From positions 1-43,433 of the forward strand of contig JAKITS010000001.1 of assembly GCA_021648085.1 (NCBI GenBank): 43,433 bases of DNA, written 5' to 3'. Source of the stretch: Candidatus Magasanikiibacteriota bacterium (lineage in GTDB: Bacteria > Patescibacteriota > Patescibacteriia > Magasanikbacterales > UBA922). Of the stretch, positions 1 through 43,433 are shown piece by piece. The translations under genes and the position numbers were made by a program. The notes under the pieces are model-generated. The model did not search any database. It was not told the origin of the DNA and saw only the letters and a list, made by a program, of their open reading frames with translations. Position 1 is the stretch's first letter. Each line of letters starts with the position of its first letter.

Positions 1-219
1 TATTATTCTTTTTAGCCAAACTCTTCAAACGATTAAATATCATTCCTGGGTAAACTAGCTTTTCTTTAAATTCAGATACAGCTTTTTCTAATTCAGCTTT
101 AAGTTTTTTAGCATTATCAAGATCACCAGTTTCAACAGCTTTTTCAAATTCCAAAACAAAAGCATCTTTAAGAGTGGTCAATCTTTTATACTCCTCTTTA
201 ATTTGAACACATTTTGACA
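1..219 (-). CDS. N-terminal part of a second paralog of the 40-aa-repeat protein (runs off the window)
   Basis: Minus-strand reading frame is open to the window edge, with ATG at 217-219. Nt 1-225 align gaplessly to 864-1088 with one mismatch inside the coding part, so it encodes the same N-terminus (MSKCVQIKEEYKRL...). It starts 10 nt after the stop of the 229..1083 gene. Confidence 0.7.
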
Positions 220-225
220 TAGGCT
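1..225. repeat. Near-identical direct duplicate of 864..1088 (5' ends of the tandem paralogs)
   Basis: Direct comparison of the two stretches: the only mismatch inside the coding part is a/g at 147 versus 1010. Similarity decays just beyond the start codons. Confidence 0.9.
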
Positions 226-228
226 TAT

Positions 229-1083
229 CTAATCCTTTTCATTAATTTTATCATAAAAAACATAATCTTTACCATCAAAAATGAATGGTTTCAATTTACC
301 ATCAACCCCCACATGCCCAGCCAAATCACCATTTGGTTGAGTGTGAATATCTTTTACATAATCAAACTCCTTCCTACCAATCCTACCAATAACCTTATCA
401 CCAACAAAAGGTTTCCATTTACGACCAATCTTCACACGCCCAGCCAAATCACCATTTGGTTGAGTGTGAATATCTTCTACACCATCAAACTCCTTCCCAC
501 CAATCCTATCAATAATCCTATCACCAACAAAAAGTTTCAATTTACCATCAACCCACACACTCCCAACCAAATCACCATTTGGTTGAGTGTGAATATCTTC
601 TACACTATCAAACTCCTTCCCACCAATCCTATCAATAATCTTATCACCAACAAAAAGTTTCCATTTACCATCAACCCTCACACTCCCAGCCAAATCACCA
701 TTTGGTTGGGTGTGAATATCTTCTACATCATCAAACTCTTTCCCACCAATCCTATCAATAATCTTATCACCAACAAAAGGTTTCCATTCACCATCAACCC
801 CCACACCCCCAGCCAAATCACCATTTGGTTGAGTGTGAATATTATTAGAATCTTGAATCTCAATATTATTCTTTTTAGCCAAACTCTTCAAACGATTAAA
901 TATCATTCCTGGGTAAACTAGCTTTTCTTTAAATTCAGATACAGCTTTTTCTAATTCAGCTTTAAGTTTTTTAGCATTATCAAGATCACCAGTTTCAACA
1001 GCTTTTTCAGATTCCAAAACAAAAGCATCTTTAAGAGTGGTCAATCTTTTATACTCCTCTTTAATTTGAACACATTTTGACAT
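229..1083 (-). CDS. Protein with a K/E-rich helical N-terminus and tandem 40-aa repeats (tentatively WG/KWG-like beta-repeat)
   Basis: 284-aa ORF with 4 full and 1 partial repeat of IHTQPNGDLAGxVxVDGKWKxFVGDKIIDRIGGKEFDxVED. Its ATG lies 4 nt after the stop of the upstream 892-aa gene, consistent with an operon. Confidence 0.75.
   Translation of the reverse strand: MSKCVQIKEEYKRLTTLKDAFVLESEKAVETGDLDNAKKLKAELEKAVSEFKEKLVYPGMIFNRLKSLAKKNNIEIQDSNNIHTQPNGDLAGGVGVDGEWKPFVGDKIIDRIGGKEFDDVEDIHTQPNGDLAGSVRVDGKWKLFVGDKIIDRIGGKEFDSVEDIHTQPNGDLVGSVWVDGKLKLFVGDRIIDRIGGKEFDGVEDIHTQPNGDLAGRVKIGRKWKPFVGDKVIGRIGRKEFDYVKDIHTQPNGDLAGHVGVDGKLKPFIFDGKDYVFYDKINEKD
262..840. repeat. In-frame 120-bp tandem repeat array (about 4.5 units)
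   Basis: The string ccatttggttgagtgtgaatatc recurs at 329, 449, 569, 689 (one substitution) and 809, an exact 120-bp period. Confidence 0.9.
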
Positions 1084-1088
1084 AGGTT
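864..1088. repeat. Direct duplicate of 1..225
   Basis: See feature 1..225. Confidence 0.9.
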
Positions 1089-3766
1089 TATTTAAATTTA
1101 TGCAAAGAATTATCTATTATAGTCTGCACACCTTGACCTGCTTTTTTAGGAAAAAGTTTTATAATTTCGGATACTAAATATTTAGCAACAACAGCAGGTA
1201 AATCATCTACATTTTCTATCAAAGCACCATAACTATAAGGTGGGTTGTCCATTACTTCACGAACATTTTGAGCTGTTTCTGTAAGACCTATGCCAACCAC
1301 AATAGTATTTAATTTACCAAGTTTTTTGGATAGCTCTTGCATCGTTTTAGTATCATTGTTAGTATAACCACCATCCGAACAGGCAATAACAAGTCGTAGT
1401 TTAGTGTCTTTTTTATTTTTAGTAGCTTCCTCGCTTTCACTTTTAATTTGCTCATAAACATATGCGAGTGCTGCTACATCACCATTACCACCACCAACAT
1501 TTGTTAAACTATGCCAAAGTTTCACTTTATCTTTTGAAGAAAATTCTGAAGAAAGTTGTTTGTCTAGATCTATTTCGTCTGGACCACTTCCACGAAAAGA
1601 AACTCCTTGTGTACGAACTGAAAGTGCATTTTTTTCTTGAAGGCTTGCGCGTTTTAAATTTCTGTGAAAACGATACAAAGAGGAAAAAATAAGATATTCT
1701 GCCTGTCTTTGCATCTTCCAAAGTGGTTTTCCGTCGACAGTACTGTGCATAGAACCAGATTTATCAGCAATTATATACAAATCAAACCCTCCTATAAATT
1801 CTTTTTCTTCTGTCTTTTCTTTTGGTTTTTCTCTAGATGCAGGGTCAGTTTCTCTTGCACGCACACCAATTGAGTGTCGAACTATATCTTCTATAGCTTC
1901 TCCTCCTTCTCGTCGTCTAACGGGTCCTTCATAGCCTGATACCAGTGTTTTGCGTGATTCTACTATTGTATTAAATAGGCGAGATAGAGCGTCGACAATT
2001 TTTTCACCATTTGGAAGTCTTGTGTTTTCTGCTTCGTGTATTTCTTTAACTATTTGCCGTGCTTCTTTGTGCTCTATACCTGCGTGTTCAGCTAGTTCAC
2101 GCTCTTCTTTTGTATAACTTAATTTTTCTGTATGTTCTTTTAGTTTTTCACGCAATTTTTCTAACTCTTCATTTGTTGGTCCAACAGCTTCTTGTTCGCC
2201 ATAATCTCCCGGAATGTTATCACTACTTTCTTCTTCTTCTTCGTTCTCTTCCAATTGACTATCTCCTGGAGGTGTTGCATCAACTCTTTTCCATTCCTTT
2301 TTCACCTCATCCCAAACTTCACTCCAACCATGTCCAGTCCCAGAATTTATATTCGATGCATTCTGCTCATCTTTGCCTTTTACACTATGACCAATGCAAT
2401 GTCTAATAGGAATATTTATTTTTGAACAAAGTGCTGCAAAATATGTATTTGCAACATCACAATCTGCTTTTTTAATTTCATCTACAGCACTAGAAAAACC
2501 TTTTTCGTGATTATTGTAAAATGAATTATAATAATCACTTTCTTCTTGGTCTTTTGGTGCAAGATAAGTAATGCGTTTTTTTACATATGAAGCAGTTGCA
2601 AAAGCTCTTGCTAAGTTTCCGCGTTTGTTTTTTTTAATATGCTCTAACTGATTATTAGTTTCTTCAGAAAACTCAGAAGGCATATTTGGCAATTTTATAT
2701 CTTCTTGTTTTGAAGTAAATCTTTTATCCAAATTTGGAGACAACACAACTGTTATATCTAATTCTTCTCCATCTCCATCAACAAAAATAATCAAATCACC
2801 ATTTTGATCTTTTTGTATTGAATAATTCTTACTTCCAGCTTCAATTTTGTGGAAACTGTGTGTATATGGGGTTGGTAAAGATGTCCACTTCCCACAAGTT
2901 ATTCGAGCACTCATTTTTAAATTTACCAATCCTTTTTTGAGATCCTCTTCTACACAAAGTGCCACCACCTCCACATCACTATAACTAGATTCACCTTCAG
3001 TCCATACATTTTTTGTATCATTCCATACTGAAAATGATCGTTCTTTGTAATATCCACCATAAGCTGGAGTAATTGACCAGATAGCGGGTACTTTTTCTCC
3101 TTCTTTTAGGCGTTCCATTGCGTCTACACCAGGTTTACTTTCGTTTTGTCTTTCTGGTGGTTTTGAGGGTGCTTTTTTTAATTGCTCTTCACGCCATTTA
3201 CGAGTATCATCATCCATAATATTACCATCTCGCTTGTCGATACTTCTTACGACAGATAAATAGTCCGTTAGTCTAGTTTTTATTCTGTTAGATTTTATTT
3301 TCCACGAAGTTTTTGGTGAAAACAAAACATCTAAATCTCCTGTTTTTAAAAGTATCTCTAGCTGTTCTGCTGTAGTTTTATGTTTTGGTGTGTAAGACTC
3401 TTCTATTAATTGGTGTGTCATAGCATTATAGAGGTCAGCTACTCTTGGAGAAAGTCGACTAAGTCCTATTTCTGTATTTTCTACGAATTCTTTTATAAGT
3501 TTGTTTTTTATTTCTTTAGAGTTCTTACTTTGTTTTATTATTGTAACTTCTTCAATAAGGGTGTGAAAAGTCCCAAATGGAGTTTGTTTGAGATCATCTC
3601 TAAAACTAACCAATGTTTCTATCTCACGATATGTTTCTAGTGTTTTTTCATAGTCATCACCATCGAGAACTTTATAATAGTCTTCGTGTAGTGCGTATTT
3701 AGGTGTAATCTCTGTTTGCTGTTCTTCTTCTGTTTGTGGGTATCGTCTTCCTTCTATTTTATTCAT
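1088..3766 (-). CDS. Transglutaminase-like cysteine protease core fused to a C-terminal von Willebrand factor A domain
   Basis: 892-aa ORF. Cys-His-Asp transglutaminase-like triad context: KKADCDVANTYFAALC, GHGWSEVW, KRVDATP (about nt 2267-2569). After an acidic linker comes a vWA domain with MIDAS-like DLYIIADKSGSM and later LVIACSDGG (about nt 1172-1789). Confidence 0.8.
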   Translation of the reverse strand: MNKIEGRRYPQTEEEQQTEITPKYALHEDYYKVLDGDDYEKTLETYREIETLVSFRDDLKQTPFGTFHTLIEEVTIIKQSKNSKEIKNKLIKEFVENTEIGLSRLSPRVADLYNAMTHQLIEESYTPKHKTTAEQLEILLKTGDLDVLFSPKTSWKIKSNRIKTRLTDYLSVVRSIDKRDGNIMDDDTRKWREEQLKKAPSKPPERQNESKPGVDAMERLKEGEKVPAIWSITPAYGGYYKERSFSVWNDTKNVWTEGESSYSDVEVVALCVEEDLKKGLVNLKMSARITCGKWTSLPTPYTHSFHKIEAGSKNYSIQKDQNGDLIIFVDGDGEELDITVVLSPNLDKRFTSKQEDIKLPNMPSEFSEETNNQLEHIKKNKRGNLARAFATASYVKKRITYLAPKDQEESDYYNSFYNNHEKGFSSAVDEIKKADCDVANTYFAALCSKINIPIRHCIGHSVKGKDEQNASNINSGTGHGWSEVWDEVKKEWKRVDATPPGDSQLEENEEEEESSDNIPGDYGEQEAVGPTNEELEKLREKLKEHTEKLSYTKEERELAEHAGIEHKEARQIVKEIHEAENTRLPNGEKIVDALSRLFNTIVESRKTLVSGYEGPVRRREGGEAIEDIVRHSIGVRARETDPASREKPKEKTEEKEFIGGFDLYIIADKSGSMHSTVDGKPLWKMQRQAEYLIFSSLYRFHRNLKRASLQEKNALSVRTQGVSFRGSGPDEIDLDKQLSSEFSSKDKVKLWHSLTNVGGGNGDVAALAYVYEQIKSESEEATKNKKDTKLRLVIACSDGGYTNNDTKTMQELSKKLGKLNTIVVGIGLTETAQNVREVMDNPPYSYGALIENVDDLPAVVAKYLVSEIIKLFPKKAGQGVQTIIDNSLHKFK

Positions 3767-3851
3767 ATAGTAAATTTTATTAAAATGTTTATTTTTATAA
3801 AGTATATAGTAAAAATAGTTTTTTTAGCAAACTTTTCATTGTTTTAAGATA

Positions 3852-3882
3852 ATAAAAAAACACCAGATTTGGTGTTTTTTTA
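3852..3882. terminator. Bidirectional intrinsic terminator hairpin (ends rnpB on the minus strand)
   Basis: aaaaaaaCACCAgattTGGTGttttttt: a stem flanked by an A-run and a T-run. Confidence 0.6.
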
Positions 3883-3884
3883 TT

Positions 3885-4492
3885 ATCTTATTCATTGCGA
3901 TAAGCCGAATTTTGTATCTGCAAAGCAGATGATGATCATTTCTCTAGGCTTGTTGTTACCAACAAGCTCAAACGAACTACCTTTTCGAATTTCGCTCAAG
4001 GCGAGAAAACGCTGTTCTTTCTCCAGATAGGGTTTGCCGCCACTGCATATCACTATGCGTGGAGTATAGTAGTATTGATTCCAAGCTTAAGCTAAGAAAT
4101 TTGTAAAACAAATTTCAGTAAAATCAACACATCTATACACTTTTCACCTTTCACCATATAAAATGGCTAGTATTGTCTCTGTGGTACTATCCCTAGCAAA
4201 CTGTTGCCAGCCTGCCGGTGGGTGTTACCCATTATCTTTTTGGAACCTTTAAATAAATAAAATGTTCGTGTGGAGTTCGGACTTTCCTCCCTATTTGTGG
4301 GATTGTCATTAAATACCATTTCTATTGAAAACTTCAAATTTTAGCTGCGACTTCAAGAAAAAATATTTCCGCAGCTAAAGATGGGCAAAGATTTTTTCTT
4401 GTTGTCTCGCTTAAAATTTAGAAATTTCAATAACGAAAGCGTATTTAATGACAATCCCAGTTAACAAGGCGATCATCTACAATAAATAAGAC
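3885..4492 (-). ncRNA. rnpB: RNase P RNA, bacterial type A-like, with an expanded P3 region
   Basis: Minus strand carries the universally conserved GGAGGAAAGUCCGAACUCCA (rc of 4271-4290) and ACAAAAUUCGGCUUAUCG (rc of 3897-3916), the two P4 strands. It also has UGGUGAAAGGUGAAAAG (rc of 4141-4157). P1 pairs CUUAUUUAUUG (rc 4480-4490) with CAAUGAAUAAG (rc 3887-3897). The region is a locally GC-richer island without an ORF. Confidence 0.85.
4299..4458. repeat. 160-nt imperfect-palindrome (rod-hairpin) module, copy A, inside rnpB
   Basis: Perfect 18-bp closing stem: 4299-4316 gggattgtcattaaatac pairs with 4441-4458. It aligns gaplessly with 14281-14440. Confidence 0.85.
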
Positions 4493-4534
4493 CTTATATT
4501 TATACCATATTTTAGTCCTTTTGTCAATAAATGA

Positions 4535-4563
4535 TTGACTTTTTTGTAAAAATAAGGTAATGT
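4535..4563 (+). promoter_or_regulatory. Sigma70-like promoter candidate for the small ORF
   Basis: TTGACT (4535-4540), 17-nt spacer, TAATGT (4558-4563). Confidence 0.4.
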
Positions 4564-4601
4564 ATTTGTGTTGTTTAATCATTATAATAAAGGAGGTTAA
4601 A

Positions 4602-4832
4602 ATGAATAAACATGAGCTCTTTTTCGAGGGTAGTAACCTTCGAAATTTTAATGCAAAAAAAAATGAGAAAATTACTCTCACTTTGGCCGGGCACGGTCAA
4701 AGTGTTGTAGTTAGGTTTATTGTTAGATTACCAAACAATACAGGAATAATAGTTTTTTTTGAAGGTAAAAATATGAAATTAATTTGGAGTGAAATCACAA
4801 AAATTACAAAAACGGTAAAATTTAAAAGTTAA
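4602..4832 (+). CDS. Small hypothetical protein (76 aa)
   Basis: ATG at 4602 is preceded by aaAGGAGGttaaa. A terminator hairpin follows directly. The longer ORF from 4560 would overlap the putative promoter. Confidence 0.6.
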   Translation: MNKHELFFEGSNLRNFNAKKNEKITLTLAGHGQSVVVRFIVRLPNNTGIIVFFEGKNMKLIWSEITKITKTVKFKS

Positions 4833-4837
4833 GTTTT

Positions 4838-4864
4838 AAAGCGGAGTAAAATCCGCTTTTTTTG
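4838..4864 (+). terminator. Intrinsic terminator
   Basis: aaaGCGGAgtaaaaTCCGCttttttt. Confidence 0.7.
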
Positions 4865-4915
4865 TTCTTAAAATAAAAGAAGTGTATAATGTGTTTACTT
4901 AACAAAAAAATTATT

Positions 4916-5671
4916 ATGGATTTTGGTTTAATTATCTCTGCTTTTGTTGCAGGTTTACTTACTTTTTTTGCGCCGTGTACATTTCCACTTGTTCCTGCTT
5001 ATCTGGGTTTTATAAGTGGTGTTTCTGTAAAAGACATAAATAGTGAAAAAGAAAGAGAAAATGTAAGAAAGAAAATTTTTATAAACGGAGTTTTTTATGT
5101 TTTGGGGTTTTCTTTTATTTTTATACTTTTTGGAGTTTTGTTTGGGTTTTTAGGTTCAATACTTTCAGCTTATCAAACTTGGTTAAATAGGGTGGGTGCA
5201 CTTTTTATAATATTTTTTGGACTTTATTTGGTTGGATTATTTAAAATACCTTTTTTGCAAAAAGAAAAAAGATTAAATTTTACAAACAAGATAAAACCTG
5301 GAAAACCGCTAAGTTCTTTTATTTTTGGAATGAGTTTTGCTGTTGGGTGGACACCTTGCATAGGTCCTATTTTAGGAAGTATTTTTATTTTAGCTTCATC
5401 TTCTGGAACTGTTTTGCAAGGAACTTTCTTGCTTTTTGTTTTTGCTTTTGGATTGGCATTACCTCATTTGTTTATAGCCCTCAGTGTTGGGCATGCTACA
5501 AATTATGTTAGAAAATTATCAAAGTATTTAAATATAATTTCAATTGTTGGTGGTGTATTTTTGGTTTTTATTGGTATATTACTTATTACAAATAGTTTTG
5601 CTATTTGGACTACCTATTTTTTTAAACTATTCAATTTTATAGACTATGATAAATTGTTAAATTATCTTTAA
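4916..5671 (+). CDS. ccdA: Cytochrome c biogenesis / thiol-disulfide transfer membrane protein, CcdA/DsbD-transmembrane family
   Basis: Polytopic membrane protein with the two family Cys motifs, FFAPCTFPLVP and GWTPCIGPILG. The ATG at 4889 overlaps a TATAAT box (4885-4890), so the ATG at 4916 (MDFGLII) is preferred. Confidence 0.8.
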   Translation: MDFGLIISAFVAGLLTFFAPCTFPLVPAYLGFISGVSVKDINSEKERENVRKKIFINGVFYVLGFSFIFILFGVLFGFLGSILSAYQTWLNRVGALFIIFFGLYLVGLFKIPFLQKEKRLNFTNKIKPGKPLSSFIFGMSFAVGWTPCIGPILGSIFILASSSGTVLQGTFLLFVFAFGLALPHLFIALSVGHATNYVRKLSKYLNIISIVGGVFLVFIGILLITNSFAIWTTYFFKLFNFIDYDKLLNYL

Positions 5672-5678
5672 ATCTATT

Positions 5679-6275
5679 ATGTCAAAAGAATTTTATATTT
5701 CAGTGGATATTGAAACCGCCGGAACTGTACCAGAAAAATATAGTATGCTTTCTGTTGGTGCTGTTATTGTTGGTCAAAAAGACAAGGAATTTTATAGAGA
5801 ATTAAAACCGGTTAATTTTAATTTTGAAAAAGAAGCTTTAGATGTTTGTAGAAGTTGTTTTTCCGAGGATACACAAGTGCACTTAAAAGAAATGGAGGAT
5901 AAAAAACCAAGTGATATACTTTATGCTTTGCAAGATGTGGGGCATGAACCTGGAGATGTGATGGAGGATTTTTTTTCTTGGGTAAAAGAAGTTTCACCAA
6001 AAGATGTTAGGCCATTATTTTTAGGCTATAACGCATCTTTTGACTGGCAGTTTATAAATGCGTATTTTAATAAATATGTAGGTGAAAATCCATTTCGGTA
6101 TGATCCGGTGGACATAAAAGCATATTATATGGGGAAAAATAAAATGCTTTGGACAGATATAAGTAAAAAGGCAATTCGCAGGAAATACGGTTTGAAAGAA
6201 AATCAATTACCACACAATGCACTGTTTGATGCAAAAGAACAGGCTGAAATTTTTGAAAGTATGTTAAATGAATAA
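5679..6275 (+). CDS. DEDDh-type 3'-5' exonuclease (DnaQ/epsilon-like fold)
   Basis: Exo motifs: SVDIETAG (Exo I), GYNASFDWQF (Exo II), HNALFDAKEQAE (Exo III, H-x4-D). Confidence 0.7.
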   Translation: MSKEFYISVDIETAGTVPEKYSMLSVGAVIVGQKDKEFYRELKPVNFNFEKEALDVCRSCFSEDTQVHLKEMEDKKPSDILYALQDVGHEPGDVMEDFFSWVKEVSPKDVRPLFLGYNASFDWQFINAYFNKYVGENPFRYDPVDIKAYYMGKNKMLWTDISKKAIRRKYGLKENQLPHNALFDAKEQAEIFESMLNE

Positions 6276-6419
6276 GAGAACGATGAATCTCTTACGCCTG
6301 GTGGATCAAGAAAATGGTAGACTAAGCAGGTCAAGTAAAGAAAAAAATAGAAAAGCAAAAAACCTAAATATTTCATCTTGAGAGAAGCATAATGATCTCT
6401 GTAGTTTGGAATAAAAATA

Positions 6420-6562
6420 TGTCATCCTGAGCGAAATGGAGCAAGGCGGAATGAAGTCGAAGGATCTCGCAACAGAATAACCAGAACTCTAAATATTCAT
6501 AATTCTAATGATACTTTCCCGAGATATTTCGACTCAGTTTCACCATGCTCAATATGGCATAC
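6420..6562. repeat. Family-1 palindromic intergenic element (arm - loop - inverted arm)
   Basis: Left arm GTCATCCTGAGCGAAATGGAGCAAGGCGGAATGAAGTCGAAGGATCTCG. Right arm CGAGATATTTCGACTCAGTTTCACCATGCTCAATATGGCAT is its imperfect reverse complement. Related copies lie at 18907, 21124, 22215 and 41863. Confidence 0.85.
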
Positions 6563-6574
6563 GGATTTTTTTTG

Positions 6575-6660
6575 TCATTCTCAGCTCGACTGGGAATTCA
6601 GAGTCTACAAAATAGAACAGTGATATAAACCATGGATCCTCAGTCAAGCTGAGGATGACA
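6575..6660. repeat. Family-2 palindromic intergenic element
   Basis: GTCATTCTCAGCTCGACTGGGAATTC ... GGATCCTCAGTCAAGCTGAGGATGAC form inverted arms. Related copies lie at 32838, 32977 and 42074. Confidence 0.85.
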
Positions 6661-6674
6661 GACAAAATATAAAA

Positions 6675-6698
6675 TAAAAAAACACTGAATTTCAGTGC
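6675..6698 (-). terminator. Intrinsic terminator for the 6701..6997 gene
   Basis: Minus strand reads CACTGAAaTTCAGTG followed by a T-run (the plus-strand A-run at 6675-6682). Confidence 0.6.
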
Positions 6699-6700
6699 TT

Positions 6701-6997
6701 TTACTTTTTGGGTTTAGTAGAAAAATTTTTATATAAACTCCACAATAAACAAAAAAGTAGTACAATTGAGAAAAAACAAATACCAATAATATAATGAGCT
6801 ACAACATCTTTTGTTGTAAAAATTTCCATCCAATAAATAAGAATGGGATAAAAGTAAAAAGCTAAAAGTCCACAGATAGTTAAAGTTTTATTAGTATTTC
6901 TTTCTTCTAGTTCTCTTATTTTTTCACTTAATTTTTTAACTTCATTATCTAATCGTCTTTCACTATACAAAATATCTTGGCGAGATCTTTTTCCCAT
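6701..6997 (-). CDS. Small membrane protein with a charged helical N-terminus
   Basis: 98-aa ORF with an N-terminal K/E/R-rich segment followed by two hydrophobic helices. No recognisable family. Confidence 0.5.
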   Translation of the reverse strand: MGKRSRQDILYSERRLDNEVKKLSEKIRELEERNTNKTLTICGLLAFYFYPILIYWMEIFTTKDVVAHYIIGICFFSIVLLFCLLWSLYKNFSTKPKK

Positions 6998-7073
6998 TGT
7001 TTTTTCTCCTGTTTGAAAAGAACTGAATTTAGTGTTAAATTACAGTAATAAATCAATTTTGTCAATAAAATAT

Positions 7074-7508
7074 ATGAAAGATTTTTCTTTTGGAGTGGTT
7101 CCTGTTTTTAAAGAGGGTGATAAACTCTTATTTCTTCTTATTCAACATTTGCACGAAAAAGGTGGGCATTGGGCTTTTCCAAAAGGTCATCCGGAAGTTG
7201 GTGAGACAGAAATAGAATCTGCAAAAAGAGAGTTGGAAGAAGAAACAGGTGTAAAAGATGTTAAAATTATTGAGGGTCTAGAATTTTTTGAAAAATATTC
7301 TTTTGAGCAAGATGGAATTCACATAGATAAAACTGTAAAATATTTTGTAGGAATTGCAAATAGCAAAGATGTGACGAAACAAGAAATAGAGGTCGGTGAT
7401 TATGTTTGGCTTGAATTTGAAGATGCACTAGAAAAGATTACTTTTGTGGAAGGTAAGAAAATGCTAAAAAAAGTTGGCGAAAATATTGATAAAATAAACT
7501 CACTTTAA
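7074..7508 (+). CDS. Nudix hydrolase
   Basis: Nudix box GHPEVGETEIESAKRELEEETGV (G-x5-E-x7-REUxEExGU). A GTG at 7032 is an alternative start. Confidence 0.8.
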   Translation: MKDFSFGVVPVFKEGDKLLFLLIQHLHEKGGHWAFPKGHPEVGETEIESAKRELEEETGVKDVKIIEGLEFFEKYSFEQDGIHIDKTVKYFVGIANSKDVTKQEIEVGDYVWLEFEDALEKITFVEGKKMLKKVGENIDKINSL

Positions 7509-8410
7509 AAAACAAAGAAGATGTAGCCAACAACAACGAGTAAAATTGCAGTTGTTTGTACAAATATTTCTCGACGAGTGAAGTATTCGCGGAATATTTT
7601 TGGTAAAAATTTTGTAAGAAGTAAAATAAATAAAAACATAAGTGCAAATTGTAAACCACTTAATGCCATTACAATAGTCACACTTCCAATTGCGAGTGCA
7701 TATTGAACCAAAAGGTTTGCCAAAACTCCCAAAATTTTTGTAACAATAATAAGTAGTGCAACATGTTTTTTGCCTTTTGTTTTTCGTTTTCTTTTTCTCT
7801 TTTTAAATGTTTTTAGAACTGAAGGAAAAAATAAAGTAATAATTCCAACCAAACCAGTTGTTCCGCGAGTCCAAACTATTCCTGTTAAAAATGGATAAAG
7901 CTCATAAATATATTTGGCACTAACATGCGAAAGTGCAAATAAAATCCCAGATCCTATTGCCCAAACAAAACCAATGTGAAAACCATTATGCTTGCGACTT
8001 TTTTCAAAAGATAGTAAAAATGAAGAGAAAATTAATATGCCAATTCCAAAAAGTTGAAAAGTTGAGAGCTGTTCGCTAAGTACAAAATATGAAATTATAT
8101 ATGTTGCAACAGTGATAATTCCACCAATAAAAGGGGAGATATGACTTGTCTCTCCTTTTTTGATTGCAATAAACATAAACCACAAAGCAAACCCAAAAGT
8201 GAGTCCAGAAAATAAAGCCCAAAACAGATGAACACCAAACAGGGTCTGAACTCCAAGTGGATAAAGTAGGAACACTGCCAGCAAAAAAATAGTTGAATAA
8301 AAAGTGTATACAACCGGTTTACTCACGGATTTGCTGAGAATTATTTTGTCCAAAATAAAAACAAATGCCAATAAAACATATCCAATTGTGGCGATGAGAA
8401 CTGAAAACAT
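7505..8410 (-). CDS. Polytopic membrane permease, DMT/EamA-like (tentative)
   Basis: About 10 hydrophobic helices in two halves separated by a K/R-rich loop (KKRKRKRKTKGKK). Start chosen at MFSVLIATIGY; the ORF extends to 8500. Confidence 0.5.
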   Translation of the reverse strand: MFSVLIATIGYVLLAFVFILDKIILSKSVSKPVVYTFYSTIFLLAVFLLYPLGVQTLFGVHLFWALFSGLTFGFALWFMFIAIKKGETSHISPFIGGIITVATYIISYFVLSEQLSTFQLFGIGILIFSSFLLSFEKSRKHNGFHIGFVWAIGSGILFALSHVSAKYIYELYPFLTGIVWTRGTTGLVGIITLFFPSVLKTFKKRKRKRKTKGKKHVALLIIVTKILGVLANLLVQYALAIGSVTIVMALSGLQFALMFLFILLLTKFLPKIFREYFTRREIFVQTTAILLVVVGYIFFVF

Positions 8411-8517
8411 ATTTTTATTTGTTATGTTGATTTTATTATAGCAAAATATAGTATATGAAAGAAATTTAATTTTTTTGGTATACTTATTGAGAGCCATCAA
8501 AAATATAGGAGGGAACT

Positions 8518-8853
8518 ATGGGTATGGTAAAAAGAAAAGAAGCTCTTTTGATAAGTATTAGAATTAGTTTTTACCAAGGTGAAGACGAAGCTGGGCATGT
8601 TTATTTGTACATTATGACAAACGATTTAAATAAAAGACCTTTTGGTTTTATTGAAGATTTGTTTGTTGAAAATTGGGCTCGTGGATTAGGTTGTGGAAAA
8701 AAACTTATGGAAGAATTGGAAAAAGAAGCGGAAAAAAAAGATTGTTATAAAATTGTGGGCTGTTTTCGAAATTCTAAAACAGGTTTGATAAAATTTTATA
8801 AATCACTTGGTTATGATTGTGAATATGGTCGTGAGTTTAGAAAAGATTTATAA
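8518..8853 (+). CDS. Short GNAT-family N-acetyltransferase
   Basis: Strong SD (tAGGAGGGaact) before the ATG. Acetyl-CoA-binding-like segment VENWARGLGCGKKLMEELEKEA. Confidence 0.65.
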   Translation: MGMVKRKEALLISIRISFYQGEDEAGHVYLYIMTNDLNKRPFGFIEDLFVENWARGLGCGKKLMEELEKEAEKKDCYKIVGCFRNSKTGLIKFYKSLGYDCEYGREFRKDL

Positions 8854-8856
8854 AAT

Positions 8857-8885
8857 AAAAACCGCGTATAATTCGCGGTTTTTTG
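8857..8885. terminator. Bidirectional terminator between convergent genes
   Basis: aaaACCGCGtataattCGCGGTtttttt. Confidence 0.7.
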
Positions 8886-8899
8886 TGCAATAATTTTAT

Positions 8900-9241
8900 T
8901 TATCCAAAACAGTCTGAGTCTATTGTTTGGTCTACAAAAACTACAAGCGGGTGTTTTTCTAATTTTTCAATTTGGGATTCCATTATACTTCCAATAAAAC
9001 TTATTATTTCTTGGTTTGATCCTGGAATTGAATTCATATCACTTCTTTCAAAAGCACCTTTTTCTTCTTCTATAAGTCTGTGGGTTAAAAAAGTTTTCAT
9101 TTTAGCAACTCTAAAAAATTTTAAAGTGGAAAAACCTTGTATATTATTTCTTACAAAATACAATAAATTTTTAGTTGTATGCGGATTTTTAAAAAGATCT
9201 TTTGGGACTAAAACCCAAATACTAATATGGCATATTCTCAT
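8900..9241 (-). CDS. Hypothetical protein
   Basis: Minus-frame ORF. GGAGGAtaaaATG places the start at MRICHISIWV (9241) rather than at 9253. The overlapping plus-strand ORF 8883..9275 looks non-coding (Cys/Phe/Ile-rich, TTG start). Confidence 0.5.
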   Translation of the reverse strand: MRICHISIWVLVPKDLFKNPHTTKNLLYFVRNNIQGFSTLKFFRVAKMKTFLTHRLIEEEKGAFERSDMNSIPGSNQEIISFIGSIMESQIEKLEKHPLVVFVDQTIDSDCFG

Positions 9242-9344
9242 TTTATCCTCCAAATATATTTATGATATGCTTTGACTTTTGTTTTGTCAATTTCTTTTAT
9301 ATGGAAAATCGTATATAATATATAAAAAGATTATAAATATATTT

Positions 9345-9581
9345 ATGAAATATTTTTTAGGATTTTTGGGAATTGCATTCGGCGTTGTTTTAGTCATAAA
9401 AACAGAGTGGTTTGTACAAAATTTTGGCACAAACAATTGGGCAGAACAAAATCTTGGTACAAGCGGAGGAACTCGTCTTATGTATAAGCTTATCGGGATA
9501 CTTATTATTTTTATTTCAATGATGTCTATTACTGGAATGCTAGGGCCTTTTGTAATGGGAACAGTTGGAAAATTGTTTTAA
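9345..9581 (+). CDS. Small two-helix membrane protein
   Basis: MKYFLGFLGIAFGVVLVI... and a second helix LIGILIIFISMMSITGMLG. The start at 9345 is preferred to 9279. Confidence 0.5.
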   Translation: MKYFLGFLGIAFGVVLVIKTEWFVQNFGTNNWAEQNLGTSGGTRLMYKLIGILIIFISMMSITGMLGPFVMGTVGKLF

Positions 9582-9767
9582 GTAAATTTAGAGTTTTTTT
9601 CCGCTTTGCAAAATCTTTAAACCCGAAACCAAGTTTTTCTCACTTTATTTCTTGACACCAAAATGTAATTAAATGTTCGGTAGGTTTAAAATAAAAAAAA
9701 GAAAGGAAAATAAAAAGAACACTTCGAGCAAGCGAAGAGGTAAAGCATTTAGAACTTTTTTAAATAT

Positions 9768-10319
9768 ATGTATAGATCGGGCACTTATCTACTAGACCCA
9801 CATTTTATATTGGAAGAGTCTCACACAAGAGAGGGAATGCGTGTGGCTGATTTTGGTTGTGGTAGAACGGGACACTTCACTTTTCCAATATCACAAAAAG
9901 TTGGGGATAAAGGTTGTGTATATGCTGTGGATATCTTAAAAGATGTTTTACATAATGTGGAAAGTAGAAAAAGAGGTAAAGGGTTAAAAAATATTCATAC
10001 TGTTTGGGCTGACATAGAAAAGCTTGGTGCTGTGACAATTCCAAAAAATAGCTTAGATATTGTTTTTATTGTAAATACATTATCTCAGTCTAGTTTTAAA
10101 GCAGATATTTTAAACGAAGCGTCTAGATTAATGAAGAATAAGTCTAGGCTTGTTATAGTAGATTGGCATAGGGGAAGTCATAAATTTGGTGTTAGTCAAG
10201 ATTTACTTGTTAATTTTTCAGAGCTTGGAGATTGGGGTGTCGAGAATAATTTTGTTGTACAAGACTCAATTGTCGCAGGACCACACCATGCTGGAATTAT
10301 ACTATATAAACATGAATAA
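9768..10319 (+). CDS. Class I SAM-dependent methyltransferase
   Basis: Motif I VADFGCGRTG, followed by VYAVDI (motif II-like) and VFIVNTL. Confidence 0.7.
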   Translation: MYRSGTYLLDPHFILEESHTREGMRVADFGCGRTGHFTFPISQKVGDKGCVYAVDILKDVLHNVESRKRGKGLKNIHTVWADIEKLGAVTIPKNSLDIVFIVNTLSQSSFKADILNEASRLMKNKSRLVIVDWHRGSHKFGVSQDLLVNFSELGDWGVENNFVVQDSIVAGPHHAGIILYKHE

Positions 10320-10689
10320 TTTTTTGAGTAAAAAAGATATAGGGAATAATGGTGAGAAGTTGGCGGTAAAATTTTTGCGTAAAAAAGGATATAAAATACT
10401 TGAAAAAAATTACAGAATAAAACAAGCAGAAGTGGATGTAATAGCTTGGAAAATAGAAAGAAAAGAAAAAATACTTTGTTTTATTGAAGTAAAAACTAGA
10501 AAATTTAACGATGGAAGTGCAGAGCGAGCGGTAGATTATAAAAAAATACAACACATAATGTGTGGTGCTAGAAGTTTTTGTATAGAAAGAGGTGTAAATA
10601 TTGAAAATTCACCAATTAGTTTTGAACATGTTAGCGTCTTTACAGAAGAAAAAGACAAAATAAACCACTTTGTAATACCAATTAATTAG
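10312..10689 (+). CDS. yraN: YraN-family (UPF0102) endonuclease-like protein
   Basis: GEKLAVKFLRKKGYKILEKNYR...EVDVIAW...LCFIEVKTR matches the YraN signature. The ATG overlaps the upstream stop. Confidence 0.75.
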   Translation: MNNFLSKKDIGNNGEKLAVKFLRKKGYKILEKNYRIKQAEVDVIAWKIERKEKILCFIEVKTRKFNDGSAERAVDYKKIQHIMCGARSFCIERGVNIENSPISFEHVSVFTEEKDKINHFVIPIN

Positions 10690-10694
10690 AGTGT

Positions 10695-10723
10695 TTGACA
10701 AAAAGGGATTTTAATGTTATTAT
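10695..10723 (+). promoter_or_regulatory. Strong sigma70-like promoter upstream of nusA
   Basis: TTGACA (10695-10700), 17-nt spacer, TGtTATTAT extended -10 (10715-10723). Confidence 0.55.
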
Positions 10724-10736
10724 TTTTAGGTAAATG

Positions 10737-10762
10737 GTAGCTACACAATAGCTACTTTTTTT
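10737..10762 (+). terminator. Leader terminator/attenuator hairpin between the promoter and nusA
   Basis: GTAGCTAcacaaTAGCTAC followed by seven T (10756-10762), about 38 nt before the nusA ATG. Confidence 0.5.
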
Positions 10763-10799
10763 ACAACCTAATTTAAAAAAAGATAAATAATTTAAAAAT

Positions 10800-12227
10800 A
10801 TGGCATCAGAAATTATTAAATCAATTCAATTTCTTTGTAATGAAAAAGGATTGGAATATGAAACTGTAATGGAGGCATTAGAGTTTGCTTTGGCAGCAGC
10901 TTATAGAAAAGATTTTGGAGATAAGCAGCAAAATATAAAAGTTCATTTTGACCCAGAGACAGGTGATATGAAAGTTTGGGATGAAAAAGAAGTTGCAGAA
11001 GACTATGATTTGGAGGAGTTGGAAAAGTCACAAGAAAGATTGGCAGAGCTTAGAGAAATTGCTCATATGGAGCGTCGTGAGTTGGAAGAGGATGAGATGG
11101 AAGGGTTGATACGCTTTAATCCAAAAAATCAAATGATGATTTCAGAGGCAAAAAAGATCAAAAAAACAGCAAAACTTGGCGATATTATAAAGATAGACTT
11201 GGAAATACCTGGTGATTTTGGAAGAATGGCAGCACAAACAGCAAAACAAGTTATTATCCAAAAAATTCGTGAAGCAGAAAGAAACAGTGTTTTTGAGGAT
11301 TTTAAAAATCAGGAAGGTGATATAGTACAAGGTGTAATCCAAAGAAGAGACAGCAGAAGTGGTGTCGTAATTATAGATTTAGGAAAGATTACTGGTATTT
11401 TGCCTGTTGTAGAGCAGGTCCAAAGAGAACGCTATATACCAGGAAATAGAATGACTTTTTTCGTACAATCTGTAGATATGGGAAATAGAGGACCAGAAAT
11501 TATACTTTCACGCACAAATATAAAAATGGTTGAGGTTGTTTTCGATAAAGAAATTCCAGAAATTAATACAGGTGAGGTCGTTATAAAAGCAATTGCGCGT
11601 GATGCTGGAAGTCGTTCAAAAGTTGCAGTATTCACAAAAGATGAATCTGTTGACCCAATTGGGTCTTGTATTGGTCAGCGTGGAAGTCGTATTAATACTA
11701 TAATAGATGAACTTGGTGGAGAGAAAATAGATATAATTCATTTCGATGAAAAAGTGGAGACATTTATAAAAAATTCACTCGCTCCAGCAAAAATAGAAAC
11801 AGTTGTTTTAAATGAAGAAGAAAAAACTGCAGCTGTAAATGTAAAAGAAGATCAGCTTTCTTTAGCAATTGGTAGGGGTGGTCAAAATGTAAGATTGGCC
11901 ACAGAATTGACTGGTTGGAGAATTAAGGTGGTTCAAGTAGATGAAGAAGGAGGAGAAGTTGATGAGGAAAATAAAGAAGAGTCGCCTAACGAAAAAGAAG
12001 TTTCCACAGAAGAAAAAGTGGAGGAAGTGAAAGAGGAAACTCCAGTTGAAGAAAAAGCTGAGGAGAAAACTAAAGAGGTTGTAGAAGAGAAGGTTGAGGG
12101 TGTAAAAGAAGAAACATCTGAAGAAGTTGCTGAAAAAAAGACTGAAGAGACAAAAGAAGAAGCTCCAGTAGAAGGAAAAACTGAAGAATCAAAAGAAGAG
12201 GTTGAGGAAATTAAAGAAGACAAATAA
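10800..12227 (+). CDS. nusA: Transcription termination/antitermination factor NusA with a long acidic E/K-rich C-terminal tail
   Basis: N-terminal domain, S1-like segment (GDIVQGVIQRRD...) and KH signatures (CIGQRGSRINTI, AIGRGGQNVRLATELTGW). The last roughly 90 aa are low-complexity E/K/V. Confidence 0.9.
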   Translation: MASEIIKSIQFLCNEKGLEYETVMEALEFALAAAYRKDFGDKQQNIKVHFDPETGDMKVWDEKEVAEDYDLEELEKSQERLAELREIAHMERRELEEDEMEGLIRFNPKNQMMISEAKKIKKTAKLGDIIKIDLEIPGDFGRMAAQTAKQVIIQKIREAERNSVFEDFKNQEGDIVQGVIQRRDSRSGVVIIDLGKITGILPVVEQVQRERYIPGNRMTFFVQSVDMGNRGPEIILSRTNIKMVEVVFDKEIPEINTGEVVIKAIARDAGSRSKVAVFTKDESVDPIGSCIGQRGSRINTIIDELGGEKIDIIHFDEKVETFIKNSLAPAKIETVVLNEEEKTAAVNVKEDQLSLAIGRGGQNVRLATELTGWRIKVVQVDEEGGEVDEENKEESPNEKEVSTEEKVEEVKEETPVEEKAEEKTKEVVEEKVEGVKEETSEEVAEKKTEETKEEAPVEGKTEESKEEVEEIKEDK

Positions 12228-12229
12228 AT

Positions 12230-12961
12230 ATGCAAGAATTATTTCAAGCAATATTATACCAACCAATTTTTAATGCATTGGTTGCACTTTACAATGTGAT
12301 TCCAGATGTGGGTGTTGGAATTTTGATTATTACAATTATAATCAAATTTGCACTTTATCCACTTACAAATATATCTCTAAAATCACAGAAAAAACTTACA
12401 GATATTCAACCAAAATTGGCGGAACTGAAGAAAAAATATAAAGATGATAAACAGACTTTGGCAGCAGAAACAATGAAGATGTACAAAGAAAGTAATGTAA
12501 ATCCACTTTCTTCTTGTTTGCCGATGTTATTGCAATTGCCGGTATTTTTAGCACTTTTCTGGGTGTTAAAAGATAGTCTTGGGACTACAGATTTTAGTTT
12601 ACTTTATTCATTTGTAAGCGCTCCAGAGGTTTTAGATCCAATGTCTTTGGGATTTATTGATTTGAGCAAATCAAACATTGTGTTGGCAGTTTTGGCTGGT
12701 GCAGCACAGTTCTGGCAAGCCAAGATGATGCAAACGAAGAAAGCTCCAAAGGTGGCAGGAGAAGGTGCAAAAGACGAAAATATGCTTTCTTCTATGAACA
12801 AGCAGATGCTTTACTTTATGCCTGTTCTAACAGTAATTATAGGTATGCAGCTTGCAGGTGGGGTAGCGCTTTATTGGTTCTTGTCTACACTTCTTACAGC
12901 TTTACAGCAGTTGTTTATTCTCAAAAGAGACAAGAAATCAGAAGTTGAGGTTATTTCTTAA
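12230..12961 (+). CDS. yidC: Membrane protein insertase YidC (short Oxa1/SpoIIIJ-type)
   Basis: NPLSSCLPMLLQLPVFLALFWVL plus five hydrophobic helices. It starts 2 nt after the nusA stop. Confidence 0.85.
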   Translation: MQELFQAILYQPIFNALVALYNVIPDVGVGILIITIIIKFALYPLTNISLKSQKKLTDIQPKLAELKKKYKDDKQTLAAETMKMYKESNVNPLSSCLPMLLQLPVFLALFWVLKDSLGTTDFSLLYSFVSAPEVLDPMSLGFIDLSKSNIVLAVLAGAAQFWQAKMMQTKKAPKVAGEGAKDENMLSSMNKQMLYFMPVLTVIIGMQLAGGVALYWFLSTLLTALQQLFILKRDKKSEVEVIS

Positions 12962-12976
12962 TTAAAATATTTAAAA

Positions 12977-13006
12977 CAAAAAACTGTGAAAATTCACGGT
13001 TTTTTG
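12977..13006 (+). terminator. Intrinsic terminator after yidC
   Basis: aaaaaaCTGTGAAaaTTCACGGtttttt. Confidence 0.65.
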
Positions 13007-13101
13007 TTTTAAAAATATACAAACTTTGATTTTACATATACACTATAAGGGACTGTTAGAAAATTTAATAGAAATGATGTTTAATAACAGTCCTTAAATA
13101 T

Positions 13102-14052
13102 ATGGATAAAGAATTCAAAAATTCAGTGCTCAGCACTTTGGCTTATTTTGATATATTCAAACACCCTTTAGAATCTAGGGAGTTATATTTTTATTTGTGG
13201 GGATTGGAGCGCAAGATGAGTTATTATGATTTTTTGATAGATTTGAAAGAGATGGTGGAGAAAAATTTAGTTGAGTTTAAAAATGGATATTATTTTTTTT
13301 CAGGTCGCTCGGATTTGATAAAAATTCGTGAGAGTAAGGTACGGTATTTGGATAAGAAAATGAAAATAGCAAAGCGTGGTGTAAAGCTGATTCGTTTTAT
13401 ACCTTTTGTTCGTGCTGTTTTTGTATGCAATACTGTTGCTTCGTCCACAGCTGGAGAGGGTAGTGATATAGACCTTTTTATAATTATAAAACACGGTCGT
13501 ATTTGGCTTTCGCGTTTTTTAGTTATAGTACTTTTTATACTACTTCGTCTTCGTATCACAAAAAAGAAAATGAGTAATAAGTTTTGTCTAAGTTTTTTTA
13601 TTACAGATAAAAATTTAGATTTATCGCGTGTTAGCATTCCTGGTGATGATATTTATTTGGCGTATTGGATTAGTCATCTTATTCCAGTTTATGATCCAGA
13701 TAATTTTTTGAAAAGAATTATCAAAGAAAATGGTTGGGTAAAAAACATACTTCGTCATTTTGGGCGTGCTAGAAGTGTCGGTATGTCTTGGAATGTTAAT
13801 AGATTAAAGCGTGGTTTTGGATTTGTAAAATTCTTTGAAAAAATATGGGGAACTTCTTATGGAGATTTGTTGGAAAGTCAATCTCGTGGACTTCAGATGT
13901 CCAAAATGCGTAAAAATAAAAGTATACAAAATGAACTAGATAATAGGGTTGTAATAAATGACGAAATGTTAAAATTTCATGAAAATGACAGACGAGAATT
14001 CTATAGAACAAAATGGCAAGAAAAATGTGTGGAATATGGGGTTTTTGAATAA
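13102..14052 (+). CDS. Pol-beta-superfamily nucleotidyltransferase-domain protein
   Basis: VASSTAGEGSDIDLFII fits the G[SG]...DxD nucleotidyltransferase motif. The rest is unassigned. Confidence 0.5.
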   Translation: MDKEFKNSVLSTLAYFDIFKHPLESRELYFYLWGLERKMSYYDFLIDLKEMVEKNLVEFKNGYYFFSGRSDLIKIRESKVRYLDKKMKIAKRGVKLIRFIPFVRAVFVCNTVASSTAGEGSDIDLFIIIKHGRIWLSRFLVIVLFILLRLRITKKKMSNKFCLSFFITDKNLDLSRVSIPGDDIYLAYWISHLIPVYDPDNFLKRIIKENGWVKNILRHFGRARSVGMSWNVNRLKRGFGFVKFFEKIWGTSYGDLLESQSRGLQMSKMRKNKSIQNELDNRVVINDEMLKFHENDRREFYRTKWQEKCVEYGVFE

Positions 14053-15523
14053 AAAAATAGATTTTTTAAAAGCTAGTAAAATTTCACTAGCTTTATTTTT
14101 GTTCGTCTTACCTTGGCAAACGGTATATATTTTTAGAGAAGTTTTTTGGGAAAGTACAAAGTGGCAATACGGAACTTTAAATTTTTATTTTTTTGAAGTT
14201 GTTTTGTGGTTTTTTATTTTTTTTGGTTTTTCTTACTTTTGGAAAAATAAAATTAAAAATTTTAAAAACCTAAAAACACGGGAACTATCTTCAGGTATCA
14301 TTTTTACTAAAACCTATAAATTTTGGCTACGACTTCAAGAAAAAAGTTGGTCTATACTGTGGTATAAGCAAAAATTTTTCTTTTCGTCGCGCTCAAAATT
14401 TAAAAGTTTTACTAACGAAAGCATATCTGAAAATAATTCCTTAAAACAAAAAATAATCCCAGTATTTTTCACCTCATTAATTTTTTTATTTTTAATAATA
14501 TCTAGTTTTTTTGTAGGTGATCCTGCTTTAGCTTTTCAAAAATTAAGACAAATTATTCAAGTTTTATTATTTTTATTTTTAATAATTTCACTCCCAATAA
14601 AGTTTAATTTTATTGTAAAATGGTTTTTTATTGGCTCTATATTGCCAACAGTTTTAGGTGTTTGGCAGTTTATAGCACAAAATTCGTTCAGCTCTACTTT
14701 GCTTGGAATTTCAGAACATCTTCCGTGGGTAGGTGGGTCGTCTGTAATCTCCAATCCAACAATTGGCTACTGGCTCCGCGCTTATGGAAGTTTTGCGCAT
14801 CCAAATATTTTTGGTGGGTATTTATTTTTTGTTTTAGTTTCTTTATTTATTTATTTTTACAATTCAAAAAAATATTCTTCTTTACTTATATTTATTATAT
14901 TTTTACTCCCAACGACCGGTCTGTTTTTAACATTTAGTCGTTCGGCTTGGATAGTATTTTTACTTGTTTTCATTATTACTTTTTTTATTTCATTTTTGAA
15001 AAAAAAAGATGCGTTTGTTCGTGCTTTATTTTATTTAAGTTTTTTTATAATTAGTTTAGTTTTTATATTTTTTCCATTAGTCCAAACTCGTATATCGGGA
15101 AATTCTATAACAGAAATAAAATCTGTGCAAGATAGAATGCTTGGATATTCTGAAGCTAAAGATTTGTTTATTGAAAATTTATTTTTTGGTGTTGGTGGTG
15201 GAAATTACACTTTAGCTTTGAAAGAAAAAAATCCAAACCTAAAACCTTGGAAATATCAACCAGTCCATAATATTTTTATGTTGTTTTTGGTTGAATACGG
15301 TTTGATTGGTTTTACTATTTTATTTGGTGGTTTGTATGTTTTAGTTAAAGAAATAAAGATTAAAAAGTGTCTTAATTTAACTACTATTCTATCTTTATGT
15401 CTCTTTATAATTTTAGGAATTTTTGATCATTATCTATACTCATTTTCTGTTGGGCTACTGCTACCTTCTTTATATTTTGCGGTTATTTACAAGTATTTTC
15501 TTGACAAAAAACACAAAGTATAG
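13979..15523 (+). CDS. O-antigen ligase/polymerase-like (Wzy_C family) polytopic membrane protein carrying an in-frame repeat insertion
   Basis: More than 10 hydrophobic helices, with LTFSRSAWIVFL and a large loop typical of the Wzy_C/RfaL family. The ATG at 14036 (MGFLNKK) is a plausible alternative start. Nt 14281-14440 are copy B of the 160-nt module. Confidence 0.7.
   Translation: MKMTDENSIEQNGKKNVWNMGFLNKKIDFLKASKISLALFLFVLPWQTVYIFREVFWESTKWQYGTLNFYFFEVVLWFFIFFGFSYFWKNKIKNFKNLKTRELSSGIIFTKTYKFWLRLQEKSWSILWYKQKFFFSSRSKFKSFTNESISENNSLKQKIIPVFFTSLIFLFLIISSFFVGDPALAFQKLRQIIQVLLFLFLIISLPIKFNFIVKWFFIGSILPTVLGVWQFIAQNSFSSTLLGISEHLPWVGGSSVISNPTIGYWLRAYGSFAHPNIFGGYLFFVLVSLFIYFYNSKKYSSLLIFIIFLLPTTGLFLTFSRSAWIVFLLVFIITFFISFLKKKDAFVRALFYLSFFIISLVFIFFPLVQTRISGNSITEIKSVQDRMLGYSEAKDLFIENLFFGVGGGNYTLALKEKNPNLKPWKYQPVHNIFMLFLVEYGLIGFTILFGGLYVLVKEIKIKKCLNLTTILSLCLFIILGIFDHYLYSFSVGLLLPSLYFAVIYKYFLDKKHKV
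14281..14440. repeat. 160-nt rod-hairpin module, copy B, inside the Wzy-like CDS
   Basis: Aligns gaplessly with 4299-4458. The closing stem ggaactatcttcaggtat / atatctgaaaataattcc is homologous to the copy A stem but differs through paired substitutions. Confidence 0.85.
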
Positions 15524-15546
15524 CACAATCAAATAACACTATAAAA

Positions 15547-15667
15547 AGAGCCTAGTGCTGGAGAATAGCACAGTCGTACGCCGGCATAATATCGTGTCTT
15601 TAGACAGGCATCACGGTCTTGTGTGCGGACGGCGATATGAGCTATTCTCTTACTCTGGGTTTTTTTA
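15547..15667 (+). other. GC-rich structured island ending in a T-run (candidate small RNA or elaborate terminator)
   Basis: No ORF, and locally much GC-richer than the surroundings. A 9-bp helix GAGAATAGC (15561-15569) / GCTATTCTC (15641-15649) encloses about 70 nt containing CGCCG/CGGCG and GTCtttaGAC hairpins. It ends in ctctgggttttttt. Confidence 0.35.
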
Positions 15668-15679
15668 ATACAAAAAACC

Positions 15680-15707
15680 TTGACATTTTTGGGAAAATTA
15701 GTATAAG
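15680..15707 (+). promoter_or_regulatory. Sigma70-like promoter of groES-groEL
   Basis: TTGACA (15680-15685), 16-nt spacer, TATAAG (15702-15707). Confidence 0.5.
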
Positions 15708-15743
15708 ATGTCTCAAGAGGTTAATTCATTTAAAATACATACT

Positions 15744-16037
15744 ATGAACATAAAACCATTAGGTGATCGTGTAGTTATCAAAGCTGTAAAAGAAGAGGAG
15801 ATTACAGCTTCTGGAATTTTATTGCCAGATACAATTGATAAAGAAAAAAAAGCAGAAGGAGAAATCGTAGCAGTAGGACCTGGAAAAATTTTAGAGTCTG
15901 GACAGCGAAGTGCAATGGAGGTAAAAGTTGGAGACAAAGTTATTTTTGAAAAATGGGGAGGAGAAGAGATTAAGGTTGAAGGGGATGAATACAAAATTTT
16001 GAGTGCAGATAAAATTTTGGCAATTATTTTAAAATAA
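15744..16037 (+). CDS. groES: Co-chaperonin GroES
   Basis: [13 protein letters not shown]...ASGILLPD...GEIVAVGPG is the canonical GroES sequence. The ORF-track start at 15708 abuts the -10 box, so 15744 is preferred. Confidence 0.93.
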
Positions 16038-17675
<1,638 letters not shown>

Positions 17676-17685
17676 AAAAATAACA

Positions 17686-17721
17686 ACAAAAAACCCGCGT
17701 ACCAAAACGCGGGTTTTTTTG
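17686..17721 (+). terminator. Intrinsic terminator after groEL
   Basis: aaaAACCCGCGTaccaaaACGCGGGTTttttt. Confidence 0.8.
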
Positions 17722-17750
17722 TTGCCAAAAACTGATTTTTGTGCTAGTAT
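17722..17750 (+). promoter_or_regulatory. Promoter candidate placing the prfB start codon at or near +1
   Basis: TTGCCA (17722-17727), 17-nt spacer, TGcTAGTAT (17742-17750). The ATG at 17757 lies 6 nt after the -10 box. Confidence 0.4.
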
Positions 17751-17756
17751 AGACCC

Positions 17757-18866
17757 ATGAAAGAAGAGGTAAAACAACTTCAGGAGCTAAAAGAAAAAGT
17801 TGAAAATACTTGGGAGCTTTTGAAAATAGACAATTTAAAAGTAGAGCAGGAAAAATTGGAGCAGAAAATGCAAAGTCCTGATTTTTGGTCTGACGCAGAA
17901 AATGCAAAGAATGTTTCAAAAAGATATGATGGAGTAAAACAAGAAGTGGAAGTTTGGGAGAAAATGAAAAATGAAATAAATGAACTTCTTGAGTTTGGAA
18001 ATGAGCTAGAAAATAGTCCAGACGAAGAACTTCAAGAAGATTTGAAAAACCGAACAAAAGATTTGTTCACCAAATTTGAAAAGTTGGAATTCTATTTATT
18101 GCTTGGCGAAAAATATGACAAGGGAAATGCAATATTAACTTTTAGTGCAGGAAGCGGAGGTACAGAAGCTCAAGATTGGGCAGAAATGATACGCAGAATG
18201 GTAATGCGTTTTGCAGAAGACAAGGGTTGGAAAGTGGAAATGATAGACGAGTCTCGTGGATCTGAAGCTGGAATAAAATCTTGTATGATTAGAATTGAAG
18301 GGCGATACGCTTACGGATATTTGCAGGCTTTGAGTGGTACGCACAGATTGGTTCGTATTTCACCTTTCGATGCAGAAAAAATGCGCCATACTTCTTTTGC
18401 ATCAATTGAAATAATTCCAGAAATAGATGAGGAAATAGACCTGGAAATTGATCCAAAAGATTTGCGAATAGATACATTTATGTCTGGCGGAAAAGGTGGG
18501 CAAAGTGTAAATACAACTTATAGTGCGGTTCGTATAGTCCATCTTCCAACAAACATTACAGTACAATGCCAAAACGAACGCTCTCAACTTCAAAACAAAG
18601 ATACCGCAATGAAGGTGTTGCAATCAAAACTTCAGAAATTAAAAGAAGAGGAGTTGAAAAAAGAAAAGCAAGAATTGCGAGGTGAATACAAAAGTGCTGA
18701 ATGGGGAAATCAGATAATTTCTTATGTTTTGCATCCTTACAAAATGGTAAAAGATTTGCGTTCAAAATATGAAACCGTAGATACAGAAAAAGTATTAAAT
18801 GGTGAATTAATAGAACTTGCAGAAGCGTATTTAAGATGGAAAAAGGGAGAAAAGCAGAATAAGTAG
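17757..18866 (+). CDS. prfB: Peptide chain release factor 2, encoded in a single uninterrupted frame
   Basis: SPF tripeptide (RISPFDA) and GGQ (GGKGGQSVNTT). The frame is colinear with RF2 over its whole length and has no internal in-frame TGA or frameshift site. Confidence 0.92.
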   Translation: MKEEVKQLQELKEKVENTWELLKIDNLKVEQEKLEQKMQSPDFWSDAENAKNVSKRYDGVKQEVEVWEKMKNEINELLEFGNELENSPDEELQEDLKNRTKDLFTKFEKLEFYLLLGEKYDKGNAILTFSAGSGGTEAQDWAEMIRRMVMRFAEDKGWKVEMIDESRGSEAGIKSCMIRIEGRYAYGYLQALSGTHRLVRISPFDAEKMRHTSFASIEIIPEIDEEIDLEIDPKDLRIDTFMSGGKGGQSVNTTYSAVRIVHLPTNITVQCQNERSQLQNKDTAMKVLQSKLQKLKEEELKKEKQELRGEYKSAEWGNQIISYVLHPYKMVKDLRSKYETVDTEKVLNGELIELAEAYLRWKKGEKQNK

Positions 18867-18906
18867 AGAAGTTGAAAGTTTATAAAGTAGAAAACCATAA
18901 ACACAC

Positions 18907-19030
18907 ACGTCATCCTGAGCGATAGCCGAAGGATCTCACAACAAAAACACCAGAACTTTAAATATTCAAAGTCTTAATGACATTGTCACGAGATGTTTCG
19001 ACTCCGTTTCACTCCGCTCAATATGACGTG
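18907..19030. repeat. Family-1 palindromic element (left arm shortened)
   Basis: ACGTCATCCTGAGCGATAGCCGAAGGATCTCAC ... CACGAGATGTTTCGACTCCGTTTCACTCCGCTCAATATGACGTG. Confidence 0.85.
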
Positions 19031-19095
19031 AATAGAGTTTTCTGTTATGTGAATCGAAGACAAGATTTTAAAATTATATACTACTTCACTACAAA

Positions 19096-19716
19096 GTGAA
19101 AATAAATATGAAAATAATAAAAGAAAAAGACATTTCAATAAAAGAAATAGTAAAAGCTTTGCAGAGTGGTAAAGTGATTGTTTATCCTACGGAAACTTCA
19201 TATGGTTTTGGAGTAGATGCTACAAACAAAGAAGCTGTAAATAAAATTTTTAAAATTAAACAAAGACAAAAAGGAAAACCTGTTTTGGTCGTGATGCCAA
19301 ATATTCATATGGCAATGGAATATGTAGAATGGAGTGAAAAATTGGATGAATTGGCACAAAAATATTGGCCAGGTCCGCTTACAGTTGTAGTGCCAACAAA
19401 AAATAATCACAATTTGGCGTCTGGGGTTGTGGCAGGTGATAACACTCTTGCATTTAGAATTTCTAGCCATCCACTTGTCGCAGAATTGACACAAAAACTT
19501 GGAAAGCCAATTGTCTCAACATCTGCAAATTTGGCATCTCAAAATGATCCGTACGACGCACAAGAAATTATAAGTATTTTTGAAAAAGAAGAAAATAAAC
19601 CAGATATAATAATTGATGCAGGAGAATTGCCAGAAGAGAGTCCTTCAACTATAATAAGATTGTTAAATGGTGAGTTAGAAGTTTTAAGACAAGGACAAGT
19701 GAAGATGAATCGCTAG
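19096..19716 (+). CDS. tsaC: L-threonylcarbamoyladenylate synthase, YrdC/TsaC family
   Basis: VIVYPTETSYGFGVDATN, ...PGPLTVV..., ...VSTSANL.... The GTG at 19096 and the ATG at 19108 are both possible starts. Confidence 0.85.
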   Translation: MKINMKIIKEKDISIKEIVKALQSGKVIVYPTETSYGFGVDATNKEAVNKIFKIKQRQKGKPVLVVMPNIHMAMEYVEWSEKLDELAQKYWPGPLTVVVPTKNNHNLASGVVAGDNTLAFRISSHPLVAELTQKLGKPIVSTSANLASQNDPYDAQEIISIFEKEENKPDIIIDAGELPEESPSTIIRLLNGELEVLRQGQVKMNR

Positions 19717-19880
19717 TACTTGATGAATGGCTTCGCTTGGATTAGAAAGTTCCAAATGTTCTATTTGTTCTTATTTAATCTGTCGCACATTTAACGTTAT
19801 ATTGAGCGTAGTAAAACGAAGTCGAAATATCCCTATACAATATAACCAAAACACAAATAATTAAAATAAAACATTAACTC
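19717..19880. repeat. Composite repeat: 'CTTGATGAAT...GCTTCGCTTGGATT' module, one family-1 arm and the 'AAATAATTAAAATAAAACAT' module
   Basis: The same three modules recur at 22519-22700 with the outer module inverted: rc of 22629-22685 reads cttgatgaat...gcttcgcttggattgg, and aaataattaaaataaaacat occurs at both sites. Confidence 0.7.
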
Positions 19881-19911
19881 CTTTTTTCTTAATCCTTAAT
19901 TCTTTTCTAAT

Positions 19912-21075
19912 ATGTTCAATTGCGACAAGTGTAAAAAATATTTTAACAAAGAGTTGTTAAAATCTAGAAAATTTTGGTTTGGAGTTTCTATTCTTTTAAT
20001 CGCGGGTTCTTTTTTGACTGCTTTTTCTTTTTATTTTAACTCTTCTTTTACAGAAAAAATAAATGAAAAAATAGGTGAAATTGTAGAAGAGGAGGATAAA
20101 AAACCAATTAAAATTGAAGCAAAAGCAATTTACCTAACAGCATATTCAGCAGGCTCACCAAAAAAGTTGGATGCAATGATAGATTTGCTAGAAAAAACAG
20201 AGTTGAATGCAGTTGTAATTGATACAAAAGATTATAGTGGAAGAGTTTTATATGATAGTAATATTGAAATGGTAAATGAGTTGGGTTTGGAGGACGACAG
20301 AGTTGGAGATTTGCGAGCTATAATAGAAAAACTTCACGAAAAAGGAATTTATGTAATAGCACGCCAGACAGTTTTTCAAGATCCAATTTTGGCAGAAAAA
20401 AAACCAGAATGGGCAATAAAGCGTTATGGCGGTTGGCTTTGGCGAGATCATAAAGGTCTTGCTTGGGTTGATCCTACAGTTAAAGAAGTTTGGCAGTACA
20501 ATGTTGATATTGCAAAAGAATCCATTGCTTTGGGATTTGATGAAATTAATTTTGATTATGTTCGTTTTCCATCCGACGGAAATATTCGTGCAGCCATTTA
20601 CAATGATTTGGGCGACAGACAAAAACACGATGTAATGCGTGAATTTTATACATTTTTGGGGGATGAGTTAAAAGATGAGTCAGCTTGGATTTCAATAGAT
20701 ATGTTTGGTTTTGTAATGGAGCGCCACAATGGACTTTCAATCGGTCAAAGATTGGAAGATGCTGTGGATAATGTTGATTATATTTCACCTATGATGTATC
20801 CATCTCACTATCCTTCTGGGCATTTGGGACTGATAAATCCAGCAGCAAATCCAGGACCAGTGATAGAAAATGGAATGAAAAAAGGAGCTCCTTATTTTGA
20901 AGGTAAGCGCGCGCAAGCTCGCCCATGGATCCAAGCTTTTCATATGGGTGCTACTTACAATGCAGCTAGAATTCGTGCGCAAATAGATATGGTAGAAAAG
21001 TATAGCGATGCTGGTTGGTTGCTTTGGAATGCATCAAATAGGTATACAACAGCAGGACTGAAATTGGTTGAATAG
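19912..21075 (+). CDS. Membrane-anchored putative glycoside-hydrolase-like TIM-barrel protein
   Basis: N-terminal TM helix, then AIYLTAYSAG...NAVVIDTKD...GIYVIARQTVFQD...FDEINFDYVRFP...ISPMMYPSHY. This pattern recalls the uncharacterised 'putative glycoside hydrolase' family of Firmicutes/CPR. Assigned from memory only. Confidence 0.45.
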   Translation: MFNCDKCKKYFNKELLKSRKFWFGVSILLIAGSFLTAFSFYFNSSFTEKINEKIGEIVEEEDKKPIKIEAKAIYLTAYSAGSPKKLDAMIDLLEKTELNAVVIDTKDYSGRVLYDSNIEMVNELGLEDDRVGDLRAIIEKLHEKGIYVIARQTVFQDPILAEKKPEWAIKRYGGWLWRDHKGLAWVDPTVKEVWQYNVDIAKESIALGFDEINFDYVRFPSDGNIRAAIYNDLGDRQKHDVMREFYTFLGDELKDESAWISIDMFGFVMERHNGLSIGQRLEDAVDNVDYISPMMYPSHYPSGHLGLINPAANPGPVIENGMKKGAPYFEGKRAQARPWIQAFHMGATYNAARIRAQIDMVEKYSDAGWLLWNASNRYTTAGLKLVE

Positions 21076-21123
21076 AGCGATGAAGCGTTTACATTTAACT
21101 AAAAGAAAGAGAAAAGTCATATG

Positions 21124-21308
21124 CGTCATATTGAGCGGAGTGAGACGGAATCGAAAAACCAAGATACGTCATATTGAGCGGAGTGAAGCGGAGTCGAAAT
21201 ATCTCGTGAAAGTATCATTAGAACCTTGGATATTTTACATTTTTATGATTCTGTTGCGAGATCCGTTCGACTTCATTCCGCTTCGCTCCATTTCGCTCAG
21301 GATGACGT
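21124..21308. repeat. Family-1 element with an extra 43-nt arm unit (inverted relative to the 6420 copy)
   Basis: CGTCATATTGAGCGGAGTGAGACGGAATCGAAAAACCAAGAT, then ACGTCATATTGAGCGGAGTGAAGCGGAGTCGAAATATCTCG, then the loop, then CGAGATCCGTTCGACTTCATTCCGCTTCGCTCCATTTCGCTCAGGATGACGT. Confidence 0.85.
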
Positions 21309-21355
21309 TTTTAACTTTCTACTTTATTAACTTTCCAACTTTATAAACTTAAAAC

Positions 21356-22198
21356 ATGGACACAGATTTATATAAACCAAGTAAATTGAAAGAAATTTGC
21401 GAAGAGTGCGGACTTAGACCAAGTAAATCTTATGGTCAAAATTATCTGGTTTCACCACATCCAATAGAAAAAATGGTAGAGGCGGGAGAGTTAGATAAAA
21501 ATGATATTGTAATAGAGGTTGGTCCTGGGTTTGGAGTTTTAACTTTTGCGATTGCTCCGTTGGCGAAAAGGGTTATAGCTTTTGAAATAGAAAAAAAGTT
21601 AGAAAAATATTGGGAAGAAAAACAGAAAGAAAATAAAAATATAGAAATAATTTGGGGGAATGTTTTAAAAAAATTGCCAATATTTTTGAAGGAAAATAAA
21701 ATTGAAGAATATAAAGTTATGGCAAATTTACCATATCAAATAACTTCACACATTTTGCGCACTTTTTTTGAATTAGAAAACAAACCAAAAAGTATAACAA
21801 TAATGGTACAAAAAGAAGTTGGACAAAGAATTTTGGCAAAAAGAGGTAATATGAATTTGCTTGCACTTTCTGTTCAGTTTTTTGGTGATCCAAGAATTGT
21901 TGCGAAAGTCGCATCGGGTTCTTTTTGGCCAAAACCAAAGGTGGATTCCGCAGTTTTACATATTACAAACATAGGAGAAGTGGAAAATGTAGACGAGTTT
22001 TTTAGGCTTGCAAAAGCAGGTTTTGCAAGTAAAAGAAAACAGCTTTGGAGAAATTTAAGCAATACTATAGATTTACCAAGAGAAAGAATAAAAGAAATTT
22101 TAAAAGATTTAACTGGAACAGAAAAAGTGAGAGCACAAGATTTGAGTTTGGGAGAATGGAAAGTTTTGGTTGAAAAAATGAAAAATTTTGTAAAGTAA
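21356..22198 (+). CDS. rsmA: 16S rRNA (adenine1518/1519-N6)-dimethyltransferase
   Basis: KSYGQNYL, VIEVGPGFGVLT and MANLPYQITS motifs. Confidence 0.9.
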   Translation: MDTDLYKPSKLKEICEECGLRPSKSYGQNYLVSPHPIEKMVEAGELDKNDIVIEVGPGFGVLTFAIAPLAKRVIAFEIEKKLEKYWEEKQKENKNIEIIWGNVLKKLPIFLKENKIEEYKVMANLPYQITSHILRTFFELENKPKSITIMVQKEVGQRILAKRGNMNLLALSVQFFGDPRIVAKVASGSFWPKPKVDSAVLHITNIGEVENVDEFFRLAKAGFASKRKQLWRNLSNTIDLPRERIKEILKDLTGTEKVRAQDLSLGEWKVLVEKMKNFVK

Positions 22199-22214
22199 AA
22201 AGTTTATAAAAAAC

Positions 22215-22563
22215 ACGTCATATTGAGCGAAGCAATGCGGAATTGAAAAACCAAGATACGTCATATTGAGCGGAGCAAGGCGGAATCGAAAACACAACAT
22301 ACGTCATATTGAACGAGGCAGGACGGAGTCGAAAAACCAAGATACGTCATATTGAGCGGAGTGAAACGGAGTCGAAATATCTCGTGAAAGTATCATTAGA
22401 ACTTTGGATATTTTGCGTTTTTGTGATTCTGTTGCGAGATCCTTCGGCTTCGCTCAGGATGACGTGTGAAAAAATACGTCATATTGAGCGAAGCAAGGCG
22501 GAGTCGAAAAACCAAGATACGTCGTCATATTGAGCGGAACGAAGTGAAGTCGAAATATCTTGG
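22215..22563. repeat. Array of 43-nt family-1 arm units (3 tandem, then a full palindromic element, then 2 more)
   Basis: ACGTCATATTGAGCG...CGAAAAACCAAGAT units start at 22215, 22258, 22301, 22344, 22476 and 22519. Units abut directly with no unique spacers. Confidence 0.9.
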
Positions 22564-22817
22564 TTTAATATCACTAAAATATAAATAATTAAAATAAAAC
22601 ATCAGCCCAGTCCTATCCTGTTCTATCATTTTCCAATCCAAGCGAAGCGATCTATTAAACTGAACGAAGTTTAGTGATTCATCAAGAAAAGCACAGCTTT
22701 TCGATACATCAAGCGACAATGATCCATCTTTTCTTTATGTTATACACAGCTACCTTATTGTCGGTAGTTGTGTTTTTTTGTTATAATATAATTACATAAA
22801 TAAGACCTATTCAAAAC

Positions 22818-23432
22818 ATGGATAATATAGAAGGTCAAAACAATAAATTAAATCGTACACAAAAGACGGGGTTCGTCTTGTTGTTTGTGTTCACGCTTTT
22901 GGTTGTAGGTTTGGGTTTTTTGCAAATGAGAAACACTATTTACAGTCCTTTTGTGGTAAAAGTTGAAAACAATCAAGGTAAAATAGGTGTATCAGATGAA
23001 AATACAAAACTTCAAAATATAGACACAGATAGAGATGGTATAAATGATTATGAAGAATTATATTTTTACGAGACTAGTCCATATTTACCAGATACAGATT
23101 CAGATGGAATTGGTGATAAAGAAGAAATAACTGCAGGCACAGACCCAAACTGTCCAGAAAGTGAAGTTTGTGAAGAGGTTTATATTGCAAGCTCCACAAC
23201 AAACCTAAGCCCAATAAAAAATATTGGTTCTGTAGATGCTAGTGCGGTGCAGACAGGGGGTACTAGCATAGAAGACCTACAAAATATATTGCAAGATCCA
23301 GAAAAAGTTAGAAAATTATTATTAGATACTGGGCAAATTTCACAAGAGCAATTAGACGGGATAGATGACCAAACGCTAATGAGTTTAGTAGAGAAAATGC
23401 TAGCAGAGGAGTCTGGAAATATCACACCATAA
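22818..23432 (+). CDS. Membrane-anchored protein with thrombospondin-type-3-like Ca-binding repeats
   Basis: N-terminal TM helix (GFVLLFVFTLLVVGLGFL), then DTDRDGINDYEE and DTDSDGIGDKEE (DxDxDGxxDxxE). Its stop lies 1 nt before the giant ORF's ATG. Confidence 0.7.
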   Translation: MDNIEGQNNKLNRTQKTGFVLLFVFTLLVVGLGFLQMRNTIYSPFVVKVENNQGKIGVSDENTKLQNIDTDRDGINDYEELYFYETSPYLPDTDSDGIGDKEEITAGTDPNCPESEVCEEVYIASSTTNLSPIKNIGSVDASAVQTGGTSIEDLQNILQDPEKVRKLLLDTGQISQEQLDGIDDQTLMSLVEKMLAEESGNITP

Positions 23433-23433
23433 T

Positions 23434-26400
23434 ATGTTTAAAAAAACACAAGGTTTTGCAAGAAAAGTAATAATAGGATTTGTAATAAGCACACAAGTCT
23501 TTATTGGTTTACTTTTTGCTGGGCCGGTGAAAGCTGGTACTATGGAAAGTGCTGGTTCTTTTATAAATAAATTTTCAGGAGATAGTCCTATTGGAGATGT
23601 TGTTAATGAAGCTGCTGATAAAGCTGCTTCTAAACTTGGTTATCCTGTAGTAGTTACGACAGATTTGGGAGATTATGTAGAGATGGCTTGGCAATCAATA
23701 TATGAAGCTAGTTTAAATGCACTAATGGGTGGTTTTTCACATTTTATGAATCAGCTTGCTTACGACACGGCTTTATATGTGACCTCTGGTGGAAGTGGGC
23801 AGGGTGCTTTAGTTTTCCAAGACGGATTTGGTAGCTATTTAGAAAAAACTTTTGAGGCAAGTACAATGGCTGCACTTGGAGAGCTTGAAGATCATTATGG
23901 GATAAATTTGTGTGAACCAAATACCGAAATTAAATTTTTCCTAAATGTAGGAATTCAAGATCTTCTTCTTCCAGAGATAGGACCACCAACACCACCAGCT
24001 TGTACTTGGCAAAAAATGTCAAAGGGTTGGTCAAATGCATACTACCAAACAGTCAATCAGTTAGAAGGAATTTTGGACGCTCCGCCAATTGAAGTTGCTT
24101 TTTTGGAGAGTGCCAATTTGGCAGATTCAGATTTTGGCATAGCTTTTGGAGCAATAGATTTGGTAAGGAAAAAAGCTGCACGAGATACAGAAGGTGCAAA
24201 AAATGAACGGTTAGAAGGAAATGGTTTTAAGCCTGTAAAAGATTTGGTTTCAGGCGCTATTGTCACACCCGCACATTTAATAGGTGAGGAGGCCGAAGGT
24301 TTAACTGGAAAAAGTTTTGCACAGATTAATAATACTCAAGTTGCAGGTCTTTATGGTTCTCAGGCTTTAAATGTTGTAATTGGCGCTTCTGGAATTTTCT
24401 TGAACAATGTTGCGTCGCAAATGCTTAAAAAGATTATGCAAGAAGGTCTGCTTCCAGTTCCAATAGGTGATTCTTCTTCATTTGGTTCGGCAGGTTTAGG
24501 AGACTATCGCCGTGCAGCAGAGTCAGCATTTAGCTTCTTTTTTACCTCTGTTCCTACAAAACAGCTAAATGCTTATAGTTTGGAAACAATTTTTGCAGCT
24601 TGCCCAGACAATCCTGGGTTAAACAATTGTGTAATAGATAGTGGAATGCAAAGAATTTTACAAATCGCAAAACAAGGTACTCCACTTACAGTACAAGAAG
24701 CTGTTGACCAAGGAATGCTAGATCCAAATAAGCCTTTTATTTCACCAAAAAGACTTTTAGATCACAACGATGTTAAGACTTGTTATCTAAAAGGATTTTG
24801 TTATTCAAACCTTCAAAAATTGAGAAAAGTTCGTGTTTTACCTGTTGGTTTTGAGCTTGCGGCTCTTCGCTCAGACCCAGACAATCTGCAGGCTTGGACA
24901 CTTGGGAAAGTAATGGCAGGTTTTGAAGATTGTACCAGAGATGGAGATGGTAAAGCTATTTTTGATATAGCAAAACCATTTTGTCATCTTGTGGATCCAA
25001 ATTGGACAATAAAAATTCCAGAAACTCGTTGTGAATCTTTGGTAAACGGACCAGAACTTTTGGATAGTAATATTTCAAATAGAAAAGAAGAATGTGTAGA
25101 TGTCTCAACTTGTGTGACAGAAGGGGAGAACGGAGAATGCCTCGGTGATTTTGGTTATTGTACAGAAGAAAAAAATGTCTGGAGAATAGAAGGAGAGACT
25201 TGTCCGGCAGAATACACAACTTGTCGCAATTATGTGGCGCAAAGCGGAGAGATAAACTCTTATCTTTCTAGAACTGTTGATTATGGAGAGTGTAGAGCAG
25301 AAAGTGTTGGTTGTCGTGCTTATAGTACAGAAAAGTCTGGAGACATTTGGACTTCTAGTGCAGACGCAAGCTCTAGATTGAAAAATTTAGGTAGAAATCA
25401 GACAATTTATTTTGGAAGTGAAATAAATGCTTCCACTTGTCCTGCAAATGCAGCTGGTTGTAGTGCTTTTTATACTTTAAATCAGGAAGGAGAAAAAGGA
25501 AGATTGACTTATCTCAAAAAAGCTCCAGATTATCTAACTTGTTATGATACACAGCCTGCAACACCAGAAATAGACTGGCCAACAACAAAAGCTGATTTAT
25601 CACTTCTTACAAACAATGATAAGTGTGATGCTTATGCAGAAGTTTGTCTTCCTGAGGAGGTTGCTTGTGATTTATATACTCCGCTTGCGGGTGGTCCAGA
25701 ACTTTCTGGTGTAATTGGCAACAATATTTGTGCAAGCGAATGTGTAGGTTATGATACTTTTAGACAAGAGTCCACATCTTTTGCACCAGAGGAATACCCA
25801 CTTTATCTCATCCCAACAAATGGAGATGTCTGTTCTGCTCAATATGCAGGCTGTGACGAGTTTACAAATATTGAAGCTGGTTCAGCAGGAGGAGAAACTT
25901 TGGAGTATTATAGTGATTTCAAACAATGTGAAAAACCAGATAGTGGAAATGACAAGGTTTTCTATTCTTGGGAAGGTTCAGTTTCAGAAGGTTTTGTGTT
26001 AAAAGTTCATCATCTATCACCAATAGATGATGCTAGAAATTCCTATATTCAAAATTTATCATTATTTGCAAATGCTAAAAATGATTTGGTGGTTGGTTCA
26101 CCAGCTTATTCAGATGATACAGCACAATCATTAAAAAACAATTACAAATCTTGTAATGAAAAAAACTATAACATTTTAATAAACGATCCTTTTAGTATAG
26201 ATTCTGCAGACGAAGATTGTAGGGCTTTTTATGATGATGAAGGTGAAGTATTTTATAGGCTTTTTGCAAAAACTATTACAGTTTCCAACTCTTGTCATAA
26301 AATTAGAAAAACAGAGTCAAGACTGTTTGTGGATAATACAATCGGTGATCAAAATTCTTGTGATCTAAAAAATGGAGTTTGGGACGGTGCAAGCTGTGAG

Positions 26401-29400
26401 CGTTGTTTCAATGGTGGAAGTTATGAAAATGGAGCTTGTATCTATCAAACTATTTCTAGTCCTAGCGAATCAAACTCTTGTCCAGTTTCTGTAAATGGTT
26501 GTAGGGCTTATGTAGGAAACGCAGGAAATAATATCAGAGAAATAATGTTCGATAGTTTTGAGCCTTTTGATAATTCACCAAATGCACTTCTCTCAGCACG
26601 CGAAGGTTGGGACAGTTCAGATGGTACAGGTCTAAGTGTGGTTGGAGAGGCTACTCAAGCTGGACTTCATTCTTTGCAGGTAAATTCAGATATTATATCT
26701 CGTGAGTTTGACGCAGGTGATATAACTCCAAATTCTTTTTACGAGCTTTCATTTTGGTCTCGCGGAGTACCGCAAAATTTAGATATTATAATGAAAGATG
26801 ACTCAGGTTTAGGAGTATCTTTTACAGTAAACTCAATTACAAATTCAACTGCACTGGTTTCAATTGGAGACAATTGGAAAGAATACAAACTTGGGCCTGT
26901 AGAATTCAAGGGAGCAGGTGTTGCAAACATAGAATTTACACGAAGTGCAATAGGTAGTACTTCTTTGGGTGTATATTTTATAGATAACGCGAGACTTACA
27001 AAAGTAAATGATTTTACATATTTGGTAAAAGATTCATGGCAAACTTCAGAAGGATACAATGTTCCTCTTTCTTGTGATAATACTCCAGAGGATTCATTGC
27101 CAGGGTTCGCACTTGGCTGTGAGGCTTTCAATGATCAACTTGGAACTACCTACTATGCCACAGGTTTTGAAAATTTATGTAGAGTAGAAGCTGTAGGATG
27201 TGAACCACTTTTAGACACTTTCAATACTACCGAAGGACAAGATTCAGAATTGGCTCAAATTTTCAATGCTTGGTGCGAAGGTGGTGTGGGTGAGTGTACT
27301 ATTTCTGTCGATGAGCCAACTTCGGATAGAAATAATACACAAATTCAAAAGAAAATAAATATTGGATCGTGTAATGTGGATATTGATCAAGACGGTTGTT
27401 ATATTTCAAAAATTATTGTCCCATCCCATATTGAGATTGGTGATTTAGACTATGTTAGAGTGGAAACAACAGTAATAATTCCAGCAGACACTTCAATAGA
27501 AAATCCTATTTACCTTACAAATAGTCAAAAATATAAATGTTCACCTCAAAAACTTGGTTGTCAGGAAGTTGCACTGGAATCACACATTCTACCTTCTAAC
27601 CAACCTCAAGCTTTTGAGTTTAGTGAGCAATTTGTATTGAGTAATCCAAACAATTATCAAGAAACTTTGTGCCAATCAGACCAAGTTGGTTGTGGGGAAT
27701 TTAGATCAGACAAAAATATTAGCTACTTTGTAGATCCAAAAATAACAGGAGGAAGTGTTTGTGTATACAAAAGTATAGGAGCTTCAGGAAGTGATAACTA
27801 TGGTTGGTTTTTGGACGGAATCGGTTCCTGTAGTTCTGGAAATGGAGATTTGTGTAAGGTGGATGACGATTGTAGTGGTGATACTAATATTTGTGAAAAT
27901 GTAGGTTCTACTGCTTGCTACGATGGATATATAAAACAAGGTGGAGAGCTTGGAATTTGGTCCAATGAATCTGTAAATTATGACGGTTTTGTAGGAGCTT
28001 GTGAACAGCAATATAATGCTTGTACAGAACTTGTAGATCCTGCAGACACATCAAATAATGCAGACGGTAAATCATACTTTGTAGTTTACGACGAAAAAAT
28101 GCAAGATCAATCTGGTGAGTGTGGTGGGCAAGTTAGTCAAAATGACGGCTGTGTACTTTTTGATAAAACAGACAATCCAAATAAAATATATAATTCTGTA
28201 GAAACTTACAAAAATAGTGAAGATGCAGATCCTAAATTTGGACCAGTAAATCCTGTTATGGACGGCGTTAAAGACACAAATGTAATTTTGAAAGTAAACA
28301 GAGATAGAGAATGTTCAGAGTGGCTAGCTTGTAAAACTTCTGTACCTTTTACAGATGAAAAAGGAGTTCGCACAGAGCTTTGTTATCAATACGATTTGTG
28401 TAATGAATCTCTGCCGGGAGTAGGTTGTATAAGTTGGGTTGGAGATGATAATGAAAATATAACTCTTAGCCCAGAGGAGTATGTTGTAAGAGGAACTTCT
28501 TGGTACGACAATGAATATACGGGTTATTCACTTCTTAATAAATACCCAGTTCAAGATTTTGTATATGTAGATTTCGATTTAAGTGATGATGCGGATAAAG
28601 AATTAGACGATGAGTTTGGAGATAGTTTGTTTTTGGGATATGAATTTGTACCAGCTCCTAGTTTTGAGCAGTTTGGTTGCGTTTTGAATGGTGTAAAAAA
28701 AGAACAGTTCCAGGTTTGTGGTCTTACAAATGGGGGTATTTGTACTGATAATGGTCAATGTATAAAACCTACGGATGGTGCATTTATTGGTGGCATAGAA
28801 GAGAAAAATGAAAAAAGTTTTAGAAATAGTAGATTGGTTTTAGAGACATTAGATGTTGGAATTTGTAAAAGTTTCCCAGAAAAAGATAGTCCATTTGGTT
28901 TTGATATTGTTGTAAATTCATATAAAACACTTATTACAAATGGAGTTTCTGCAACAAGAAAACGAATAACAGACAAAAAACGTGTATTCAGCGGCGCAAA
29001 CACTTGCCAAGACGGAGAGTGTAGTTGTGAGTACAAAAAAGTTTCTTACGGTGGGTCTGTTGTAGATTATTGGCCATTAACAAAAAGTGATCAAGAAATC
29101 CCGGGCGGTGTTTGTGCAAGCGGTAGTTTAGGTGGTAATCCGTGTAATTATAATTCAGATTGTAGTATTCTTAGTGATGAGGGATTGTCAAGTTATGGAA
29201 GTTGTATAAAAAGATTCAACACAGAGCGTCGTATTGGTCTTCGTGGTTTCTGTCTTGAGTATGACTTGTCTAGACCTATTGGAAATGGCGAGTACGCTTG
29301 TTTAACTTGGCTTCCAGTAGACGCTTCTGCTTCTAAAATAGATTTGCACAATTATTATCCAGAAGCTGGCTACTACCCAGTCCCAGAATATGACGCACCA

Positions 29401-32043
29401 AATGGTGGTGGAGAAGTTTATTGTACTCAAAGTACATCTCGTGGTGCTGGGGAGTATGATGAGGGTATGTATATTTTTAAGAACTTTGGTGATTTGGATT
29501 CTATTAGTGGCGAACTCAATCCACCTTCAAATAATGATAAATTTGATAATATTTTTTTAAAAACAGGAAAAGCAGTAAAAAACCCATATATTGATTCTTT
29601 TTCAGGTTTTACATATTTTACACATCCTTATATAGAAAATTATGTAAATAAAACAAGTGATTCAAATGGAAAAGAAAACTTTTATTCACTTATGCAATCA
29701 TGGGCTTGGAAATATATAAACACAAATGCAAGAATTTTAAGATTGGAATTAAATGGCAATGGTTTTAGTGGTCGGGCAAGTGGTGATAAAGACACAACAG
29801 ATCCATATAAACAATATTTCTTTGCTCCGCAAGTTTATAATACAGCAGGAGTTGCTATGCATTCACCACGAATTTGGGATGATACTGTTCTTGGAATGGA
29901 ATATTATTATTATACTCAATTTAAAACAGGAGCGAACGATGATCTTTATGATGATAGAAATATTTTCACAGATTCAATGTCGGCAGAAAAAACTGCTGGA
30001 TTAGAAGATGATTTATACATATCTCCTATACAAAAAACTTTAATAGAAAGTGAGTTTGAAAAAGTTTATTTTGTTGGCTTAAAACATGTTAATAATTATG
30101 AACAGGGGATAACACCTGCGTTATTAACGACAGATTTTAGTTTAAATATAAAAGAGTTAAAACAAAGATTAGAGGACAATAAACCAAATAATGAATCTAT
30201 ATTTAAATCTGGAGTTTCTCAAGCGTTAGGTAGTCATTATTCAAAAAATTTAATGCTGGATGATAATTTGGGAGTTACTTGGTCTTATGTGTTAGAAAGA
30301 ACAGGTTCATCTTCGGAATGTGGTGGGTTGTTTTCTTATTGCGATTATGTAAACAATGAATTTATTCTAAATTATAATAATCCAGAAGTAAACGGAATTA
30401 GAAATCAAATAAATAGAAGATATGTTATTGTATTTTTTGAAGATATTGGAAGAAAAGGTGAAAGATTTTTACCTGTTTTTGTAAATAAAAATGGACCACC
30501 ATTAAATAGTACACAAGATCCTTTTTCTGCAGGATGCGTAGATGGACAGGGTGGTTATTTGGCAATTGGAATGGATTTTAATAGAGGTGGAGAATTTTTG
30601 GGATATATTTCTAAATGGTGTAATTCAACTAAAAGTAGTGGAACGGCAGGTATCCAACTTGCGACAATTGCAACATTAAATGATTATTGTACAGAATTTA
30701 CCTCTGTTTATAATCCAGATGAAGATACTACAAATAAAGCATGGACAGATAGGGTTTGGAAGTATGCTAGGGAAAATAGATTTGTAACCCCTTATAGACA
30801 AATTACTCTTAGCACATTATTACAACCTTTTGGATCTACTTTGCTTTCAATGAATAATTTGAATAAATATGATGGAAGTGGGGATTTCACAGAAAAATAT
30901 GTTTTGAATAATCCTATAAAAGGTGTTCCATATATGTGTGATTATTCTAATTTTACTGTATTTGATTTGAAAAATTATGCTTGTTTAGCTTTAAACAATG
31001 TAGGTTATCCAGACTCTTTAACAAGTAAATTATCAGAAGCCTCAGCAAGGTTTGCACCTGCTGGTTATGAATTTGGTAAAGATGCTATACAAGCTATTTT
31101 TGCAAAAATATTTACTCCTTCTATTGAAGAAGGCTTAAGTGAATTGGATTCAAATTGGGATAAAGAAATATTAATTACAAGTGAACTTAGAGATTTATAT
31201 CCACCTCAGATTTACTCACTTAATCCTGATAAATGTTTTAATATAAATGGAAAAAGTCAGACCTGTGTTGGTGCAGAAAAAAACTCAATAACAGTAAATG
31301 GAAAAAATGGAACTTTGTTAGATTATAATGGCGATGGTTTTCCAGATGAAGACAAAGATAAAAACGGTGAGACAGATTCTATAATTGGAGTTGGAAATAA
31401 ATCTGTTTCCTTAAACTTTTTTGCTTGGGCGGACGACAATAGAATGCCAATAAGAAGAATAATGGTAGATTGGAGTGATAATAGTCTAATTACAAATGAA
31501 AATAAAATGGGTTTTTATAAAAATAAAAAACCATTTTGTGGTGGTGAAACTGCAGAAAATGTAAAAGTATGTGTAAATAAGGCTACACGTTCAGATATAG
31601 AATATATTAAGACAGGTCTTACTTGTCAAGAAGATTCTGATTGTTCAAGTGATAATACTTGTAGAGATATAGGAGCTAGTGATAATTTTGGTTCATCATC
31701 TCGTGCTTGTGAAGAAGGGTATTTTGAATTTGGACATAGTTATACTTGTGGGCCAGAAGACGAAGGAAAAGATTATTGGACATTAGTTTCTGGAGAGATT
31801 GGTGGAGTTGCAAACTTTACATCAGGACAAAGAGATCAATTATCTAAATTTGGTGTTGGTGCAAATGATTATGTGTGTGTATTCCAACCAAAAGTTCAGG
31901 TTTTGGATAACTGGGGTTGGTGTAATACAAGTGATGGAACAGGTCAATATAATGATGATAATTTTGATTGTGATTTTGGTAATAGTGAAGTTTGGACGTA
32001 TTATAAAAATAAAATAATAATAATTCCTCCTAAAAAAGATTAA
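23434..32043 (+). CDS. Giant (2869 aa) secreted cysteine-rich surface protein with one CBM/jelly-roll-like module
   Basis: Uninterrupted ORF with a signal-like N-terminus (VIIGFVISTQVFIGLLFAGPVKA). It has many closely spaced Cys and a recurrent GC[RSEDGQ][AE][FYV] motif. Nt about 26545-27006 read like a CBM4/9-type beta-sandwich (GWDSSDG...HSLQV...YELSFWSRG...WKEYKLGPVEF...VYFIDNARL). A DGFPDEDKDKNGETD acidic loop lies near the C-terminus. Confidence 0.85.
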   Translation: MFKKTQGFARKVIIGFVISTQVFIGLLFAGPVKAGTMESAGSFINKFSGDSPIGDVVNEAADKAASKLGYPVVVTTDLGDYVEMAWQSIYEASLNALMGGFSHFMNQLAYDTALYVTSGGSGQGALVFQDGFGSYLEKTFEASTMAALGELEDHYGINLCEPNTEIKFFLNVGIQDLLLPEIGPPTPPACTWQKMSKGWSNAYYQTVNQLEGILDAPPIEVAFLESANLADSDFGIAFGAIDLVRKKAARDTEGAKNERLEGNGFKPVKDLVSGAIVTPAHLIGEEAEGLTGKSFAQINNTQVAGLYGSQALNVVIGASGIFLNNVASQMLKKIMQEGLLPVPIGDSSSFGSAGLGDYRRAAESAFSFFFTSVPTKQLNAYSLETIFAACPDNPGLNNCVIDSGMQRILQIAKQGTPLTVQEAVDQGMLDPNKPFISPKRLLDHNDVKTCYLKGFCYSNLQKLRKVRVLPVGFELAALRSDPDNLQAWTLGKVMAGFEDCTRDGDGKAIFDIAKPFCHLVDPNWTIKIPETRCESLVNGPELLDSNISNRKEECVDVSTCVTEGENGECLGDFGYCTEEKNVWRIEGETCPAEYTTCRNYVAQSGEINSYLSRTVDYGECRAESVGCRAYSTEKSGDIWTSSADASSRLKNLGRNQTIYFGSEINASTCPANAAGCSAFYTLNQEGEKGRLTYLKKAPDYLTCYDTQPATPEIDWPTTKADLSLLTNNDKCDAYAEVCLPEEVACDLYTPLAGGPELSGVIGNNICASECVGYDTFRQESTSFAPEEYPLYLIPTNGDVCSAQYAGCDEFTNIEAGSAGGETLEYYSDFKQCEKPDSGNDKVFYSWEGSVSEGFVLKVHHLSPIDDARNSYIQNLSLFANAKNDLVVGSPAYSDDTAQSLKNNYKSCNEKNYNILINDPFSIDSADEDCRAFYDDEGEVFYRLFAKTITVSNSCHKIRKTESRLFVDNTIGDQNSCDLKNGVWDGASCERCFNGGSYENGACIYQTISSPSESNSCPVSVNGCRAYVGNAGNNIREIMFDSFEPFDNSPNALLSAREGWDSSDGTGLSVVGEATQAGLHSLQVNSDIISREFDAGDITPNSFYELSFWSRGVPQNLDIIMKDDSGLGVSFTVNSITNSTALVSIGDNWKEYKLGPVEFKGAGVANIEFTRSAIGSTSLGVYFIDNARLTKVNDFTYLVKDSWQTSEGYNVPLSCDNTPEDSLPGFALGCEAFNDQLGTTYYATGFENLCRVEAVGCEPLLDTFNTTEGQDSELAQIFNAWCEGGVGECTISVDEPTSDRNNTQIQKKINIGSCNVDIDQDGCYISKIIVPSHIEIGDLDYVRVETTVIIPADTSIENPIYLTNSQKYKCSPQKLGCQEVALESHILPSNQPQAFEFSEQFVLSNPNNYQETLCQSDQVGCGEFRSDKNISYFVDPKITGGSVCVYKSIGASGSDNYGWFLDGIGSCSSGNGDLCKVDDDCSGDTNICENVGSTACYDGYIKQGGELGIWSNESVNYDGFVGACEQQYNACTELVDPADTSNNADGKSYFVVYDEKMQDQSGECGGQVSQNDGCVLFDKTDNPNKIYNSVETYKNSEDADPKFGPVNPVMDGVKDTNVILKVNRDRECSEWLACKTSVPFTDEKGVRTELCYQYDLCNESLPGVGCISWVGDDNENITLSPEEYVVRGTSWYDNEYTGYSLLNKYPVQDFVYVDFDLSDDADKELDDEFGDSLFLGYEFVPAPSFEQFGCVLNGVKKEQFQVCGLTNGGICTDNGQCIKPTDGAFIGGIEEKNEKSFRNSRLVLETLDVGICKSFPEKDSPFGFDIVVNSYKTLITNGVSATRKRITDKKRVFSGANTCQDGECSCEYKKVSYGGSVVDYWPLTKSDQEIPGGVCASGSLGGNPCNYNSDCSILSDEGLSSYGSCIKRFNTERRIGLRGFCLEYDLSRPIGNGEYACLTWLPVDASASKIDLHNYYPEAGYYPVPEYDAPNGGGEVYCTQSTSRGAGEYDEGMYIFKNFGDLDSISGELNPPSNNDKFDNIFLKTGKAVKNPYIDSFSGFTYFTHPYIENYVNKTSDSNGKENFYSLMQSWAWKYINTNARILRLELNGNGFSGRASGDKDTTDPYKQYFFAPQVYNTAGVAMHSPRIWDDTVLGMEYYYYTQFKTGANDDLYDDRNIFTDSMSAEKTAGLEDDLYISPIQKTLIESEFEKVYFVGLKHVNNYEQGITPALLTTDFSLNIKELKQRLEDNKPNNESIFKSGVSQALGSHYSKNLMLDDNLGVTWSYVLERTGSSSECGGLFSYCDYVNNEFILNYNNPEVNGIRNQINRRYVIVFFEDIGRKGERFLPVFVNKNGPPLNSTQDPFSAGCVDGQGGYLAIGMDFNRGGEFLGYISKWCNSTKSSGTAGIQLATIATLNDYCTEFTSVYNPDEDTTNKAWTDRVWKYARENRFVTPYRQITLSTLLQPFGSTLLSMNNLNKYDGSGDFTEKYVLNNPIKGVPYMCDYSNFTVFDLKNYACLALNNVGYPDSLTSKLSEASARFAPAGYEFGKDAIQAIFAKIFTPSIEEGLSELDSNWDKEILITSELRDLYPPQIYSLNPDKCFNINGKSQTCVGAEKNSITVNGKNGTLLDYNGDGFPDEDKDKNGETDSIIGVGNKSVSLNFFAWADDNRMPIRRIMVDWSDNSLITNENKMGFYKNKKPFCGGETAENVKVCVNKATRSDIEYIKTGLTCQEDSDCSSDNTCRDIGASDNFGSSSRACEEGYFEFGHSYTCGPEDEGKDYWTLVSGEIGGVANFTSGQRDQLSKFGVGANDYVCVFQPKVQVLDNWGWCNTSDGTGQYNDDNFDCDFGNSEVWTYYKNKIIIIPPKKD

Positions 32044-32047
32044 TAAA

Positions 32048-32082
32048 AAGGAAACCCCACTTCGAATGAAGTGGGGTTTTTG
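32048..32082 (+). terminator. Intrinsic terminator after the giant gene
   Basis: AACCCCACTTCgaatGAAGTGGGGTTtttt. Confidence 0.8.
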
Positions 32083-32104
32083 TTAAAGTAAGTAATTTCT
32101 TTTG

Positions 32105-32638
32105 TTAAAGTGAACAAGTTCCTTTATTATTACCATCTGAATTTACGAGAGAAAAGGAGTCTGGCGGAGAAAAAATTACAAGTGGAGAGTCAACAGGTTT
32201 ATTGTTTAGTGTTTTCTCACAAAACACCAAACATTCTCCGTCAACTTCATTTATAGAACAAGTTCTCCACTCACACTGTCCACCATTTGGACAACACCAG
32301 AAGTTATTATTCAACCATTCATAATCAGCACAAGGGCTAACCACAACCTCATCCTCTACCACATCCACGTTAGTCGTGTTTGTAGTATCGATTTCGGTCG
32401 CGTCGGCGGTATCACCAACAAATTCGTTGGCAACATCCGAACCATCTACCATATCGGTAGGTGGGTTTGCATTATCACAGCCAGCAAGCAATACGCTCAT
32501 CACTGTGACAAAAAGCATAGTAAAAATGCAACCGATTAGCCAAATCGTAAAGGGGTAACTAGCCTCCAAAGCCACAACGGCTACGGAGGGGACACGGCGA
32601 TGCTTCGAGTAAAAAGGATGTCCTTTTTGATGTTTCAT
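32105..32638 (-). CDS. Lipoprotein with a C-terminal 7-Cys module
   Basis: AAGGAGaaaatcATG at 32638 and lipobox VLLAGC. The C-terminus reads C-x11-CC-x5-C-x4-C-x8-C-x3-C (CADYEWLNNNFWCCPNGGQCEWRTCSINEVDGECLVFC). The longer ORF to 32794 would include the promoter and leader. Confidence 0.7.
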   Translation of the reverse strand: MKHQKGHPFYSKHRRVPSVAVVALEASYPFTIWLIGCIFTMLFVTVMSVLLAGCDNANPPTDMVDGSDVANEFVGDTADATEIDTTNTTNVDVVEDEVVVSPCADYEWLNNNFWCCPNGGQCEWRTCSINEVDGECLVFCEKTLNNKPVDSPLVIFSPPDSFSLVNSDGNNKGTCSL

Positions 32639-32731
32639 GATTTTCTCCTTTGTTTTCCCACAATTCTTGTGGGTTTTTCCGTTTTTGTAAATAACCCCTC
32701 TCGGGGCTAAATGTAAATGAACTATTACTAA

Positions 32732-32760
32732 AATATAGCATATTTTACTACTTTTGTCAA
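32732..32760 (-). promoter_or_regulatory. Strong promoter of the lipoprotein gene
   Basis: Minus strand: TTGACA (rc 32755-32760), 17-nt spacer, TGcTATATT (rc 32732-32740). Confidence 0.5.
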
Positions 32761-32837
32761 GGTTTTTGGAGTAAAAAGTCTTCAAAAAAGTCAAAAGTCT
32801 ATAAAGTTTGTAAAGTGAAAAGTTAGAAAACCTGCAT

Positions 32838-32926
32838 TTTCATTCCCGGCTCGATCGGGAATCCAGGGTTAAAAACAGTAAAACGTTAAATAAAACTGGA
32901 TCCCCAATCAAGTTGAGGATGACAGG
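32838..32926. repeat. Family-2 palindromic element
   Basis: TTCATTCCCGGCTCGATCGGGAATCCAGG ... CTGGATCCCCAATCAAGTTGAGGATGACAGG. Confidence 0.8.
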
Positions 32927-32976
32927 ACAGGGGGGGTCGAAAGTTTATAAAGTCCATAAAGTATAAAGTTTTTTTT

Positions 32977-33061
32977 CGTCATTCTCAGCTCGACTGGGAA
33001 TCCAAAATCTACAAATGTAAACTATTTTTATATAAAAATACATAAACTTTAATAATTACAT
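32977..33061. repeat. Family-2 half element plus unique tail; direct repeat partner of 42074..42158
   Basis: Aligns gaplessly to 42074-42158 (offset 9097 nt) at roughly three-quarters identity, with a perfect 28-nt block at 33030-33057 = 42127-42154 (atataaaaatacataaactttaataatt). Confidence 0.8.
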
Positions 33062-33143
33062 ATAAGATATATTAAGATTTGCTTCTGGATAGTAGTAGTC
33101 AGTAAAAAAACTATGATGGTGACTTATCTAAAAAAAGTATTAC

Positions 33144-33674
33144 TTATAAAGTTTGCGATTTAATCATTAAAGGCACATACCCCTCTTTAATAATGTCTGT
33201 AGGACTAGTACCTAACTTAAGGAGTAGTTCTTCTATTTTTTGTTCAATCTGCTTTCTATCATCCTCGTTACCCCTGCCTTCTATCTCAACAAAATAACCA
33301 AGATCTTTTATCAAATCAATATTAATTTCAAATGAGTTTAACATATATGTTTTCCTTGTCTTTTCTATCTTAACAACTTCAACATAATTATTATTTTTTA
33401 AAATACTTTCTAACTCATCAGGCTCATTTAATTCTAAGTCAACATCTGGCCATGCTGTATCATGTTTTTTAGATTTAGATTTAAAAGTTAGTTGATTGCC
33501 ATTTTCTGTTTTTCTAATGCGAAGAATTAAATTTCTGTCTATATCAGACACATGTTTAAAATAAATGTCAATTTGTCTTGACTCTTGAGAAAAAATTGCA
33601 TTTAAATCTTTCAATTTATTTACAAGATTAATTGCATTACTTTCTTTTATTTTAGCTCTGATTTCTATTTCCAT
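33144..33674 (-). CDS. CYTH-domain protein (class IV adenylyl cyclase CyaB / triphosphate tunnel metalloenzyme family)
   Basis: N-terminal MEIEIRAKI (the EXEXK signature), ILRIRK, LTFKSK, KTRKTY and YFVEIEG strands typical of the CYTH tunnel. 176 aa. Confidence 0.8.
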   Translation of the reverse strand: MEIEIRAKIKESNAINLVNKLKDLNAIFSQESRQIDIYFKHVSDIDRNLILRIRKTENGNQLTFKSKSKKHDTAWPDVDLELNEPDELESILKNNNYVEVVKIEKTRKTYMLNSFEINIDLIKDLGYFVEIEGRGNEDDRKQIEQKIEELLLKLGTSPTDIIKEGYVPLMIKSQTL

Positions 33675-33732
33675 ATTTATTTTGATTATTGAGTATATGT
33701 ATAATTTTAAATCACTTTACAATAAAAGACAA

Positions 33733-33768
33733 ATAAAAAAACCGCCATATGTAATATGCATAACGGTT
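33733..33768 (-). terminator. Intrinsic terminator after the radical SAM gene
   Basis: Minus strand: ACCGUUAUGcauauuaCAUAUGGCGGU (two G.U pairs) followed by seven U. Confidence 0.55.
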
Positions 33769-33773
33769 TTACT

Positions 33774-34742
33774 TTATTTCTTTAAGAGGTGTTCTTTAAA
33801 TTCAGAAAAAATTCTATGCTGAAAAAAATCTTCAAAAGGTAATACAAAAGGTTCTTTTTGCCTATGCAAACAACTTCTTACCTTCAGCCTGTCACCTTCT
33901 TTTTCTAATCTTGGTCCATAAACATACTCATGGCATTCACCATTTTGCTCAAGTGAACAGTTATTACAAATACTTGCAAGCATGAAAGGTCTAATTAATT
34001 TTATTTTAAAGATAAAGCCACTTTCTACTCTCATGGTTATTGAGAAAGAGGAGCTTCCATTTGTTACAATAGCTTCTACAGGAACTGCTTTTAGTGTCGT
34101 ACTCATTCTACTTAACGAAGCATACGATTCCTTTGGAATACCCAATTGATTCATGGCACGCCACTCTAAATTGTTAGTCTCACAGAATTCTGCAATTTCG
34201 AGTGCATCCAGTTCATTTGAGCCAACACATGTATTAACCTTAACAGATATCAAACTTGATATTTCTTTTAAAAAAAGAAATTGTGTAGTAATAATTGTCT
34301 TCTGACCCCATCTAATGGAGCGTGGGGGTTCCATTGTATTAGACAAAGAAGTAGGATTTAATGTGTGCAAACTAACATTTAAGCTTGACAGTCCACTTTC
34401 AATGCATTCAAGATATCGATCAAGATAAGTTACTCCGTTTGTGGTCATTTTTACATCAAAACCTTCTTGCTTGCATCTTTTTATGTATTTAATTACGTTT
34501 GGATGAATTGAAGGCTCACCACCAGTAAAATGAACTTCGCTAATATTCATTTCTCGTCTAAACTTATCAAGAATAGTTATCAATTTTTCTATATCATCTA
34601 TGGGTGTTGAATACTGATTGCCTTCCATGTGGCAAAAATGACAACTAAATTGACAAGGTGTGTGCAATTTAACACGAATTGTTTTCAATACTTTATATAC
34701 AATCCTACCTTGTTTCTCAAGTTCAGACAGTATATTTTTCAT
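33774..34742 (-). CDS. Radical SAM enzyme, MoaA-like (GTP 3',8-cyclase family architecture)
   Basis: CQFSCHFCHMEG (CxxxCxxC), VHFTGGEPS, KMTTNGV, LNVSLHTL and VKVNTCV. The C-terminal ICNNC...C...RLKVRSCL resembles the MoaA auxiliary-cluster tail. The ATG overlaps the kinase TGA (ATGA). Confidence 0.75.
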   Translation of the reverse strand: MKNILSELEKQGRIVYKVLKTIRVKLHTPCQFSCHFCHMEGNQYSTPIDDIEKLITILDKFRREMNISEVHFTGGEPSIHPNVIKYIKRCKQEGFDVKMTTNGVTYLDRYLECIESGLSSLNVSLHTLNPTSLSNTMEPPRSIRWGQKTIITTQFLFLKEISSLISVKVNTCVGSNELDALEIAEFCETNNLEWRAMNQLGIPKESYASLSRMSTTLKAVPVEAIVTNGSSSFSITMRVESGFIFKIKLIRPFMLASICNNCSLEQNGECHEYVYGPRLEKEGDRLKVRSCLHRQKEPFVLPFEDFFQHRIFSEFKEHLLKK

Positions 34743-35338
34743 AATACACCTACTTTTTGCTGTTGTTCATTCAATATTGATTTAACAGAATTGAAAACAC
34801 TTTCTTCAGTCTTTTTCGTTGTATCTATTACATAAAACACGTTTTTAAGAGACATGAAATATAATTGTGCTCTATTTAATACAAACTCATCTAGATGGGT
34901 ATATTTTTGTTTTTTAATTTCGCGTTTCCAAATTCTTCTATTTCGTTCTCGTGGGTCACAGGTAAGTAGTATACTTATGTTAGGTGTTATTATAGGAAGT
35001 AAATTGATATCAACACAATCAACAATAACACCCATAACTTTATGCATTATTATTATCGAGTATATATAACGATCAGCAAATACCTTATGTCCTGCATTTA
35101 ATAATGTTGCTAATTCTTTTTGAAACGCAATAACACATGTAATATAGAAGTAAAATCGTACTTCTGGATACTTTAGCAACTCCACTCGTAGTCTAATACT
35201 TTTAAATAATTCTAGCATTGTGTATAAGTAATAATAACCAAGCTCTTCTTCAAGTTTTTTAGCTAGTGTGGTTTTTCCAACTCCGTCGACACCTTCAATA
35301 ACTACAAAATTATAGAACTTTGTTTGTGTACACGTGAT
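34739..35338 (-). CDS. Thymidylate-kinase-like P-loop nucleotide kinase; start codon unresolved
   Basis: The frame is open from 35344. The P-loop FVVIEGVDGVGKTTLAKKLEEELG (35249-35320) lies upstream of the first in-frame ATG/GTG/TTG (35218). ADRYIYS and a basic LID-like DPRERNRRIWKRE follow. GGGAGGA SD at 35339-35345. Confidence 0.6.
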   Translation of the reverse strand: MTCTQTKFYNFVVIEGVDGVGKTTLAKKLEEELGYYYLYTMLELFKSIRLRVELLKYPEVRFYFYITCVIAFQKELATLLNAGHKVFADRYIYSIIIMHKVMGVIVDCVDINLLPIITPNISILLTCDPRERNRRIWKREIKKQKYTHLDEFVLNRAQLYFMSLKNVFYVIDTTKKTEESVFNSVKSILNEQQQKVGVL

Positions 35339-35351
35339 TCCTCCCTATTCT

Positions 35352-35528
35352 CTACTTGATTTCTAGAATTTCCCACTCACAGATAGTACTTCTTACAGAA
35401 AGTTCTATAACTTCTCCAACTTCCTTTAGTAAAAGCTTTCTGGCAATCGGAGTTGTTATTCCAATCACAAAGACAGTGTCTTTATTGTCTTCAAGTTTAC
35501 TTCCGCCAACACCATTTCTTTGACACAA
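35352..35528 (-). pseudogene. greA: 5'-truncated greA remnant (GreA/GreB C-terminal domain only)
   Basis: Minus-frame translation ...GVGGSKLEDNKDTVFVIGITTPIARKLLLKEVGEVIELSVRSTICEWEILEIK* matches the GreA C-terminus (S-PIARaLiGk.vGD.v.v..P.G...yeIl.I). Only a 58-codon frame from a TTG exists, and no N-terminal coiled-coil is encoded upstream. Confidence 0.55.
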
Positions 35529-35571
35529 AACACTAAAGATGCTTAGATAGAATTAGCTTAATTTAAAAAAT

Positions 35572-36180
35572 ATGTTTAAAGAAAAAAGTGGTATTATATT
35601 ATTTGTTTTATTGTCTGCATTTATAATTGGAGGAATTTTTATTTTGTTTAATGTTTTTCAAGATGTGGAAGAGTGGGGAAGTGAGGAAGTTGATAGCGTT
35701 GTAGTAGTAGAAACAGAAAAAAACGATGAAGAAGAAAAACCAAAAGAAGATATTATTGAAATAGTAACCTCCACTATAGAAAATATTGAAGTTGTAGAAA
35801 AAGAAATAATTGTGGAGAAAATAGTAGAAAAAGTGGTGTATATAGAAAAAGAGGTAGAAAAAAAAATAGAAAAACCTATTGAAAAGAATTTAAAACCAGT
35901 TGTAAAAGCCGAGCTTGCTGTATGTTCAGATGATATGCGCTTTCAATGTTGGGATTTACTAACTTGCGAAGAAAATGGAGAGGGTTATGGATCACCAACG
36001 CTTTGGACTGCAAACAATTTGGAGGAGGTGGCGCCAGCTTGTGGACAGTGGACAACGGACTCTGCAAAACTTCCAACAAGTTGGAGTTGTTGTTGTGGTT
36101 ATAGTGAAGATTGGCAAGAAGAAGGTGGAAGTAAAGCGTGTTATTCACCAGTTTACACATCAAACCTAACTTTTGAATAA
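35572..36180 (+). CDS. Membrane-anchored protein: E/K/I/V low-complexity stalk plus one 'QCWD...CCCG' Cys module
   Basis: TM helix IILFVLLSAFIIGGIFILF, a stalk EKEIIVEKIVEKVVYIEKEVEKKIEK, and the module at about 35923-36159 (CSDDMRFQCWDLLTC...GYGSPTLW...SWSCCCGYSEDW...C). Confidence 0.7.
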   Translation: MFKEKSGIILFVLLSAFIIGGIFILFNVFQDVEEWGSEEVDSVVVVETEKNDEEEKPKEDIIEIVTSTIENIEVVEKEIIVEKIVEKVVYIEKEVEKKIEKPIEKNLKPVVKAELAVCSDDMRFQCWDLLTCEENGEGYGSPTLWTANNLEEVAPACGQWTTDSAKLPTSWSCCCGYSEDWQEEGGSKACYSPVYTSNLTFE

Positions 36181-36181
36181 T

Positions 36182-36922
36182 ATGTCAGACAAAAAGCTAA
36201 AAATTATTTTAACAATTATAATAGTTCCATTTTTAATTTGGGGATTGTTTACTTTACTCACAGTGCAAAATGAGGAGATAGAAGAAGTTCAAGAAGAAAA
36301 ACAAGAAGTCGTAATAGAAGAGTTAGATATAGAAATAATAGACCTAGAAGGTCCAAAACAAAAATATATAAATAAAACCCACGGTTTCTCTTTTGAGTTT
36401 CCTGATGAGATGGAATATATACCTTCTATTTATGTTAAAGATATTGAATTTATAAAGAATTATTTTAAGTTGGAAGAAAAAAAATGCTTAAAAAAAGATA
36501 AGCCTAATGTTTGTAGAATATTTCCAAATGGATTGAGTATACTTTTGGAAGTGGATTCATATCGTAATAACAAGTGCAATGTTAATTTGCTTAATAAGGA
36601 TATAACTTTTAATTTAAATTTGTATAGTAGTTTTGATAGAAATGTTAGATTACAAGTATTTAAAACAAAAAAAATAGATAATATAGAAATTAAAACAGCA
36701 CGAGTGGACGAGTTTGTAAAAAGAGAAAGTGGTATTGAATATGGTTATCATACAAAATTAAAGACTTTATTTTGTATCGATGATAAAATAATTAAATTTA
36801 CTTTAGAGGATAATTACGTGGAAAATGATGTGAATATAAATGGTATTAAAAATAAATACAATTTATCGTATGAATATTTTCAAGAAATAGTAAATTCATT
36901 GGAGTTTTTAAATAAAAAATAA
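36182..36922 (+). CDS. N-terminally anchored paralog 1 of a conserved-ends / variable-core family
   Basis: MSDKKLKIILTIIIVPFLIWGLFTLL, DLEGPKQKYINKTHGFSFEFPDE, C-terminal IVNSLEFL. The ATG at 36182 has the same aataatATGtcagacaaaa context as paralog 3. Confidence 0.7.
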   Translation: MSDKKLKIILTIIIVPFLIWGLFTLLTVQNEEIEEVQEEKQEVVIEELDIEIIDLEGPKQKYINKTHGFSFEFPDEMEYIPSIYVKDIEFIKNYFKLEEKKCLKKDKPNVCRIFPNGLSILLEVDSYRNNKCNVNLLNKDITFNLNLYSSFDRNVRLQVFKTKKIDNIEIKTARVDEFVKRESGIEYGYHTKLKTLFCIDDKIIKFTLEDNYVENDVNINGIKNKYNLSYEYFQEIVNSLEFLNKK

Positions 36923-36925
36923 TAT

Positions 36926-37696
36926 ATGTTAAATAAAAAATATAAAATTTTAATATTATTGTCCATATTATTATTTTCTGTTGGTTTGGTTTCTTTTTTA
37001 TTAACTAAAAATAATAATATTGTTAATACAGACAATGTTATAAAAGAATTAATAAAACAACCTTTAAATACAGAATTAGAAGTAAAATTAGTAGATTTGA
37101 AAGGTCCAAAACAAAAATACATAAATAAAACTTATGGATTTTCATTAGAGTTTTTAGATGAAATAGAACTTTTTAATAATAATTATAAAATTAACAATTT
37201 AAAAGAATCTTTTACAAACGAAAGGACTTGTTTAAAAGGGTCAAAAAATAGTAATTGTAATATTTTAGATAAAATATATAATTTCCGTCTTTTTTATTGG
37301 ATAGGCTTTGACCTAAATATGGAAAAAGAATTAGAGCAAATTTGCAATAATTCATTTATTGAAGAAAAAAATAGAGTTTATTTAAATGAGTATAAAAATT
37401 TAAACCAAAATAATAAATTTAACTTTAAAGAGATTGGTGGAAAAATTAATAATTTAAATTTTAAAGGAATAGAATTTAATAAAAAAATAATTGAACCAGT
37501 TGGAGGTCAGCCTGAAATTAGAGTAAAAACACACAGAAAAAACAGCGATATAAATATATATTTATGTTTAAATAAAGATACATTATTAAATTTTAATGGA
37601 AATATTAATACTTATATCGATGATACAAAAAGATTTAATATTTTGTATAAACAGATTTACGAAGTTGTAAATTCACTAGAATTATTATCGGAATAA
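36926..37696 (+). CDS. Paralog 2 of the same family
   Basis: TM anchor, DLKGPKQKYINKTYGFSLEFLDE, C-terminal VVNSLELLSE. Confidence 0.7.
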   Translation: MLNKKYKILILLSILLFSVGLVSFLLTKNNNIVNTDNVIKELIKQPLNTELEVKLVDLKGPKQKYINKTYGFSLEFLDEIELFNNNYKINNLKESFTNERTCLKGSKNSNCNILDKIYNFRLFYWIGFDLNMEKELEQICNNSFIEEKNRVYLNEYKNLNQNNKFNFKEIGGKINNLNFKGIEFNKKIIEPVGGQPEIRVKTHRKNSDINIYLCLNKDTLLNFNGNINTYIDDTKRFNILYKQIYEVVNSLELLSE

Positions 37697-37697
37697 T

Positions 37698-38390
37698 ATG
37701 TCAGACAAAAGACTTAAAATTATTTTAACAATTGTAATAGTCCCATTTTTAGTGTGGGGATTGTTTACTTTGCTTACAAAACAAGGAAGTAAGATAGAAG
37801 AAACCCAAGAGCAACAACAAGAGGTTGCAATAGAAGAGTTAGATATAGAAATAATAGACCTAGAAGGTCCAAAACAAAAATATATAAATAAAACCCACGG
37901 TTTCTCTTTTGAATTTCCTGATGAGGTTGAGTATCAAGATTTTGGAAAACCAGATTATGCAGACTATTATGTGTTTAATTTGGCAAATAAAGAGTGTATG
38001 CAGTTTGACGAGTGTGGAACTATGGGAATTTATAATGAATGGTTAAACTATTCTATAAACATTCACAATTTGCTTGATAGTGAAAAATGTAATCAAGAAT
38101 TTATTGATAAAAAAATAAGTTACGACACAGGACTTATTGATGGTGAGTATGTTCAAGTTGTTGAATCTTTGAAAACAATAGAAAATGAGAATTTCTTGAT
38201 TAAAGAGCTTTTATATACAAGTAATTATGAAAGTCCTGGTACTTTTATGTCTGCTTATATTTGTTTGGATAATAATTATATTTATTTGCAAGGTGTTAGT
38301 GATATAAACATAAAAGAAGCCGAAAAATTTAATCCTTTGCATAAAGAATTTGAAGAAATTATAAATTCATTAGAATTGCTGTCTAATTAA
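37698..38390 (+). CDS. Paralog 3 of the same family
   Basis: MSDKRLKIILTIVIVPFLVWGLFTLL, an identical DLEGPKQKYINKTHGFSFEFPDE, C-terminal IINSLELLSN. Nt 37829-37912 are identical to 36313-36396. Confidence 0.7.
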   Translation: MSDKRLKIILTIVIVPFLVWGLFTLLTKQGSKIEETQEQQQEVAIEELDIEIIDLEGPKQKYINKTHGFSFEFPDEVEYQDFGKPDYADYYVFNLANKECMQFDECGTMGIYNEWLNYSINIHNLLDSEKCNQEFIDKKISYDTGLIDGEYVQVVESLKTIENENFLIKELLYTSNYESPGTFMSAYICLDNNYIYLQGVSDINIKEAEKFNPLHKEFEEIINSLELLSN

Positions 38391-38486
38391 GACGGACTTC
38401 TTTTACAAAATATCTAGCTTGTAGGTATTTTGTAGTAAGGAGGTAGGCTCTTTACAATCTATGTAAACAGAACAGAGAATGGGAAG

Positions 38487-40925
38487 ATGAAAACAAAAAA
38501 AGCGTTTCTGTGTATTTTTAGCTGTTTTTTATTTTTTAGCTGTGAATTTCTAGATTACAAAGAAAAAGATGGGATTTTACCACAAATAGATGATGGAAAA
38601 GGTGGAAACTATTTTGAGGATACCGGAGAATTGACTTCTTCTGGGACTAATTTTGAGGCACCTTGGGCTCCTGGAGATGAGTGGAATTATGGTGGTGGTT
38701 GGTGTTCAAATGTTAATAATCCTAAATATGAAAGTAGCGCTCATTTTGTAGGTAAAAAAGATAGAAACTGTATTGATATAAATTATATTAATAAAGGTAA
38801 TAGTGATTTGGGAATGCCTTTTTTTGCAGTTTTCGATGGTTGTGTTGTAAAAAATGAATTAAGTGGTGGTTATGGAAATTTATTGATTATTCAATCTTCT
38901 GAAGATAAAAATATTCAGTTCAAAATGGGTCATCACGATGAGATTAGTTTTTTAAAGGTTGGCGAATGTGTAAAAAAAGGTCAAATAATTAGTTATTGTG
39001 GCTCTAAGGGGGATTCTACTTTTGCACATGGTCATTATTGTATTGAAGAAAAACAAAACGGAGTTTATTCATCAATTCCATTTAATAAAATTGGTGAACA
39101 TGATTATAGCGAAAAGGATTGTTTAAAAGGTGATATTATAAACATAAAATCAACAAACGACTTCGAATTCAAAAGAATAGAAGAGGAATTTGGCACAAAC
39201 TTTTTTGGTGATATTTTGTATAATAATTTAGGTTATAGAGGAATTCATTGGTATTACGATTTTGTTGTAAATGGAAGCACATCATTTTCATCAACAAACC
39301 AAAATAATGTCCTAATTCAAGATTGGCAAAATTACACAGAAAATCGTCGCTCGGCGATTGTCTACGATGTACTTCATGGTGCTCGCAGGGGTTATGTTGT
39401 TCACTCTGGTTTTGTAGAAGATCCAAACCACGGTTGGCTTCAAGATTCAAGCGGTGTAAACACCTCGGGTCCTCGCTCAAAACTTGGCGTTCCATTATCA
39501 AATGAATTTGTAGAAAATGGAAGAACTTATCAAAACTTTATGTTTGGGTATCTGAGTTGGAAATATGGTTATGGTGTGTCTTATCAGGAGTATCCTACAG
39601 ATGGATATCCTGTTGGTGAAGTCTCACTGGACTTGGCAAATGATACAAAAACTCTAACAGAAAAAATAAAAGTACAAGATTATCAATATGCAGTAAATTG
39701 GAGTAAAAAGTTTTCTTATCTTTTTGTAGACGCTTACAACAAAAGTCAAAAAGATGGATATTGGCCAGGGTTTACAGTTTATAATAATGTTACAAATGAG
39801 GCGGCTGTGGATTATATTTATAGTTATCCAAATTACTATAAGTATTTTATTCAGGAATTTTACAATTCGCACAAGGCTTTTTTGAAAAATTCTACAATAA
39901 TTTATGACCCAAATAATAACACCAGTTTAATTACAAATAATTCAGAAATTTTAGGTGGAGATAACAAAGCTTATGTTGTTAAAGGTGGGTTTTGGAATTT
40001 GTATAAACAAATATATATAAACGGGCAAGATGCTTTTGATTTTTGTGGTGCACCAGTAATGGGTGAAAGTAGAGATGTTCCTTATTGGGTTCAAGAAAAA
40101 GCTGGAGGAGTCAAATCTTACCAGATTTTTGAAAGATGTTTTTTGACTTGGGGTATTACACAAAATATAAATGTATATATTTATAACGGTGGACTTTTCG
40201 ATTGTTATAATTTTACGGAAAATGTAAATAACCCAACAAATTATATAGTCTCACAATGTGATATATTAGAGCCTTGCACAGAAAATGAAGGGCAATATAA
40301 CGCAGATTTGGGTGATTATTGTGATGAATTTCAACAACTTTATTGTTGGGATGCACAAACTTGTGATGGAAGTGGTTATTTTAGTCCAGATATTTGGAGT
40401 CCAGTACTTCCAGAAGAATTTCCTCCAAAATGTGTCTCAAGTTATGGTTTAGAAATACAATATCCAGAAAGTTGGGAATGTTGTTGTGGTTTTCCTATAG
40501 ATTGGGATGGAAGCGGTGGAAATAATTGTGTGGAAAAATGGGGAGAATATGGTGATGTTGAGCTTGTCGGCACAGCACCAGATCTCGAACCTGAACCTGA
40601 ACCAGATCCACCTCCTCCTACGCAAGAACCAGAACCAAATCCTCCAGCACCTGAACCAGAGATAAACTGTCCTCGAACTTGTCTGCCGGGTATGAAATTT
40701 CAATGTTGGGATATGTTGTCGTGTGAAAATTATGGAAGTGGGTATGGATCGCCCCCTCTTTGGACCAGTGATTGTTATTCGGACACTCCTCCAAATTGTG
40801 GAAATTGGAGTGGCGAACAAGACAAAAAGCCAACATATTGGCAGTGTTGTTGTGGTTATGATATTGAATGGATGGATGGTCAGAACAATGCTTGTAGGTC
40901 TTCTGTTTACAATTCCTTTAATTAA
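38487..40925 (+). CDS. Secreted or lipid-anchored M23/LytM-like peptidase with LGFP-like repeats and two C-terminal 'QCWD...CCCG' modules
   Basis: Signal peptide ending in FLFFSC. M23-like core at about 38664-39056 (CIDI...GGYGNLLII...VKKGQIISYCGSKGDSTFAHGHY). LGFP-like SKLGVPLSNEFVENGRTYQNFMFGYLSW and GAPVMGES...YQIFERCFLTW. Modules at 40320-40529 and 40680-40910 are joined by a PEPEPDPPPPTQEPEPNPPAPEPE linker. Confidence 0.7.
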   Translation: MKTKKAFLCIFSCFLFFSCEFLDYKEKDGILPQIDDGKGGNYFEDTGELTSSGTNFEAPWAPGDEWNYGGGWCSNVNNPKYESSAHFVGKKDRNCIDINYINKGNSDLGMPFFAVFDGCVVKNELSGGYGNLLIIQSSEDKNIQFKMGHHDEISFLKVGECVKKGQIISYCGSKGDSTFAHGHYCIEEKQNGVYSSIPFNKIGEHDYSEKDCLKGDIINIKSTNDFEFKRIEEEFGTNFFGDILYNNLGYRGIHWYYDFVVNGSTSFSSTNQNNVLIQDWQNYTENRRSAIVYDVLHGARRGYVVHSGFVEDPNHGWLQDSSGVNTSGPRSKLGVPLSNEFVENGRTYQNFMFGYLSWKYGYGVSYQEYPTDGYPVGEVSLDLANDTKTLTEKIKVQDYQYAVNWSKKFSYLFVDAYNKSQKDGYWPGFTVYNNVTNEAAVDYIYSYPNYYKYFIQEFYNSHKAFLKNSTIIYDPNNNTSLITNNSEILGGDNKAYVVKGGFWNLYKQIYINGQDAFDFCGAPVMGESRDVPYWVQEKAGGVKSYQIFERCFLTWGITQNINVYIYNGGLFDCYNFTENVNNPTNYIVSQCDILEPCTENEGQYNADLGDYCDEFQQLYCWDAQTCDGSGYFSPDIWSPVLPEEFPPKCVSSYGLEIQYPESWECCCGFPIDWDGSGGNNCVEKWGEYGDVELVGTAPDLEPEPEPDPPPPTQEPEPNPPAPEPEINCPRTCLPGMKFQCWDMLSCENYGSGYGSPPLWTSDCYSDTPPNCGNWSGEQDKKPTYWQCCCGYDIEWMDGQNNACRSSVYNSFN

Positions 40926-40964
40926 AAATAATACCCTGCATACAAAATGCAGGGTATTTTTTTA
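40926..40964. terminator. Bidirectional terminator between convergent genes
   Basis: ATACCCTGCATacaaaATGCAGGGTATttttttt. Confidence 0.8.
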
Positions 40965-41444
40965 CCAAGGAGAACATGATATTGGTGTCGATGGGTACGG
41001 GTGTGGAGGTCCATCTGGATTGTTTGGAGGTGATCCTGGTATTGGTGGATCTGTAGGTGGAGGTAGTGGAGGTAGTCCAAACTCATTATCATTTTGAATA
41101 CCAGTCCAATTTGGAGTGCTATTTACAGATATATTTACCGAAACACCGTCACATGATAATACACATTGTTCATCTACTAACACAAAATTACATTCTGTGT
41201 ATTTACAATTTTGTTCAAGGTCTGTACAACAATTCATAGGTAGTTTTGTATTTTTGTCACATTTAGTTTTACTTATTTCTTTTTGGTCATTAGGATTATT
41301 TTCATCTAATTTGTTTCCATTGGAGTCGTTGTATTTAGAATTGTAAATATTTGTATCGTCAACTTTTGGAGCAAAATCTTCCTCAATGCACGATGTGCTA
41401 AATAATAAAAAAAATATTGAAAATAGTAATATAAACTTTTTCAT
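40962..41444 (-). CDS. Probable lipoprotein with the same 7-Cys module as 32105..32638 and a Pro-rich tail
   Basis: AAGGAGaaaaaATG. Signal LLFSIFFLLFSTSC. The module reads C-x9-CC-x6-C-x4-C-x8-C-x3-C (CDKNTKLPMNCCTDLEQNCKYTECNFVLVDEQCVLSC). C-terminal LPPLPPPTDPPIPGSPPNNPDGPPHPYP. Confidence 0.65.
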   Translation of the reverse strand: MKKFILLFSIFFLLFSTSCIEEDFAPKVDDTNIYNSKYNDSNGNKLDENNPNDQKEISKTKCDKNTKLPMNCCTDLEQNCKYTECNFVLVDEQCVLSCDGVSVNISVNSTPNWTGIQNDNEFGLPPLPPPTDPPIPGSPPNNPDGPPHPYPSTPISCSPW

Positions 41445-41511
41445 TTTTTCTCCTTGTGTAATATTAAAAAGAACTTATGTTAACTTTATAACTTATTTTA
41501 GTTTTTTGCAA

Positions 41512-41541
41512 TAAAAAAGACCTCAAAATTAATTGAGGCCG
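41512..41541 (-). terminator. Intrinsic terminator after the 62-aa gene
   Basis: Minus strand: GGCCUCAAuuaauuUUGAGGUC followed by a U-run. Confidence 0.6.
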
Positions 41542-41549
41542 TCATTTTT

Positions 41550-41738
41550 CTATCTTGTAAATAAAATATACAAAATAATAATTATAGAGAAAAGACCTAA
41601 AAATGACAAAAATATACTCCAAACTTCTTTGTTTGAATTTAGACTTTTCAAACCTTCATTGTAAGCTTTTTCTGATTCTGATTCAGCTTTTGAATTGTTG
41701 CAGTCTTCACATGCACCACTACAATTTTCTTTTCTCAT
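41550..41738 (-). CDS. Small tail-anchored protein with an N-terminal CSGACEDC motif
   Basis: AAGGAGGaaaaaATG. 62 aa with a C-terminal TM helix WSIFLSFLGLFSIIIILYILF. Confidence 0.6.
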   Translation of the reverse strand: MRKENCSGACEDCNNSKAESESEKAYNEGLKSLNSNKEVWSIFLSFLGLFSIIIILYILFTR

Positions 41739-41862
41739 TTTTTCCTCCTTAGGTTGTTTAGGAACGAGCGATAATACAATATCATAAAATACTTTTTTTG
41801 TAAAGCTGGGGGTTTGTAAAATTTTAAATGTTCTATTACTCCAATTGTCCCCAATGTTTTTA

Positions 41863-42063
41863 CTCGATCTATCTATTTCAACTCCACTGCGTTCCGCTCA
41901 ATATGATGTGCACAAAACACACGTCATCCTGAGCGAAATGGAGCGAAGCGGAATGAAGTCGAACGGATCTCGATTCAAAAACATTAGAACATAAAATATT
42001 CAAAGTTCTAATGATACAGCATCGAGATATTTCGACTCCACTGCGTTCCGCTCAATATTACGT
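41863..42063. repeat. Family-1 element preceded by an extra partial arm
   Basis: ACGTCATCCTGAGCGAAATGGAGCGAAGCGGAATGAAGTCGAACGGATCTCG (41921-41972) ... CGAGATATTTCGACTCCACTGCGTTCCGCTCAATATTACGT (42023-42063). The arm fragment TTTCAACTCCACTGCGTTCCGCTCAATATGATGTG lies upstream. Confidence 0.85.
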
Positions 42064-42073
42064 GAGTTATTGT

Positions 42074-42158
42074 TGTTATTCTCATACTAATTGGGAATTT
42101 AGAGTCTGCAAACTAGAACTGTTTTCATATAAAAATACATAAACTTTAATAATTGCAT
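42074..42158. repeat. Direct repeat partner of 32977..33061
   Basis: See feature 32977..33061. Confidence 0.8.
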
Positions 42159-42289
42159 TGTAATAAAAACCATAAATCTGCAATCAAATTAGAAATAAGA
42201 AATGAAAATCTAACTATTATAAAAAACATTAAAATAGGAAAGTAAATAACTTAAAATAAAAGTCCGTTATTAATTGTTAGTTAAATTTG

Positions 42290-42298
42290 TGTTATAAT
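42290..42298 (+). promoter_or_regulatory. Extended -10 element upstream of the TrbL-like gene
   Basis: TGtTATAAT at 42290-42298, 36 nt before the ATG. The -35 region is weak (TTAATT). Confidence 0.35.
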
Positions 42299-42334
42299 AT
42301 CTATATTCAATAAAAGAAAGTAATTTAACTAGTC

Positions 42335-43433
42335 ATGATTGGTGATGAGTTTAAAAAGATGCGAAAAATTCTAAAGCGTCTTAATTCTTTTTGTGTAAAA
42401 AGAAGACATCTAATTTCTAAGTTTGGTGTATTTTTGTTTGTTGCTACGATAGGTGTTTTTTTAATAATAAACCCTGTTTTTGCACAAAGTGCTACAGAAA
42501 GTGTCGCCAATTTTTTTATAGAAGGCGCTGCGAGAATGTTCTTAGTTCTGGCTAACTTTTTTATGGCTCTTACTATTTTTGCACTTAGATACTTTGTAGA
42601 AATAGCCGCGTACAATAACCATACTTTGGCAGATACTGTTGTTTTGGGTTGGACTATGGTTCGAGATGTCTCCAATATGTTTTTTGTAGTTATTCTACTT
42701 GCAATTGCATTTGGAACTATTTTAGGTTTAGATCAGTATGAGTGGAAAAAGTTAACAGTAAAATTAATTTTGGCAGCAATTTTTATAAACTTTAGTAAGT
42801 TAATCGCTGGAATAATTATAGACGCTGCCCATGTTTTTACAATTACATTTTTAAACGCAATAGTTGCAACTGCTGGTGGAAACATTATAAATATGTTTAA
42901 GTTGGGCGATATGATGACTTTTGCTGGTTCTGCTATGGACAATCCTTCAGAAGGAGATTTATTGTTAAAGGTTTTGGGTGGTTCAGTTGCAGCTTTTTTA
43001 TTTTCTTTTGTGGCACTACTTACTATTGGTGCTTACGCTGTGGTAATGCTTTCTCGTATGCTTGTGCTTTGGGTTTTGATAATCCTCTCACCGCTCGCAT
43101 ATCTTATGTCTGTTCTTCCTGCCACCAAAAAATATGCAGATGAATATTGGAAAGAATTTATAAAATATGTAATTGCAGGCCCTGTAATGGTGTTTTTCCT
43201 TTGGCTTGCTTTTGCAACTATGGGAAGTGGAAATATAAATCAAGAAGTGGCAAGTAATGTAAGTGTAGAAGGTGCAGCAATTAGTGATCAGGCACCGTCA
43301 AGTGGATCTAGAGAGTCAGAAATCAGCGCATCACTTAGTGCTGTCACAGAATGGGAGTCTATGGCTAGCTTTTTTATAGCTGTCGCATTTTTGTTTGTAG
43401 GTCTTCAGCAGGTAAGCAAGCTTGGTTTGGTAG
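42335..43433 (+). CDS. Polytopic membrane protein, TrbL/VirB6-like (partial, runs off the window)
   Basis: Not in the ORF track because it has no stop in the window. I translated it by hand from the ATG at 42335 and found no stop through 43432. It has a signal-like FGVFLFVATIGVFLIINPVFAQS, then at least 5 hydrophobic helices and LWVLIILSPLAYLMSVLPATKKYADEYWKEF, which recalls TrbL/VirB6 proteins. Confidence 0.4.
   Translation, partial: MIGDEFKKMRKILKRLNSFCVKRRHLISKFGVFLFVATIGVFLIINPVFAQSATESVANFFIEGAARMFLVLANFFMALTIFALRYFVEIAAYNNHTLADTVVLGWTMVRDVSNMFFVVILLAIAFGTILGLDQYEWKKLTVKLILAAIFINFSKLIAGIIIDAAHVFTITFLNAIVATAGGNIINMFKLGDMMTFAGSAMDNPSEGDLLLKVLGGSVAAFLFSFVALLTIGAYAVVMLSRMLVLWVLIILSPLAYLMSVLPATKKYADEYWKEFIKYVIAGPVMVFFLWLAFATMGSGNINQEVASNVSVEGAAISDQAPSSGSRESEISASLSAVTEWESMASFFIAVAFLFVGLQQVSKLGLV

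Follow-up and report, generated by a model that had tools for sequence, protein, structure and literature searches.

Introduction

Among the closest described counterparts of the locus reported here are the Rickettsia palindromic elements (RPEs), palindromic mobile repeats of roughly 105-150 bp that form long stem-loops and occur both between genes and in frame within conserved protein genes (PMC2229807, PMC1166351). In R. felis 728 RPEs have been counted, 85 of them in ORFs and 3 in RNA genes (PMC1166351), and the lines of PMC2229807 that cite Ogata 2002 also place RPEs inside the genes for tmRNA and M1 (RNase P) RNA. Such insertions are viewed as tolerated, roughly neutral additions, and the target-site duplications (TSDs) of the RPEs are listed as uncertain (PMC2229807, Table 1).

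Comparable features have been described for bcr1 of the Bacillus cereus group, an element some 155 bp long with 5-bp direct repeats on its two sides, which occupies strain-variable sites, is transcribed, and keeps its long double-stranded hairpin through compensatory changes (PMC3184786); its mobility has been tied to a TTTAT motif (PMC6542083). Correia/NEMIS, ERIC, RUP, the QMITEs of Coxiella and IMU are likewise small elements with terminal inverted repeats (TIRs), TSDs and long RNA stem-loops, and with an occasional in-frame ORF fusion (PMC3184786, PMC2229807, PMC10969869). For the Tn3-derived IMU, which makes a 5-bp TSD, movement is brought about in trans, by a transposase whose ends match (PMC3184786).

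Here we describe a self-complementary element present in two copies in a 43,433-nt stretch of DNA from a Candidatus Magasanikiibacteriota bacterium (the window, meaning that whole stretch; Table 1). The element family is a bacterial MITE and not an RNase P-specific RNA module. It is very probable that the two copies are ordinary members of this family, copy A being tolerated in the P3 loop of rnpB and copy B in a loop of a Wzy_C protein, and that the covariation of their arms is a property of the family as a whole.

Table 1. Coordinates of the two element copies, their host genes and associated features in the window.
Feature	Position	Strand	Remarks
rnpB, bacterial type A RNase P RNA	3885..4492	-	~608 nt with insert, ~447 nt without
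Promoter-like TTGACA (4527-4522), 17-nt spacer, TATAAA (4504-4499)	4499..4527	-	read from sequence
rnpB P1	4492-4479	-	14 bp; MFE fold and pairing with the 3' end
rnpB P2	4477-4470	-	8 bp; MFE fold and pairing with the 3' end
P3 base, 5' strand CCUUGUU	4463..4469	-	pairs with AAUAGGG 4295-4289; MFE fold
MITE copy A	4299..4458	-	in P3 loop of rnpB; rnpB transcript is the family minus orientation
P3 base, 3' strand AAUAGGG	4289..4295	-	followed by P4 strand AGGAAAGUCC (4288-4279)
Clade-specific extra J5/7 hairpin, GAAC-17 nt loop-GUUC	4243..4267	-	without element in the window
Copy B host, O-antigen-ligase-like membrane protein (Pfam Wzy_C)	13979..15523	+	514 aa; PF04932, E=6e-19
MITE copy B	14281..14440	+	family plus orientation; in-frame residues 102-154 of the host protein

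The two copies in the window

Copy A is an imperfect palindrome of 160 nt whose terminal arms (4299-4316 and 4441-4458) form a perfect 18-bp stem, or one of 19 bp once the U4459-A4298 pair of the RNA fold is counted, and its rnpB-sense strand is predicted to fold into a single rod (-62.3 kcal/mol). Both the coordinates and the fold agree with the first-pass annotation of this DNA, which had placed such a palindrome in P3 of a minus-strand rnpB. The second copy reported there is indeed of equal length and aligns without gaps (108/160 identical), and the changes listed as affecting both sides of the stem with pairing kept (element indices 3/158, 7/154, 10/151, 12/149, 14/147 and 18/143) are all correct, as is that of one inner pair (4327/4428 G-C in copy A, 14309/14410 A-T in copy B). 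The arms were said to differ at 8 of 18 positions each, which holds for the left arm; on the right we count 7. With 8 of the 18 positions changed on one arm and 7 on the other, six or more would coincide and all remain paired with a probability of about 1.2e-5. Relative to the family consensus, copy A is 82% identical, with 26 of its 26 outer pairs formed and all 5 + 5 arm differences compensated, and copy B is 75.5% identical, with 5 arm pairs compensated and 4 mismatched or wobble.

Within the 43-kb window we detect just these two copies, as would suit a private segmental duplication, or a chance pair of palindromes, belonging to no repeat family. The flanks of A and B are unrelated to each other, however, and such an origin is refuted by at least 46 further loci in related genomes, together with TSDs and empty sites; we regard its probability as practically nil. 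Inspection by eye under several end definitions gave no convincing 5-bp TSD at either copy A or copy B, and as such the mode of insertion of these two copies rests on their membership of the family.

The rnpB gene and its relatives

The Rfam model RNaseP_bact_a (RF00010) matches the host gene of copy A at 3885-4315 on the minus strand with 116.8 bits, where the gathering score is 100. This match puts the 5' end wrongly, inside the element; the true gene extends from about 4492 to 3885. P1 to P3 were recovered by hand and by folding, the MFE fold of a 616-nt region containing P1, P2 and the base of P3 together with an isolated rod, and the P4 strands GGAGGAAAGUCC and ACAAAAUUCGGCUUAU are present. 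The promoter-like sequence upstream is kept in the same register ahead of rnpB in two relatives, L118 and L150. It was not listed by a consensus promoter scan, because the rule of that scan demands T as the final base of the second hexamer. We take 4527-4499 to be a putative rnpB promoter with a predicted start near G4492, and with the 5' end of the gene so placed, the element falls within the transcript, at the loop of P3. The first-pass annotation had the element replacing the P3 hairpin, which is not the case: copy A extends P3 and the 7-bp base is retained. Its homologues in L118 and L150 are the CCUUGUCA/UGACAGGG strands of their short P3, and with the insert removed in silico the P3 of the window is 20 nt, equal to that of the relatives.

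With inserts removed, the window rnpB is 84% identical to that of L150 and 81.5% identical to that of L118, both of which have an ordinary short P3 (a plain 8-bp helix). The L118 gene carries the same MITE in the loop of the homologous J5/7 hairpin, in the orientation opposite to copy A, and the L150 gene is empty at both sites. An uninterrupted rnpB homolog scores 171.5 bits with Rfam, as compared to the 116.8 bits of the window gene. When the gene adjoining rnpB was used as a query, the two best relatives were 89% (a 905-nt contig) and 70% identical. The L118 element copy contains an assembly gap (a run of N).

One could suppose that RNase P RNA has recruited the rod as a functional module, an enlarged P3 that might serve as a protein-binding or stabilising arm in the manner of the extended P3 of eukaryotic RNase P/MRP, with selection acting on the helix. 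The complete outer pairing of copy A and its fully compensated differences from the consensus are in keeping with this, as are the conserved internal loops of the core, which could be a binding site, and an rnpB that otherwise appears intact. However, a dedicated RNase P domain is absent from P3 of the nearest orthologs, L118 having its element at the other site and L150 having none, and at least 44 other copies of the element are intergenic, with family TSDs. Neither a constant orientation nor a strand-specific wobble is seen: the orientation is reversed in the L118 rnpB and in the Wzy_C mRNA, intergenic copies show no bias, and G-U pairs and A-C mismatches number 38 and 47, without strand preference. 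Recruitment is thus very unlikely.

The rod might alternatively behave as an intervening sequence, the duplex of the MITE being removed by RNase III or an enzyme like it, without religation and the resulting two-piece RNase P RNA being held together by P1, P2 and P3. In 23S rRNA, intervening sequences located at the tips of helices are excised without religation, and M1 RNA can be reconstituted from fragments. In the window rnpB, the perfect 19-bp duplex leading into a rod of ~70 bp is a plausible substrate for a double-strand RNase, and the element sits at the tip of a helix. Two fragments could be joined by P1 (14 bp), by P2 (8 bp) and by the 7-bp base of P3. Set against this, the reading frame kept open through copy B suggests that its mRNA is read through, although the mRNA-sense fold of copy B is weaker (-40.6 versus -55.1 kcal/mol). 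On balance we consider excision of the rod from RNase P RNA unlikely.

The element family

A profile search of the related groundwater Patescibacteria population returned 92 matches, 64 of them full length, at no fewer than 46 distinct loci. Family copies are 156-163 nt long, in the size range of MITEs (under ~400 bp), with no transposase gene within, and their terminal inverted repeats form an outer helix that is 95% paired across 42 copies. A perfect 5-bp TSD flanks 18 of 44 copies (2.5% in shuffled pairings) and a 4/5 match flanks 8 more (9.6% in shuffled pairings), with none in offset controls; the targets are AT-rich pentamers, 6 of the 26 clear TSDs being ATAAA or TTTAT. Almost all family loci are intergenic, with 1 of ~48 fully inside an ORF, and the orientation of copies relative to neighbouring genes is unbiased. 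Empty sites are known for copy A (in L118 and L150), for copy B (in L001) and for the rnpB copy of L118 (in L150). A loose core-pattern scan of the genome collection gave, among the matches listed, mostly chance hits in AT-rich genomes, the CAZHUL01 MAG being informative. Other MITE families are nested inside some copies, and some metagenome contigs (L165 and L133) are chimeric at element copies.

As for a parent IS, the solo-end matches in the window and ~400 kb of related loci had no transposase-like ORFs adjoining them. Solo ends and split copies were considered as traces of such a parent and rejected, as they are fragments or copies broken by other MITE families. No transposase domain was found in the 19 window ORFs scanned. 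Given that the element contains no transposase and that none was found nearby, its mobilisation is presumably in trans.

Searching Rfam with the element gave no family match, in keeping with the earlier remark that the module was not recognised as any named RNA family. At a permissive E-value, plant and animal miRNA precursors are matched far below threshold, reflecting generic long-hairpin shape and composition. The core was also considered as a promoter, a terminator or an IHF site, and these candidates were dropped, as inspection gave no convincing match and there is no orientation bias. The literature searched contained no specific report of a MITE within the rnpB of a CPR bacterium.

Copy B in the Wzy_C protein gene

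The protein that hosts copy B is 514 aa long, as compared to about 430-460 aa in its relatives. Copy B amounts to an exact 53-codon in-frame insertion that retains the invariant family residues; the added residues are missing in 11 of 11 aligned homologs, one of them 68% identical, and in L001 the site is empty at the DNA level. The loop that holds them is hydrophilic and K/R-rich, with hydrophobic segments on either side of it (66-87 and 155-187), and the protein reads the element on the strand opposite to that transcribed in rnpB. The family consensus is open in frame (+,1), as are 20 of 42 copies, and the other frames are almost never open; this sole open frame of the element, of ~53 residues, has no family match. 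Since copy B occupies the one combination of orientation and frame, of six, that is open in the consensus, it adds 53 residues to the encoded protein without truncating it, and the extended product is presumably expressed. Copy B is the only in-frame protein insertion among ~48 loci. A peptide-profile search for other in-frame insertions returned only orphan ORFs of 31-83 aa, and also missed the known positive.

Compensatory variation across the family

In an alignment of 42 copies, 96.2% of cells are paired. Pairs with double changes number 23, where shuffles give 11.3±1.8 (0/500) and slid controls give 5-9; cells with double changes number 98, where shuffles give 22 and slid controls 16-23. 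The covariation first read from two copies is thus beyond chance over the larger set by both kinds of control. The first-pass annotation had taken it to reflect selection on the helix as opposed to the decay of a MITE. The helix is indeed kept beyond chance; the contrast with a MITE fails in view of the TSDs, the many loci and the empty sites.

Young copies have one-sided changes only, nearly all changes in diverged copies are paired, and compensated pairs are confined to diverged sublineages. For this reason, the constraint on pairing most likely acts upon propagation of the element and not upon the resident RNase P RNA. Among 12 diverged copies, identity is 0.91-0.97 in the core and 0.57-0.58 in the terminal arms, and internal mismatches of the core (GGCTAC opposite GAGCGA, TTC opposite GAA) are kept in nearly all copies. 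Variable ends about an invariant core are the reverse of an ordinary transposase-recognised TIR.

It is conceivable that the matching of the arms is mechanical and not selected, the folded palindrome being repaired from the other arm during replication or transposition such that a change is either reverted or copied. The restriction of compensated pairs to diverged, spread sublineages and not young resident copies would fit such a process, as would wobble pairs without strand bias and arms that evolve faster than the core, which paired fixation predicts. Indiscriminate conversion should nonetheless erase the core mismatches, which persist, unless selection restores them. Furthermore, one sublineage carries two A-C mismatches (GGGACTATCACC vs GGCGACAGTCCC) at five loci or more, which argues that mismatched arms are not quickly corrected. 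Conversion between arms as the source of the compensation is therefore rather unlikely in our estimation.

Discussion

We envisage the insertions in the window as the work of a MITE family that is common to this Magasanikbacteria-like (Patescibacteria/CPR) genome and the related groundwater population. The element evidently transposes as DNA into AT-rich sites, duplicating 5 bp of target, and would be mobilised in trans. Most insertions are intergenic, copies A and B presumably being survivors of insertion into genes. Copy A inserted into the loop at the end of helix P3 in rnpB, where, in the predicted fold, its rod stacks on the retained 7-bp base of P3 and leaves the catalytic core undisturbed. 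Because the element is self-complementary it is predicted to form a separate rod in the transcript, and because the gene is intact and P3 is peripheral, we infer that rnpB tolerates it. Copy B inserted into a cytoplasmic-type loop of the Wzy_C membrane protein. The terminal arms diverge quickly between sublineages and stay complementary, about a not-quite-palindromic core that is almost invariant, and it is reasonable to postulate that the constraint is felt during propagation, when the ends pair or a single-stranded intermediate forms a hairpin.

A bolder proposal is that mobilisation reads the hairpin itself, the core serving as a recognition module and the arms needing only to pair, with the rod in rnpB perhaps being clipped to give an active RNA in two pieces. 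We hold this to be quite unlikely. If true, it would differ from the recognition of terminal repeats, and would explain the harmless entry of the element into RNAs and protein loops.

The locus provides a further example, as opposed to an RNA of a new kind, since an element in an RNase P gene has a precedent in Rickettsia. Even Patescibacteria (CPR), whose genomes are of ~1 Mb, harbour active MITE families, members of which can reside within the gene of an essential ribozyme and within that of a membrane protein. With an insert in the P3 loop (window), in the J5/7 hairpin loop (L118) or at neither (L150), the rnpB alleles represent a natural experiment on the amount of added helix that bacterial RNase P RNA will bear in its peripheral loops. 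The insertion also has a practical consequence: covariance-model annotation of the window gene gives a wrong 5' end and loses ~55 bits, and as such the annotation of metagenomes may overlook or shorten rnpB genes that carry an insert. Last, some caution is due in covariation-based RNA discovery, as clean compensation can stem from the arms of a mobile palindrome and be silent on the function of the host RNA.

Comparison with known systems

In Correia/NEMIS, ERIC, RUP, the QMITEs and IMU, the terminal repeats are the conserved part and correspond to a known IS; the element here has variable and yet complementary ends and a nearly invariant core, and the window and ~400 kb of related loci gave no parent IS. 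In cyanobacteria, short tandemly repeated sequences (tandem heptamers) occur in helix P12 of RNase P RNA. Those repeats, and the intervening sequences of 23S rRNA, resemble copy A in that extra DNA is tolerated at a peripheral helix tip of an essential RNA, whereas they are heptamers in tandem or lineage-specific extensions and not TIR/TSD transposons, as the element here is.

By description, bcr1 is similar in kind only, in its size, its 5-bp repeats and its compensatory changes. It is confined to the B. cereus group, and the host here is not a Bacillus; our element enters AT-rich pentamers generally, with no restriction to a single motif. The bcr1 literature searched contained no bcr1 copy in rnpB.

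The RPEs differ in their hosts (Alphaproteobacteria, as opposed to Patescibacteria here), in TSDs that are uncertain where ours are clear and of 5 bp, and in the frequency of insertion within ORFs, which is rare here (1 of ~48 loci) and common among the RPEs. The likeness that we draw is one of behaviour and not of membership. In that behaviour the two agree: the element of this study, like the RPEs, has entered a protein gene in frame (copy B, in Wzy_C) and has entered RNase P RNA, in the P3 loop of the window and the J5/7 loop of L118.

Results

The 160-nt element and its position in rnpB

The element copy in rnpB (copy A) is an imperfect palindrome, with Watson-Crick pairing at 46 of 80 mirrored positions and perfect pairing over the outer 18 (4299-4316 with 4441-4458). 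Its rnpB-sense RNA folds into a single rod (-62.3 kcal/mol), in which U4459-A4298 supplies a nineteenth pair to the closing stem. Sequence and fold bear out the 160-nt palindrome and perfect 18-bp stem described in the first-pass annotation, and the second copy reported there (copy B) is indeed of equal length, aligning without gaps at 108/160 identical positions. The terminal arms of the two copies differ at 8/18 positions on the left and 7/18 on the right (8 had been claimed for each), and the six both-side changes in the terminal stem, as well as the inner pair 4327/4428, were all verified. Given 8 and 7 arm differences, at least 6 coincident pairing-preserving changes have a probability of about 1e-5. 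No third copy was detected in the window, and an Rfam search matched the element to no family, in keeping with the earlier failure to recognise it as a named RNA.

On the minus strand, Rfam annotates 3885-4315 as type A RNase P RNA (116.8 bits against a threshold of 100), but the model start falls within copy A and produces a false P1-P3. A promoter-like TTGACA-17-TATAAA lies at 4527-4499, with a predicted start at about G4492, and two relatives retain it in unchanged register; a consensus promoter scanner omits it because of the base that it requires at the end of the -10 hexamer. The gene layout, together with the position of this promoter-like sequence, argues that copy A lies inside the rnpB transcript, at the tip of P3. 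The earlier placement in P3 therefore stands, but the element does not replace this helix: the 7-bp base is retained and P3 is extended, and without the insert it measures 20 nt, equal to its length in relatives.

Features of the window, and of related rnpB genes where indicated
Feature	Position	Strand	Description
P1, 5' strand	4492-4479	minus	partner is the 3' end near 3886-3899; reading and folding
P2	4477-4470	minus	reading and folding of the region
P3 base	4469-4463 / 4295-4289	minus	7 bp, CCUUGUU / AAUAGGG
Element copy A	4299-4458	minus	flanked by the two strands of P3
P4 strand	from 4288	minus	AGGAAAGUCC
J5/7 hairpin, window	4243-4267		empty
J5/7 hairpin, L150	about 4570-4595		intact
J5/7 hairpin, L118	about 7575-7745		holds an element copy
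Element copy B	14281-14440	plus
Copy B host ORF	13979-15523	plus	514 aa, Wzy_C (O-antigen ligase) domain
Second repeat family	6413-6611, 18924-19042, 19795-19874, 21112-21312, 22204-22602, 41867-42160	both	core CGTCATATTGAGCGGAG...GTCGAAA
Third, MITE-like family	6549-6669, 32837-33061, 42050-42158		TGTCATCCCCAACTTGATTGGGGATCCAG...CTGGATTCCCGATCAAGTCGGGAATGACA type
Direct repeat	1-232 / 864-1095		232 nt, 99% identity; brackets the tandem repeats
Tandem repeats	274-888	minus	five 123-nt (41-codon) units, 80-89% identity, within ORF 229-1083
Giant ORF	23434-32043	plus	2869 aa
Tandem paralogs	35572-38390		three genes, about 230-256 aa; blocks 65-91% identical, about 760-nt spacing
Cys/Trp-rich motif	35934-36134 / 40459-40871		common to a 202-aa ORF and the C-terminal region of an 812-aa M23-peptidase ORF

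Alleles of rnpB in relatives

In the relative L150, P3 is an ordinary hairpin (CCUUGUCA-AUUU-UGACGGG) and the Rfam match to rnpB is clean over P1-P3 (171.5 bits), while L118, from the metagenome-assembled genome (MAG) CAZHUL01, has the same short P3 and carries its own element copy in the J5/7 loop (133.4 bits). Without inserts, the window gene is 84% identical to that of L150 and 81.5% to that of L118, and the latter two are 94% identical to each other. An assembly gap interrupts the L118 copy (N run at L118:7666-7675, mid-copy); each of its arms nevertheless adjoins rnpB sequence, the two arms are complementary, and its right junction is identical in a second assembly, L165. The strand transcribed in L118 is the family plus strand, opposite to that in the window. 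We read the window and L118 as insertions that arose independently, each in a peripheral hairpin loop of one ribozyme, and L150 as the empty allele, a pattern that fits tolerated passengers rather than a conserved domain; the ordinary short P3 of both relatives speaks against the rod as a conserved part of RNase P RNA. RNase P RNAs of this clade have an additional hairpin, J5/7, that separates P5 from P7 and is missing from the Rfam type A consensus; the element's second site in rnpB is the loop of this hairpin.

A dispersed family

A degenerate core pattern was scanned over the GTDB representative genomes; among the matches listed, which were mostly due to chance, plus/minus pairs of the pattern, spaced by about 56 nt, were numerous in CAZHUL01, and full element copies were verified there by profile search. 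A second pattern, drawn from the most conserved arm, returned 47 metagenome stretches, all from the few JGI samples that also hold the relative with P0002, a homolog of the window Wzy_C protein. Profile searches gave 92 hits, 64 of them full length, at no fewer than 46 distinct loci (a locus seen in several samples being counted once). Direct repeats of 5 bp flank the copies perfectly in 18/44 cases and with a 4/5 match in 8 more, against 2.5% and 9.6% when left and right flanks are taken from different copies; offset controls gave no enrichment. The target sites are AT-rich (ATAAA, TTAAT, ATTAT, TACAA and others), and no 5-bp target-site duplication is recognisable at copies A and B. Nearly all copies lie between genes or overlap just the end of an ORF, copy B alone lying fully within one, and family copies show no orientation bias relative to neighbouring genes. 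Some are split by other MITE (miniature inverted-repeat transposable element) families, one of these being present in the window too. No transposase was found beside solo ends in related loci or among the 19 window ORFs scanned. The first-pass annotation had preferred selection on the helix to simple decay of a MITE; the number of loci and the 5-bp duplications argue instead that the element is a repeat family with MITE hallmarks, of which copies A and B are members.

A third-family copy is nested in an element copy at L143:435-588, and another palindromic insert of about 190 nt is nested in copies in L003 and L136. The second, unrelated repeat family consists partly of tandem 43-nt units in intergenic spacers, including those of an otherwise syntenic GroEL-RF1-DUF4015-RsmA block. 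The tandem repeats at 274-888 look like a repeat-domain protein or an assembly-sensitive window-edge region. A diverged copy (L052:5983-6140) lies 15 nt upstream of a minus-strand tRNA gene (5896-5968) and may be part of the tRNA precursor, an RNase P substrate. Two copies of different sublineages (L032:164-323 and 2367-2525) flank a single 684-aa ORF (323-2377), overlapping its ends by 1 and 11 nt, which could be a composite arrangement or coincidence. Metagenome assemblies break or turn chimeric at element copies (L165, L133, L118): L165:1321-1479 fuses one locus's left flank with the right flank belonging to the rnpB copy, and L133:344-502 merges flanks from two loci. Misassembly caused by repeats is to be expected in this lineage.

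The great majority of homologs of the Wzy_C and CcdA-like proteins come from Patescibacteria, Candidatus Magasanikbacteria among them. The CAZHUL01 contigs (L014-L120) are titled 'uncultured Gammaproteobacteria bacterium', yet their type A rnpB matches the window gene at 81.5% identity, and their MITE family also occurs on contigs encoding a Magasanikbacteria-like Wzy_C/GroEL block; judged by these sequences, the label is probably wrong.

Covariation and the conserved core

Across 42 non-redundant copies, for which RNAalifold predicts 48 pairs, 96.2% of cells hold standard pairs, compared with 91.8% when 3' partners are shuffled and 37-53% when they are slid by 1-3 columns. Changes on both sides affect 23 pairs (shuffled 11.3±1.8, with 0/500 reaching 23; slid 5-9) and 98 cells (shuffled 22; slid 16-23). 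The family helix is genuinely maintained, and the compensatory maintenance first proposed from two copies holds against both controls. Non-canonical cells are about equally G-U (38) and A-C (47), so neither strand is favoured as RNA. Near-consensus copies have one-sided changes only, with zero compensated pairs, whereas in every strongly diverged copy nearly all arm changes are paired (compensated pairs: L032b 11, L144 9, L043 8, L139 7, window copy A 5/5); the arms of copy B hold 5 compensated pairs plus 4 mismatches. From this we infer that compensation accrues along lineages still transposing, and that resident copies merely decay.

Among the 12 copies that diverge most, the central core, which holds conserved non-complementary stretches, is 91-97% identical, and the terminal arms only 57-58%. 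The ends are the conserved part of a typical MITE; the reverse arrangement is unusual. One possible reading is that a folded substrate is recognised and bound at the core, and arm-to-arm correction during propagation is another.

Copy B and coding potential

Compared with 11 homologs, one of them 68% identical (P0002), the window Wzy_C protein has a single clean 53-residue insertion that coincides with copy B. At the DNA level, the empty site of the P0002 relative reads CCTAAAAATAGAA followed by TTAAATC, and the occupied site reads CCTAAAAACACGG, 159-160 nt, then TTAAAAC. The insertion falls within a loop that is hydrophilic and K/R-rich and is bounded by hydrophobic segments 66-87 and 155-187, the inserted residues themselves not being hydrophobic, and the strand present in the mRNA is opposite to that transcribed in the window rnpB. 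One plus-orientation frame is open in the family consensus and in 20/42 copies (about 2% of frames in shuffled sequences), and the other five almost never are. Copy B is read in exactly this frame, which accounts for insertion without truncation; copy A has one stop in it and a recognisably similar peptide. As most copies are near-identical, the open frame is not independent evidence of coding selection. A peptide profile search of a large protein database found only seven orphan ORFs (31-83 aa) and no further in-frame cases, an absence weakly supported because the same search missed the window's own protein.

Discussion

Taken together, the sequence comparisons point to copy A as a MITE tolerated at the P3 tip and to copy B as a sibling tolerated in the loop of a protein; the original observation was sound, and its interpretation held only in part. 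Compensatory change characterises the mobile family as a whole, which is a lesson for covariation-based RNA discovery, and the interrupted gene offers another for rnpB annotation. Further interest lies in the CPR host of the family, in the conserved core with variable arms, and in the three rnpB alleles, which constitute a natural experiment on RNase P RNA.

We found no literature report of an element of this kind in a CPR rnpB. In-frame MITE fusions have been reviewed (PMC10969869). Rickettsia palindromic elements (RPEs) are mobile repeats whose insertions occur in intergenic DNA, in RNA genes and, in frame, in ORFs; R. felis has 728, with 85 in ORFs and 3 in RNA genes (PMC1166351), and PMC2229807, citing Ogata et al. 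2002, explicitly places RPEs in tmRNA and M1 (RNase P) RNA genes. In the Bacillus cereus group, the bcr1 element measures about 155 bp and carries 5-bp direct repeats; it is transcribed and keeps its hairpin by compensatory changes (PMC3184786); its mobility is linked to a TTTAT motif (PMC6542083). Membership of either family is unlikely given the hosts. Compared by description, the element behaves like an RPE or bcr1, a resemblance in kind.

Follow-up and report, generated by a model that had tools for sequence, protein, structure and literature searches.

Three co-directional genes on the minus strand of a 43,433-nucleotide stretch of a Candidatus Magasanikiibacteriota genome (GCA_021648085.1 JAKITS010000001.1:1-43433; the window) encode a Tmk-like kinase, a MoaA-like radical SAM enzyme and a CYTH protein. 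On balance, we favour the reading that the trio belongs to a rare, horizontally scattered and uncharacterized cassette for a nucleotide-modifying small-molecule pathway coupled to RNA polymerase, of which the window holds a partly decayed copy. The cassette most likely makes a modified nucleotide, and its core is best read as a 'twitch' radical SAM enzyme that would act together with a CYTH enzyme on a phosphorylated nucleoside, in neither molybdenum cofactor (Moco) synthesis nor a canonical viperin pathway. Of the genes in the window copy, those for the radical SAM enzyme and the CYTH protein are intact, whereas the kinase gene has lost its ATG and the type A GreA-like gene is a stub.

Results

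A preliminary description, made from the sequence alone, had reported the three co-directional minus-strand genes, and our reading of the ORFs agrees. The features of the locus are as follows.

33144-33674, minus strand: CYTH/triphosphate-tunnel enzyme, 176 aa, intact (Pfam CYTH, 70.8 bits, 1.7e-19)
33738-33770, minus strand: hairpin and U-tract in the radical SAM-CYTH intergenic region, resembling a terminator or attenuator
33774-34742, minus strand: MoaA-like 'twitch' radical SAM enzyme, 322 aa, intact (Pfam Radical_SAM the sole Pfam match)
34739-35335, minus strand: Tmk-like (VakA/PDC-M51B-like) P-loop nucleotide kinase, open frame, no canonical start
35340-35345, minus strand: ribosome-binding site GGGAGG, followed after 4 nt by an ACG (direct reading and alignment with the related locus L090)
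35352-35528, minus strand: GreA-like type A 3' remnant, C-terminal domain only, 58 aa, pseudogene

As had been noted, the TGA of the kinase gene (34741-34739) and the ATG of the radical SAM gene (34742-34740) share an ATGA, through which the two genes are translationally coupled. The terminator hairpin proposed ahead of the CYTH gene was also found, just past the radical SAM stop, as a 12-bp stem with a 9-nt loop followed by U7 (-10.4 kcal/mol, z = -2.41). An equivalent hairpin is present in L090, the closest relative (-13.7 kcal/mol). A simple terminator scan missed the window hairpin because its loop is 9 nt long. The locus had further been called repeat-bounded and assigned to an accessory or defence-type context, and neither statement held: the repeats all lie at 35800-40900, on one side of the locus and within genes for paralogous secreted proteins, and the locus is flanked by core genes and by genes for surface proteins. 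In addition, no consistent defence island was found in the flanks of related loci. A tRNA scan of the window gave no hits, and a promoter scan yielded no more sites than in shuffled sequence. The reported absence of Moco partners was borne out among the window ORFs of at least 100 aa, and the window holds no Gre-like gene apart from the remnant.

The kinase frame contains the motifs FVVIEGVDGVGKTT and ADRYIYS, on which its identification as a P-loop kinase had been based. It matches Pfam Thymidylate_kin at 46.8 bits (cut-off 27) but the dTMP kinase model TIGR00041 at only 51.3 bits, below the cut-off of 83.25, and is thus placed in the broad Thymidylate_kin family only. Both GVDGVGKTT of the P-loop and DRYIYS are conserved in 15 kinase homologues, conforming to GxxGxGKT and DR[YFH]. 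Against PADLOC models, which for VakA and PDC-M51B come without curated cut-offs, the kinase scored 95.4 bits with PDC-M51B (profile positions 3-183 of 191) and 76.1 bits with VakA (positions 3-162 of 163); PDC-M51A, the partner gene of PDC-M51B, had no match here. The likeness to the viperin-kinase arrangement drawn in the preliminary description is therefore upheld, with VakA (76 bits) and PDC-M51B (95 bits) scoring above dTMP kinase (51 bits).

Upstream, the kinase frame is closed by a TAG (35347-35345), and no ATG, GTG or TTG lies ahead of the P-loop; the first canonical start, ATG 35218, is downstream of it. In an ungapped DNA alignment with L090, the ACG at 35335-35333 stands opposite the L090 ATG, 4 nt after GGGAGG, which points to loss of the kinase start codon in the window copy. 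A 5' frameshift (GTG 35333 plus a 1-nt indel) was rejected and a start-codon change preferred, since this alignment runs without gaps, pairs the ACG with the ATG and shows homologous codons downstream. The source gene call, P0197, begins at ATT 35299 ('MEGVDG...').

All of the motifs reported for the radical SAM protein, CQFSCHFC, FTGGEPS, MTTNG and the C-terminal cysteine tail CNNC...C...RSCL, were read in the 322-aa ORF. Its AF2 model (pLDDT 91.6) found its best fold match in MoaA (1tv7/2fb2; TM 0.62, full length), and its best NCBIfam match was moaA_archaeal, at 88.9 bits against a cut-off of 325. Nevertheless, the protein scored below the MoaA equivalog cut-offs (TIGR02668, 88.9 vs 325.25; TIGR02666, 77.7 vs 284.05; NF001199, 80.4 vs 231) and below that for viperin (NF038283, viperin_w_prok; 69.5 vs 180). 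Its PADLOC matches were to pVip models only (59-71 bits, 70.7 at best), covering the N-terminal core only. Of the profiles that had been proposed for the three proteins, Radical_SAM, Thymidylate_kin and CYTH were each matched; there was no Pfam match to the MoaA C-terminal domain, Mob_synth_C (PF06463), in the radical SAM protein.

Among 21 homologues of the radical SAM enzyme, C30 and C37 of the N-terminal CX3CX2C (C30-x3-C34-x2-C37) are invariant and C34 is present in 20; TGGEP, K168, R195, C259, C262, C270 and C291 are also invariant. Compared with MoaA (GTP 3',8-cyclase; 1TV7/1TV8/2FB3), the enzyme has the same fold over its full length (TM 0.62-0.63) and shares the CX3CX2C, a C-terminal cysteine-rich site, the element R-L-x-x-x-G-x-L-x-x-C (RLxxxGxLxxC) and the TxN and NxS motifs, but identity is only ~20%, and the C-terminus of the family is a variable helix with no GG tail. 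The auxiliary cysteines are arranged as CX2CX13C in MoaA, whereas the family has four invariant cysteines in CX2CX7C...X20C. The GTP triphosphate ligands of MoaA are R17, K69, R71, K163 and R192 (S. aureus numbering). Of these, R17, K163 and R192 have counterparts in R23, K168 and R195, while K69 and R71 are replaced by E69 and H71. The suggestion that a structure be inspected for the GTP-binding residues and auxiliary cysteines of MoaA thus received a divided answer, with three of the five residues kept, two lost, and a four-cysteine motif of the family's own. The layout had been described as that of MoaA rather than viperin; the fold and C-terminal layout are indeed MoaA-like, but the protein is not a MoaA.

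The best PDB profile match was AbmM (8WM2; E = 8.6e-18), over residues 22-127 in the N-terminal half. The nearest characterized neighbours in fold or sequence, i.e., MoaA, viperin, BlsE, DesII and AbmM, have nucleotides or sugar nucleotides as substrates. The substrate is GTP for MoaA, CTP for viperin, cytosylglucuronate for BlsE and a TDP-sugar for DesII, and AbmM is the albomycin thiofuranose enzyme. By these comparisons, the radical SAM enzyme appears to represent a MoaA-like lineage that is neither MoaA nor a canonical viperin.

The claim of a CYTH triphosphate-tunnel protein was confirmed, as the thresholds of both Pfam CYTH and TIGR00318 were passed (87.6 bits for the latter; cut-off 57.95). 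The catalytic set ExE, RxR, K, KxR, ExNxD and ExE is invariant in 13 cassette homologues. Given that TIGR00318 describes class IV adenylate cyclase, cyclization instead of hydrolysis is possible for the CYTH enzyme. Characterized CYTH members are mostly tri- or polyphosphatases, and sequence does not separate cyclase from phosphohydrolase activity in this family. In some relatives of the cassette, the position of the third enzyme alternates between CYTH and NUDIX. The cassette CYTH thus resembles CyaB-type class IV adenylate cyclases and triphosphate tunnel metalloenzymes in thresholds passed and in catalytic acidic and basic residues, but differs in that it is a conserved partner of a radical SAM enzyme, often with translational coupling of the two genes. 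To our knowledge, no such conserved pairing has been described before for the CYTH family.

The greA fragment in the window matches only the last ~55 residues of type A GreA-like proteins (150-166 aa) and scores 34.8 bits against an HMM of the cassette GreA_A proteins. This 'truncated greA' had been cited as a marker of context. It is indeed truncated, but a GreA-like gene is adjacent in 16 of 18 related loci, and the fragment is the 3' remnant of the cassette's own GreA-like gene, not an incidental neighbour. The closest known counterparts of the GreA-like proteins are the GreA/GreB/Gfh1/DksA secondary-channel factors: types A and B align with GreA models over their full length, coiled coil and C-terminal domain included, yet full-length relatives score 37-41 bits where the cut-offs are 139-167. 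In type A, D41/E44 of the coiled-coil tip are absent and replaced by an invariant GAMxS[RH]xDT, with S43, D46 and T47 invariant; type B, which is missing from the window, keeps two acidic residues at the tip and has a recurrent SSE[ST]WHDN. Unlike those of the canonical group, the cassette GreA-like genes are linked to a radical SAM gene and sometimes fused to it, with type A in P0096 and P0130 and type B in P0097. Canonical Gre factors work through the secondary channel of RNA polymerase. Binding to RNA polymerase is assumed for the GreA-like proteins, as predicted purely by homology.

Eighteen non-redundant related loci, nearly all labelled Patescibacteria, were collected in a forward set, with radical SAM proteins 37-62% identical to that of the window. 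A kinase gene was adjacent to the radical SAM gene in 17 of the 18 loci and a clear CYTH gene in 13, one more being CYTH-like with NUDIX; the order and orientation of the genes, the GreA-like gene included, vary. The kinase-radical SAM-CYTH adjacency that had been singled out for a check in relatives therefore recurs, even in distant ones. In a reverse set of 80 metagenome loci, retrieved by the GreA-like tip motif, a kinase was present in 57 and a radical SAM enzyme of the same lineage in 54. Among the loci scored as GreA-only, two examples, L222 and L211, have another MoaA-like radical SAM gene directly upstream. No moaC, moaB, moaD/E, moeA or molybdoenzyme gene appeared among the window ORFs of at least 100 aa or in the related loci. 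The radical SAM family is rare, with 132 cluster representatives at E <= 1e-30 among 1.84 billion. One fusion protein, P0194, carries a weak TIR_2 match (21 bits, cut-off 28) and a NUDIX box ahead of its radical SAM domain.

The radical SAM-CYTH pair also occurs in more than 60 Streptomyces genomes, where the two genes are each other's sole conserved neighbours, outside any recognizable cluster and with no adjacent kinase or Gre-like gene. On plasmid p2 of Bacillus cereus CF4-51, the pair (WP_071715044 and WP_071715043) lies in an operon with the order ATP-grasp/radical SAM/CYTH/hypothetical/L-amino-acid ligase/MFS, beside a cyclodipeptide synthase cluster. One of its two ATP-grasp ligases has an L-amino-acid-ligase C-terminal domain, and again there is no adjacent Gre-like gene or kinase. 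Since the Streptomyces and Bacillus versions have neither neighbour, the link to RNA polymerase may be lineage-specific.

Discussion

In the pathway that we propose, the Tmk-like kinase would turn a salvaged NMP into an NDP or NTP substrate, the radical SAM enzyme would use its SAM cluster and four-cysteine auxiliary site to remodel the ribose or base, and the CYTH enzyme, or in some relatives a NUDIX substitute, would remove or cyclize the phosphate chain. The Gre-like proteins would provide self-protection or a delivery or co-factor arm. Three elements of this scheme are inferred: which step precedes which, what the substrate is, and what the Gre-like proteins do. Given that Gre factors use the secondary channel and that the cassette is tied to GreA-like factors in Patescibacteria, the product would most likely act on transcription. 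The window copy, having no intact Gre-like gene and no canonical kinase start, may be inactive. A more specific version, which we put forward tentatively and consider possible though not probable, is that the Gre-like factor, adjacent or fused, docks the radical SAM enzyme or its modified-nucleotide product on RNA polymerase, at the channel by which NTPs enter, with the product blocking, marking or reprogramming transcription. If this were true, the cassette would be an undescribed class of RNA polymerase effector system, for phage exclusion or regulation, and the radical SAM-CYTH core in Streptomyces and Bacillus would make a nucleoside-type metabolite. We know of no earlier report linking radical SAM chemistry to secondary-channel factors of RNA polymerase.

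Pairs of radical SAM enzyme and kinase that remodel nucleotides have yielded the antiviral chain terminators of viperins and nucleoside antibiotics such as albomycin and 4'-thiothymidine. What sets the cassette apart is a different radical SAM lineage, an unusual four-cysteine site, a dedicated CYTH enzyme and, in Patescibacteria, the GreA-like partners. As in pVip with VakA and eukaryotic viperin with CMPK2, its radical SAM gene lies beside a Tmk-family kinase, but the enzyme has the MoaA-type C-terminal cysteine domain, together with CYTH and Gre-like partners. The cassette follows the same radical SAM, kinase and phosphohydrolase logic as thmABC and albomycin AbmM/AbmG, ThmA being likened by description only. 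However, its fold match to AbmM (TM 0.54) is weaker than that to MoaA, its kinase is Tmk-like and not clearly of the dNK/AbmG type, its phosphohydrolase is a CYTH protein, and the thmABC and albomycin clusters, as described, have no Gre-like partners. In Photorhabdus, thmABC comprises a radical SAM enzyme, a nucleoside kinase and an NTPase, and makes 4'-thiothymidine, with the NTPase conferring self-resistance (PMC12691670). Because cultivable B. cereus and numerous Streptomyces carry the core pair, its chemistry can be tested directly. It could yield a new nucleotide metabolite and a new inhibitor or regulator of RNA polymerase, and it could assign a function to the orphan CyaB-like proteins of the CYTH family.

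[quoted passage not shown] The best models for the kinase are defence-associated (PDC-M51B, 95-107 bits; VakA, 76), the only PADLOC matches of the radical SAM enzyme are to pVip, its rare family is also patchy, the P0194 fusion carries its TIR_2 match and NUDIX box, and, 5 kb away from one of the related loci, there is a type I restriction-modification gene. Against this, the enzyme is well under the viperin cut-off and has an auxiliary four-cysteine site, which viperins are not known to have, the CYTH and Gre-like proteins have no PADLOC match, the related loci have no consistent defence island in their flanks, and the TIR match is itself below its cut-off. The B. cereus operon, with its ATP-grasp ligases and MFS exporter, points to a secreted antimetabolite at least as much as to an antiviral role. 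A small gene cluster making an antimetabolite of nucleoside or peptidyl-nucleoside type, directed against competitors or against the host of an episymbiont and with CYTH/NUDIX and Gre-like proteins as self-resistance, would fit that operon and the cyclodipeptide synthase cluster beside it, the thmABC precedent of an NTPase as resistance gene, and the AbmM profile match. The Patescibacteria cassettes, however, have no neighbouring exporter or ligase and the Streptomyces pair stands alone, and we regard this reading, too, as somewhat unlikely.

Tight linkage to Gre-like factors, the fusion proteins, a CYTH enzyme above the class IV adenylate cyclase cut-off and the conserved coiled-coil tips (S43/D46/T47 in type A, SSE[ST]WHDN in type B) would also suit a regulatory alarmone, a modified or cyclic nucleotide made by the radical SAM and CYTH enzymes and acting on RNA polymerase with the Gre-like factor, comparable to ppGpp and DksA. 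That a NUDIX hydrolase can replace CYTH, that the distribution is unusually rare and patchy for a core regulator and that no sensor or input domain is evident make this unlikely. Still less probable is protein modification, with the invariant tip of the Gre-like protein as the target of the radical SAM enzyme, as in EF-P or diphthamide modification, and the kinase and CYTH as auxiliaries. Minimal pairs of radical SAM and GreA-like type A genes exist with neither kinase nor CYTH (L222, L211), fusions of the two occur, the tip GAMxS[RH]xDT does not vary, and twitch and SPASM radical SAM enzymes often have peptides as substrates. Yet radical SAM-CYTH pairs with no Gre-like gene are common in Streptomyces and present in B. 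cereus, the partners are nucleotide enzymes (kinase, CYTH or NUDIX), and nucleotides rather than proteins are the substrates of the closest relatives. An ordinary moaA for Moco synthesis, for which the best fold match and the top NCBIfam name would speak, we consider to have a negligible chance, in view of scores of 88.9 against 325 and 77.7 against 284, the missing Mob_synth_C and C-terminal GG, the loss of K69 and R71, and conserved partners that are kinase, CYTH and Gre-like genes but never moaC, the partner of MoaA.

A full-text literature search found no published account of the cassette; the one preprint on CYTH and radical SAM concerns an unrelated SAM hydrolase. A viral origin was likewise rejected, with no close homologue in IMG/VR and only partial matches, at 31% identity, in GenBank phages. 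Four IMG/VR contigs do carry full-length relatives, with 24-26% identity, but no CYTH match was seen on any of the four. Finally, a distant relative of the kinase, P0211, is surrounded by housekeeping genes.

Gene content and layout of the cassette in the window

The cassette copy in the window comprises four features, all on the minus strand and within 33144-35528. In order, these are:

35352-35528, minus strand, GreA-like remnant of 58 aa
between TAG 35347-35345 and TGA 34741-34739, minus strand, kinase frame (ORF bounds)
34742-33774, minus strand, radical SAM gene (ORF)
33674-33144, minus strand, CYTH gene (ORF)

Two features of this layout in the preliminary description were confirmed. The stop codon of the kinase overlaps the start codon of the radical SAM gene (ATGA), and a hairpin (12-bp stem, then U7; -10.4 kcal/mol, z = -2.4) lies directly 3' of the radical SAM stop, ahead of CYTH. 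The same hairpin and U-tract element is present in L090, the closest relative of the window locus.

By profile search, the CYTH protein exceeded the thresholds of Pfam CYTH and of the NCBIfam equivalog for class IV adenylate cyclases (87.6 vs a cut-off of 57.95 for the latter). The kinase, described earlier as Tmk-like, is a member of the Thymidylate_kin superfamily (46.8 bits) but fell below the dTMP kinase equivalog cut-off (51 vs 83). It scored much higher with the PADLOC models PDC-M51B, a defence-candidate kinase (95 bits), and VakA, a viperin-associated kinase (76 bits), than with the dTMP kinase model.

The radical SAM protein has a MoaA-like fold

In Pfam, the radical SAM protein matched the generic Radical_SAM domain only, and profile searches detected no Mob_synth_C domain in it. 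Its best named model was archaeal MoaA (88.9 bits vs a cut-off of 325); the viperin model gave 69.5 (cut-off 180). In an AF2 model (pLDDT 91.6), the best structural match was MoaA over the full length (TM 0.62-0.63, approximately 20% identity), which establishes the fold class, followed by BlsE, SuiB, AbmM, DesII and viperins. Among PDB sequence profiles, AbmM ranked first (E = 8.6e-18, N-terminal half) and MoaA second. The proposed MoaA rather than viperin layout is therefore upheld for the fold, but the protein does not reach the MoaA cut-off.

In the cassette family, R17, K163 and R192 of S. aureus MoaA are retained, as are its TxN and NxS motifs. In contrast, K69 and R71 are replaced by E and H, the MoaA GG tail is absent, and the C-terminus has four invariant cysteines, compared with three in MoaA. 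An ordinary moaA is very unlikely. The loss of two basic phosphate ligands would suit a cassette substrate with fewer phosphates, e.g., an NDP, which is what a Tmk-type NMP kinase would make.

The family is rare. Approximately 50 homologues of about 318 aa (37-62% identical) were found in a set of 5.8 billion proteins, and just 132 cluster representatives of 1.84 billion matched at E <= 1e-30. Nearly all of the nearest relatives are labelled Patescibacteria. Species-representative genomes with close homologues include Uhrbacteria, Moranbacteria, Saccharibacteria, Paceibacterota, Yonathbacteria and Yanofskybacteria, together with Parcubacteria-group and Daviesbacteria MAGs and one MAG labelled Pseudomonadota.

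Kinase, CYTH and GreA-like genes are linked to the radical SAM gene

Partners adjoining the radical SAM gene were counted in 18 non-redundant loci. The adjacency seen in the window recurred: a Tmk-like kinase was present in 17/18 loci and a clear CYTH in 13/18, with one further CYTH-like protein with NUDIX, while 16 of the 18 had an adjoining GreA-like gene. The arrangement seen most often is GreA-like type A, kinase, radical SAM, CYTH, GreA-like type B. Both gene order and orientation differ among the loci, and this variation favours a functional link over inherited synteny.

Types A and B are distinct families, with the tip motifs GAM[EQI]S[RH][YS]DT and SSE[ST]WHDN, respectively. Both align full-length to GreA models, with scores far under the cut-offs. 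A reverse search with the type A tip motif fetched 80 metagenome loci, of which 57 contained the kinase, 24 the standard radical SAM gene and 30 a related, radical SAM-like protein (~340 aa). No partner was seen in 13, several of which are short contigs. In two examples of the remainder, L222 (3434-4540) and L211 (3961-4983), another MoaA-like radical SAM gene lies directly upstream of type A, and neither kinase nor CYTH is present. This third MoaA-like type is marked by a 'GLDGVLKPCG' element and by GG at its C-terminus.

The gene for the ~340-aa protein (L175 6036-7067, L191 5947-6978, L197 5909-6952, L186 5871-6890) adjoins a type A gene and the kinase. The protein lacks the N-terminal CX3CX2C and ends in 'LRLTVTPFCNFNC...WC'. 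As its Pfam Radical_SAM match begins at model position 28, the cluster-binding segment looks to have been circularly permuted to the C-terminus.

Three fusion cluster representatives join radical SAM and a complete GreA-like domain in a single polypeptide: type A in P0096 and P0130, and type B in P0097. The P0096 gene (locus L243) is followed by an overlapping Tmk-like kinase gene. Two other radical SAM domains are preceded by different modules, i.e., a weak, sub-threshold TIR_2 match (21 bits) and a NUDIX-box region in P0194 (699 aa), and a SorC-type sugar-binding domain in P0060 (606 aa).

A radical SAM-CYTH core occurs in Streptomyces and Bacillus

More than 60 Streptomyces genomes hold radical SAM relatives (24-27% identity) that share the C-terminal CX2CX7C...C motif with the cassette enzyme. 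Their sole conserved neighbour is a CYTH-like gene immediately upstream; the flanks differ. NCBIfam (June 2026) lacked a dedicated model for the Streptomyces protein, and PADLOC matched it through generic pVip models only. A 30% identical gene, named merely "radical SAM protein" by PGAP, lies on Bacillus cereus CF4-51 plasmid p2 (NZ_CP063160.1 149179-155743). It overlaps the CYTH gene. The operon runs ATP-grasp, radical SAM, CYTH, hypothetical protein (405 aa), ATP-grasp L-amino-acid ligase, MFS transporter, and lies beside a cyclodipeptide synthase/P450 pair. This operon looks like a small natural-product cluster, and it places the core pair in a strain that can be cultured. The minimal core is radical SAM plus CYTH.

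The association first noticed in the window is real and amounts to more than a single orphan gene. The data point to an uncharacterised cross-phylum radical SAM-CYTH module, unexpectedly linked to Gre-like factors; no published description of the cassette was found in the searchable literature. We propose that the kinase would phosphorylate a nucleoside monophosphate and that the radical SAM enzyme would remodel the nucleotide. CYTH, or NUDIX in some cassettes, might then remove or cyclise the phosphate chain, releasing the product or protecting the producer's nucleotide pool. The Gre-like factors may link the product to the secondary channel of RNA polymerase, acting protectively or as a co-factor. 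A precedent for this logic is Photorhabdus thmABC, a cluster that pairs a radical SAM enzyme with a nucleoside kinase and an NTPase; it makes 4'-thiothymidine, and the NTPase confers self-resistance (PMC12691670). The cassette may serve an antiviral, an antibacterial or a regulatory purpose, the defence role being hypothetical.

The window copy is eroded

All family invariants are kept in the window's radical SAM and CYTH genes, save the clade-specific substitutions F32 and V104, and their catalytic motifs are intact. The cassette copy is nevertheless eroded. Its kinase frame has no ATG, GTG or TTG from the upstream TAG to the P-loop. In an ungapped DNA alignment with L090 (radical SAM 62% identical), ACG 35335-35333, 4 nt after GGGAGG, stands opposite the L090 ATG, and the codons downstream are homologous. 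Judged from this alignment, the kinase 5' end looks like a start-codon change; a frameshift is disfavoured on the same grounds. The source's gene call for the kinase, P0197, starts at ATT 35299 ("MEGVDG...") and misses the first beta strand, present in all kinase homologues.

The 35352-35528 remnant, the only Gre-like gene in the window, aligns solely with the final third of the full-length homologues. The "truncated greA" of the preliminary description is indeed a fragment, but of a GreA-like gene that is part of the cassette. In L090, the type A position upstream of the kinase is filled by a divergently transcribed protein (1-255) that resembles the N-terminal part of a helix-turn-helix protein or transposase, so type A was lost or displaced there too.

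Surroundings of the cassette

Other window genes encode NusA, YidC, GroEL, a release factor, Sua5, KsgA, a 2869-aa surface protein, tandem secreted paralogues and an M23 peptidase. Every repeat falls within 35800-40900; the trio is therefore not bounded by them, contrary to the initial view of the locus. A GC content of approximately 30%, the 984-kb contig and the labels of the nearest relatives together suggest that this is probably a small Patescibacteria genome. GC skew is negative across 32000-35000 only, i.e., a lipoprotein-like ORF and the cassette segment, consistent with both lying on the minus strand amid plus-strand genes.

Three tandem paralogues (249, 256 and 230 aa) at 36173-38390 share a signal-anchor N-terminus, with direct repeats D1 and D2 (65-91% identical) between them. 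A Cys-rich module, 'QCWD..C..G.GYGSP.LW ... W.CCCGY..W', at 35572-36180 and 38487-40925 has one copy in a 202-aa protein and two copies at the C-terminal end of the 812-aa M23 peptidase (repeats D3-D5). The C-terminus of the lipoprotein-like ORF (32105-32794) is likewise cysteine-rich. Finally, the single 2869-aa ORF at 23434-32043, presumably a giant surface protein, has a signal-peptide-like N-terminus and many cysteines, and is preceded by a protein (22818-23432) that carries a bacterial TSP3 repeat.

Follow-up and report, generated by a model that had tools for sequence, protein, structure and literature searches.

Ultra-small bacteria of the CPR are thought to live attached to other cells, and we know of almost none of the molecules by which they recognise or open the envelope of a partner. 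The locus studied here raises the question of what a small cysteine-rich module does on two different envelope proteins of such an organism. The window, by which we mean the whole stretch of DNA analysed, comprises 43,433 nt of the Candidatus Magasanikiibacteriota contig JAKITS010000001.1 (GCA_021648085.1, positions 1 to 43,433, forward strand). The locus is compact and tractable, with a module of 80 residues that could be expressed alone; it pairs this module on an adhesin-like stalk with the same module on a wall peptidase, and it offers both strain variation and a swappable enzyme head.

A cysteine-rich module in three copies

The module was recognised in a preliminary description as three segments sharing an eight-cysteine pattern. 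Their coordinates agree with residues C118-Y196 of the 202-aa protein P0001 (35923-36159, ORF 35572-36180), and with C612-C681 (40320-40529) and C732-N808 (40680-40910, copy B) of the 812-aa protein P0002 (ORF 38487-40925). BLASTP and alignment identify the three segments as copies of one module of about 80 aa, with the following extents:

35908..36177, + strand: module copy on P0001 (aa 113-202; Cys core 35923-36156; HMM E 1e-39)
40302..40556, + strand: module copy A on P0002 (aa 606-690; Cys core 40320-40529; alignments and HMM)
40668..40922, + strand: module copy B on P0002 (aa 728-812; 10 Cys; alignments and HMM)

The comparison of P0001 with P0002 gives an E-value of 5e-27 at copy B (49% identity across 81 aa) and of 3e-14 at copy A, which places the homology of the copies far above chance. 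Twenty-three columns, 8 Cys among them, are invariant in the three copies of the window, and a six-frame HMM scan of the whole window returned these copies and no others. When relatives are included, 18 columns remain invariant in 12 distinct copies, namely the 8 Cys, the WD after the second Cys, a G, a Y, an SP, a W, a P-x-C, a P and the W before the CCC triplet. The eight Cys are found in all 12 copies, but copy B has 10; the additional residues are C728, located 4 residues upstream of the start first given for this copy (3 in the orthologue P0009), and C763 inside the module, and the pair is present in 4/4 copies B and in 0/8 other copies. The CCCG and [DE]W elements of the original pattern are not universal, the most divergent copy A (that of P0009) having CCCD and lacking that W. 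The P0001 module is nearest to copy B (47-51% identity). All the modules carry a strong acidic excess (9-14 Asp+Glu, 2-5 Lys+Arg), which peptidoglycan-binding modules do not typically show. The small size of the family is the one point in favour of a chance resemblance or a low-complexity artefact with no true domain behind it; this explanation is refuted by the pairwise E-values, the conservation in orthologues and the purifying selection described below, and its probability is practically nil.

The earlier statement that the module corresponds to no described domain was borne out in Pfam, NCBIfam, the PDB sequences, and the PDB and BFVD folds. Pfam gave no family at E<=10 with the 12 module sequences, none at E<=1 with P0001, and none on the module part of P0002, while NCBIfam gave no match on the module and insignificant ones (E 0.4-0.74) on the P0001 stalk. 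The sequence-profile search of the PDB with the module yielded nothing credible (best E 0.32, the zinc-ribbon ribosomal protein eS31), and Foldseek with the module model found no match in the PDB (best E 2.1, TM 0.30) or in BFVD (best E 2.1). None of the sequence, profile and Foldseek searches pointed to a ligand, a binding pocket or a related fold, and literature searches found nothing on the module. When 1.84 billion representative proteins were searched exhaustively with an HMM, two host families only were recovered; therefore the module is restricted to about four closely related groundwater lineages. The survey of CPR and other genomes likewise showed it accompanying only one M23 protein and one stalk protein. 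The sole GTDB genome match is a 7.4-kb contig in a MAG labelled Gammaproteobacteria, which is probably a mis-binned contig. Five metagenome loci (L011-L015) carrying the pattern PTSWSCCCG were considered as distant relatives and discarded as chance matches, because the pattern is read there antisense to a conserved gene of ~890 aa with high GC. Two nearby 7-Cys lipoproteins (40962-41444 and 32105-32794) are also unrelated to the module, given an hhalign probability of 0.04%.

Two exported carriers in a conserved cassette

The features of the carriers and of the genes between and behind them are the following:

35572..36180, + strand: gene of the 202-aa anchor-stalk-module protein P0001 (ORF and translation)
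35590..35655, + strand: N-terminal transmembrane anchor of P0001 (aa 7-28, Lys residues before it; hydropathy)
35656..35907, + strand: Glu/Lys/Val/Ile-rich stalk of P0001 (aa 29-112; sequence)
36182..38390, + strand: three tandem paralogues of ~246, 256 and 230 aa, each with an N-terminal anchor (ORFs, repeat families D1 and D2)
38487..40925, + strand: gene of the 812-aa M23 lipoprotein P0002 (ORF; orthologues P0004, P0005, P0009, P0019 and P0020)
38487..38543, + strand: lipoprotein-type signal peptide of P0002, ending at Cys19 (FFSC; C19 invariant in four orthologues)
38736..39086, + strand: M23 peptidase domain of P0002 (aa 84-200; Pfam and PDB matches)
39087..40286, + strand: P0002 middle region of 400 aa (no relatives detected outside the family)
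40557..40667, + strand: Pro/Glu-rich linker between copies A and B (aa 691-727; length varying among orthologues)
40930..40958, no strand assigned: bidirectional terminator hairpin with a 12-bp stem after the M23 gene, closing the operon

Both carriers are exported envelope proteins, as had been proposed, P0001 having a transmembrane helix and P0002 a leader with an invariant Cys. The top 19-residue hydropathy window of P0001 is IILFVLLSAFIIGGIFILF (mean KD 3.04), and the positive-inside rule would orient the protein N-in/C-out; its orthologues in relatives are 201-204 aa long. In P0002, Cys19 follows a hydrophobic stretch, as in the LVVSC and VYGC motifs of relatives (read by eye), and is the presumable site of lipidation. 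The exported proteins of the window contain 3.4-5.6% Cys, compared with 0.2-0.7% in GroEL, RF, KsgA and NusA.

The stalk-protein gene, a gene for an anchored protein of ~230 aa and the M23 gene lie side by side in all contigs spanning the region, with intergenic gaps of 1-3 nt and 96 nt, and this three-gene order persists while the flanks differ among contigs. The two carrier genes and the gene between them make up an operon-like cassette inherited as a unit. A search for RNA runs returned none. The middle gene, represented by the three tandem paralogues in the window, is single-copy in relatives (232 aa), and the paralogues had no family match in searches that included Pfam and NCBIfam. Type IV secretion loci of Patescibacteria encode VirB1-like peptidoglycan hydrolases, some with Peptidase_M23 or LysM domains (PMC12102498). 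Our locus resembles them in its CPR-type host, its M23 envelope hydrolase and a nearby gene for a polytopic membrane protein; however, no VirB4, VirB6 or VirB1 signature was found near the cassette, which gives no ground for placing the hydrolase among the VirB1-like ones. The link through this polytopic neighbour (P0008, 915 aa) was rejected, since neither P0008 nor the two genes that follow it in the locus L001 had a match in Pfam, PHROG, PADLOC or PDB, and P0008 had none in Pfam even at E<=10. Furthermore, P0008 lies outside the conserved cassette, and in the locus L007 the cassette is present without such neighbours.

The assignment of P0002 as an M23 peptidase holds, with a match to Pfam PF01551 over aa 109-191 (E 1.1e-11, 45.2 bits versus a cut-off of 28.7) and PDB matches of the domain to LytM, lysostaphin and TagE (E 1e-6 to 6e-2). 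Four orthologues keep both the mid-domain catalytic His (H149/H150) and the HxH motif (H181-G-H183) without change, and these residues align with the HxH region of LytM. In the HxxxD motif D97 is invariant, and position 93 is R in the window and in P0004, H in P0005 and D in P0009; because the canonical first zinc-ligand His is thus an Arg (R93) here, the enzyme might be non-catalytic. Upstream of D97, both H86 and D92 are invariant in the orthologues. In LasA and the beta-lytic protease (M23A) a long stretch of sequence separates the zinc-ligand His from the Asp. P0002 could be similar to them, to judge from its residues, with the invariant His86 ten residues before the invariant Asp97 and a variable position 93, but overall it is closer to the M23B enzymes LytM and lysostaphin.

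Behind this domain, the middle region had no match in Pfam, NCBIfam or PDB, and a word-indexed search of 5.8 billion proteins returned four orthologue clusters only. LGFP-like repeats, seen there by eye, were discarded after Pfam (none at E<=1) and the PDB profile search (none). The modules follow as a C-terminal appendage of the hydrolase behind a Pro-rich linker, in accordance with the initial account; the linker between copies A and B shows 21 gapped columns in P0005 and is almost missing in P0009. The relatives P0019 and P0020 share 99-100% identity over everything from column 241 onwards, the modules among it, and only 35-62% across the M23 head. This pattern points to the P0002 body as a chassis whose catalytic head was swapped in one relative. 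A phage or defence origin was also considered and rejected, PHROGs matches being confined to the M23 part and PADLOC returning nothing meaningful.

Predicted fold and state of the cysteines

AlphaFold with copy B as the query gave a model of moderate confidence (pLDDT 78.2, pTM 0.68). Two independent runs (pLDDT 63.8 and 78.2, pTM 0.55 and 0.68) produced the same four-strand layout with the CCC on the longest strand. The module is thus predicted to be a small, mostly beta domain in which the longest, central strand bears the triplet.

Each module copy has an even number of Cys (8, 8 or 10), His is absent from all the modules examined, and no CxxC or CxxH knuckle occurs in the core that they share. 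These features, together with the export signals and the paired extra Cys, point to a disulfide-braced extracellular domain rather than a metal site; four disulfides would probably hold it together, with a fifth in copy B. The opposite possibility is a metal-binding module in which Cys thiolates, including those of the CCC, coordinate Zn, Cu or an Fe-S cluster. Eight invariant Cys within 80 residues and a CCC run reminiscent of metallothionein-like sites are compatible with it, as is the fact that the lone, weak PDB sequence match is to a zinc-ribbon protein, although that match, eS31, is not significant at E 0.32. We regard metal binding as highly improbable in view of the extracytoplasmic location, the lack of His and of knuckles, and the even Cys count with an extra pair that covaries perfectly, as a disulfide would. 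Nor does the module look like the zinc-ribbon or Cys4 sites, which use paired CxxC/CxxH knuckles and are usually cytoplasmic, since CxxC and His are missing from its shared core and its two carriers bear export signals. The preliminary description had left cell wall, host surface and metal as candidate targets: the metal option is weakened by the missing His and CxxC and by the paired Cys, and a targeting or binding role retains indirect backing, discussed below.

A candidate binding role and its alternatives

Purifying selection acts on the module of P0001 (dN/dS 0.12) and on copy B (0.12-0.15) as it does on the M23 domain (0.14), and the stalk of P0001 shows values of 0.33-0.41. Copy A, with 0.68-0.83 (Fisher p 0.007-0.009 versus copy B), evolves much faster than copy B and for this reason may be under partly relaxed constraint. 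Among 9 strain variants of the stalk protein, 10/10 variable columns fall at residues 107-195 and 8/10 within the module, none of them at a scaffold residue, and the alleles are reshuffled; between two alleles, dS is 0.40 in the module and 0.06 in the stalk. Since polymorphism gathers in the module, the scaffold residues are spared and the module dS is high, an exposed interaction surface is suggested.

On this basis we propose that the module is a lineage-restricted extracytoplasmic domain of ~80 residues, new to the libraries searched, which is displayed in two ways: a single module tips a protein made of an anchor and an 85-residue charged stalk, and two modules with a Pro/Glu linker between them form the far end of the M23 peptidoglycan peptidase, a lipoprotein. 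Most likely the module binds a ligand and would bring both proteins to the same structure of the envelope or of a partner-cell surface, a wall glycan or another surface polymer. In the hydrolase it would do the targeting, and on the stalk protein it would be the adhesive tip, much as SH3b, LysM or CBM domains do in other lysins. Export, purifying selection, the cassette, the head swap and the module-centred strain polymorphism back such a role indirectly, and we give an even chance to a ligand-binding targeting or adhesion module akin to the wall-targeting domains of lysostaphin-type lysins.

Among M23 enzymes, lysostaphin, zoocin A and ALE-1 carry a wall-targeting domain at the C-terminus. 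Like the lysostaphin-type bacteriolysins (PDB 4LXC, 5NMY, 5KVP), P0002 combines an M23 domain, a linker and a non-catalytic C-terminal module, and its catalytic head is exchangeable on a constant body as in other lysins. Unlike them, it is a lipoprotein and not a free secreted bacteriocin, it has the 400-aa orphan region between head and modules, its module is Cys-rich, in two copies, and neither an SH3b nor any described targeting domain, and the same module is also found on the separate stalk protein. Hevein/ChtBD1 (8 Cys) and CBM14 are small disulfide-rich carbohydrate-binding modules on wall-active enzymes. Our module may be compared with them, as an analogy only, in its small size, eight Cys, conserved aromatics and location on a wall-active enzyme, but it has no sequence, profile or fold match to them and differs in its Cys spacing and CCC triplet.

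The presence of the module on two proteins of one conserved cassette could also reflect protein-protein docking, in which the copies bind each other or a common scaffold such as an S-layer or pilus, and the stalk protein, by a cohesin/dockerin-like logic, would retain the M23 lipoprotein or fix its place in the envelope. The similarity of the P0001 module to copy B, the equally strong constraint on both and the location at the extreme C-terminus of both carriers are consistent with this. However, the strain polymorphism of the P0001 module has no visible counterpart in copy B, where a tightly co-evolving interface would be expected to show matching change, and since each carrier is membrane-tethered alone, neither needs the other for its retention. 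We consider docking rather unlikely.

It is quite improbable that the module is a structural spacer or stabiliser, or a regulatory pro-domain, without any specific ligand. Such a bead, rigid and disulfide-knotted, would only lengthen or shield the proteins in the envelope, or cover the M23 site until it is processed. Ten non-Cys positions invariant in 12/12 copies, among them four Trp/Tyr, the Asp after Cys2 and the Y-x-SP loop, exceed what a purely structural bead needs, and the stalk protein would be left without any functional part. The searches that found no binding site or fold relative, the many substitutions tolerated by copy A and a layout of Pro-rich linker and bead like that of stalk architectures nevertheless speak for it.

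Returning to the binding module, a bolder form of the proposal is that it recognises the host for a minimal 'attach-and-cut' device with which an episymbiotic CPR bacterium is equipped and, at the same time, represents a new disulfide-stapled fold in which three consecutive Cys of the central beta strand are bonded to elements on either side of the sheet. In that case the stalk protein would be the adhesin, the M23 lipoprotein with its exchangeable head would open the partner wall at the attachment site, and the reshuffling of module alleles among strains would follow host surface variation; taken jointly, we judge these two ideas improbable. Should a defined surface polymer prove to be its ligand, the module would reveal a target of such a bacterium and add a new small disulfide-rich binding fold. 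The lesson may be local, because this very small family spans about four lineages and has no relatives in the representative proteins searched. Lineage-specific Cys-rich appendages on CPR wall hydrolases appear to be common.

The module and its two carrier proteins

The eight-cysteine module is encoded by a 984-kb contig (G+C about 25-38%) within a group of five co-directional genes on the forward strand (35572-40925), which are separated by gaps of 1-3 nt and 96 nt.

Features of the locus encoding the module
35572-36180, + strand: ORF, P0001 gene (202 aa)
36182-38390, + strand: ORFs of three paralogues in tandem (about 230-256 aa each)
38487-40925, + strand: ORF, P0002 gene (812 aa)
40930-40958: bidirectional terminator with a 12-bp stem, after P0002 and before a convergent lipoprotein gene

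The stalk protein P0001 begins with a hydrophobic helix (mean hydropathy 3.04), continues as a stalk of 85 residues rich in Glu, Lys, Val and Ile, and has the module as its C-terminus, an arrangement of anchor, spacer and tip like that of adhesins. P0002 starts with a lipoprotein-like hydrophobic leader with an invariant final Cys. The M23 peptidase domain comes next (Pfam E 1.1e-11) and is followed by some 400 residues that have no relatives, then by copy A and, across a Pro/Glu linker, by copy B as the C-terminus, in line with the preliminary description of a hydrolase with the module appended behind a Pro-rich linker. The organization of P0002 follows that of modular lysins, that is, a catalytic head and non-catalytic modules deciding where the head acts. 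The module belongs to a system of familiar type. The most plausible proposal, to which we give about even chances, is that it binds one ligand for both proteins, which may belong either to the cell's own wall or to a partner cell. Within 38437-38466, a strong AAGGAGG motif, 44 nt ahead of the start of P0002, is followed by an ATG-TAA mini-ORF; the actual start has just a weak GGGAAG immediately upstream.

The boundaries first assigned to the three copies were exact (C118-Y196 of P0001; C612-C681 and C732-N808 of P0002), and the strict common pattern is borne out by 23 invariant columns, including eight Cys. In a BLASTP comparison of P0001 with P0002, copy B is matched at E 5e-27 and copy A at E 3e-14, values against which a chance resemblance of the copies can hardly be entertained. 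A six-frame HMM scan found no fourth copy in the window. Two details of the pattern needed correction: the eight-Cys scaffold stands, but copy B always contains ten Cys, and the Gly and [DE]W following the CCC triplet are missing from the most divergent copy A.

Fold and cysteines of the module

The module had been described as not assignable to any known domain, and a confident profile match to a described Cys-rich binding domain was found neither in Pfam and NCBIfam nor among PDB profiles. On the module, Pfam yielded nothing at E<=1, nor at E<=10 when the 12 copies were scanned singly; NCBIfam, PHROGs and PADLOC gave zero matches to it, and the best hit of the PDB sequence-profile search was insignificant (E 0.32). 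The AlphaFold model calculated from the 12-copy alignment is moderately confident (pLDDT 78.2, pTM 0.68; five models spanning 69-78) and its strand layout agrees with that of an initial, less confident run with another copy. The predicted fold has four strands plus one or two short helices, with the W-x-CCC-G segment as the longest and central strand. Foldseek searches with this model gave no match in the PDB (best E 2.1, TM 0.30) or in BFVD. The module is a real, undescribed domain without detectable sequence or fold relatives. A different, seven-Cys module (C-x9-CC-x6-C-x4-C-x8-C-x3-C) is present on two lipoproteins encoded on the reverse strand (40962-41444 and 32105-32794), where it mostly precedes a Pro-rich tail with a terminal C-x-P-W, and it is kept in relatives; its kinship with the eight-Cys module was rejected (hhalign probability 0.04%).

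Several lines of evidence agree in pointing to a module that would be extracellular and braced by disulfides. Both carriers possess export signals, and exported proteins of the window contain 3.4-5.6% Cys versus 0.2-0.7% in cytoplasmic housekeeping proteins; ten more invariant Cys are found in P0002 outside the modules. The three module types contain 8, 8 and 10 Cys; each of the four copies B has both extra Cys and the eight other copies have neither, a pattern that marks an added disulfide. Since adjacent side chains of a beta strand face opposite sides, the CCC triplet would tie the central strand to parts of the fold on either side of it. The alternative of a metal site appears very improbable, the copies examined having neither His nor a conserved CxxC pair.

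Distribution and genomic setting of the cassette

The survey proposed in the preliminary description returned the two carrier families alone. Word-indexed searches of 5.8 billion clusters retrieved a single cluster of 201-204-aa orthologues with the P0001 module, and, with the C-terminus and the body of P0002, three or four clusters whose members are orthologues of 789-802 aa, while an exhaustive HMM search (8-copy profile, 1.84 billion representatives) found two proteins at E<=0.001, both of the carrier families. JGI metagenomes contributed five true loci and five false ones. In total, there are 12 distinct module sequences, which sort into three sets of orthologues (stalk protein, copy A and copy B) and come from about four lineages, and wherever the sample is named the source is a groundwater metagenome. 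The distribution is very narrow. In GTDB, with one genome per species, a single 7.4-kb contig carries the module (L005, CAZHUL010000039.1); the MAG to which it is assigned, the sole representative genome with the cassette, bears the label 'uncultured Gammaproteobacteria', and the contig, whose gene order is syntenic with the CPR-type loci, was probably mis-binned. The five false loci (L011-L015) were rejected as relatives: their PTSWSCCCG is read antisense to a conserved but unrelated high-GC gene of ~890 aa. This string recurs in soil metagenomes and is a reproducible false positive for pattern searches with the module.

The genes for the stalk protein, one anchored protein of 23x aa and the M23 protein are adjacent in every covering contig. 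Docking between these cassette proteins, as an alternative to a common ligand, seems rather unlikely to us. The 23x-aa protein is single in relatives and is represented by three tandem paralogues in the window. In their 5' parts, the first and the third are 90-91% identical in DNA and the second ~65% (families D1, D2), pointing to a recent duplication or to gene conversion; searches matched them to no family or structure. The flanks of the cassette vary between loci. Two Cys-rich lipoprotein genes flank it in L002 and L006, as in the window, and in L007 homologues of the 19-32-kb block of the window lie directly 3'. The kinase, radical-SAM and CYTH genes found upstream (33144-35347, between a 229-aa lipoprotein gene and P0001) are absent in L002, where the matching place (1490-2826) is 1.3 kb without a called gene. 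Direct repeats of 92 nt (D3; 32970-33061 and 42067-42158, 76% identical, 9097 bp apart) flank both these genes and the cassette, and a second pair of 44 nt (D7) is located at 41867 and 42021. Further downstream, a 915-aa polytopic membrane protein (42335-43433, + strand, continuing in L001 at 5716-8463) is 83% identical in relatives; none of the thresholds tried gave it a match in Pfam, PHROG, PADLOC or PDB, and a TrbL/VirB6 identity for it was likewise unsupported. A type IV secretion link of the locus (context PMC12102498) was unsupported.

Selection and probable exchange within the cassette

The dN/dS ratios between the window and two relatives differ significantly between copies A and B (Fisher p 0.007-0.009).

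dN/dS of cassette segments
P0001 module: 0.12
Copy B: 0.12-0.15
M23 domain, nearest relative: 0.14
P0001 stalk: 0.33-0.41
Copy A: 0.68-0.83

Despite its fast change, copy A keeps the whole scaffold. That the module is a purely structural or regulatory bead rather than a ligand-binding domain is a reading we consider improbable. In a set of nine nearly identical strain variants of the stalk protein, the 10 variable columns all fall at residues 107-195, eight of them within the module and none at a scaffold position; all four allele combinations appear in 25 of 45 site pairs, and two alleles show a synonymous divergence of 0.40 in the module versus 0.06 in the stalk. Small as these numbers are, the pattern suggests recombining alleles of an exposed surface, although chimeric metagenome assemblies could also produce it.

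The M23 head also varies. The P0002 orthologues P0019 (L006) and P0020 (L007) share residues 1-40 completely and are again 99-100% identical from column 241 onwards, whereas across the head (columns 41-240) the identity is 35-62%. This points to exchange of the catalytic head while the remaining body, modules included, stays constant. The difference between P0019 and P0004/P0020 of L007 reflects either a recombinational head swap or two paralogous cassettes in one population. At the zinc site, the canonical His of HxxxD (position 93, within the segment 38736-38780, aa 84-98) is Arg in the window and P0004, whereas P0005 has His there and P0009 has Asp. The site may be impaired and the enzyme weakened; alternatively, the upstream His86 may provide a non-canonical, LasA-like wide His-Asp spacing, and His86, Asp92 and Asp97 are invariant among the orthologues (H-x5-D-x-NCID).
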